Assembly: GCA_030151825.1 (NCBI GenBank)
Contig: JASLCP010000025.1
Span: 1 to 35,404 of the forward strand
Source: Candidatus Saccharimonadales bacterium
Lineage (GTDB): Bacteria > Patescibacteriota > Saccharimonadia > Saccharimonadales > Saccharimonadaceae
Length of the DNA: 35,404 nt
Direction: 5' to 3'
This document shows, in pieces, positions 1 through 35,404 of this stretch (positions are counted from its first letter, which is position 1; each line of letters opens with the position of its first letter). The notes under the pieces were generated by a model, which saw only the letters and a list, made by a program, of their open reading frames with translations, was not told the origin of the DNA and made no database searches. Both the position numbers and the translations under genes were made by a program.

Positions 1-591
1 AACACTTGGATCAAGGCCATCGATCACCTTAATATCGCTGTTTTGACAACCGCCAGTTGCTATACGAACACATGTCGCTGTTTGTATAGCGTTATTAGGA
101 TAGCCTGCGGCAACGATACGACGATACAGCGCACCGTCCCTTACATAATAAATAATCGTATTCCGCTTTCCCGTAGCGAATTGGGTATCGTCATAAATCG
201 CATTACCACTGGTATCAAGTGGCGTCTGAATTAGTATCAAGCGATGGTTACTGATACGCCAAAAATACTGATCATTCGTGTCAGGACTTGGCCCCGGCAC
301 ATCAGTGTACCCAGCGGTGCTTGTGGGCGCATTAGGATCAGGGGAAAGATTATACACACCAACGTTTGACGATAGGCGTACGTCGTCGTTAATACGATTG
401 AGTGTATCTTGGCTATTTGTCGATAGCGTGTTGCGCGTTGTAATAAACGGAACCTGGCTTGATACTGACAAATATATGCCGATAGCACCGATAAGTATGA
501 CCGACGCGATAGCAACGGCAATAATAAGTTCGACAATCGTAAATCCTTGTGCGTAACGCTGCTGCCGTATCATACGAGAAATACTACCCAT
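1..591 (-). CDS. Type IV pilin / pseudopilin-like protein (prepilin N-terminal cleavage-methylation domain); C-terminus lies beyond the window edge
   Basis: Not in the supplied ORF track because no stop codon falls in the window. The reverse complement of 1-591 is open for 197 codons: MGSISRMIRQQRYAQG/FTIVELIIAVAIASVILIGAIGIYLSVSS... A short basic leader ends in Gly and is followed by FTIVEL and a hydrophobic helix, which is the classic PilD/prepilin peptidase site. Alternative start at 573 (MIRQQRYAQG). The later part (IIYYVRDGALYRR) resembles minor pilins of the PilW/GspJ type. Confidence 0.8.
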   Translation of the reverse strand, partial: MGSISRMIRQQRYAQGFTIVELIIAVAIASVILIGAIGIYLSVSSQVPFITTRNTLSTNSQDTLNRINDDVRLSSNVGVYNLSPDPNAPTSTAGYTDVPGPSPDTNDQYFWRISNHRLILIQTPLDTSGNAIYDDTQFATGKRNTIIYYVRDGALYRRIVAAGYPNNAIQTATCVRIATGGCQNSDIKVIDGLDPSV

Positions 592-640
592 ACATCAAGT
601 TTACCATAAGCATCTTTATTTATCGTGAATACTGTCGTGC

Positions 641-2428
641 TTACGGTGTTTTGTATACGTCGTGCTGCTCAGCGGTCCAGAATTGGACATCAATATAGCG
701 CTCCGCCAGCGAGACAACCTTGTCAGTCTCGGCCAGTGATTGATACTGTTTGTTCTTGACGTATATCATCATTGGCTGGTAGAGCCCAATTGCCGGGACA
801 TCTTTTAGCCACTGTTGCGCAAACGCTTTATATTTGACGGCGCGCAACTCAGCGTCACTACGACTACGGCCGCTCACCAGCGCGTCGTCGCTCAAAGTAC
901 TCGAATAGTTGGCAAAGTTCAGTAGGCCACGCGAATGCCAATACGCAAAGACGTCCGGATCACCCCCAATAAATAGTTCGTCAATCAACACATCGTAGCT
1001 ACGTGGACGCAATACTGTCTGAGCAAAGCTTTGATCGACTGCTGCCGGATCGACAATTTGTTTCTCAACACTGACACCGACTTTATTCCACTGTCCCGAT
1101 AGGATTTCGAGCGCTTTTTCGTAGTCACTGTTTTTGCGGGCAACTACATGAAGTTTTAGCTCTTGGTCACCCTTGCTACGTGTACCGTTTGTGGTCATTT
1201 TCCAGCCAGCATCATCAAGGAGCTTTTCGGCAGCAATAATATTTTGTGCCGGTACCTTTGGCACATCAGTGCCCTCAACCAAATTATGTGTAAATGGCAA
1301 ATCAAGTTGTGGCGGCGTTCCATATAACGCCTTGCGAATCGGTGTCGTGTTGGTCGCAAGTTGCAATGCTTGACGCACCGGCAGCTCTTTAGTGATTGGC
1401 TGTGTGGTATTGATGATCGCATAGACACCGCCGTTCGTTGGCTTATTCATGATAGTGTATCGGGACATATCAACCCCGCGCGCAACATCACCACTCACTC
1501 CAGCTGCTGCACCGACTTCACCAGTACGTAGTGCCGTCCCAATATCGTCCATGTTGCCATAAATATGTACCTGAAAACGGTCGACTTTTGGGCGATGCCC
1601 ATAATACAAATCATTAGCTGCCAGATGAACAATCTTGCGCTTACCACTCGCGCCCGCTTGTTGTGTCAGGCGAAACGTGAATGGACCACTACCGACAGGT
1701 GCCTTGCTAAAGCTACTTTGTCGCAGTAAACGCGGGTCGGTATCCTTCAGTACATGCTGCGGCAAAATCGAGAACGTCAGCGCCTGAGGAAACGCCGCGT
1801 ATGCTGCTGGCAACGTAAACTGAACAGTATAGTCATCCACCGCTTTTGCGTCAATATCTTTCCAGCTTGCATTCATTGTTGCGCGGGATGCTGGATTTTT
1901 CATCAAGTCAACAGTAAAGATGACATCCTTGGCAGTCAGTAGTTTGCCGTCACTCCAGCGACCATCTTTTCGTAGTGTCACTGTATAAATCTTGTTCGTG
2001 TCGTCAAGTTTCATCGAACGAGCTACATCCGGACGAATATGGCCTGACTGGTCGTATTGATAAAGCGACGAAAACAGTAGTCGATTGGTTGACGTCTCGA
2101 TGTCACTTGTCGCATAAAGTGGATTGAGGGTATCGAGTGTTCCCATGACCGCTTCAGCGTATGTCCCGCCATCTACTGGTGTCATTACCAGATAACTCCG
2201 CTGAAACCACAAAATCTGCACACCAACAATCACAATGAGCAGTGCCACGCCAAGCATCCATGTCAAAATACGTCGGCGTACATTGCGCACATTGTCCCAG
2301 CGGCGCACCAAAAAACGATGCGCATGGCGAACCGTCGCGCCTTCAGCTTTTTTGGCACGTTTTGAGAGCGCTGAACGATGCGCTTTTATAGCCTGTAACT
2401 GACGCCACTTCTGTTGTTTGTCTGGCAT
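641..2428 (-). CDS. Extracellular solute-binding protein, family 5 (peptide/nickel-type ABC substrate-binding protein), membrane anchored
   Basis: ORF 641..2620, trimmed to the ATG at 2428 (MPDKQQKW...) because the upstream extension overlaps secG. Very basic N-terminal tail, then one TM helix (ILTWMLGVALLIVIVGVQILWF), then a family-5 SBP-like body (YTVTLRKDGRWSDGKLLTAKDVIFTVDLMKNP; about 590 aa). A GGTGG-type RBS lies about 10 nt upstream. Confidence 0.7.
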   Translation of the reverse strand: MPDKQQKWRQLQAIKAHRSALSKRAKKAEGATVRHAHRFLVRRWDNVRNVRRRILTWMLGVALLIVIVGVQILWFQRSYLVMTPVDGGTYAEAVMGTLDTLNPLYATSDIETSTNRLLFSSLYQYDQSGHIRPDVARSMKLDDTNKIYTVTLRKDGRWSDGKLLTAKDVIFTVDLMKNPASRATMNASWKDIDAKAVDDYTVQFTLPAAYAAFPQALTFSILPQHVLKDTDPRLLRQSSFSKAPVGSGPFTFRLTQQAGASGKRKIVHLAANDLYYGHRPKVDRFQVHIYGNMDDIGTALRTGEVGAAAGVSGDVARGVDMSRYTIMNKPTNGGVYAIINTTQPITKELPVRQALQLATNTTPIRKALYGTPPQLDLPFTHNLVEGTDVPKVPAQNIIAAEKLLDDAGWKMTTNGTRSKGDQELKLHVVARKNSDYEKALEILSGQWNKVGVSVEKQIVDPAAVDQSFAQTVLRPRSYDVLIDELFIGGDPDVFAYWHSRGLLNFANYSSTLSDDALVSGRSRSDAELRAVKYKAFAQQWLKDVPAIGLYQPMMIYVKNKQYQSLAETDKVVSLAERYIDVQFWTAEQHDVYKTP

Positions 2429-2447
2429 TACACTGCGCCACCCACGC

Positions 2448-2675
2448 TTATAATGGTAATAAAAGTCCCGCAAGGATTGATAGTACAAAGAGGACTGCAA
2501 GAACGATAGTTGCCTCAAAGAGATTCTTGTCGAGACCACGTCGTGTCGTAAACAGTTCTCCTGATGCACCAAAGCCAGCACCAAGGCTCGCTCCGCGCTG
2601 TTGCAGCAATATACAGGCAATCATCAATATTGCTGATCCCACCGTCACAATTTGTAAAATAGTATTAATTGTCAT
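2448..2675 (-). CDS. secG: Preprotein translocase subunit SecG
   Basis: 75 aa with two TM helices and the Gly-rich loop typical of SecG (LLQQRGASLGAGFGASGELFTTRRGLDK). Its ATG overlaps the upstream stop codon as ATGA at 2672-2675. Confidence 0.85.
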   Translation of the reverse strand: MTINTILQIVTVGSAILMIACILLQQRGASLGAGFGASGELFTTRRGLDKNLFEATIVLAVLFVLSILAGLLLPL

Positions 2676-3073
2676 ATTTTCTCCTGATATTTGCGTTCGT
2701 AGCTCAGCTCAAGAACGCTACTTACTATATAGTTTACCAGACTTAGGATAATTCCTGTAAGAATCGAGTTGAAAAACGACATATGAAGCCCTGGAGTCAT
2801 CGCCAGCGACAGATAGACCATCAATCCGTTGACGACTAAAATAAACAGTCCAAGTGTTACCAGGATGGCAGGAAGTGACAAAATGATAATGATTGGCCGC
2901 ACAATACTGTTGATGACCGAAAAAATCAACCCCGCCAGCAAGAACACCATAAAGCCAGCATCGACCTGTTCGTTACTATAACCGGTTCCTAAAAGACGGA
3001 CCGCGATCCACAGTCCAAATGAATTTAATAACCAACGCACCAAAAAGGCAGCAAATTGTTGTCTCATTACCAT
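2672..3073 (-). CDS. Phage-holin-family-4-like / DUF360 four-TM membrane protein
   Basis: ORF 2672..3112. The likely start is ATG 3073 or 3067 (MVMRQQFAAFLVRWLLNSFGLWIA...), downstream of the pepP-like stop at 3087. Small hydrophobic protein with the IVRPIIIILSLPAILVTLGLF pattern typical of DUF360 (PF04020). Confidence 0.6.
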   Translation of the reverse strand: MVMRQQFAAFLVRWLLNSFGLWIAVRLLGTGYSNEQVDAGFMVFLLAGLIFSVINSIVRPIIIILSLPAILVTLGLFILVVNGLMVYLSLAMTPGLHMSFFNSILTGIILSLVNYIVSSVLELSYERKYQEKI

Positions 3074-3086
3074 TAGTATAGCACAC

Positions 3087-4301
3087 CTACAAGCTAGTCG
3101 GGAGCTTGACACTCAGATTACGAAAGCCGTCGTCTGTTACCAAAATATCATCTTCGATACGCACACCGATATGCTCTTCGGGGATATATATTCCCGGCTC
3201 GACCGTCAGTACCATGCCCGGCTGCAAACACGATGGCCGCCCCAATGAGTCATGGACATCCGCACCAAGTCCGTGACTAATTGCGTGGGGGAAATAGGTA
3301 CGATACATTTCGTCGCTCTCGTCGCGCAGCAGCCCAAGTCGTATCAAGGCCTGTTTCATAATGACATCAACCTGACGCTGATAGTCATCGACTGCGAGGC
3401 CCGGGGCGATCAGTTCGATAATTTCCCGTTGTGCCGCCGCAACCTCAGCATGGACAGCCTGCTGCCGCTTGGTCATTTTGCCAAGCCCATACGTGCGCGT
3501 AATATCCGCCGCATACCCATGCATTTTTGCACCGATGTCGATCAGTAGCAGCGTGCCCTTTTTGAGCGGACCGTTATTGGCCGTATAGTGCAGTGTACAG
3601 GCATTGTGCCCTGCCGCTACAATCGGATCATAGGCATGCCCCGCTGCTCCACGACTGCGAAAATAGTGCGAAAAATCGGCTTCGACCTGGTATTCATATT
3701 TATACGACGATAGTCGCGATTTGACTTGTTCAAATGCTGCCGTCGTCAGATCAATCGCCGTTTGCATTGCCTCAATTTCTTCGGGACGCTTAATAGCGCG
3801 AATTTCGGCCAATTTGGGGCGAAAATCTTGCACCTTCGTAAAGTGTCGCGACAATTGCTCGCGCATATCACGCGCCGCCGGATTAACCACAAAGCCGAAG
3901 TGATCGTGGTGTGCTGGCGGATCGATTGTATACACCAGCTGATGTGCCCGGGCGGCCTGACGCAGTAATTCCAGGCCTTTCGCACGGTCAAGCACTTCAT
4001 CAACACCACTGATTTCCCGCGCCTCATCCAGAGACAAACTTCCATCAAATAGCGCATGCACAGCGTCAACCTTTGGCGCCACCAACCACGACCTAGCTCG
4101 TTTACCATCAATCACCAACCACCAGTCAGGATGTTCGACTCCGGTCAAATACCAGAAATTTGCCTCTTGCTCGAACGGCGCCGCCATATCATGACTGCGT
4201 TGCATTTGCGTATAGGCCGACACGACCAACAAGCTCCCCTGGAGTTTTTGCATCACCGCCTGTCGATTAGCGGCAAAGAAGGTCGCGTCGAGTGATTTCA
4301 T
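3087..4301 (-). CDS. Xaa-Pro aminopeptidase / M24 family metallopeptidase
   Basis: 404 aa. Pita-bread fold metal ligand motifs are present: LLLIDIGAKMHGYAADITRT, HGLGADVHD, VLTVEPGIYIPEE, GVRIEDDILVT. Confidence 0.85.
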   Translation of the reverse strand: MKSLDATFFAANRQAVMQKLQGSLLVVSAYTQMQRSHDMAAPFEQEANFWYLTGVEHPDWWLVIDGKRARSWLVAPKVDAVHALFDGSLSLDEAREISGVDEVLDRAKGLELLRQAARAHQLVYTIDPPAHHDHFGFVVNPAARDMREQLSRHFTKVQDFRPKLAEIRAIKRPEEIEAMQTAIDLTTAAFEQVKSRLSSYKYEYQVEADFSHYFRSRGAAGHAYDPIVAAGHNACTLHYTANNGPLKKGTLLLIDIGAKMHGYAADITRTYGLGKMTKRQQAVHAEVAAAQREIIELIAPGLAVDDYQRQVDVIMKQALIRLGLLRDESDEMYRTYFPHAISHGLGADVHDSLGRPSCLQPGMVLTVEPGIYIPEEHIGVRIEDDILVTDDGFRNLSVKLPTSL

Positions 4302-4335
4302 CTGATTCTAGCGTACCACAATATCATCATGACAA

Positions 4336-5883
4336 TTAGAGGTATTTATGTAATTCTGATGCTTTTGCCGTGCCTATCGTTTCGGCAAGCTGCTCTTTTG
4401 TCGCGCCCTTCACTCCACGCAGACTACCAAACGTCTTGATTAATTTTTTACGCGTAGCGGGGCCAATACCTGGAATGTCTTCTAGACTACTGGCGGTTTG
4501 TTTTTGACGTTTCAACACCGTGTGATAGCTCACCGCAAAACGATGCGATTCATCACGCACGCGCTGGAATAATTTGACAACATCCGTGTGTGAATAGACA
4601 CGATCGCTAGCACGCAAGTTACGCGAATGGGACGAGGCGTTACGCTGCCCTGGGTGCAGATTAATGACGTAATAGTCGCCAGACACTGTGACATCGATGT
4701 CGTCTTCGGGACGCGCAATCAACTGCTTGATATGCGCCGGGTCAATATTGGACCGCGTATGGTGCACGATGATTTCCTCTTCGCGCTTGGCAATACTAAT
4801 AATCGGAAACGCAACGCCACGTTCTTCCATGGCGCGAATCGCTGCATCAAGCTGCCCTTTGCCACCATCAATCAGCAGCAAATCCGGCTTACCCCACGCT
4901 GCCAGATTTTTTGGGCTCATACGACGCAGAATGGTTTCGTGCATATTTGCTGTATCGTTATTCTGCTCAATCTTTGTCTTGAACTTGCGGTATTCCGATC
5001 GATTACTGACACCGTTGCTAAACACGACCATACTAGCGACGACATTCGTACCGCCCATATGGCTAATGTCATAGCCTTCGATACGCGCCGGCGGTTTGGC
5101 GAGGCCCAGCAGCACCGCCAAATCACTCAGCGCACGGTCTTTACTGATATTCAAAAACTCGCGATCACCAAACATAATCCGTCGTTGCAATTCGCCCAAA
5201 TCACGTAGCTTGTTGCGCAAGCTCGCCGCCAGTTCGTAATCCTGATCACGCGCCGCTTGTTTCATTTCTTTTTCGATATCGCGCGCAATTTGCTTGCGAC
5301 CACCCTGAAAATAACTAATCAGTTTTCGCAGCGTCGCCTTATACTCGTCGCTTGTCATACCCGGTCGCGGACTCAGCCCAATGTGCGAATCAAGATCCGG
5401 ACGCACCCCTGCTTTTGGCGGCTTGGTGTAATACGGGAAAATCTTTCGCAAATACCGCAGCGCCTTTTTGACCGCAAACCCATTATAGTACGGCCCAAAA
5501 TACTCGGCGCCATCGTCAGCAGGATTACGCGTAAAGCTAACGTGCGGCCACTCGTTCTTTATATCAATTCGCACGTACATTTGCGATTTGTCGTCACGCA
5601 GCAAAATATTATAGCGCGGCATATAGCGCTTGACCATCTCACTTTCCAAAAACAAGGCATCAATTTCACTCTCGGTTTCAGTCCAATCCGTGTCATCAAT
5701 TTCTGCCACCAGCGCCTTGGTTTTGATGTCCATGTCGCGCTGTGATTGAAAGTACTGACGAACGCGGTTTTTCAGCAGCGCGGCTTTACCGACATAAATA
5801 ATCTCGCCATCGCGTGATTTGTGAAAATACACGCCCGGTGCAAGTGGCAATGTTTTTAATTTCGCTTCAAGCGCTTTATTCAT
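4336..5883 (-). CDS. uvrC: Excinuclease ABC subunit C (UvrC), compact 515-aa form
   Basis: GIY-YIG N-terminus (GVYFHKSRDGEIIYVGKAALLKNRVRQY), UVR motif (DYELAASLRNKLRDL), and a C-terminal (HhH)2 (LEDIPGIGPATRKKLIKTFGSL). Confidence 0.9.
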   Translation of the reverse strand: MNKALEAKLKTLPLAPGVYFHKSRDGEIIYVGKAALLKNRVRQYFQSQRDMDIKTKALVAEIDDTDWTETESEIDALFLESEMVKRYMPRYNILLRDDKSQMYVRIDIKNEWPHVSFTRNPADDGAEYFGPYYNGFAVKKALRYLRKIFPYYTKPPKAGVRPDLDSHIGLSPRPGMTSDEYKATLRKLISYFQGGRKQIARDIEKEMKQAARDQDYELAASLRNKLRDLGELQRRIMFGDREFLNISKDRALSDLAVLLGLAKPPARIEGYDISHMGGTNVVASMVVFSNGVSNRSEYRKFKTKIEQNNDTANMHETILRRMSPKNLAAWGKPDLLLIDGGKGQLDAAIRAMEERGVAFPIISIAKREEEIIVHHTRSNIDPAHIKQLIARPEDDIDVTVSGDYYVINLHPGQRNASSHSRNLRASDRVYSHTDVVKLFQRVRDESHRFAVSYHTVLKRQKQTASSLEDIPGIGPATRKKLIKTFGSLRGVKGATKEQLAETIGTAKASELHKYL

Positions 5884-5909
5884 ACTTCTATGATATCACT
5901 TTACCGGTG

Positions 5910-7163
5910 TTATTGCTGATCAGGACGCACGATCTTGATGCATTCAGGTACTGTCGTTTCGCCGGTCGAAAAGGCAGTTTCAACACAAGTGCGAAACAAG
6001 TTTTGTCGCTGGCGACGCTGCGCAATATCTGCAACCACGGTTGTATTCAGCGCATGGATAAACGCGCGCGGTTCTTGGCCAGGGCTACTGTGACCTATAT
6101 TAGGCAAATGGTGCACATCAAACTTGATATCAGGATAATTGGTCACTTTTCGAAATTGTTGTTCAGCATCATCTTCGTTAACGACTGTGTCGGTCGCTGC
6201 ATCTTTTGGTCGAAAATACGAAATTCTAACATCGCCAAATTTACGTAATTTTGCAATCGCTCCACGTGCCGTTGCCCCCAACTGCACACAAAATTGATCG
6301 TACAGGACGTTCGCCGTCGCTGATGGATGACGAATTTTTTTCTCATACACATCGTTGCTTGTTTCGATCAGCTTGCCGATATCCAACCTATGCTCGTCCG
6401 TATTCATATAGGAGTCTTTGCGTCCCAACATCTCGGGAATGTATCGCGATAACCAGTAATATTTGAGCCACGGTGCATATTCGGCATAATTACAGACATT
6501 TTGGCCAAATGAACGCATATTGCTTCGCACCGAATCTATCGAAAATGGCGTTTGCAAAAGCACGATGTCGCGCAATTTTATATCGAGATTTTTTTCTTCA
6601 ATAATTTCTTTGGCGCGGGCTGCCTTGTTGAGCATTTTTAGCCCGCCGATACTGTGACCGATCAGCACGATTTCTTGGACATTATGATCTACCGCATATT
6701 CGACTAACTTTTCAGCTTGTTCATCAGTATTGATACCTTTGTCCGATTCCCTATCGGCAACCGTTCGCCCCTGATACCTTAAGGGTGATAGCGCGGTCAT
6801 CATATTTGTCGCATCCATGTTGCCAAAGCCGACGGCACCGTCAAACAGCAAATCATTATTCGAGGGATCTTTTGCTTCGTTAATCTCGAGGATGCTACTT
6901 GGTCGACCTGACCACTGCTGGTACGTTTCGGCAATACCGAGTGCTTCGTGGCTGGCAATAGCAAGAGTCGCCGAAAGACACACAAAAGCTCTCCGTCCCA
7001 GGTAGCGGCGCTTCTTTTCAGACACTTCTTTCGTTTGATCGCGACTATCAAGACGATCATTGCTAGAGATGACGCCTACCTCATGCTCGAGATCCTGTAA
7101 AAGCTGTTCTATATTACTTTCAGAATCCCCAGACAGCTGCTTGTTCTGTCTTTCGGCCTTCAT
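5910..7163 (-). CDS. Alpha/beta-hydrolase-fold protein (putative membrane-anchored esterase/lipase), function unknown
   Basis: 417 aa. Acidic N-terminal region, then one hydrophobic segment (AFVCLSATLAIASHEALG). GxSxG nucleophile elbow (VLIGHSIGG). Candidate Asp (DTVVNEDD) and His (NIGHSSPG) are late in the sequence. Confidence 0.5.
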   Translation of the reverse strand: MKAERQNKQLSGDSESNIEQLLQDLEHEVGVISSNDRLDSRDQTKEVSEKKRRYLGRRAFVCLSATLAIASHEALGIAETYQQWSGRPSSILEINEAKDPSNNDLLFDGAVGFGNMDATNMMTALSPLRYQGRTVADRESDKGINTDEQAEKLVEYAVDHNVQEIVLIGHSIGGLKMLNKAARAKEIIEEKNLDIKLRDIVLLQTPFSIDSVRSNMRSFGQNVCNYAEYAPWLKYYWLSRYIPEMLGRKDSYMNTDEHRLDIGKLIETSNDVYEKKIRHPSATANVLYDQFCVQLGATARGAIAKLRKFGDVRISYFRPKDAATDTVVNEDDAEQQFRKVTNYPDIKFDVHHLPNIGHSSPGQEPRAFIHALNTTVVADIAQRRQRQNLFRTCVETAFSTGETTVPECIKIVRPDQQ

Positions 7164-7171
7164 TTAATGGC

Positions 7172-7200
7172 ATTATACCATAAAAATGTCAAATTTACAA
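7172..7200 (-). promoter_or_regulatory. Extended -10 promoter of the alpha/beta-hydrolase gene (probable leaderless)
   Basis: On the minus strand: TTGTAA (7195-7200), 17 nt, then TGGTATAAT (7172-7180). The box lies 8 nt from ATG 7163. Confidence 0.5.
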
Positions 7201-7230
7201 TAGGAATTGTTAATTAATCCTGAGATCGTT

Positions 7231-7959
7231 TTATGCAACAGCAACGCCAAAGAGGTGGCCAATTCCATACGTCACTACTGCCGAGAAGACAATGATAAGA
7301 AACTGGCGGATCGCGCCGAAAACAATCGGCTTACCGCTGGTATTTGCCGTATATGCACCGACAAATAGGCCGGCAAATCCAGTCAACGCCGAAGCGATAA
7401 CTGCACCAGTCATGCCGTCTGCGCCAAAGAACCAGGGTGCCAGTGGCACCAAGGCTCCGGCAGTAAACAACAAGAAAGACGATATCGCAGCTACCCACGG
7501 TGATCCAAGCTCGTCTTCGTTAATACCAATAACCTGTGACGAGTACATGGACACAAACAGATTATCCTTTTCGGCGACATCTTTGGCTGCGTGAGTTGCT
7601 GTTTTTGCATCAATACCGTGCTCTTCGAAATTTTTCGCAAGATTGTTGACCAAGGTTTTACTATCTTTTTTGACCGCGAGTTTAAGATCAGTCAGTACAC
7701 CTTCGAACAGCTCGACTTGCGCTTTGACCGAAATCCACTCGCCTGCGGCCATCGAAATAGCACCCGCTAGTAGTCCCGCGAGTCCAGCAACGAGCACCGA
7801 ATGGCTAGCCGCACCAGTTGCTGCGACACCAACCACAATACAAAGCGTACTCACCAGACCATCGTTAACCCCAAGAACAGCAGCCCGCGCGCCACCTCGT
7901 TGCACCTGAGCTGCACGAGCAGCCAAGATTTGGCTTGTTGTTTGTTTCTCTTTATTCAT
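7231..7959 (-). CDS. VIT1/CCC1-family iron/manganese transporter
   Basis: 242 aa. Contains the VIT-family signature GVNDGLVSTLCIVVGVA. The central cytosolic segment is flanked by TM helices. Confidence 0.8.
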   Translation of the reverse strand: MNKEKQTTSQILAARAAQVQRGGARAAVLGVNDGLVSTLCIVVGVAATGAASHSVLVAGLAGLLAGAISMAAGEWISVKAQVELFEGVLTDLKLAVKKDSKTLVNNLAKNFEEHGIDAKTATHAAKDVAEKDNLFVSMYSSQVIGINEDELGSPWVAAISSFLLFTAGALVPLAPWFFGADGMTGAVIASALTGFAGLFVGAYTANTSGKPIVFGAIRQFLIIVFSAVVTYGIGHLFGVAVA

Positions 7960-8085
7960 AGGACTTTAATTATACCTGATTTTAGCAAGTTTTACTAGGA
8001 TCACCACTTTTCCCACCCGCCTTCTTATTGTCCATCACACTCGATTCAGAATGACAAACATAAAATTATGCTACGCTACTATTAG

Positions 8086-8790
8086 ATGAAACGTCTCGCG
8101 ACCAAATCTCAGAATTTTCTCCGCAGCCCGCGGCTCGTCAAAACACTCATCGGCCACTCTGACCTCAAAAAAGCTGACATCGTTTATGACATCGGCGCCG
8201 GCAGCGGCATCATTGCAAACAGCCTGGCCGAAAAGTGCACCCACGTCTACGCCATCGAACACGACGCCAGACTACTACAGACCCTCCGCGACAACCTCAA
8301 ATCTCATGACAATGTCACCATCATCCAAGCCGACATCCTGCGCTATACATTCCCCGACACCCCCTATAAAGTTTTCGCCAACATCCCCTTCCACCTTAGC
8401 TCACCCATCGTTCGCTTACTTACAGAGGCTGATAACCCTCCGGCCAGCATTTACCTTATCGTCCAAAAGCAATTCGCCCAAAAACTCCTGATGGACACGC
8501 ACTCATTTACTGGACAGCTTGGCGCACGTATTACACCACGCTTTACCACACGTATCCGTTATACGCTGCAGCGCACTGACTTTTGGCCACATCCCGCCGT
8601 TGATACGGTACTTCTCGAAATCAAACAACGCGACACACCATTGTTGCCGCCAGAGCAACTTCCTGCCTACCGCACCTTTATCACACAGTGCTTTTCGCGA
8701 CAAAAATACTTCCTCTCACTCCGTCAAACAAAACGCCCCAGCGAGCTATCTGATGTCGAGTGGGTACGATTGTTTACTTCGACGCGATAA
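8086..8790 (+). CDS. rRNA adenine N6-methyltransferase, Erm-like (23S rRNA A2058-type) rather than KsgA-like
   Basis: 234 aa. SQNFL lies only 8 residues from the N-terminus. SAM motif DIGAGSGI. YKVFANIPFHLSSPIV and IYLIVQKQFAQKLL align by eye with ErmC YKIFGNIPYNISTDII / IYLIVEYGFAKRLL. The C-terminal EWVRLF resembles ErmE EQWLRLF. Codons are strongly C-ending (many CTC, ATC, GAC), unlike the neighbours. Confidence 0.6.
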   Translation: MKRLATKSQNFLRSPRLVKTLIGHSDLKKADIVYDIGAGSGIIANSLAEKCTHVYAIEHDARLLQTLRDNLKSHDNVTIIQADILRYTFPDTPYKVFANIPFHLSSPIVRLLTEADNPPASIYLIVQKQFAQKLLMDTHSFTGQLGARITPRFTTRIRYTLQRTDFWPHPAVDTVLLEIKQRDTPLLPPEQLPAYRTFITQCFSRQKYFLSLRQTKRPSELSDVEWVRLFTSTR

Positions 8791-9367
8791 CCTGATACAC
8801 CCGTCTTTTGAGCGCTGATACCACCTCGCTCTCAAACCATGGATTCTTGGCACGCCAGCGAAAGTTGAGCGGACTGGAATGTACCGTCGGAAAATATCTT
8901 GGCAAATACTCTTCGTACGCCCGAACCGTTTCGGTCAAATTCTTTTTGGCGTTCCCCGCCAAATAGTGCTTTTGGGCATAGGCGCCGATCAATACAATCA
9001 ACTCAATATCCGGCATCGCAGCTAGCAGCTGCGGATGCCATTTTTCAGCAAAGCCTTTTCGCGGTGGCATATCACCATGTGCGCCTTTTCCTGGGTAATA
9101 AAAATCCATCGGAATCAACGCAACAATATCCGAGTTATAAAACTGCTCGTCACTCATTCCTAGCCACATCCTGAGCATCTTGCCGCTGGCATCGTCCCAT
9201 GGTACCTGCGACAGTTGTGCTTTTATGCCGGGCGCCTGTCCGATAATCGCAATCTTTGCCCTTGCTCCTGCTGTATAGAGCGGCTTGTAGCCTTTTTCGG
9301 CCATTTCGGCGTTCATTGGATCATCACAAATCTGTCGATAAATGTCATCAAAAATTGATACTGCCAT
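8774..9367 (-). CDS. Uracil-DNA glycosylase superfamily protein
   Basis: 197 aa. Motif A-like IAIIGQAPG and motif B-like VHSSPLN. Its 3' end overlaps the Erm-like gene by 17 nt in convergent orientation. Confidence 0.7.
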   Translation of the reverse strand: MAVSIFDDIYRQICDDPMNAEMAEKGYKPLYTAGARAKIAIIGQAPGIKAQLSQVPWDDASGKMLRMWLGMSDEQFYNSDIVALIPMDFYYPGKGAHGDMPPRKGFAEKWHPQLLAAMPDIELIVLIGAYAQKHYLAGNAKKNLTETVRAYEEYLPRYFPTVHSSPLNFRWRAKNPWFESEVVSALKRRVYQVIASK

Positions 9368-9385
9368 AGTTCTAGTATACGCTCG

Positions 9386-10447
9386 TTAAGCAGCGCGTTT
9401 GGTAACGATATTCGTCTGTCGCCTGGCGAGCGGCTGCACAGTACGTCTTACTGCCGCCGATCCAACAGAAATACCACCAGAAAGCAGCCGATCAGTCATG
9501 TTTTTATGGATATTACCGCGATCACGTCGCAATGAATGATACGCTTGCGGTGAATAGCGCAGTGGATCTGGCAACTGGTCAATCAAGGTTTTAGCCACCA
9601 CTCGAAAATCATCCAGCTGCTGTTGATCACGTTGACCGAACGGAATACCAAATTTGTCACGAATCGCCGGATCGAGCTCGCCAATCGTCACCATGCTCAC
9701 CATCTCGGTCACTGGCATCAAGGCGACTTTTGCCAGCCACCACAGACGAGGCGGAACAGTTTGTGGTCGCGGTGGATTACGATCGAGCGCCATTGAAATT
9801 GCTCGCTCGGCCGATGGATTCATCGTGAGTACCTCGTCAATCATCCGTTGACGATACTCCTGATTTGCCTGATAATCCGCCGGTACATTCTGCATTGGCA
9901 TACCGTAATAGCTATACCATGTCGTCGACTCAAGCTGTAACTGCTGGCGACTTTCCTCGTCAAACGATTCTTGGCTATATTGCTCGGCAGTTTTCTCGAC
10001 ACCGCACCGAAACGTTTCGTGCGCCCAATAAAATGCGTCAGGGCTCAGGGCATTAAACGACCGACCCTGTACGTCCGTCCCATGAATTCCTTGATGTAAT
10101 CGCCGTACATAATTCCCTGCTCGGTACGGGTCTTCGGCATACATCACTGCCATGATTGGCTCCATCGATACCGCCACACGACGATACGGATTACGCCAGA
10201 ATTTGCCCGTATGTTCGACTGCCGCACCGATTGCTGGATGGAGTAATTGTTCAATGCCAATCGCCAATTCGGCACCGTAAATCACCTTCCCTAGCTGACG
10301 CTTGGTGATTGAATCGCCGTCAAGCAACGCTCCCACCAATGGCTCATCATCGTTATTGATAATCACTTGATCGTATTGATCTTTGATAAGAAATTGTCCG
10401 TCAGACAAATCCTGGGGCAGTGGTGCTTTGTATCGTGGACGATCCAT
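9386..10447 (-). CDS. DUF2236 / MpaB-family oxygenase-like protein
   Basis: 353 aa. The core YVRRLHQGIHGTDVQGRSFNALSPDAFYWAHETF matches the DUF2236 pattern (R..H..V.G.d..G..Y.A.dp....W). An AAGGAG RBS lies 5 nt upstream of the ATG. Confidence 0.55.
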   Translation of the reverse strand: MDRPRYKAPLPQDLSDGQFLIKDQYDQVIINNDDEPLVGALLDGDSITKRQLGKVIYGAELAIGIEQLLHPAIGAAVEHTGKFWRNPYRRVAVSMEPIMAVMYAEDPYRAGNYVRRLHQGIHGTDVQGRSFNALSPDAFYWAHETFRCGVEKTAEQYSQESFDEESRQQLQLESTTWYSYYGMPMQNVPADYQANQEYRQRMIDEVLTMNPSAERAISMALDRNPPRPQTVPPRLWWLAKVALMPVTEMVSMVTIGELDPAIRDKFGIPFGQRDQQQLDDFRVVAKTLIDQLPDPLRYSPQAYHSLRRDRGNIHKNMTDRLLSGGISVGSAAVRRTVQPLARRQTNIVTKRAA

Positions 10448-10537
10448 ATGCTCTCCTTGTTGCCAAGAATTATCCCACTCGACCTACAAAATAGCAAGTC
10501 ACTAGCCGTCATAACGTACCCCAGTAGCAACAAACAA

Positions 10538-10546
10538 TGCTATGCT
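10538..10546 (+). promoter_or_regulatory. Extended -10-like box TGCTATGCT upstream of the YhgE-like gene
   Basis: The box ends 6 nt before ATG 10553. The same TGCTATGCTA string recurs at 21812-21821 upstream of the DUF1345 gene. Confidence 0.4.
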
Positions 10547-10552
10547 AGTACT

Positions 10553-11686
10553 ATGACTGTAAAACAATTCTTTTCACAATTTACAAAGCGTGGACAACGT
10601 CAAGCATTTGACAGGCGATTTATTTCTCTGGCAGCATTAACACTGGTCGGGGTCGCGGTATTGCAGCTTATTTTTGCGGCCGTCTATTTGACAGCGTTTC
10701 ATGCTCCGGCGGCACGCGATTTGCCGGTGGCAATCGTTGGCGATAATGCGGTAACAGAGCAACTTGGCAAAGCCTTAGAGCAAAAAAGCGATCATGCCTA
10801 CAAAGCTATTTTGATGACGAACCTATCTGATGCCGAAACACAACTCAAAACACAACAGGTTTATGCCATCTACCAACCAGTTGCCCCTCAGGGAACAGTG
10901 ACGATTGCCGGGGCTAATGGTACCTCCCTTGTTGCTCCGTTGACGACGTCGCTGACCCAACTTGACCATTCGTATCAGGCTCAAGTTCGCCAACAACTCG
11001 CTGGGCAACCAATTGCCGCATCACCTATCGAGACACCAATTGTCAGCGATATCGCTCCTCTTCCCGCCGGCGACCGTAACGGCGTGAGTCTGTTTTATGT
11101 TGCGTTTGCGTCCGTCTTTGGCGGCTATCTCGCGGCAGTCGCCGTTAACTTAGTTCGCGGCAAGCGTGCGTTTTCGAGGAGGCTAGCGGCCATCCGTATC
11201 GCCGGCTTTGCCATTTTTGCCGTCGTCGTGAGCATCGGCACCAGCCTCATTGTCACACACGGCGTCGACGCTATTAGTGTCGATCAGTACTGGACACTTG
11301 CTGGTGTCGCTGCGCTTACCACGTTTGGCGTCAGTTTAGTTGCCAGCGCGCTCGTATCCCTCTTTGGTGTCCTTGGAACAGCGCTTGTTATTGTTCTGTT
11401 TGTTATTTTCGGCACGCCAGCATCGGGTGGCCCTGTGCCACTTTTGCTGACAGGCAATGGTCCTTGGCATGAACTGGCGGCATATCTACCAACCGGTGCC
11501 GCCTTTAACGCACTACGCCAATCGGTCTATTTTGGCGGCATCGATATGATGTCTCATCTATGGATTTTGGTCGGTTACGTGGCGGCTGGCAGTATCGTAC
11601 TCTTGGGATATGGTGCTCGTCGATCAAGCGTCAGCTCATTTGAAGATGATATTGCTGATACCGAATTGCACGACAAAGCAGCCTAG
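10553..11686 (+). CDS. Integral membrane protein, YhgE/Pip- or ABC-2-permease-like
   Basis: ORF 10367..11686, trimmed to ATG 10553 (MTVKQFFSQF...) because the extension overlaps the divergent gene. One N-terminal TM helix, an extracytoplasmic domain of about 170 aa, then about 5 C-terminal TM helices. This is the YhgE/Pip architecture. Confidence 0.45.
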   Translation: MTVKQFFSQFTKRGQRQAFDRRFISLAALTLVGVAVLQLIFAAVYLTAFHAPAARDLPVAIVGDNAVTEQLGKALEQKSDHAYKAILMTNLSDAETQLKTQQVYAIYQPVAPQGTVTIAGANGTSLVAPLTTSLTQLDHSYQAQVRQQLAGQPIAASPIETPIVSDIAPLPAGDRNGVSLFYVAFASVFGGYLAAVAVNLVRGKRAFSRRLAAIRIAGFAIFAVVVSIGTSLIVTHGVDAISVDQYWTLAGVAALTTFGVSLVASALVSLFGVLGTALVIVLFVIFGTPASGGPVPLLLTGNGPWHELAAYLPTGAAFNALRQSVYFGGIDMMSHLWILVGYVAAGSIVLLGYGARRSSVSSFEDDIADTELHDKAA

Positions 11687-12489
11687 CGCGTAGTACTTGT
11701 GGTTATTTGACGAAACTGTTCGTACAAACAAACCGCTGTTGCCGCCGCGACATTCAATGACTCGACTGGCGTATCTGCCTGCGGAATCGACACATGAATT
11801 GTCGCTTTTTCGATAAGCTCCTGACGAACTCCTTGACCTTCATTGCCAACAATCCAGGCGACCGGATGTGTCAAATCAATCGCGTATAGCGACTCGCTCT
11901 TTGGGGATAGTGTCGTTACTAGCACCGGCACCGCTGCTTGATCAACCAGCGCCACCAAGTCCACATCCTCGTGAATCATTAAGCCAAACTGCGCACCCAT
12001 ACCAGCCCGTAAGGCTTTCGGTGACCAGGCCGATGCACAACCATCCGACAGCCATATATGTTTTACACCCGCTGCCGCCGCGACACGCAAAATCGTTCCC
12101 AAATTTCCTGGATCTTGCACCTCATCAAGTAATACCGCCGTATCTGTCAGTACTTCATCACCTGACACATCGGGTGGCGTAAATACCAATGATATACCCA
12201 CTGACGCGTGAATCGCACTCATTGATTCGTACAAGCTATCTGCCACAACTACGCGACGTACACTAGCACCATCAAGCCGCACAGCAAGCGCTGCCACTTC
12301 CGCTCGCTCAAGTGCTGATTCAGCACAAATATACAGATGTGGCACATTGGTGGTATGTAAAAAACTCTGCACCAAATGCGCGCCCTCGGCAACCGCCAAC
12401 TGTTCCTCGCGGCGTGCCTTTGCACTCGAAACCAGTCGTTTGATTTGCTTAACCGTTTCGTTATGTGCCGACGTGATAACTGTTTCCAT
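11683..12489 (-). CDS. TrmH/SpoU-family RNA 2'-O-methyltransferase
   Basis: ORF trimmed to ATG 12489 (METVITSAHNETVKQIKRL). SpoU motifs are present: DPGNLGTILRVAAAAG, IVGNEGQGV, SLNVAAATAVCLYE. Confidence 0.85.
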   Translation of the reverse strand: METVITSAHNETVKQIKRLVSSAKARREEQLAVAEGAHLVQSFLHTTNVPHLYICAESALERAEVAALAVRLDGASVRRVVVADSLYESMSAIHASVGISLVFTPPDVSGDEVLTDTAVLLDEVQDPGNLGTILRVAAAAGVKHIWLSDGCASAWSPKALRAGMGAQFGLMIHEDVDLVALVDQAAVPVLVTTLSPKSESLYAIDLTHPVAWIVGNEGQGVRQELIEKATIHVSIPQADTPVESLNVAAATAVCLYEQFRQITTSTTR

Positions 12490-12496
12490 TATGCCT

Positions 12497-12505
12497 ATTG
12501 TATCA
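12497..12505 (-). promoter_or_regulatory. Extended -10-like box TGATACAAT upstream of the TrmH-family gene
   Basis: The minus strand reads TGATACAAT, 7 nt from ATG 12489, immediately after the terminator of the upstream gene. Confidence 0.4.
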
Positions 12506-12546
12506 AATGAAAATCCCCCAACCCTAGCTATGCTAGAATTGGGGGT
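12505..12546 (-). terminator. Rho-independent terminator after the orphan coiled-coil gene
   Basis: On the minus strand: ACCCCCAA-TT-CTAGC-ATA-GCTAG-GG-TTGGGGG followed by ATTTTCATTT. The plus-strand arms are 12515-12521 and 12539-12545, with an inner stem at 12524-12528/12532-12536. Confidence 0.7.
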
Positions 12547-12572
12547 CTCTTTGCCTCCTCTCATTGTCTTGA

Positions 12573-13226
12573 CTACACTGCTTTACGCTCATCGCCAGCA
12601 GGAATCGGATGATGATTTTGCGGCCCATGAGGCTCGCCAGGGTCACGGCGATAGAGAAGATAGCCGTCATCGGTCAATATGTAATGTCCGTGATATAACC
12701 CATCCGGACGTCCACGCCCACCAAAGTAGAAATGGATCACGTCAGACTCTTCGGTGACCTTCATATTCTCAAAGTGTACTTCGGCAACACCCGCTTTGCG
12801 CGCAAGCATAACGTGCCGAGCAAACTCCGATCGTTGCAGATTGCGATGTCGCTGCCGTGCCTTCATACATACAATCTCAGCCTCTCGCAAGTTCTTGAGC
12901 GCCTTCATGTACCGATGACGTGATGCGCGAATATCTCGCTTCAGCTGATTCTTCTCTTTTCTCAGACGAATCATATTCTCGCGTTCATTGCGAGTATGCG
13001 TTACACGATCGTCAATTCGCTCACGCTCGGCAGTGATCCTCTTGAGCCATTGATCACTGCCAGCATTCATGAATTGATATTCCCGTAATCGTTGGTCGTA
13101 TCGGTCATGAGCTAACCGTTTATCGAGGAGTGCTTGATTGTATGCATCGCCCGCCAACTGTCGTTGTACCGACAACCAATCATCCTGCTGAGCAGGCATA
13201 CACCTTAGTTCGGCACCGCGTGCCAT
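12573..13226 (-). CDS. Hypothetical protein: Arg/Glu/Lys-rich predicted coiled coil plus a small Gly/His-rich C-terminal domain
   Basis: ORF 12573..13256 begins with TTG. ATG 13226 (MARGAELR...) is preceded by GAAGGTGAG. I recognise no family. The C-terminus reads VIHFYFGGRGRPDGLYHGHYILTDDGYLLYRRDPGEPHG. Codon usage is atypical (AAG, GAG, CGA, CGG rich). Confidence 0.55.
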   Translation of the reverse strand: MARGAELRCMPAQQDDWLSVQRQLAGDAYNQALLDKRLAHDRYDQRLREYQFMNAGSDQWLKRITAERERIDDRVTHTRNERENMIRLRKEKNQLKRDIRASRHRYMKALKNLREAEIVCMKARQRHRNLQRSEFARHVMLARKAGVAEVHFENMKVTEESDVIHFYFGGRGRPDGLYHGHYILTDDGYLLYRRDPGEPHGPQNHHPIPAGDERKAV

Positions 13227-13259
13227 GCATCTCACCTTCTTCGTGTTAAAGAGCAAAGA

Positions 13260-13277
13260 GTATGTCTGTTGACATAC
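13260..13277. promoter_or_regulatory. Palindrome GTATGTC-TGTT-GACATAC in the divergent intergenic region
   Basis: 7-bp arms. It overlaps a plus-strand TTGACA (13270-13275) and lies in the probable 5' leader or promoter of the minus-strand orphan gene. Confidence 0.3.
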
Positions 13278-13376
13278 GTATCTATTTTATATCATATACG
13301 CATGGTTATGCAATACTCTCCCGTTATTTGCGCTTTTACACTATTCGGCGCATAGTAGATACAGAGGGAGGTAGAA

Positions 13377-14606
13377 ATGATGGCTACATCACTTGAAGGG
13401 AAAGATATTTCACTATGGGTGCAAACGACAAAGGACACCGCCTATCCGACACTATCAAAGGACACGACGGTCTACGACCTAGCGGTAGTTGGCGGAGGTA
13501 TCACGGGGATCGTGGCAGCCTATTTTGCCAGACGGCGTGGTCTCAAAACTGTCTTAATCGAGAAAAATCAGCTTGTAGCGTGGACAACAGGCAGCACGAC
13601 TGCCAAGCTCAGTTCACAACATTATCTCATCTATGATTATCTAATTCGTCGCCACGGTGAATCGATCGCCAGGCAATACGCCGAAGCCAACCAGCGCGGC
13701 ATCGACGCGGTAGAGAAACTGACGACCAACCTGGGAATCGATAGTGAATTCTCACGGCGCGACGCCTATGTATTTACCGGTAGTACCGACAAAGTTGCGG
13801 CGATTAAAGCAGAGGTCGAAGCCGCCAAGCAACTTGGCCTGCCTGCTAGTTTTGAAACTTCTACCGAACTGCCGTTTTCGGTAACTGCCGCGATCAAATT
13901 CTCGAATCAAGCACAGTTTCATCCGCGCAAATTTTTACTGGGCATCGCTGATGCGTTCACTGAACAAGGCGGCGTGATATATGAACACACCAAAGCAACC
14001 GATATTATCCCAAGTGACACAAATACGATTGTGACCGAATCCGGCAATATACAAGCTCGTCATATTCTTCAGGCCAGCGGCGAGCCATTTTGGCACAATG
14101 AATTATTTGACGGCCACATGTGGCTCAAAATGTCGTATGCGGTTGCCGCAACGCTCAACAATCCAGCCGACTATCCCGCAGGGATGTATATCACCACCGA
14201 TACCCCGATGCGCACGCTGCGTTCAGCAACGTATAACGACAAACCTATCTTGATTTTTGGTGGCGAAAGCCACGAATACAATGAAGCAACATACAACGAA
14301 ACGCTCCATTATCAAACACTCATCAACGACGTACGTAGCCGCTATGACGTTGATGCCATCCTATTCCGTTGGCTGGCGGGCGACTATATGCCATATGACC
14401 GTCTACCCTACATTGGCGCGATGCCCGAGTTTCCTACTATCCATATCATTACCGGCTATCGCGCATGGGGGCTAGCCTGGGCGCTCTCTGCCGCTGAAGT
14501 AATCGTTGGTACTATACTGGGTACACCAGCCTCGTGGGCGGCGCCATTTGGTCTCGAGCGACTGTCGCAACCCGTCCTTGATAGTGATAAAAAGGAAAGG
14601 TTTTAA
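13377..14606 (+). CDS. FAD-dependent oxidoreductase (DAO-family Rossmann fold)
   Basis: 409 aa. Dinucleotide-binding motif DLAVVGGGITGIVAAYFARRRGLKTVLIEKN. Strong RBS GAGGGAGG upstream. Confidence 0.8.
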   Translation: MMATSLEGKDISLWVQTTKDTAYPTLSKDTTVYDLAVVGGGITGIVAAYFARRRGLKTVLIEKNQLVAWTTGSTTAKLSSQHYLIYDYLIRRHGESIARQYAEANQRGIDAVEKLTTNLGIDSEFSRRDAYVFTGSTDKVAAIKAEVEAAKQLGLPASFETSTELPFSVTAAIKFSNQAQFHPRKFLLGIADAFTEQGGVIYEHTKATDIIPSDTNTIVTESGNIQARHILQASGEPFWHNELFDGHMWLKMSYAVAATLNNPADYPAGMYITTDTPMRTLRSATYNDKPILIFGGESHEYNEATYNETLHYQTLINDVRSRYDVDAILFRWLAGDYMPYDRLPYIGAMPEFPTIHIITGYRAWGLAWALSAAEVIVGTILGTPASWAAPFGLERLSQPVLDSDKKERF

Positions 14607-14608
14607 CA

Positions 14609-15139
14609 ATGCTCGCTATGGCAACCATCTACACGATTGGACATTCTACTCATACCATTGACGAATTTATCAGTATTCTCAATACGTACGGCATCAAACA
14701 ACTCGTCGACGTCCGGTCGGTTCCGGGGTCACGCCACAACCCACAATTTGGCCAGAAAGCGCTCGAATCATCACTCGAAAAGCACGACATTGCCTATAGC
14801 TATATGAAAAAATTAGGCGGATGGCGCAACGGGCCAAAAAGCGAACAAAATGCCGCATGGCGCAACGCCTCGTTTCGGTCGTATGCCGATTATATGCAGA
14901 CAGATGATTTTGCCGACGGCATCGATAAACTTACGACACTTGCCAAAAAAGCACCGACTGCTATCATGTGCGCCGAAGCGGTGCCGTGGCGATGCCATCG
15001 TTCGCTGGTTGGCGATGCGTTAACCGTACGTGGCCACGATGTTCTCGACATCATGAGCAAAACGAATAGCTCCAAACATACCCTCACTTCGTTTGCTCGC
15101 GTCGACGGATTAGCGATTACCTATCCGGCGTCCGAGTAA
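14609..15139 (+). CDS. DUF488 domain-containing protein
   Basis: 176 aa. IYTIGHSTHTIDEFISIL...VDVRSVPGSRHNPQF and CAEAVPWRCHRSLV are the conserved DUF488 blocks. Only a 2-nt gap separates it from the upstream gene. Confidence 0.75.
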   Translation: MLAMATIYTIGHSTHTIDEFISILNTYGIKQLVDVRSVPGSRHNPQFGQKALESSLEKHDIAYSYMKKLGGWRNGPKSEQNAAWRNASFRSYADYMQTDDFADGIDKLTTLAKKAPTAIMCAEAVPWRCHRSLVGDALTVRGHDVLDIMSKTNSSKHTLTSFARVDGLAITYPASE

Positions 15140-15761
15140 GCTGTTTACCGAGCTGTACTTTGTCGACGTTGGCGCCAAATACCGGTCCGCCTGGTTCCAA
15201 TAGGCACCCTTTGGCGAGTCTGCCGATTGGCAGCGGGTCAAAGCCTAATCGGTCGATAATTGTCGCAACCGTTACGACATCTTCTTCATTATCGCCTGCT
15301 ATGGCAATCGCTTTTCGACCGGACGCGCCTGCCGGTCGTGGCTCGTCATGCAAGTCATGATAGCCCATATGGTTCAGTGCCTTTACCACACGGGCGCCGG
15401 CCAAAAAGCTCTGCATCGCTTCGCTCGACGACACATCCGGATCGATAATTTCATCACGCAGTCCATCAACTTCCCACCAATGATTCGTCGCATCAATCAC
15501 TAGCTTGCCGTCGAGTGCTTTTTGCGGCAATTCTTTGTATTTTCCGAGCGGCAAGGCGAGGAGCACCACATCGCTGCTTCGCACCACCTCCTCACTCGTC
15601 ATCACCTTGGCACCTGGCGCCAACACCTGCATACTCAGCGCAATCTTGTCAGGCGAACCCGACCCAGCAATCGCTACCTCGTAGCCTGCTTTTAGCGCCA
15701 GCTGTGCCACCACCACGCTCAACTTTCCCGCACCAATAATGCCGATTGTTTCTCCCTTCAT
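15117..15761 (-). CDS. NAD(P)-binding oxidoreductase, F420-dependent-NADP-reductase-like (Npd/PF03807 type)
   Basis: 214 aa. N-terminal Rossmann motif IGIIGAGKLSVVVAQLALKAGYEV. Its 3' end overlaps DUF488 by 23 nt in convergent orientation. Confidence 0.7.
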   Translation of the reverse strand: MKGETIGIIGAGKLSVVVAQLALKAGYEVAIAGSGSPDKIALSMQVLAPGAKVMTSEEVVRSSDVVLLALPLGKYKELPQKALDGKLVIDATNHWWEVDGLRDEIIDPDVSSSEAMQSFLAGARVVKALNHMGYHDLHDEPRPAGASGRKAIAIAGDNEEDVVTVATIIDRLGFDPLPIGRLAKGCLLEPGGPVFGANVDKVQLGKQLTRTPDR

Positions 15762-15762
15762 A

Positions 15763-16812
15763 TTATTTCTCGTCGAGTAATTTGCGGACGCGTGGAATCA
15801 CTTCTTTTCCGTATAGTTCAATCATGTGACGACGCGCCTCGGCCGGAACATCACCAAAACCATACACCATATCAAAGCGTGTCGCACCAACGACCTTCAT
15901 TGCCTTTACAATCTTTGTTGCCACCGTTTCGGGCGAACCAACGTACAGTGATCCATGCTCGACTTCGTGCATAAACTGCTGACGCGTCATCGGCTGCCAA
16001 CCGCGCGTACGACCAATTCGATCCATCTGCCGTTTAAATAACGGAAATGCCGTTTTGATGGCTTCTTCGTCGGTATCGGCAATAAAGCCTGGCGAGTGCA
16101 TACCGACCGGGTGCGGCTCATGACCAAATTCTTTGCTAGCACGTTTGTACAGGTCGACATATGGCGCAAAACGGTCGGGTGATCCGCCAATAATTGCCAA
16201 CATCAACGGAAAGTCATACGACGCAGCACGCACCACCGATTGCGGCGAACCACCCACGCCAACCAATGTTTCAAGTTTGCCAGATTCGGTTTTTGGAAAA
16301 ACATCTGCCTTATCCAGCGACTGTGTATGCGTTCCTTCCCATGTGACCGGTTCTTCTTTTAGCAGCTTACTAAAGAGCTCGATTTTCTCTTCGAATAGCG
16401 TTTCGTAATCGCGCAAATCATAGCCGAAAAGCGGGAACGATTCGGTAAACGATCCACGCCCCAAAATGACCTGGGCACGGCCGTTTGACACTGCATCAAG
16501 CGTCGAAAATCGCTCGAATACGCGCACAGGGTCATCGCTACTCAGCACTGTTACACCCGACGCTAGTTTGATATGTTTTGTCTTACTGGCGATTGCCGCC
16601 AGTACCATTTCAGGACTTGAAATCGCATACTCATCGCGATGATGTTCGCCAAGCGCAATCGCATCGATGCCGAGGTTATCAGCTAACACTGCCTCGTCAA
16701 TCACCAAACGAATCGCCTCGGCATAGTTCGTCGTTTCACCATCGTTTTTTTGGGCCAAATCACCGAACGAATCAAGCCCAAATGTATATGTTTTCATTAC
16801 TTCTTTTGTCAT
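15763..16812 (-). CDS. LLM-class (luciferase-like) flavin-dependent oxidoreductase
   Basis: 349 aa. Contains LGIDAIALGEHH, with TIM-barrel LLM pattern throughout. A 1-nt gap separates it from the downstream reductase gene. Confidence 0.8.
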   Translation of the reverse strand: MTKEVMKTYTFGLDSFGDLAQKNDGETTNYAEAIRLVIDEAVLADNLGIDAIALGEHHRDEYAISSPEMVLAAIASKTKHIKLASGVTVLSSDDPVRVFERFSTLDAVSNGRAQVILGRGSFTESFPLFGYDLRDYETLFEEKIELFSKLLKEEPVTWEGTHTQSLDKADVFPKTESGKLETLVGVGGSPQSVVRAASYDFPLMLAIIGGSPDRFAPYVDLYKRASKEFGHEPHPVGMHSPGFIADTDEEAIKTAFPLFKRQMDRIGRTRGWQPMTRQQFMHEVEHGSLYVGSPETVATKIVKAMKVVGATRFDMVYGFGDVPAEARRHMIELYGKEVIPRVRKLLDEK

Positions 16813-16820
16813 ACTGCCCC

Positions 16821-17114
16821 CTATAGTTTTTCGATATTAATACCGCTCTGCTCTAACAGCGAGCGATTGAGTTGATAGAATTTTTCGACACCAACCTTGC
16901 GCTCCAAGATAACTCCAGCGACCACCAATGTCTGAAAGTGATGGCTCATTGTCGGCTGCGATAGGCTCAGCGCTGCGGCGCATCCCGACACTAATTCTTT
17001 GCTATTCGCTTCGTCAACCTCATGCGCTAATTTGCGCACAATCGATAGTCGTGTCTCGTCACCGAGACTTTTAAAAATGGTTGCTGCGTGATGATGTTCG
17101 TTCATACTATTCAT
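16821..17114 (-). CDS. ArsR/SmtB-family transcriptional regulator
   Basis: The wHTH core FKSLGDETRLSIVRKLA...LSLSQPTMSHHFQTLVVAGVI is typical of ArsR. Start at 17114 (MNSMNE) or 17105 (MNEHHH). There is no ELCVCD-type metal site, only a single Cys (VSGCAAAL). Confidence 0.8.
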   Translation of the reverse strand: MNSMNEHHHAATIFKSLGDETRLSIVRKLAHEVDEANSKELVSGCAAALSLSQPTMSHHFQTLVVAGVILERKVGVEKFYQLNRSLLEQSGINIEKL

Positions 17115-17180
17115 TATATAGATAAATTTAAATATATCAATATATAACACAAAAAATAATAATAGATATACCTATCGCAC

Positions 17181-18182
17181 TTATTTGCCCTTTTTTGTCG
17201 CAATCACTCGTTCAATCGCCTGATCAGATTGGCGCTGCTCTTTCTCTGATTTATACACATCGGGTTCGATATAAATAAGCCTAGCAATCGGAAAATCTCG
17301 TCGCAAACGTGCCTCAACTTCATCGATCGCCCACGCCACGCCTTTTGCACTATCGTGGCTACCGACAATTACTTTCATCGCAACGAACAGCTCGTTTGGC
17401 CCTGTATATAATGTCTTTAGGTCCACCACCTGGTCGATTGCCTCTACGGATAGAACGGTGTCGCGAATCTTTTTCTCCATCGCCGGATCAACCGATTCAC
17501 CAATCAATAGCGACTTTACTTCGCGAAACAAAAATACCGCCACACATACCAACAGCAGCCCGATCATCATTGTCGCCACTGTATCCCATAGCGGATTCTC
17601 GGTCAAAAGGGTCAATGTAATACCAATTCCCGCAAACGATAGACCCAAAAGTGCCGCCGAATCTTCAAGCGCCAGAACCACGTGATTCACTGATTTGGTC
17701 GCACGCAAGAATTGCCACCAATTCTGTTTCTGTGGCTTGAACTGTTTGGCCTCACGCAGCGCCGTACGCAATGCCAGCCCCTCAAATACCACCGCAATAC
17801 ACAGTACGATATAGGCAACAACCGGTGCCTCGATCATTGTTGGATGGCTTAGTTTCTGGAGGCCTTCGTATATTGCAAATGCTCCGCCAAGCAAAAACAA
17901 GACAATTGATATCATAAACGCATAGACAAAGTGCGCCCGACCATACCCAAAAGGATGGACACGCGTTGGCGCACGACGTGATTGTTTCGAACCAATCAAC
18001 AGCAATACTTGGTTACTGCTATCGGCTAGCGAATGGACACCCTCGGCCAACATTGATGTTGCGCCCGTTAAAAGAAACGCAATAAACTTACTAATTGCAA
18101 TGCCAACATTGGCAGCAAATGCGGCAAAGATAGCTCCTTTTCCCTCTTGAGGTGATGTAGATGATGTATCAGAAGATTCCAT
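17181..18182 (-). CDS. Cation diffusion facilitator (CDF) family metal efflux transporter
   Basis: 333 aa with six TM helices. HSLADSSNQ motif in TM2 and a C-terminal cytoplasmic domain. Confidence 0.85.
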   Translation of the reverse strand: MESSDTSSTSPQEGKGAIFAAFAANVGIAISKFIAFLLTGATSMLAEGVHSLADSSNQVLLLIGSKQSRRAPTRVHPFGYGRAHFVYAFMISIVLFLLGGAFAIYEGLQKLSHPTMIEAPVVAYIVLCIAVVFEGLALRTALREAKQFKPQKQNWWQFLRATKSVNHVVLALEDSAALLGLSFAGIGITLTLLTENPLWDTVATMMIGLLLVCVAVFLFREVKSLLIGESVDPAMEKKIRDTVLSVEAIDQVVDLKTLYTGPNELFVAMKVIVGSHDSAKGVAWAIDEVEARLRRDFPIARLIYIEPDVYKSEKEQRQSDQAIERVIATKKGK

Positions 18183-18222
18183 ACGGCGTTTTCTACACCC
18201 TAGTATAAAGCATCATGCCACT

Positions 18223-18768
18223 TTATGCATCAGCTAGTGCGGCGAGCTTTTTTGCCGTTGTGATATTACGGACTGTCATTTGCTGATATAACGGAGTTCC
18301 AACGACCTTGAGCAGACTATAGCGTGATTGATTCTTGCGCGACACCATTGCTAACACTGCGCCATCAACGTATATCATTGTTTCGTATTCGGGCCGATAG
18401 CCGATTTGGTCCAAAATCGTCGGTACATTTGCCCCATCAAACAAATACAATACATCAGCCTTGTAGCCCGACTTATCAGGACGTGGCGAATCGTTGGTCC
18501 ATTCCGGCGGAATTGCGGCAGCAATCGCTTGTGCTTTCTTTGCGGACAACATCAACGTTGGAATCACAAACCCAAAGTGTAATTCAAGCGTTGCACATAC
18601 AGCTGCCACCGTCGGCGCATGCTCATGTGAGGCAACAGCGTTTCCCGAGTTGATATACACCACGATATCAGAAAATCCTAGCCCTTCAAGCACCGCATAA
18701 AACTCAGCTTTCGGGACACGGCGTCCCCCGCCAACATTCACGCCCCGAAGTAAAATAACATACCTCAT
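18223..18768 (-). CDS. DUF1697 domain-containing protein
   Basis: ORF trimmed to ATG 18768 (MRYVILLRGVNVGGGRRVPKAEF), which is the canonical DUF1697 N-terminus. Its start overlaps the upstream stop by 1 nt (TAATG). Confidence 0.7.
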   Translation of the reverse strand: MRYVILLRGVNVGGGRRVPKAEFYAVLEGLGFSDIVVYINSGNAVASHEHAPTVAAVCATLELHFGFVIPTLMLSAKKAQAIAAAIPPEWTNDSPRPDKSGYKADVLYLFDGANVPTILDQIGYRPEYETMIYVDGAVLAMVSRKNQSRYSLLKVVGTPLYQQMTVRNITTAKKLAALADA

Positions 18769-19340
18769 TACTTGATTTTTGCGTAGTGGCGCAACCCCAG
18801 TACCACCAACAGTGCCATCACTATCGCACCGGCAAACGCTGCAAGTGCAGCATATTTCGCAATCATGCCAAATGTCCAAAATGCATAGCCACTTCCAAGC
18901 AGCATACCACGGAGGGTTTCACCCTGGAATAACGTCGCTTTCAAACCAGCGAGTTTCTGATCGGTAGGATGTTGCATTGACTCAGTACTAATCTCAGCAT
19001 ATGTTTTGCCGTTAGCCATTGCCCGCAAGTGCGCTGCAATAAAGTTGTCAGCATATACCTTTGCCTGATCACCTGTCGTCAATTGTTGCCCAACGTACGG
19101 CTTAATTGCCTGTTGATCAGTTGCGTCAAGAGCAGCAAACGCCTTGCTATCTTTTTCGGGGAAATAAATGTGCTGCGCCGACAGTTGATCGGTTACCATG
19201 CCGGTCGCAAATGTGTAGCCGTACCACGCGAGTCCACCAACAGCCAGCAGCACCAAAGTTGCCGCCGTCCCCAACAAAATAAATACTTTATCAATTGCTT
19301 TACGCTCTGTGTTTTTTGCCATAGTCCGAAGGCCTTCCAT
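18768..19340 (-). CDS. Hypothetical bitopic/2-TM membrane protein
   Basis: 190 aa. N-terminal TM helix (VFILLGTAATLVLLAVGGLAWYGY), an extracytoplasmic domain of about 110 aa, and a C-terminal hydrophobic region. No family recognised. Alternative start at 19322. Confidence 0.5.
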   Translation of the reverse strand: MEGLRTMAKNTERKAIDKVFILLGTAATLVLLAVGGLAWYGYTFATGMVTDQLSAQHIYFPEKDSKAFAALDATDQQAIKPYVGQQLTTGDQAKVYADNFIAAHLRAMANGKTYAEISTESMQHPTDQKLAGLKATLFQGETLRGMLLGSGYAFWTFGMIAKYAALAAFAGAIVMALLVVLGLRHYAKIK

Positions 19341-19397
19341 GTCAGTTATATACTTATGCTTTTAGTATACACGATTTATCAATTTATCAGCATATGA

Positions 19398-19787
19398 CTA
19401 CGGTGAAACAACGATCTTATCATCGGCTGTCGCAATGCGGTACATAAATATACTACACATCAGCGCAACACCTCCTACCCATACCGTTATGACGACATTT
19501 TGCGTGGCAAGACCGACAATAATTGTCGAAAGCCAAGCGCTTGTTTGTGCAATTATTTTAACGCGGCGTGTCACACTGCGTTCACGCTCAAACCTACGCG
19601 CCTCGGCAAGGGCTGTCTTTAAAATCGGCAGACGCTCTAGTTGACGTCGCAGTCGCACACTTGACTTGCTGAATGCCCATAGCGCAATGATCAGAGGCAT
19701 CGTTGTCGGCACACCAGGCAACCACACACCAACAATCGCAATCATCGCAAAGACGCCGCCCAACACACCAAAAAGGAATCGCGTCAT
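19398..19787 (-). CDS. YbaN/DUF454-family inner membrane protein
   Basis: 129 aa. VWLPGVPTTMPLIIALWAFSKSSVRLRRQL matches the YbaN pattern LP.lPTT.f.l.A...F.rSS.R. There is a 4-nt overlap with the upstream gene. Confidence 0.75.
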   Translation of the reverse strand: MTRFLFGVLGGVFAMIAIVGVWLPGVPTTMPLIIALWAFSKSSVRLRRQLERLPILKTALAEARRFERERSVTRRVKIIAQTSAWLSTIIVGLATQNVVITVWVGGVALMCSIFMYRIATADDKIVVSP

Positions 19788-20350
19788 ATCCTACCACCAG
19801 TAGACATCGTGAGCGGATATGGCACAACCTGCCCATTCGCTGGCTTTTCAATTGTCAACATCTGATCAATTGGCCGTTGCTGCGCCAGGCACATCGACAT
19901 ACGATACGTTCCGTCGTGAGCCACTACAAGCACATCACCATCAGCTGCAAATGTTGTAATCATCGCGTTCGCCCTGGCGATCCGATCAGCAAATCGTTGG
20001 ATACTCTCACCGCCAGCTGCCACCACTTCCTCAGACGTAGCGCTATGATATGCAGTGACCGAGCCGCCCTCGAACATTCCGGCATCTCGCTCTTTCAGCT
20101 CGTCAATAATCACAATCGACGACTCGGGATAATCACACTCGCGCGCAATTGTCTTGGCTGTATCAAGCGCCCGCGAAAGCGACGATGACACGATCGTCGC
20201 AAACACCAGTGCGTCAGTACGAATACGCACTGCCTCGTCATTTGCCTGCTTTTGTCCTTTGAGCGTCAGTGGAGATTCGCTTGCTCCAGCTAGTACTCCA
20301 TCCGCGTTCGCCTGACTTTCTCCATGACGCACAAAATACACCGCTCCCAT
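19784..20350 (-). CDS. Histidine phosphatase family protein (phosphoglycerate-mutase-like)
   Basis: 188 aa. Contains the catalytic RHG motif (VYFVRHGESQANADGVLAG) and a later histidine (VVAHDGT). Confidence 0.8.
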   Translation of the reverse strand: MGAVYFVRHGESQANADGVLAGASESPLTLKGQKQANDEAVRIRTDALVFATIVSSSLSRALDTAKTIARECDYPESSIVIIDELKERDAGMFEGGSVTAYHSATSEEVVAAGGESIQRFADRIARANAMITTFAADGDVLVVAHDGTYRMSMCLAQQRPIDQMLTIEKPANGQVVPYPLTMSTGGRI

Positions 20351-20352
20351 AC

Positions 20353-21747
20353 CTATTCTCCCACCGCCATCCTGCCGATGCGCTCACTCCGGCGCTGCTG
20401 ATGACCTCGCTTTTTACCAAGCAACAGCCCGACCGTCAGCCAAAACATCCCCACACAAACGGCAACAGTCAACATCGGTACCACCCCAAACTCAACCACC
20501 GCAACGGCAGCAGTTGCCGTCACAATACCCCCACCCATAAACGGTTCATACGCCAACTGCTTGTACGCAAATGTCTCACGTGCGCCTGTACGATTAAGTG
20601 GATCAGCCAAGCGATTCAGCAGCAGTCCCGTAGCAGTTGTCCCCAATGCCTGCCCCAAATCCGTCATACCGTACTCAAACCAATGTCGCCGAAAAATCCG
20701 CGGCGCCAATACAAAGAACGCCACGAGCACCCATACGATACCCACAATTGCCAGCAATACAAACGATGCTACGTTATGCGCAATCACGCCGAGTGATATT
20801 GTCCCAATTGCCGTGATAATCAGCAGATCCAGCGCAATCGAACTATATGCATATATCACACCAGTCGGTACTCGCTGGTCAAGTTTCAACATGCTCAGCA
20901 ACAGCTGTACCAGCAGTCCGCCAAACATCACAAAGGTAAATAGCGGCATATGTGGGAAAATCTGTATTGCCACTTGCCCACCAAATAGCGATCGCTCCAT
21001 CCAAATCATTCCCTCAAGTAACAACCATCCAAATAGAATCGCTAGCACAATACACGCAATTGCCGCCACATGTTGACGCGGATTTGTCTCGAGTGATCGC
21101 GTCAAATGCGTCAAGCTATAACCGTTTTTAATCATGTGTCTCTGCTGCAATTTCATCGATGCCCGGTCAAGCACTCGGCCAATTCGCCGGTTATGGATAT
21201 TGATAATAATAATCCCCAAAATCACCGCTGATACAATACTAATCGTCGCTAACCCCATTGCAATATCTGTTGCCTCAGGCCAGCCCATTTCGGCAAATGT
21301 TGGCGCCAACCCAGCTGCCGTCCCATGCCCGCCCGAATAGCTAATTTCAAGCAGCGTTCCAAATGCTGGCGGCGCACCAAATACAGGCCCCAGCAACACC
21401 AGCACCAATAGTAGTGCAATCACATACATTCCCCACGCAATCGTATTACCAAATGCGATCATCGATCCGGCCTGTTTCCATACCTGTGACGGCTTTGGAA
21501 TAGGCTTACCAATAAATAATCCAGCAAACACAATATTAATCAGCAGTGCCGGTAATGCACCCAAAAATGATGCGATATCCGTTGGTACCGCGCCAAATGC
21601 TTGCGGCCCCAAGATCAGCAATAATACACCGCCAACAATCGAGCTCGGGATAAAATAACGTTGCAGTAATGATGTGCGACGCTTAATCAGCCGTGCCAAA
21701 ATCCACACCAATGTGAGTACCGCGATCGCCTGAAACCATATAGACAT
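20353..21747 (-). CDS. gltS: Sodium/glutamate symporter GltS-family (ESS) transporter
   Basis: ORF trimmed from a TTG start at 21774 to ATG 21747 (MSIWFQAIAV...). ISYSGGHGTAAGLAPTFAEMGWPEATDIAMGLAT parallels E. coli GltS ITLSGGHGTGAAWSKLFIERYGFTNATEVAMACAT. About 10-12 TM helices. Confidence 0.65.
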   Translation of the reverse strand: MSIWFQAIAVLTLVWILARLIKRRTSLLQRYFIPSSIVGGVLLLILGPQAFGAVPTDIASFLGALPALLINIVFAGLFIGKPIPKPSQVWKQAGSMIAFGNTIAWGMYVIALLLVLVLLGPVFGAPPAFGTLLEISYSGGHGTAAGLAPTFAEMGWPEATDIAMGLATISIVSAVILGIIIINIHNRRIGRVLDRASMKLQQRHMIKNGYSLTHLTRSLETNPRQHVAAIACIVLAILFGWLLLEGMIWMERSLFGGQVAIQIFPHMPLFTFVMFGGLLVQLLLSMLKLDQRVPTGVIYAYSSIALDLLIITAIGTISLGVIAHNVASFVLLAIVGIVWVLVAFFVLAPRIFRRHWFEYGMTDLGQALGTTATGLLLNRLADPLNRTGARETFAYKQLAYEPFMGGGIVTATAAVAVVEFGVVPMLTVAVCVGMFWLTVGLLLGKKRGHQQRRSERIGRMAVGE

Positions 21748-21754
21748 GATTTCT

Positions 21755-21763
21755 AGTATAACA
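21755..21763 (-). promoter_or_regulatory. Extended -10-like box TGTTATACT upstream of gltS-like gene
   Basis: The minus strand reads TGTTATACT, 7 nt from ATG 21747, with no Shine-Dalgarno. Confidence 0.4.
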
Positions 21764-21834
21764 ACTTTTTTCAAAAAAGCTTGTGGTCAGCTCACCTTTA
21801 ACCACTTCCAATGCTATGCTACACTGAAATTAGT

Positions 21835-22479
21835 ATGAAACTGACACGATCAGAAATTATCCAAGCCCAATGTGCGCTTATTGTCGCTATCCTTTTGCAG
21901 ATTGCCGTGTGGCGCATGAATCACGAGATGTTCTCAAACTTCCAATATATTATTATCGTCGTCGAATTGGCACTGACCCTACTCATTGGTCTCACGACAG
22001 GCACAAAAAACACTCACGGACGCGCCCTGTACCATGGTGCATCAACCGCACTCCTTGGTGTCGTCACCGTAGCTAATTTCGCGTCACTAACGGTCGTCGT
22101 CTACGCGCTCGTGACTGGTCATATTACTGACGGGGCTGCGCTGCTCGGTTCAGCTCTGGCCATCTTCTTCACCAACGTTATCGTTTACGCTCTGTGGTAC
22201 TGGGAAATCGATAGCCCTGGCCTGACTAATCGTCAATGGACAAAAAGCGACAAAGACTTTCAGTTCACCCAACACAATTTGCCACACGAATTTCCCGGCT
22301 GGAAACCCGAATTCGTTGACTACTTATATATATCGGTGATCAATTCACTCAACGGTGCCAATACCGGTGCTCAGGCGCTAACCAAACAAGCAAAAATGCT
22401 GATGGCCACCCAAGCAGCAATTAGTATTTTTACGCTCGCACTGGTCGTTGCCAGGTCAGTCGGTATTCTCGGCAACTAG
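21835..22479 (+). CDS. DUF1345-family membrane protein
   Basis: ORF trimmed to ATG 21835 (MKLTRSEI...). The C-terminal block FVDYLYISVINSLNGANTGAQALTKQAKMLMATQAAISIFTLALVVA resembles the DUF1345 signature (DFLYFSF...T..D......R......q...SF). Confidence 0.55.
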   Translation: MKLTRSEIIQAQCALIVAILLQIAVWRMNHEMFSNFQYIIIVVELALTLLIGLTTGTKNTHGRALYHGASTALLGVVTVANFASLTVVVYALVTGHITDGAALLGSALAIFFTNVIVYALWYWEIDSPGLTNRQWTKSDKDFQFTQHNLPHEFPGWKPEFVDYLYISVINSLNGANTGAQALTKQAKMLMATQAAISIFTLALVVARSVGILGN

Positions 22480-22481
22480 GT

Positions 22482-22513
22482 AAAACAGCGCGCAATAATC
22501 GGCGCGCTGTTTA
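22482..22513. terminator. Bidirectional intrinsic terminator between the convergent DUF1345 and hdeD-like genes
   Basis: 11-bp perfect stem AAACAGCGCGC (22483-22493) / GCGCGCTGTTT (22502-22512) with an 8-nt loop. T-runs follow on both strands (TGTTTA on plus, TGTTTTAC on minus). Confidence 0.7.
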
Positions 22514-22540
22514 GTAGGTGTCGGTACTCTCACTTATCAC

Positions 22541-23092
22541 TTACGAGCGAACACGAAAGGCCAATCCAACATTGGCGGCACCGCTGAGCACCAAATATAG
22601 TCCAAACGCCCAGACAAACACCAAGCCAGACGCTGCTGGATGCGCCAACACAACCGCGCCAAGTACGACGCCCAGTACGCCGGCAACAATATGGAACCAG
22701 CGATTATCAACCACCTCCTTATCTTTCGAGAACATCCCGACAACAAAGTCGACCACACCACGCGCAATCAGCGTAAATGCGACGAGCATAATAATAACCG
22801 CCACCGTCACTTCAGGATTACGTAGCAGATAAATGCCCAGCCCTACTGCGAGCAAACTAAAGACCGATTCCAGCCACCACATACTTGTGCGGCCAACACC
22901 CAAAAAACTATGTACCAGACTGACAATTCCCCAGACCAATACCAATACACCGAACAAACTCACGAACAATGACGCAGATAATCCGGGCCATACTAAAATA
23001 ACGATGCCAAACAGCACCGCCAGAACACCTTGGGCAACCAGCACACCAGCCAGTCGATCCCGTACTACTGTTTCCAATTCTCCTCTTGCCAT
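22541..23092 (-). CDS. HdeD-family / DUF308 acid-resistance-type membrane protein
   Basis: 183 aa with repeated DUF308 TM hairpins (LFGIVILVWPGLS..., VLGVVLGAVVLAHP...). A perfect RBS AAGGAGGTGAT lies upstream. Confidence 0.65.
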   Translation of the reverse strand: MARGELETVVRDRLAGVLVAQGVLAVLFGIVILVWPGLSASLFVSLFGVLVLVWGIVSLVHSFLGVGRTSMWWLESVFSLLAVGLGIYLLRNPEVTVAVIIMLVAFTLIARGVVDFVVGMFSKDKEVVDNRWFHIVAGVLGVVLGAVVLAHPAASGLVFVWAFGLYLVLSGAANVGLAFRVRS

Positions 23093-23212
23093 ATATCACC
23101 TCCTTATCAGTGAATAGGTAATTGTGGCCTCAGTATACTCCTCGCATTCAGGTTTGCCTAGTGCAAAATGCCTTTGCTTATATCACCCCTCGTTACGCGC
23201 TATACTAAGGGT

Positions 23213-23806
23213 ATGAAACTAACTGCTGCCGAGCGTACTTTACAGACACTTGACCCTATTCTTGGAACACTCATTACCCAACATGGGACGTTGCCGTTAC
23301 GTCCGACACGCGGCTATTTCGAGGATCTTGCGCGGTCGATTGTATCGCAACAAATTTCGGTCAAAGCCGCTGCCAAAATTTTTGAACGGTTCACTAGGGC
23401 TACTGATCTACAGCCAGAAAAAGTATTGGAGCTGACCGATACCGACATCAAGACGATAGGTCTATCTGATCAAAAATCGCGCTATCTGCATGACCTGGCT
23501 CAACACTTCGTTGATGACCAAGCAGTACTTGATCATCTCGAAACGCTCAGTGACGACGATGTTATTGGCGAACTTACCCGGGTGAAAGGTATCGGCACCT
23601 GGACGGCTCAAATGTTTCTCATATTCACATTACATCGCCCCGATATCTTTGCGCCCGATGATCGCGGTCTGCAATTAGCGGTCGAAAAATTATACGAACA
23701 CACGTTTACGCACGACGAACTCGCGCAATTTGCCGAGCGCTGGGCGCCGTACCGCTCGACAGCCTGTCTGCATTTGTGGCATTCGCTCGATAACAAACCC
23801 CAGTAG
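23213..23806 (+). CDS. DNA-3-methyladenine glycosylase II-like (AlkA/HhH-GPD superfamily)
   Basis: ORF trimmed to ATG 23213 (MKLTAAERT...). HhH-GPD block VKGIGTWTAQMFLIFTLHRPDIFAPDDRGL, with the catalytic Asp in context PDD. Confidence 0.75.
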   Translation: MKLTAAERTLQTLDPILGTLITQHGTLPLRPTRGYFEDLARSIVSQQISVKAAAKIFERFTRATDLQPEKVLELTDTDIKTIGLSDQKSRYLHDLAQHFVDDQAVLDHLETLSDDDVIGELTRVKGIGTWTAQMFLIFTLHRPDIFAPDDRGLQLAVEKLYEHTFTHDELAQFAERWAPYRSTACLHLWHSLDNKPQ

Positions 23807-23809
23807 CGA

Positions 23810-24721
23810 CTACACAGCCGCCCTGAGTTTCGCTTCGTGCTTTTGCCGGCACTCGTCGGTATGAAACAACAAATCAGGGTTTTGCTTGCAGTGCAAACAA
23901 ATCAACACCAAATCATTACATTCCATGTGGGCGCAGTTTTCAAAATTATTCGTCGGACCGCCACAGTGCGTACATTCACCAATCGTCTTGGCATGGTCGC
24001 TAAAATCGATCGTCATGCGGTTATCGAATACACGAAGGGAACCTTCCCATAGACCATCGTCGCCGTATGCCTCGCCATACTTGACGATGCCACCATCGAT
24101 TTGATAGACATCTTTAAATCCGCGTTTTTTCATCATGGCGCTAATAGCTTCGCAGCGAATACCGCCCGTGCAATAGGTGATAATTTTTTTGTCTTTGATA
24201 TCATCGTACTTGTCGCTTTCCAGTTCGGCAATAAAGTCGCGCGAGGTATTGGTGTTTGGTACGACGGCATTTTTGAATTTACCAATTTTGGCTTCGTGGG
24301 CGTTGCGGCCGTCAAAAAACACCACATCGTCGCCATATTTTTCGATAAGCTCGTGGACTTCGCGTGGTTTTAGATGCTTGCCACCACCAACAACTCCACT
24401 TTCGTCCACCTCGATTTCGTCATCACTATTTTGAAAGCCTACCAGTTCGCGGCGTACCTTCACGCTCATGCGTGGAAAATCTTCACGGCCACCGTCACTC
24501 CACTTAAATACCGTATTTTTAAACCCAGAGAACTTTTTTGTCTCGCGAATATACGTCTTAAGGTCATCCATCTCGCCGCCAACCGTCCCATTCAGCCCCT
24601 GTTCACTCACCAAGATTCGCCCTTTCAGATTCAGGCTATCAGTCAGTGTCTTTTGCCACAATTTTATCGTTTCCGGGTCCTTGATGGGCGTAAACTTATA
24701 ATAGAGGAGAATTCTTTGCAT
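23810..24721 (-). CDS. trhO: Rhodanese-domain tRNA uridine(34) hydroxylase (UPF0176/YceA, TrhO)
   Basis: 303 aa. N-terminus ILLYYKF...GRILVSEQGLNGTVGG, rhodanese active-site loop YCTGGIRCE, and the C-terminal Cys-rich tail typical of TrhO. Confidence 0.85.
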   Translation of the reverse strand: MQRILLYYKFTPIKDPETIKLWQKTLTDSLNLKGRILVSEQGLNGTVGGEMDDLKTYIRETKKFSGFKNTVFKWSDGGREDFPRMSVKVRRELVGFQNSDDEIEVDESGVVGGGKHLKPREVHELIEKYGDDVVFFDGRNAHEAKIGKFKNAVVPNTNTSRDFIAELESDKYDDIKDKKIITYCTGGIRCEAISAMMKKRGFKDVYQIDGGIVKYGEAYGDDGLWEGSLRVFDNRMTIDFSDHAKTIGECTHCGGPTNNFENCAHMECNDLVLICLHCKQNPDLLFHTDECRQKHEAKLRAAV

Positions 24722-24729
24722 ATATTCCC

Positions 24730-24758
24730 ATTATAGCACATTTGGCCTCTGTTGTCAC
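24730..24758 (-). promoter_or_regulatory. Sigma70-type promoter of trhO (probable leaderless transcript)
   Basis: On the minus strand: GTGACA (24753-24758), a 17-nt spacer, then TGCTATAAT (24730-24738). The -10 box ends 8 nt before ATG 24721. No Shine-Dalgarno. Confidence 0.55.
24733..24742 (+). repeat. Left copy of the 10-bp direct repeat ATAGCACATT flanking the GT2 cassette
   Basis: Identical 10-mer at 24733-24742 and 27039-27048. The left copy overlaps the trhO -10 box. The right copy lies 1 nt after the cassette terminator. Confidence 0.45.
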
Positions 24759-24822
24759 GGGGCAGCTTGAGAGCTTTTGTCAAGATAGAGTCATTCTAGT
24801 ATCATTTTCTTAAAAAATAATA

Positions 24823-24851
24823 TTGCTTTTTTAACATAAATATTGTATAAT
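24823..24851 (+). promoter_or_regulatory. Candidate promoter of the GT2 cassette
   Basis: TTGCTT (24823-24828), a 17-nt spacer, then TATAAT (24846-24851) in a very AT-rich stretch. This implies a 5' UTR of about 85-90 nt before ATG 24943. Confidence 0.5.
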
Positions 24852-24905
24852 CAAGCAGCTGCCTTTACACCTCTCACCAGAGTGCTCAAAGACAAGTACG
24901 TTAAC

Positions 24906-24917
24906 AAGTAGTTACTC
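24906..24917 (+). repeat. Left arm of a perfect 12-bp inverted repeat (AAGTAGTTACTC) in the GT2 5' UTR
   Basis: Its reverse complement, GAGTAACTACTT, occurs at 26280-26291. Each arm is itself a near-palindrome (AGTA-nn-TACT). The arm lies 25 nt upstream of the GT2 ATG. Confidence 0.6.
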
Positions 24918-24942
24918 CAAACAAACTTTCGAAAGGACGTTC

Positions 24943-26019
24943 ATGACTACTGTCGTAGCGCTGATTCCAGCGTACAACGAAGCAGAGAGCATCGAGGAGA
25001 CAATCAAAACACTCCTTGCTCAGAGCCGTCAACCTGATTTGATCGTTGTCATCCCCAACGGATGCACCGACAAAACGGCAGACATTGCCCATCGATACAG
25101 CTCTCGGTCGCTTGTCGTCCATGAACTGCCTCGATTGGAGCACAAAAAGCCCGAGGCACTCAACATCGCGTGGCATACCTATGCCAGAATCGCTGATATT
25201 GTCGTCTGTCTCGACGCCGACACGACACTTCCGCCCAATGCGGTCGCTGACTGGATCCAAGAGTTCGATACACGACCGAATCTCGGTGGCTCGAGTTCGA
25301 AGTTCACGATGCGTGGTGAAGACTTTTGGACGCGATTGCAGCGCTCTGAATTCGCCAAGTGGACAGACACGGCACTGCGTCGCAAGCACACCACTGTACT
25401 TGCCGGTACCGCTTGCGCCATTCGTGGCGAGGCACTGCGTGCAGTTAGTCAGCTCCCAAACCGACAAGGTCCGTGGTCGTACAATTCACAAGTCGAGGAC
25501 TTCGAAGTCACCTATCAGATTCGAAGACTCGGCTACGTCTGCCACGTCTCACCGACCGTCCGCGCTTACACCGACTCCATGAAGAGCCTTCAGGCACTGT
25601 GGGGTCAGCGTATGAAATGGCAGGTCGGCACCATCGAAGACCTCCTTAGTCTCGGTGTCAACCGACTGACGTTCATCGATTGGTGGCAGCAAACCGTCGG
25701 AATATTCATGGCACTCATGCGAGTACTGTGGTTATTCCTACTCGTGTTTGCAGCTGGCGCTCACCTGCTACATTTCAGCTGGCTGTGGTGGATTGCTCTC
25801 CCAGCAACCTTCGCACTATTTGAAGGTCTGATGAGCCTGCGCATCCCTCATCGTAACAAGTGGGATATCGTGTATGGATTTGCCATCGTCCCGTCCGAGA
25901 TATTCGCGATGGTACGATCGGCATGGTTCTTGACCGCATGGGCGCAAGTCCTGTGGTCAAAGATGACTGGCTCCCGCAAGGACTACTGGTCACTGCAATA
26001 CAAAGCAGAATCGCACTAG
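24943..26019 (+). CDS. Processive family-2 glycosyltransferase (D,D,D,QxxRW type; PgaC/IcaA/cellulose-chitin-synthase-like) with a C-terminal TM bundle
   Basis: 358 aa. ALIPAYNEAESI..., NGCTD, DADT, VEDFEVT (ED catalytic-base context), and GQRMKWQVG (QxxRW), followed by 3-4 TM helices. There is no N-terminal TM helix. Codon usage differs from the neighbours: hand counts give TTC about 11 vs TTT about 4 and CTC about 11, whereas the first 180 codons of the ABC gene give TTT about 10, TTC 1 and CTC 0. Confidence 0.85.
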   Translation: MTTVVALIPAYNEAESIEETIKTLLAQSRQPDLIVVIPNGCTDKTADIAHRYSSRSLVVHELPRLEHKKPEALNIAWHTYARIADIVVCLDADTTLPPNAVADWIQEFDTRPNLGGSSSKFTMRGEDFWTRLQRSEFAKWTDTALRRKHTTVLAGTACAIRGEALRAVSQLPNRQGPWSYNSQVEDFEVTYQIRRLGYVCHVSPTVRAYTDSMKSLQALWGQRMKWQVGTIEDLLSLGVNRLTFIDWWQQTVGIFMALMRVLWLFLLVFAAGAHLLHFSWLWWIALPATFALFEGLMSLRIPHRNKWDIVYGFAIVPSEIFAMVRSAWFLTAWAQVLWSKMTGSRKDYWSLQYKAESH

Positions 26020-26049
26020 GCGGACTCTGCCCTAAGAAAGGAATACACC

Positions 26050-26217
26050 ATGTACGGTGTAGGTGTTGGTACAGGTATCACTGGCGGCAGTTTCTTAGCT
26101 GTCGGCATGGTGAGCGGCTGGTATATCTTGGCGATTATCGCCGCGATCTGTCTGCTCGCCGGTGGCGGGATTCTCGTGTACAACGCGACCCATCGCCAGG
26201 CCCATCAGCGGCCGTGA
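26050..26217 (+). CDS. Small hydrophobic protein (55 aa), unannotated, possible accessory subunit of the GT2 synthase
   Basis: ATG 26050 lies 7-8 nt after AAAGGA and 30 nt after the GT2 stop. Translation: MYGVGVGTGITGGSFLAVGMVSGWYILAIIAAICLLAGGGILVYNATHRQAHQRP, ending at TGA 26215-26217. Gly-rich N-terminus, about 30 hydrophobic residues, basic tail. It shares the ATC/CTC-rich codon style of the flanking genes. It is below the 60-aa cutoff of the ORF track. Confidence 0.5.
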   Translation: MYGVGVGTGITGGSFLAVGMVSGWYILAIIAAICLLAGGGILVYNATHRQAHQRP

Positions 26218-26225
26218 CACCAGGG

Positions 26226-26267
26226 GCCGGAGAGTAGCGATGCATTTTTTGCAAGCCACTCTCCGGC
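26226..26267 (+). promoter_or_regulatory. GC-rich intercistronic stem-loop without a U-tract
   Basis: 10-bp perfect stem GCCGGAGAGT (26226-26235) / ACTCTCCGGC (26258-26267) with a 22-nt loop that has additional internal pairing. No T-run follows on either strand. Confidence 0.5.
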
Positions 26268-26279
26268 TCACCTGTTCCC

Positions 26280-26291
26280 GAGTAACTACTT
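26280..26291 (+). repeat. Right arm of the 12-bp inverted repeat (GAGTAACTACTT) upstream of the sortase-like gene
   Basis: Perfect reverse complement of 24906-24917. It lies 34 nt upstream of ATG 26326, just after the 26226-26267 hairpin. Confidence 0.6.
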
Positions 26292-26325
26292 AATCCAAGA
26301 CCCCTACTATTTGCAGAAGGTTGTT

Positions 26326-26964
26326 ATGCGCAAGAGAAAGATCACTCCGTGGATCGTAGTAGGTATCGTTCTATCGATACTGGCTGCGGTGTATTACTGG
26401 GGGCGGTCAACTCAACCCGCCCAACCAACGCGAGATCAAACCGCAGCAAGCCAGGCAATCGACACGCTCGATCACCTCCCGAAGAGCACTTCGGTTGCTG
26501 CGTCAGACATCGTTCGCCTGCAAGTACCGGCTGTGTCGATTGATGCAGGAAGTACGGGTGTTACATGGCCGCGACACACTCGTCGATGCCATGCTTCGAC
26601 AGTATGTATCGACCCACCAGAATCAACCAAAGTTGCGTGGTATGGTGCGTATGCGCTCCCCTCGTTTCCGAATCATGGTTCTGTGCTAGTGTACGGACAC
26701 TCCAACCCCAATAGTAATGTTCGGCAAGTTTTCAACGATTTGCCGGCAGTCCATCAGGGTGATACCGTCATCGTCACGACCAAGACCGGCGTCTTTTACT
26801 ATCGAACGTCTATCGTCACAGGTATTCCGTTCGAAGAAGTCGCAACGTCTACGCTGATTTATGGTACGGCCAAAAACCGTATCGCACTCATCAGCTGCGA
26901 TCTCCGCAACTCGACTGACGCTGTTGTTGTCATCGCCGATTTGGTCACGGCAACCCCGCGCTAA
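26326..26964 (+). CDS. Sortase-family transpeptidase-like protein (class F-like), membrane anchored
   Basis: The ORF starts at TTG 26311, but ATG 26326 (MRKRKITPW...) lies 5 nt after GAAGG. N-terminal TM anchor, then the ordered blocks of a sortase fold: LQVPAVSIDAG, VAWYG, VLVYGHS (His), QGDTVIVTTKTGVFYYR, IALISCDLR (Cys then Arg), VVVIADL. No LPXTG substrate gene is visible in the window. Confidence 0.55.
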   Translation: MRKRKITPWIVVGIVLSILAAVYYWGRSTQPAQPTRDQTAASQAIDTLDHLPKSTSVAASDIVRLQVPAVSIDAGSTGVTWPRHTRRCHASTVCIDPPESTKVAWYGAYALPSFPNHGSVLVYGHSNPNSNVRQVFNDLPAVHQGDTVIVTTKTGVFYYRTSIVTGIPFEEVATSTLIYGTAKNRIALISCDLRNSTDAVVVIADLVTATPR

Positions 26965-27001
26965 TTCGTAGCGCACACCGCGAACGGCGGCTCCGTTCAC
27001 C

Positions 27002-27037
27002 AGCCCATCTTGGCTTTATAGCAAGATGGGCTTTTTC
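27002..27037 (+). terminator. Rho-independent terminator closing the GT2-peptide-sortase cassette
   Basis: 11-bp perfect stem AGCCCATCTTG (27002-27012) / CAAGATGGGCT (27022-27032) with a 9-nt loop, followed by TTTTTC. Confidence 0.8.
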
Positions 27038-27038
27038 A

Positions 27039-27048
27039 ATAGCACATT
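27039..27048 (+). repeat. Right copy of the 10-bp direct repeat ATAGCACATT
   Basis: See the left copy. The two copies bracket 2.3 kb containing only the three compositionally atypical genes and their terminator. Confidence 0.45.
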
Positions 27049-27186
27049 CTAATTGCCTCCCAGCTTCTTCTCTGCTATACTTCATATACTATGATCTTTC
27101 ACTAGATCCTCTATTCGTACACATTCGGACGGGCCGAATCAATGGCGAACTAACACACTATCTATTTACACAAAAAGGAGTTTCTA

Positions 27187-28935
27187 TTGAATAATAGCAA
27201 AATAACGCTGCACCTGTACTGGCAGCAAATCCGCAAATACAAAATCAGCTTTTTTGTGATGCTGATTGCGATTCCGGCCGGTGCATTATTTATCGACACA
27301 CTGCTGCCCTACTTTTTTAGCCAAGCAATTGGCGGTTTGACCGGCAAGAATAGCGATATCGTCACCCAAAGTCTGATCGCAGCGGCTGCCGTCGGTCTGG
27401 TTGGTGCAGTCTGTAACGTCATCGGATTTCAAACAATGATTCGTCACGAGGCCAACGTACGCCGAGCGCTGAGCGATGAAACGTTTAAAACAATTATCAA
27501 CAAAGACTTGACGTTTTTCGTCAACCAAAAAGTTGGCGCACTGACCAGTCGCTATATCGACTTTATTCGTGCTGCGACGTCACTGCAGGATTTGCTGATT
27601 ATCCGTACTTTAGGTTTTGTGATTTCGGTCGGCGTTGGCCTAGTGATTGTCGCCAGTCATTCGCTAGTCGTCGCTGGGATTATCATAGTGCTAATCATAT
27701 TACTTGTCGTGCAAATCAAATGGAGTCTCAAAAAACGTGCGCCACTTCGCAAAGAGCGAAAAGATTTGATTGGTGAAATTCACGGTGCCGTAGCCGACGC
27801 GATTACCAATAATTTGATCGTCAAAACCTTTGCTCGCGAACACGACGAAACAGCCACCCTTTCCAAAAAGCAACGACGGTTTCGTGATGTCTATACGCGC
27901 GATTTTAGCCTGATGGCGATCGAAGGTTCGGCACGCGTGTTTATTATGACGACGGTGCAAATTATCGCGATTGCGTGTTGTGCATACTTGGCGATGCATG
28001 GCCAAATGGATGTGGCGATGGCGATTTTTATCTTGACGTATCTACAGCGTATTGCCTCGCAGCTCTTTACGCTAGGTGACATGTTGAACGGCTATGATCA
28101 ACTATTTCTTGACGCTGCGCCAATGAGCGAAATGCTGAATAGCGAGATTACTGTCATCGATAAACCGCACGCCCACACCCTCGACACTACATCGCCGGCA
28201 ATTATATTTGACGACGCATCATATCATTATAGCGATAGCGACAAAAATGTGATTTCGAACATCAATCTGACGATTCCGGCTAGCCAAAAAGTCGGTTTAG
28301 TTGGTCATTCGGGTGCCGGCAAAACGACCATTACTCACCTATTACTGCGTTTTGCTGACGTGACTGGCGGTGCGATTACCATCGATGGCCACGACATTCG
28401 CGACATCACCCAAGAAAGCTTGCGCCGTCACATTGCCTATGTGCCGCAAGAGCCTCTGCTATTTCACCGCAATCTACGCGACAATATTGCCTATGGCAAA
28501 CCCGACGCAACCGATGACGAAATCCGCAAGGCTGCTCGTCAAGCCAACGCACTTGATTTTATCGAACAACTACCGGAAGGGCTAGATACAAAAGTAGGTG
28601 AGCGCGGCGTCAAACTAAGCGGTGGACAACGTCAGCGTATTGCCATCGCTCGGGCAATCCTCAAAGATGCACCGATTTTGGTGCTAGACGAAGCGACCTC
28701 GGCACTTGATTCGGAAAGCGAAAAGCTCATCCAAGATTCGCTCGACAAACTCATGAAAAACCGCACCAGCATTGTTATCGCCCATCGCCTATCGACAATC
28801 GCCAAGCTTGACCGTATTATCGTTCTTGATAAAGGTTCAGTCATCGAAGACGGTAATCACAATACACTCCTCAAACAAAAGGGCATCTACGCCAAACTGT
28901 GGTCGCATCAGTCCGGTGGCTTTATCGAAGACTAA
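27187..28935 (+). CDS. ABC transporter, fused permease/ATP-binding exporter (MsbA/type-I exporter-like)
   Basis: 582 aa. TTG start 7 nt after AAGGAG. Six-TM N-terminal domain. Walker A GHSGAGKTT, signature LSGGQRQRIAIARA, Walker B ILVLDEATSALD. Codon usage is like the bulk of the window. Confidence 0.9.
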   Translation: MNNSKITLHLYWQQIRKYKISFFVMLIAIPAGALFIDTLLPYFFSQAIGGLTGKNSDIVTQSLIAAAAVGLVGAVCNVIGFQTMIRHEANVRRALSDETFKTIINKDLTFFVNQKVGALTSRYIDFIRAATSLQDLLIIRTLGFVISVGVGLVIVASHSLVVAGIIIVLIILLVVQIKWSLKKRAPLRKERKDLIGEIHGAVADAITNNLIVKTFAREHDETATLSKKQRRFRDVYTRDFSLMAIEGSARVFIMTTVQIIAIACCAYLAMHGQMDVAMAIFILTYLQRIASQLFTLGDMLNGYDQLFLDAAPMSEMLNSEITVIDKPHAHTLDTTSPAIIFDDASYHYSDSDKNVISNINLTIPASQKVGLVGHSGAGKTTITHLLLRFADVTGGAITIDGHDIRDITQESLRRHIAYVPQEPLLFHRNLRDNIAYGKPDATDDEIRKAARQANALDFIEQLPEGLDTKVGERGVKLSGGQRQRIAIARAILKDAPILVLDEATSALDSESEKLIQDSLDKLMKNRTSIVIAHRLSTIAKLDRIIVLDKGSVIEDGNHNTLLKQKGIYAKLWSHQSGGFIED

Positions 28936-28993
28936 TTGTTAAATTATTCTTGTAAAAACTCTTGCGTCGTGATATATGTTAGGCAGGCTTTAT

Positions 28994-29012
28994 TTTACGT
29001 AAGATACGTAAA
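28994..29012 (+). promoter_or_regulatory. Perfect palindrome TTTACGTA-AGA-TACGTAAA (operator candidate or weak terminator of the ABC gene)
   Basis: 8-bp arms with a 3-nt spacer, followed by GATTTTCT. It lies 59 nt after the ABC stop and 62 nt before ATG 29074. Confidence 0.35.
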
Positions 29013-29073
29013 GATTTTCTCCAGATAAATACCTAGAGAAAAGTGCATGCACCTACGAGAATGGAGTGGGGCT

Positions 29074-29436
29074 ATGAAGGCGAAGAACGAAGTTGCAATG
29101 ATCACTGTACGCACGGCACAGCGCATTGCGACCACCATGGATACCGTCGAGGCCCTAGGCGCTGCAGACATCTTCGATCTCATCGATATGCTGAGGGGCG
29201 ATGTTCCAGGTATGTCCGATCTCACCATCTGGCAAGCACTTGGTTACGGCGTTACCCATCGGATGTTCAGCATCATTTCGCACAACGACAATACTGACGA
29301 GGTCATGCTGACATGCATCGACCGCACTGTCGAAGTTGTTGTTGTCGAAGAGCGTATGCTGCGCGACAGCGATGACATGTTCCGTCATCTGATGCGTGGG
29401 TCAAACCACGTACGCGACTACATTGCCGCACTCTAA
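29074..29436 (+). CDS. Hypothetical acidic 120-aa protein
   Basis: ORF 29047..29436. ATG 29074 (MKAKNEVAMITV...) is preceded by GGAGTGGGG. No recognisable motif. Its codon style (TTC, CTC, ATC, GAC) resembles the GT2 cassette rather than the flanking ABC and helicase genes. An intrinsic terminator follows. Confidence 0.5.
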   Translation: MKAKNEVAMITVRTAQRIATTMDTVEALGAADIFDLIDMLRGDVPGMSDLTIWQALGYGVTHRMFSIISHNDNTDEVMLTCIDRTVEVVVVEERMLRDSDDMFRHLMRGSNHVRDYIAAL

Positions 29437-29448
29437 CCCGTCCGACTC

Positions 29449-29494
29449 GCCGGAGCTAGTACAGATAGTTTTATCTGGAACGCTCCGGCTTTTT
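29449..29494 (+). terminator. Rho-independent terminator after the orphan 120-aa gene
   Basis: Outer stem GCCGGAGC (29449-29456) / GCTCCGGC (29482-29489), inner stem CAGATA/TATCTG, then TTTTT (29490-29494). There is no T-run on the minus strand, so it does not serve the convergent helicase gene. Confidence 0.7.
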
Positions 29495-29506
29495 ACTTGC
29501 CAGAGG

Positions 29507-32185
29507 CTATTTTGTTACTCGACGCGAACGACGTGTCGTACGATTACCGCGATTTGAACAAGCAACAGCCTCGTGTAGCGGCTTACGATGTGTCTGGCCT
29601 TTATCCATCCAGACATGTACCGAACGGTCACCTAATTGATCAGTGATACCATAGTCACTCAGTTCTTTAATACGATGTACCGGCACATCAATAAAGGCTT
29701 CGTTATTGCGATATCGCACACCGACTTCAACTAGTTCGTCACCCATCGATACGACAATCGAATCCGGCGACTGGTCCATAATTTTCTGCGTGTCAGCACT
29801 CTCAAGTCCGTACGATAATTTCAGCCCTTCATACATGCCGCGACGATACATCACTTCGGCAAGACTATGCATATCCATTACTTTTACGTCTTTCATGGTC
29901 GATACACTTTGCCTGAGTGTTTCGACAAATACGTCAAACTCATCAGCACGACTAGAGCGGTCAACTAAGAGTTCCTTGATGCGCTGCAACTCAGAAAAAA
30001 TAGCGTGGACCTTGTCCGACGATTCAGGTGGCAACGCCTCAGCGCCAAGCATAGCTTCAAGCACTACTTTCGTTGTCTCAACACTCGGCTCCGCCTGTAC
30101 TACTGTACCTGTTGCATGGCCATCAAAATACAGATCGCGTCCAGCAATCATTGTATTGCCGTACCCGCACAAATTGCTAACACGACCTTCGCCGTAGGTG
30201 CAGCGCCACGGTGCGTGTTCTACCAACTGTTCGGGTGTGACAATCGTCGCGTTTGTTATCACCGAGTGTGTCTTTTTGACGCCGTTACGATAATGCTCGA
30301 TACCCAGTCCCGAGCCAATAACTAGCTGGGCGCTATGCGAGATACTTGACGACTTTGCTAAACGACCGCTAAATGACGCGCCGTCTGTATATGCCGGCCC
30401 ATAATTCACAAACAATTTATCAGCACCGGCAATCATACAGGCAATCAATTTTTGACGCTCATTCTCAGTCGGGATGCGAATATCACCAATAGAATAATCT
30501 CGATCATGCGTGAGTCGCTCAAATAGACGTTTGGCTTTTACAAGACGGCGGTCGATAATATCGAATTGCTTTAAATCGACTGGCGTCATTGACAACGCCT
30601 GCACCAAGACATCAAGTTGCACTAACATATCAGAACGATTTTCTTTGGAGAGTGTTCGCCACCGCTCACAGCCTTGTTCGTTACGCGTAATACCTTCTTG
30701 CTGCGTGGCAGCAACCAGTGCAGCCATTTGCATCTCGACCGCACGGCCGTGTTTTTGCGATTCGATAAACATGCGAGCGTAGGTCGGGTCAAGTGGCAAA
30801 CGCGCCATCTCCTCGCCAATGCGTGTAGCTTCAAATGAGTTTAATACTTGTGCACCCAGCCGCACTAACTTGTGATGAGCATACTCTAGCTCGTTGGCGC
30901 GCGGCATATCCTGCAGATCAAGTTGATCCAACCTCAGTCCCGTCCGACCTAGGCGCAATACAAACGGCGCCAAATCAGTCCGCAAAATCGGTGGTTTGTC
31001 ATGACTATCCAGCAGTGGCTCGCCTGCCTCATTACGGGGAACGGGCGGATAATTTTCGAGGAGCGCTTGCGCATATATCCCCGGTTTCGTGCGCCCAACA
31101 CGGCCACTTCCCTGAATGACATTCGCCTTTGAAACCGGATGGACACGCAGGTAACGAATACCCTGCACATAATCACCCGATCGGGCATACATCGGATCAA
31201 CAACAACATCAAGATCAGGAACGGTGATACTTTGACGTAGTACATCGGTTGCTACAATGATTTTGCCGCCCGGATACGATTCCATCGCCCTGCGTTGCTC
31301 TTCGATTGATTGTTCGGCGTGTAATGGCAAAATCGTATAGTCTTTTGGCACGCGGTTGGTAATGCGACCAATCGTATCGCCGATTTCTCGCTTACCCGGT
31401 ACAATAGCTGCAATATTCATTGGTTCTTTTGAATCGAGGTTGGCATACGAGATAATCTGCTCTTCGGTAAGCCCACCAACTTTTCGTTCGACAGGATGCA
31501 TCACACCCGGCAAATCGAGTACTGGTACTGACCGGCCATCGAGTGCCTGCGAACAATACTGTGCCCATTTATCCGTATCCATCGAAGCGCTCTGAATCAC
31601 CAAGCGCAGTCCCTTTTTGAGCGCAACGCCGATCGCAATATCAATATTTGGATTACGTTCGTGGGCCTCATCAATAATCAGCACATCGTCACGTGTGATG
31701 ACCTCATCCTGGGCCAGCAATTGCTGCAATAAATATCCGTCCGTATGCTCACGAATAACATGAGTGCCACGAACAGCATCGCCCTCAACTGCCGTACGAT
31801 AAGCAATCACGTCGCTCATATCGCGGCCAGCCGCCTCGCTCATTTGCTGCAACGTAAAACGCTCGTTTTCACGAGTCGCAGCCACGCGCGGCTGCGTTTG
31901 AATAATGTGGCGATAGCGGCCGGTCTCGTACAGATATTGCACAACTGAAATACTCTTGCCATTGCCTGTACCTGAGGCAAGCACGGTGACCGGGTTGGTG
32001 TTAACGGTGTCGACAATTAAATCGCGGTACTTGGCGATCGGGTAGTCAGGGTTTCCAAAGACATAGTCATCCGTCTGCGGAGGTAAGGTGATTGTTTCAC
32101 CTGTTTTCGGGTCGACCCATTGTTGATCAGGCCATGTTTTTGGGGCACGGTCGTTCTGCTCTTGGTATGCAAGCACCTCTGTCAT
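29507..32185 (-). CDS. DEAH/RHA-box ATP-dependent helicase (HrpA/HrpB-like) with an uncharacterised C-terminal region
   Basis: 892 aa. Motif I SGTGNGKS, II IIDEAHERN, III QSAS, V TDVLRQSITVPD, VI QGSGRVGRTKPG. HA2/ratchet-like PPILRTDLAPFVLRL and LPLDPTYARMFIES. I could not assign the last roughly 300 aa. Confidence 0.85.
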   Translation of the reverse strand: MTEVLAYQEQNDRAPKTWPDQQWVDPKTGETITLPPQTDDYVFGNPDYPIAKYRDLIVDTVNTNPVTVLASGTGNGKSISVVQYLYETGRYRHIIQTQPRVAATRENERFTLQQMSEAAGRDMSDVIAYRTAVEGDAVRGTHVIREHTDGYLLQQLLAQDEVITRDDVLIIDEAHERNPNIDIAIGVALKKGLRLVIQSASMDTDKWAQYCSQALDGRSVPVLDLPGVMHPVERKVGGLTEEQIISYANLDSKEPMNIAAIVPGKREIGDTIGRITNRVPKDYTILPLHAEQSIEEQRRAMESYPGGKIIVATDVLRQSITVPDLDVVVDPMYARSGDYVQGIRYLRVHPVSKANVIQGSGRVGRTKPGIYAQALLENYPPVPRNEAGEPLLDSHDKPPILRTDLAPFVLRLGRTGLRLDQLDLQDMPRANELEYAHHKLVRLGAQVLNSFEATRIGEEMARLPLDPTYARMFIESQKHGRAVEMQMAALVAATQQEGITRNEQGCERWRTLSKENRSDMLVQLDVLVQALSMTPVDLKQFDIIDRRLVKAKRLFERLTHDRDYSIGDIRIPTENERQKLIACMIAGADKLFVNYGPAYTDGASFSGRLAKSSSISHSAQLVIGSGLGIEHYRNGVKKTHSVITNATIVTPEQLVEHAPWRCTYGEGRVSNLCGYGNTMIAGRDLYFDGHATGTVVQAEPSVETTKVVLEAMLGAEALPPESSDKVHAIFSELQRIKELLVDRSSRADEFDVFVETLRQSVSTMKDVKVMDMHSLAEVMYRRGMYEGLKLSYGLESADTQKIMDQSPDSIVVSMGDELVEVGVRYRNNEAFIDVPVHRIKELSDYGITDQLGDRSVHVWMDKGQTHRKPLHEAVACSNRGNRTTRRSRRVTK

Positions 32186-32260
32186 AATACGCTCTGACCT
32201 TTCGTCACACCTCTCACCTCACATCTACAGTGATTATGGCCGCATTATACTCTATTTTGC

Positions 32261-32302
32261 AAAAAAAGTAAAGAGCCGATGCTTATACAACATCGGCTCT
32301 TT
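32261..32302 (-). terminator. Rho-independent terminator of rplY
   Basis: 12-bp perfect stem (plus-strand AAAGAGCCGATG 32270-32281 / CATCGGCTCTTT 32291-32302) with a 9-nt loop. On the minus strand it is followed by ACTTTTTTT. Confidence 0.85.
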
Positions 32303-32319
32303 GACGATGAACGCGTAAA

Positions 32320-33051
32320 CTATTTATTGGCGTCGACGTTCAGCTGCTTTGGCTCATCTTGTAACTTGCCGCCGGGGCGAGATTCTTCAGCTTGAGTATC
32401 CTGCGGTGTGTCCCCGCCATTGTCGGCGGCAACCTCGGATTCGTCTTCGCTATCACCGCCCGCCGCTTCGTTGGCCGCCTGCAAAGCACTTGGCTCGTAG
32501 ACATTGGCAATCACCATATCAGTGTCGATTTCGGCATCGGCAAACTCAACACCAGCAGGCAATACAATGTCTGACAGAATTAATTTGTCACCTTCGTTTT
32601 CGAGCTGCTTAACCGATAGCTCAATCACTTCGGGTAGATCAGCCGGCTTTGCCTTTACCTCAACATGCTCGAGCGCCTGCAATACTACCAACCCTGTCTT
32701 TTCGGCGGCACTTTCGCCAACACCGGTTAACACAATCGGCACTTCGGTTGTAATAACTTCATTTTGTTTGATTGCGTGAAACGCCACGTGCCGCAGTGAG
32801 CGCTTGACCGGATCACGATCAATCGTCTTGATAATCGCCAACGTCTGTTTGCCATCGATCGAAAGAGTAACGGGCGTATGTTTGCCGGCCGCATGCACAA
32901 CTTTACTTAGCTCGCCGACTGGCGATTGTGTGACTTTCGTGCCAATTGATGCTCCATAGACAACACTTGGTATAATCCCGCCCTGACGGAGACGGATTAC
33001 CTTTTTCCCTTCGACTGCGCGAGCAGCAAGTTGCAGTGTGATTTTTGCCAT
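32320..33051 (-). CDS. rplY: 50S ribosomal protein L25 / general stress protein Ctc (long form with acidic tail)
   Basis: 243 aa. MAKITLQLAARAVEGKKVIRLRQGGIIPSVVYG is the canonical L25/Ctc N-terminus. RBS GAAGGGAG lies 5 nt upstream. Confidence 0.9.
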   Translation of the reverse strand: MAKITLQLAARAVEGKKVIRLRQGGIIPSVVYGASIGTKVTQSPVGELSKVVHAAGKHTPVTLSIDGKQTLAIIKTIDRDPVKRSLRHVAFHAIKQNEVITTEVPIVLTGVGESAAEKTGLVVLQALEHVEVKAKPADLPEVIELSVKQLENEGDKLILSDIVLPAGVEFADAEIDTDMVIANVYEPSALQAANEAAGGDSEDESEVAADNGGDTPQDTQAEESRPGGKLQDEPKQLNVDANK

Positions 33052-33089
33052 AATGACTCCCTTCTTCTGACTCTCTAGTACGTACTCCT

Positions 33090-33098
33090 ATTATACCA
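33090..33098 (-). promoter_or_regulatory. Extended -10 box (TGGTATAAT) upstream of rplY
   Basis: The minus strand reads TGGTATAAT. A leader of about 30 nt carrying GAAGGGAG follows, before ATG 33051. Confidence 0.5.
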
Positions 33099-33152
33099 TT
33101 ACCGGGACTCTTGCACGGCCCGATTAGGTTTCACCTATTTCCAAGCTTGACG

Positions 33153-33161
33153 TGGTATAAT
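33153..33161 (+). promoter_or_regulatory. Extended -10 box (TGGTATAAT) upstream of dedA-like gene
   Basis: TGGTATAAT ends 9 nt before ATG 33171. The adjacent TTGACG is only 3 nt away and cannot act as a -35. Confidence 0.5.
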
Positions 33162-33170
33162 GGGGGTATC

Positions 33171-33806
33171 ATGCATCAACTGAATGACCTTATTGTTTCT
33201 CTTGGGCTCGGCGGTATTATTACAGTTATCTTTATCGAAAGCGCCTTTCCGTTTGGTTTTTTCCTCCCCGGTGACACACTCCTCTTTACCGCAGGTCTCT
33301 TGGCGGCAAAAGGCCATTTTTCGGTCGTGTTGGCCATGCTCTTTATTTTTCTTAGTAACTTTGCCGGTGTCACGATCGGCTACTGGATGGGACGCGGGCT
33401 TGGTAAACGGTATGTCAAGGACGAGCGCAAAATCTTATTCCGCCAAGATTATGTCGATAAGGCCCAAGAGTTCTACAAAAAGCATGGCGGCAAAGCGATT
33501 ATCTTTGGTCGCTTTATTCCTGCTGTTCGATCATTTGTGCCGATTGTTGCTGGTGTCGCCAATATGCACTACCGTACATTGATGTTTTATAACGCCATCG
33601 GAGCGGTTCTTTGGACGGTCAGCGTCACATTACTTGGCTTTTATGCAGGCCACTGGCTCGAGGCGCGCGGAGTCAATGTCGATATGTTGATTTTACCGAT
33701 TATTGCGTTCATCATTATCGTGTCACTACTTGGTCCGTTCATCCATTCACTCACCAATCCAGACGTCCGCAAAAAACTGCTCCGTAAACTCAAATTCAAA
33801 AGGTAA
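33171..33806 (+). CDS. DedA-family membrane protein
   Basis: ORF trimmed from a TTG start at 33111 to ATG 33171 (MHQLNDLIVSL...). DedA signature VIFIESAFPFGFFLPGDTLLFTAG and FGRFIPAVRSFVPIVAG. Confidence 0.85.
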   Translation: MHQLNDLIVSLGLGGIITVIFIESAFPFGFFLPGDTLLFTAGLLAAKGHFSVVLAMLFIFLSNFAGVTIGYWMGRGLGKRYVKDERKILFRQDYVDKAQEFYKKHGGKAIIFGRFIPAVRSFVPIVAGVANMHYRTLMFYNAIGAVLWTVSVTLLGFYAGHWLEARGVNVDMLILPIIAFIIIVSLLGPFIHSLTNPDVRKKLLRKLKFKR

Positions 33807-34373
33807 TTATTCGCTATCGTTCCAACATTTCAGCACATAGGCTGGTGGGAGATTACGATATTCTCGACCGGTCGTCACATACTGAAAAAAGTGATCGAAA
33901 AAGCGCTTTTTAAGAAGAGTATACTGAAACGTTACAAAGACACCATTCGGATGCAGCACGCGCGTCGTCGCTTCGATAATCGCCCGTGATACCTGCGTTG
34001 GCAATGCCGCAAATGGCAGTCCCGATACGACACAATCAACCTGACGACCGTACAGATATTGTCCCAGAATCGCCTCAATGTTTTCGGCCGAATCATGAAC
34101 AACAATCACCGAATCATCATCCTGATACATCGTCTGCAGGCGACGATAAAATACCACGTTCTGTTCGACAAGCACCACACGTGCACGTGGTGATTTGCGC
34201 GCAACAATTTCACGCGTAAATACACCCGTTCCGGGTCCATATTCAACGATTACCTGCGCCCATTCAACCGACGCCGCGTCAGCCATGCGACGTGCCAAAA
34301 ATCGTGAGCTGGGCGTCACAGCGCCAACGGTTCGAATATGTTTGATATACTGCGCCAAAAACAGGCGCCGCAT
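33807..34373 (-). CDS. Class I SAM-dependent methyltransferase (COG3963 / phospholipid N-methyltransferase-like small MTase)
   Basis: 188 aa. TVGAVTPSSRFLARRMA near the N-terminus and SAM motif I VVEYGPGTGVFT. Its ATG overlaps the uvrA stop by 1 nt (TAATG). Confidence 0.6.
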   Translation of the reverse strand: MRRLFLAQYIKHIRTVGAVTPSSRFLARRMADAASVEWAQVIVEYGPGTGVFTREIVARKSPRARVVLVEQNVVFYRRLQTMYQDDDSVIVVHDSAENIEAILGQYLYGRQVDCVVSGLPFAALPTQVSRAIIEATTRVLHPNGVFVTFQYTLLKKRFFDHFFQYVTTGREYRNLPPAYVLKCWNDSE

Positions 34374-35404
34374 TAGTTACCGCCAAGCAGCGGCTTAAGA
34401 TACGCGCCGGTAAATGATCGTGCTACTTTGGCGACTTCTTCTGGTGTACCTTCGGCAACCACCGTGCCACCACCCAGTCCACCTTCGGGTCCCATATCAA
34501 TCACATGGTCGGCTGTTTTAATCACATCCAAGTTGTGCTCGATAATCACCATACTATTGCCACCCTCAACCAGTCGCTGCAAAATCCCCAACAGTCGTTT
34601 GACGTCAGCGCTGTGAAGCCCCGTCGTCGGCTCGTCTAGAATGTAGATTGTCTTGCCGGTACTGCGGCGCGACAGTTCGCTAGCGAGTTTGATTCGCTGG
34701 GCCTCGCCACCACTAAAGGTTGTCGCTGGCTGACCCAAGCGAATATATCCCAACCCGACTTCAACCAACGTCGTCAGTTTACGCTCGATTGTCGGAACAT
34801 TTTCAAAGAATTGCGCGGCTTGTTCAACCGTCATTTCCAACACGTCACTAATCGTCTTGTCTTTATATTTAATCTCGAGTGCCTCGCGGTTATAACGCTT
34901 GCCGTGACAGACATCACACGTCACATAGACATCGGGCAAAAAGTGCATTTCAATCTTGATGACGCCATCACCCTGACAATTTTCGCAGCGACCACCTTTG
35001 ACATTAAAGCTAAAGCGCCCCGCTTTGTAGCCACGAATATTTGCTTCGGGCGTACTGGCAAATAGCTCGCGAATGGGCGTAAAGACACCGGTATAGGTCG
35101 CCGGGTTCGACCGTGGCGTGCGGCCGATCGCTGACTGGTCAATTACAATTGCTTTATCGAGCTGATCTATACCTTCAATGTTTTCGTGCGCACCCGGAAC
35201 AGCTTGCGAACGATGAAGTCGTGCCGATAATTCTTTGGCCAAAATGTCGTTTACTAATGTCGATTTGCCCGATCCACTTACACCGCTAACGACCGTCATG
35301 ACGCCAAGCGGAAACGCGACATCGATATCCTTTAGGTTATTTTCGCGTGCGCCACGAATAATCAAGCGACGATCCTTCTGGACGACTCGACGCTTTTTGG
35401 GGAC
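34373..35404 (-). CDS. uvrA: Excinuclease ABC subunit A (UvrA), C-terminal third only; the 5' part lies beyond the window
   Basis: The frame stays open to 35404 ([25 protein letters not shown]...). Second ABC module: [15 protein letters not shown], Zn-finger CENCQGDG...[33 protein letters not shown]. Confidence 0.9.

Follow-up and report, generated by a model that had tools for sequence, protein, structure and literature searches.

A candidate envelope-glycan module of GT2 glycosyltransferase, mini anchor peptide and sortase-fold protein in a Saccharimonadales bacterium

Introduction

What do a small membrane glycosyltransferase, a 55-residue membrane peptide and a sortase-like protein do side by side between trhO and an ABC exporter gene, and where did they come from? 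The question is raised by a contig of a Candidatus Saccharimonadales bacterium (JASLCP010000025.1, assembly GCA_030151825.1), of which the 35,404 nucleotides analysed are referred to here as the window. An earlier note on the same DNA described three same-strand genes at 24733-27048, and the three ORFs are indeed present there. It knew of no exopolysaccharide locus in which a minimal synthase is paired with a sortase-fold enzyme, and a search of the literature likewise found no paper describing such a synthase-sortase coupling. The main new result is that the glycosyltransferase and the peptide form a tightly coupled two-gene module that recurs in other genomes, joined in some cassettes by a sortase-like gene.

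The cassette and its glycosyltransferase

The genes for the GT2 enzyme, the peptide and the sortase-fold protein are real (Table 1). The trhO-GT2 junction is 100% identical in an independent 1.9-kb assembly from a different sample, so the left junction of the cassette is not chimeric.

Table 1. Features of the cassette and its borders in the window
Feature	Position	Strand	Basis or remark
trhO promoter (GTGACA, 17-nt spacer, TATAAT, TG extension)	24730-24758	-	11/12 consensus matches
10-mer ATAGCACATT, left copy, overlapping extended -10 of trhO	24733-24742	+	
Cassette promoter-like site (TTGTCA-17-TATCAT)	24777-24805	+	10/12 matches, consensus match only
GT2 gene, 358 aa	24943-26019	+	Pfam matches, AF2 model
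Mini anchor peptide gene, 55 aa	26050-26217	+	Orthologues follow GT2 elsewhere
Stable hairpin, 12-bp outer stem, no U-run	26224-26269	+	z -3.3
Sortase-fold Cys/His protein gene	26311/26326-26964	+	Pfam Sortase, AF2 model
Cassette intrinsic terminator, 11-bp GC-rich stem and UUUUU	27002-27037	+	Hairpin 27002-27032
10-mer ATAGCACATT, right copy, just past terminator	27039-27048	+	

The identity of the glycosyltransferase is established by three Pfam models whose cut-offs it exceeded (Glyco_trans_2_3, 69 bits; Glyco_tranf_2_3, 67 bits; Glycos_transf_2, 61 bits); the best NCBIfam model was PgaC_IcaA, at 95 bits against a cut-off of 422. A GT-A domain begins at the N-terminus and is followed by C-terminal membrane helices, about 3-4 in all, and the signature residues are D43, D91xD93, E185-D186 and QRMKW at 222-226. 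The enzyme had been read earlier as a D,D,D,QxxRW glycosyltransferase, which was correct as to GT2 but not as to QxxRW, since K stands in place of R. QRMKW was invariant across 48 GT2 homologues, as was the DxD, ED, Q..KW signature of the synthase group. The fold is likewise established: an AF2 model (pLDDT 94) had as its top PDB matches the Chlorella virus hyaluronan synthase (E 1e-15), Xenopus HAS1, PcManGT, BcsA and chitin synthases, and by E-value the best of these were the processive synthases (HAS, BcsA, chitin synthases). The best target-normalised TM-score, 0.68, was to the small non-processive PcManGT, and a sequence search of the PDB was headed by ArnC and DPMS-type polyprenyl-phosphate transferases. 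Given so few membrane helices and the likeness to PcManGT a polymer product is not assured, and the product is probably a GlcNAc-containing oligomer or polymer.

The mini anchor peptide and its motif switch

Conservation of the 55-aa ORF beside GT2 homologues, on which the earlier proposal depended, is now established, with orthologues directly after GT2 in 48 distinct sequences; the peptide start lies -4 to +5 nt from the GT2 stop in 37 of these, and gene spacing thus suggests that the two usually form a translationally coupled unit. A peptide profile search retrieved the window peptide with an E-value of 4.6e-10. The general layout is a short N-terminal tail from (M)YG, a recognition motif, a membrane helix and a basic tail ending [RK]P, and most module peptides have LAxTG or LPxTG as the motif before a single helix. 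NCBI or JGI annotation calls many related peptides 'LPXTG cell wall anchor domain-containing protein'. [LIVMF][PA]xTG was found immediately before the helix in 14 of the 19 sortase-less peptides, against 0.65 expected from shuffles, although such motif counts are not independent events because the peptides are phylogenetically related. The cut-off of TIGR01167 LPXTG_anchor (15.9) was passed by a Pseudarthrobacter peptide (18.0) and by the peptide of phage SilentRX (18.8). The family looks like a stand-alone sortase sorting signal in its layout.

The window peptide reads in order MYG, VGVGTG, a Gly-rich stretch, a single membrane helix and a basic tail ending QRP. It has no LPXTG-type motif and no significant match to the sorting-signal HMMs, the best being NF058583 at 13 bits. 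A motif switch accompanies the sortase-like gene: the peptides adjoining one, the window's included, lack [LIVMF][PA]xTG in seven of seven cases and carry YGxx[VI]GTG in all seven. For one of them (P0246) YGxx[VI]GTG was predicted beforehand from the switch and then found. The passenger part of the peptides, at 8-20 residues, is oddly short for a sortase substrate, and no signal peptide was found in the mini anchor peptide. The earlier comparison with IcaA/IcaD and PgaC/PgaD is apt in so far as a GT2 has a small membrane partner, but it is incomplete because the partner is built like a sortase sorting signal. This architecture would join glycosyltransferase, peptide and sortase in one pathway.

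The sortase-like enzyme

The 217-aa ORF exceeded the Pfam Sortase cut-off (39.3 vs 26.6 bits) and fell below the cut-off of every class model. The label class-F-sortase-like, used previously, therefore holds for the family and not for the class, the class F model giving 32 bits where its cut-off is 166, and the catalytic Arg being absent. His 130 and Cys 196 (217-aa numbering) are conserved, Ala replaces the canonical Arg, two additional Cys are invariant and there is an N-terminal membrane anchor. The AF2 model (pLDDT 76) found its best folds in sortase E of T. fusca and other sortases, with E about 2e-8. Since canonical sortases need the missing Arg, the enzyme may not be a transpeptidase. 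The gene most likely starts at ATG 26326, which has a GAAGG motif upstream and gives a 212-aa product matching a 212-aa database protein (P0142); TTG 26311 is a less likely start.

The family is small: a word-index search gave 10 hits, and 1.84 billion representatives yielded 18 clusters at E <= 1e-30. In seven cassettes its gene directly follows GT2 and peptide, and it appears to be dedicated to this cassette, being found almost only there. GT2 was not detected at three sortase-like loci, within 5 kb at L099 and L100 and on the 3.8-kb contig of L101.

Composition, distribution and origin

Composition had been offered as evidence of foreign origin, to be checked by codon and tetranucleotide distances, and the two gave different answers. 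By tetranucleotides the cassette was rank 1 of 334 windows, the most atypical 2-kb stretch (z 3.5). Its GC content is 54.2%, against 49.0% for the remainder of the window, an enrichment that could come in part from Gly/Ala-rich membrane proteins. The codon preferences described earlier were accurate, the window GT2 using TTC for 0.73 of Phe, ATC for 0.60 of Ile, CTC for 0.29 of Leu and CGA for 0.38 of Arg; TTC/Phe is 0.20 for trhO and 0.04 for the ABC gene. The synonymous-codon likelihood of the cassette was, however, no outlier (z -1.3 vs all genes, -1.8 vs plus-strand genes). GC skew is negative across the entire window, C3-richness is general among plus-strand genes and the ATC/CTC/TTC preference recurs in several of them; the codon bias is partly a strand effect.

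A promoter of its own and a strong terminator had also been ascribed to the block. A candidate for the former lies upstream of GT2 (Table 1), and the latter is a hairpin followed by five U, within a 76-nt stretch folding at -27.4 kcal/mol (z -4.2). A second hairpin, immediately 3' of the peptide stop codon, has an equivalent in position in L001, L092 and L093, with a canonical U-run in L093. It may act as a partial terminator, or else stabilise the transcript, at the border of the core pair and the sortase gene.

The distribution of the GT2-peptide module is established for many Actinomycetota, seven actinophages and a few Saccharibacteria. The pair was seen in Arthrobacter, Pseudarthrobacter, Actinoplanes, Microlunatus, Nakamurella, Isoptericola, Solirubrobacterales and Acidimicrobiales, and in phages of Microbacterium, Arthrobacter and Brevibacterium, where it is located among early and replication genes. 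The search for a donor lineage pointed the same way: relatives of the window GT2 at 54-64% identity are overwhelmingly from Actinomycetota, and the copies in actinophages have 47-57% identity. The closest GT2 relatives share just 64-70% identity with it, which means that either the acquisition was not recent or the donor is unsampled. In the GT2 tree the three Saccharibacteria copies form one clade nested among Actinomycetota and phage copies. The neighbourhood of the cassette differs from genome to genome. Related Saccharimonadales keep the trhO...ABC...L25-VTT-UvrA backbone, with four different gene sets in the trhO-ABC gap, but the empty junction with a single ATAGCACATT that the earlier note proposed to look for was not found among them. 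Neither integrase nor transposase was found near the cassette, in line with the earlier remark on integrases, nor were terminal inverted repeats. The comparisons with relatives suggest that the block is accessory and probably foreign, of actinobacterial-type origin; this much of the proposed horizontal acquisition is supported, and an insertion marked by repeats is not.

CE4 deacetylases recur as partners. A CE4 gene precedes GT2 in L092-L094, fusions join CE4 with GT2 in L009 and with the sortase-like domain in L099/L100, and CE4 lies near the module in Actinoplanes and Solirubrobacteraceae, which indicates a GlcNAc glycan as the substrate of the module.

Two other accounts of the origin have to be considered. 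Long residence and vertical inheritance in Saccharimonadales, with the oddity due to strand bias and amino-acid content and absence due to loss, would fit the unexceptional codon likelihood, the C3-richness common to other plus-strand genes, the single Saccharibacteria clade, the distance of the closest relatives and the lack of mobility genes. It is nevertheless improbable in view of the tetranucleotide rank, the different neighbourhoods, the four gene sets in the gap and the overwhelmingly actinobacterial and phage-borne family; moreover, cassette GC was above that of the flanks in five of five low-GC hosts. Far less credible still is a recent insertion that duplicated the target ATAGCACATT, with the repeats as exact cassette ends. 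The 10-mer does occur only twice in 35 kb, flanking the block as first reported, and shuffling gave 0.050 for a shared 10-mer between the 221- and 222-nt spacers, just as had been estimated (0.086 with inverted matches). This applies to a single spacer pair and is uncorrected for multiple looks. The left copy is itself the extended -10 of trhO, which ends 8 nt upstream of the trhO ATG, making the mRNA nearly leaderless, and whose -35, GTGACA at 24753-24758, lies at the proper 17-nt spacing inside the proposed insert, a caveat already raised in the earlier note and upheld by the promoter scan. A target-site duplication is for this reason unlikely. TGnTATAAT is also present just upstream of the trhO ATG in cassette-free relatives (L087), and the match of the right copy is probably coincidental. 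The missing inverted repeats, mobility genes and empty site also count against such an insertion.

A possible function

The reading that we favour, at roughly even chances, is a horizontally spread actinobacterial-type envelope-glycan module, in which a GlcNAc-type glycan is linked to the envelope through the peptide. Its core would be a two-gene unit of a minimal GT2, similar to the synthases of hyaluronan, chitin and PNAG, and a sorting-signal peptide of ~50 aa. In the common form, in most Actinomycetota and actinophages, the peptide has LAxTG or LPxTG and would be a substrate of the host's housekeeping sortase. In the other form, that of the window and six further cassettes, a YGxx[VI]GTG peptide would be served by the adjoining dedicated sortase-fold enzyme with its His and Cys and no Arg. 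Synthase and peptide are proposed to function as a pair, the peptide being partner helix, acceptor or both; the sortase-like enzyme would cleave the MYGVGVGTGITGG-type peptide at the motif and transfer the N-terminal piece. The glycan would thereby be coupled to the envelope via the wall or via GlcN amines of a de-N-acetylated polymer. The sugar, the topology, the cleavage and the final attachment of the peptide are what we infer; if correct, a sugar polymer is tied to the cell envelope via a peptide.

A plain PgaCD/IcaAD-type synthase, in which the peptide is only a structural partner completing or stabilising the GT2 channel and the sortase-like protein, merely co-located, anchors unrelated surface proteins or trims some other target, is rather unlikely, though the strongest competitor. 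It would explain the tight translational coupling, a possible need of a GT2 with few membrane helices for an extra one, the rank of PgaC_IcaA among NCBIfam models, CE4 partners like PgaB and IcaB, and the window peptide's want of a canonical sorting motif. It does not account for LAxTG/LPxTG at a fixed pre-helix position in the sortase-less peptides, the passed sorting-signal cut-offs, the strict seven-of-seven switch or a sortase-like family almost confined to the cassette, and neither PgaD nor IcaD resembles the peptide in sequence. Alternatively, GT2 could be a non-processive transferase acting on a membrane lipid or polyprenyl carrier, remodelling the envelope (e.g. for phage exclusion) and making no polymer, with peptide and sortase as accessories. 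The TM-score to PcManGT, the ArnC and DPMS-type matches, the few helices, QxxKW instead of QxxRW and the place of phage modules among early and replication genes are all consistent with this. Yet synthases lead the fold matches by E-value, the synthase-group motifs are invariant and the repeated CE4 partners and fusions indicate a GlcNAc glycan, and such a transferase is distinctly unlikely.

Comparison with known systems

Synthase-dependent PNAG systems are known from E. coli (PgaCD/PgaB), staphylococci (IcaAD/IcaB) and Streptomyces (MatAB; PMC5972031). Like them the module pairs a synthase-group membrane GT2 with a small membrane partner, and its relatives have CE4 de-N-acetylases in the locus or fused. 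In contrast, its GT2 falls far short of the PgaC_IcaA cut-off, lacks N-terminal membrane helices and has QRMKW as its motif. The partner peptide has one helix, is of sorting-signal type and is unrelated to PgaD/IcaD, and the cassette includes a sortase-fold enzyme. Class I hyaluronan synthases, chitin synthases/NodC and BcsA (7sp7, 8smm, 8k3p, 4p00) were the best structural matches of the GT2 model (E 1e-15 to 1e-12) and share DxD, ED and Q..[RK]W with it. The window GT2 is far smaller, at 12-18% identity, and is equally near in size to PcManGT (6yv7). NodABC offers a further analogy, in that a CE4 enzyme exposes an amine to which an acyl group is then added.

The module enzyme resembles class E and F sortases in fold, conserved His and Cys and the passed Pfam cut-off, but differs in falling below all class models, lacking the catalytic Arg and having two extra Cys. 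The actinobacterial module peptides are like LPXTG/LAXTG sorting signals in motif, helix, basic tail and TIGR01167 score, whereas YGxx[VI]GTG replaces the LPXTG motif in the window peptide; and a peptide of ~50 aa that lacks a signal peptide and has hardly any passenger domain is unlike the usual sortase substrate. The curated 54-aa model NF058583, 'LAXTG motif-containing small protein', is matched weakly over its full length by actinobacterial peptides (best 31 bits), its cut-off of 65 being reached by no module peptide; neither a published function nor a GT2 link was found for it in the literature.

Sorting signals are genetically linked to exopolysaccharide loci in the PEP-CTERM/exosortase system (PMC1569441), and PorU of the T9SS links cargo to A-LPS by sortase-like transpeptidation onto a glycan-borne amine (PMC7468200). 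Both are analogies of logic only, with enzymes, signals and cell envelopes unrelated to those of the module. In Actinomyces oris an LCP phosphotransferase, LcpA, puts a glycan on GspA, a full-size secreted substrate of LPXTG type, which is then wall-anchored by the housekeeping sortase SrtA (PMC6381275). The cassette differs from this actinobacterial precedent, in which a sortase-anchored substrate bears a glycan, in coupling a synthase-type GT2 to a mini-peptide with no LCP enzyme.

The GT2-peptide-sortase module and its locus

The main interest of this region lies in a recurrent module, GT2-peptide(-sortase), that is common to Actinomycetota, their phages and Saccharibacteria. In the window it takes the form of three co-oriented plus-strand ORFs, encoding a GT2 of 358 aa, a hydrophobic peptide of 55 aa and a sortase-like protein of 217 aa, which lie between trhO and the gene of an MsbA-like ABC exporter as the earlier note had described. 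There is a promoter-like site 5' of the GT2 gene and a strong terminator 3' of the third gene, and the trhO-GT2 junction was found again at 100% identity in an independent assembly from a different sample. The genes of the window are those to be expected on a Saccharimonadales chromosome, and members of the trhO cluster are assigned to Candidatus Saccharimonadales by their sources. Four cassettes that show no other sequence relationship have a strong hairpin directly 3' of the stop codon of the peptide gene, that of L093 (a locus in another genome) being a canonical terminator with a U-run. This placement of the hairpin suggests that GT2 and peptide form the core transcript, with the sortase gene expressed separately or at a lower level.

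Positions of features in the window and in loci of other genomes and phages
Feature	Locus	Position	Strand
F420-type NADP oxidoreductase and luciferase-like monooxygenase	window	15117-16812	
trhO, left neighbour of the cassette	window	23810-24721	minus
trhO promoter region	window	24722-24758	minus
trhO -35 (GTGACA)	window	24753-24758	
10-mer ATAGCACATT	window	24733 and 27039	
GT2	window	24943-26019	plus
Peptide	window	26050-26217	plus
Sortase-fold protein	window	26311/26326-26964	plus
MsbA-like ABC exporter, right neighbour of the cassette	window	27187-28935	
Second variable gap	window	29047-32185	
[RK]P-stop example	window	26206-26217	
[RK]P-stop example	L003 (phage TinyMiny)	7077-7229	
[RK]P-stop example	L095	3571-3726	
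Hairpin after peptide stop codon	window	26224-26269	
Hairpin after peptide stop codon	L001 (Saccharibacteria)	about 7302-7348	
Hairpin after peptide stop codon	L092	about 3768-3806	
Hairpin after peptide stop codon	L093	about 5887-5920	
Small ORF 5' of GT2	L003 (phage TinyMiny)	5855-6004	
Small ORF 5' of GT2	L001 (Saccharibacteria)	5632-5775	opposite
GT2-CE4 fusion	L009 (Propionibacteriaceae MAG)	5989-7923	
CE4-sortase fusion	L099/L100	4449-5453	

The small peptide

Where a locus has a GT2 of 45% identity or more, an ORF of 49-66 aa was found directly 3' of the GT2 gene. Collapsing duplicates left 48 distinct peptides, and in 37 the start is between -4 and +5 nt relative to the GT2 stop. The tiny ORF is therefore conserved beside homologous GT2 genes. 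All of the GT2-linked peptides start with (M)YG, end in [RK]P directly before the stop codon, and contain a tail rich in Gly, Ala, Ser and Thr, a single hydrophobic helix and a basic stretch. Neither the (M)YG start nor the [RK]P end is needed by a sorting signal.

Of 19 diverse peptides from loci that have no sortase gene close by, 14 show [LIVMF][PA]xTG immediately ahead of the helix (as LAYTG, LAATG, LAVTG, LPATG or LPVTG) where shuffles expect 0.65, a count that, being taken from related sequences, measures conservation of the motif and not independent events. The peptides of Pseudarthrobacter and of phage SilentRX passed the cut-off of LPXTG_anchor (TIGR01167), the curated model 'LAXTG motif-containing small protein' gave weak full-length matches to the peptides, and many of them are named 'LPXTG cell wall anchor domain-containing protein' by NCBI and JGI. 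It is because of the conserved motif, these model matches and these names that the family, as judged from sequence, is built like a sortase sorting signal, in three parts and with hardly any passenger. The window peptide itself has the helix and the basic tail, with no [LIVMF][PA]xTG and no match to TIGR01167, and no Pfam or NCBIfam match at E <= 0.01 was found for it. Searches with the peptide and the sortase-like protein gave no useful match in PHROGs and weak matches only among PDB sequences.

The sortase-like protein and the motif switch

The sortase-like protein passed the Pfam Sortase model (PF04203) with 39.3 bits against a cut-off of 26.6, and its AF2 model (pLDDT 76) was matched by Foldseek to sortases E, A and C (E about 2e-8, probability 1.00). 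It had been described as class-F-sortase-like; the sortase fold stands, but the class F model (NF033748) gave 32.4 bits against a cut-off of 166, the eight nearest relatives tested scored <40 bits, and two distant multidomain matches at 93-101 bits were still below 166. None of the sortase class models was near its cut-off. The His of YGHSN and the Cys of L[VI][TS]C are both invariant among 11 close relatives, as are two further Cys in RCHASTVCIDPP, and in a wider set of 20 sequences the His is invariant and the Cys kept in 18. At the canonical Arg site the window protein has Ala (DAV), whereas 4d70 and 7f87 have Arg (DRY, DRI), and this position is Ala or Gly throughout the family. The protein represents a distinct sortase-fold clade without the canonical Arg, and may be a transpeptidase. 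Two distant cluster representatives, P0290 and P0305, have no catalytic Cys (LVAYDE, LLTYSE) and are probably inactive.

The family numbered 10 proteins by word-index search and, among 1.84 billion representatives, 18 clusters at E <= 1e-30 and 129 at E <= 1e-10; a metagenome scan with the sortase profile added three further loci only. The sortase-like gene lies directly 3' of GT2 and peptide in seven cassettes, those of the window, L001, L023, L092 (GC 70%), L093, L094 and the locus of the database protein P0246. L093 and L094 are taken as Actinomycetota because they carry Pup ligase. None of the sortase-linked peptides has LAxTG or LPxTG; common to all of them is YGxx[VI]GTG, and they mostly end in QRP. 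The motif switch also held as a prediction, as P0246 (MYGAGIGTG...AAHQRP), which was chosen by sequence alone, proved to lie in a GT2-peptide-sortase cassette, in yet another gene neighbourhood, making seven out of seven. The sortase-like gene is dedicated to the GT2-peptide module.

The GT2 and its product

Family searches bore out the GT2 assignment as well, the protein passing the cut-offs of three Pfam GT2 models. All 48 homologues share the GT-A DxD motif and the acidic base of the (T)ED motif, D91-A-D93 and E185-D186. The candidate acceptor-binding motif, also invariant in the family, is QRMKW, with Lys for the Arg of Q(Q/R)xRW, and sits on helix 216-237 of the AF2 model. This model (pLDDT 94) has an N-terminal GT-A domain, the interface helix on which the motif lies, and about 3-4 C-terminal membrane helices; its best PDB folds were the Chlorella virus and Xenopus hyaluronan synthases, BcsA and chitin synthases (E 1e-15 to 1e-12), and in size it is matched just as well by the small PcManGT. 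The best NCBIfam model was PgaC_IcaA (TIGR03937), at 95.2 bits against a cut-off of 422.3, which places the GT2 outside that equivalog.

A gene for a CE4 polysaccharide deacetylase is found 5' of GT2 in L092, L093 and L094 and nearby in Actinoplanes and Solirubrobacteraceae loci; there is none in the window cassette. Fusions also occur: a 644-aa protein of a Propionibacteriaceae MAG consists of an orthologous GT2 and a CE4 domain, and a 334-aa protein in L099/L100 of a CE4 domain and a sortase-like domain; no GT2 was found up to 5 kb from the latter protein. Since CE4 deacetylases recur beside the module or fused to it, they point by analogy to a GlcNAc-containing glycan that would be partly de-N-acetylated, as in PNAG systems such as MatAB of Streptomyces (PMC5972031).

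Distribution and origin of the cassette

Relatives of the GT2 number in the hundreds at 56-70% identity. Nearly all of those found at 54-64% in species-representative genomes are from Actinomycetota (Arthrobacter, Pseudarthrobacter, Actinoplanes, Microlunatus, Nakamurella, Isoptericola, Ilumatobacteraceae and unclassified MAGs), while copies from Solirubrobacterales and Acidimicrobiales are 47-53% identical. Phage copies, at 47-57%, came from Microbacterium phages TinyMiny, Sparcetus, RikSengupta and Ajin, Arthrobacter phages SilentRX and AWGoat, and Brevibacterium phage Cantare. In a rough neighbour-joining tree the three Saccharibacteria copies formed one clade nested among Actinomycetota. 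Saccharibacteria live on Actinobacteria, which makes transfer from a host or a phage plausible, and since the nearest GT2 relatives are only 64-70% identical the event would be old or the donor unsampled. Just 5' of GT2 there is also an ORF of 47-49 aa in two loci: that of phage TinyMiny overlaps the GT2 start and had no family match in PHROGs, and that of the Saccharibacteria locus L001, on the opposite strand, had no precomputed Pfam hit.

The composition of the cassette is suggestive of foreignness without deciding it. Its GC content is 54.2% against 49.0% in the rest of the window, in tetranucleotide profile it ranks as the most atypical of 334 sliding 2-kb windows (z 3.5), and a cassette richer in GC than its flanks was found in every low-GC host. 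The codon counts listed in the earlier note were correct, but as proof of foreign origin codon usage had to be rejected, being only mildly atypical and in part an effect of strand. GC skew is negative along the whole 35 kb, third-position C ranges from 0.25 to 0.44 in plus-strand genes against 0.10 to 0.30 in minus-strand genes, and several plus-strand genes, C3-rich in general, share the preference for ATC, CTC and TTC, so that a codon comparison across opposite strands is confounded. By synonymous-codon likelihood the cassette is at z -1.3 relative to all genes and z -1.8 relative to plus-strand genes, and the GT2 ranks third of 37. The oxidoreductase and monooxygenase genes that adjoin each other elsewhere in the window are also locally GC-richer (about 53%); the pairing has an actinobacterial look and seems out of the ordinary for a reduced Saccharibacteria genome.

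Part of the case for insertion was a 10-mer that bounds the cassette, with a chance of 0.05 for a shared 10-mer in this pair of spacers. It does occur in the window at those two places only, but the left copy, read on the minus strand, is part of TGTGCTATAAT, the TG-extended -10 of the trhO promoter (11/12 positions matched), and the -35 stands at the correct 17-nt spacing inside the proposed insert. Had insertion occurred at the repeat, the matching -35 would therefore have had to come along by chance. In relatives that lack the cassette the corresponding position, 9 nt 5' of the trhO ATG, is occupied by TGGTATAAT. A target-site duplication was rejected on these grounds and the repeat is treated as coincidental. 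The -10 hexamer of trhO ends only 8 nt before the ATG (9 nt in the relative L087, which has the same layout), and the trhO mRNA would thus be almost leaderless.

The backbone trhO...ABC...L25-VTT-UvrA is common to the window and the trhO relatives (82-87% protein and 73% DNA identity). In none of four sets of these relatives, the closest in the collections, was there an empty site with a single 10-mer, such as the insertion model called for, or a direct trhO-ABC junction; all of the gaps were filled. L087-L090 have two ORFs there (204 and 154 aa), L097 has a 149-aa ORF together with an RrnaAD methyltransferase, and the P0134 contig has genes for a DUF2127 protein, a Zn-ribbon protein and an MFS transporter. 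Gene content between trhO and ABC is variable, and the cassette is an accessory element. A second variable gap, between the ABC gene and L25, holds a 129-aa ORF of no family with high GC3 (0.62) and an 892-aa helicase-like protein in the window, and has different content in L087 and L097. A genomic island would be marked by otherwise unexplained direct repeats, a recombinase and an empty site in relatives; the repeat itself is present, but that combination was not found, and no integrase or transposase was seen in the window. The observation reported in the earlier note was largely right; the reading of the 10-mers as an insertion scar was wrong, and a horizontal origin, though plausible, would be old.

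Proposed function and comparison with known systems

Literature searches found no published GT2-peptide-sortase system, in agreement with the earlier note, which knew of no exopolysaccharide locus described as coupling so minimal a synthase directly to a sortase-fold enzyme. The mechanism proposed here takes co-conservation, the motif switch and the fusions as its observed basis. GT2 and peptide would act together and the peptide motif would then be cut, by a housekeeping sortase, putatively of class E, in the LAxTG versions and by the dedicated enzyme in those with YGxx[VI]GTG, the MYGVGVGTGITGG peptides being the putative substrate type of the window sortase-like domain. Cleavage would couple the short N-terminal piece, and hence the glycan, to the envelope. 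The peptide would on this proposal be a covalent polysaccharide adaptor, anchored by sortase together with its glycan, in a module that actinophages would spread for surface conversion and Saccharibacteria would have borrowed; we regard this reading as speculative and give it well under an even chance.

Other roles for the peptide were weighed. A small sortase partner like SafA (PMC9282373) was rejected, as the peptide is without the FPW motif and follows GT2 even where no sortase gene is nearby. The [RK]P-stop recalls the RP-stop of TnaC, but the stop codons are mixed (26 TGA, 12 TAA, 10 TAG) and stalling at termination was likewise set aside. The plainer rival is a mere PgaD-like helix, and the peptide resembles PgaD and IcaD in being a small membrane protein whose gene comes directly after that of the synthase and is conserved along with it. 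It differs from them in having no family match and one helix instead of two, and such a helix would leave both the conserved motif and the motif switch unexplained.

If the adaptor reading is correct, the module would bring together two branches of Gram-positive envelope assembly that are regarded as distinct, synthase-dependent exopolysaccharides and sortase-anchored proteins. It couples a minimal synthase to a peptide consisting of hardly anything but a sorting signal, and some lineages add a non-canonical sortase. On the adaptor reading it would provide a new means of fixing glycan to wall or membrane and a candidate surface-conversion or adhesion function common to Actinobacteria, their phages and Saccharibacteria epibionts. 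As an experimental system it would be simple, with two or three small genes that occur in SEA-PHAGES phages as well as in culturable Arthrobacter and Microbacterium. The module also defines a sortase-fold clade predicted to work without the canonical Arg.

The chemistry could take either of two forms. The sortase acyl-enzyme may be resolved by GlcN amines freed by CE4, the logic of which is comparable to that of NodB/NodA. It is also comparable to that of PorU in type IX secretion (PMC7468200). Alternatively, the glycan may be primed on, or loaded by GT2 onto, the invariant Tyr2-Gly3 tail and then moved to the wall by the sortase, a logic comparable to that of LcpA-GspA-SrtA in Actinomyces oris (PMC6381275).
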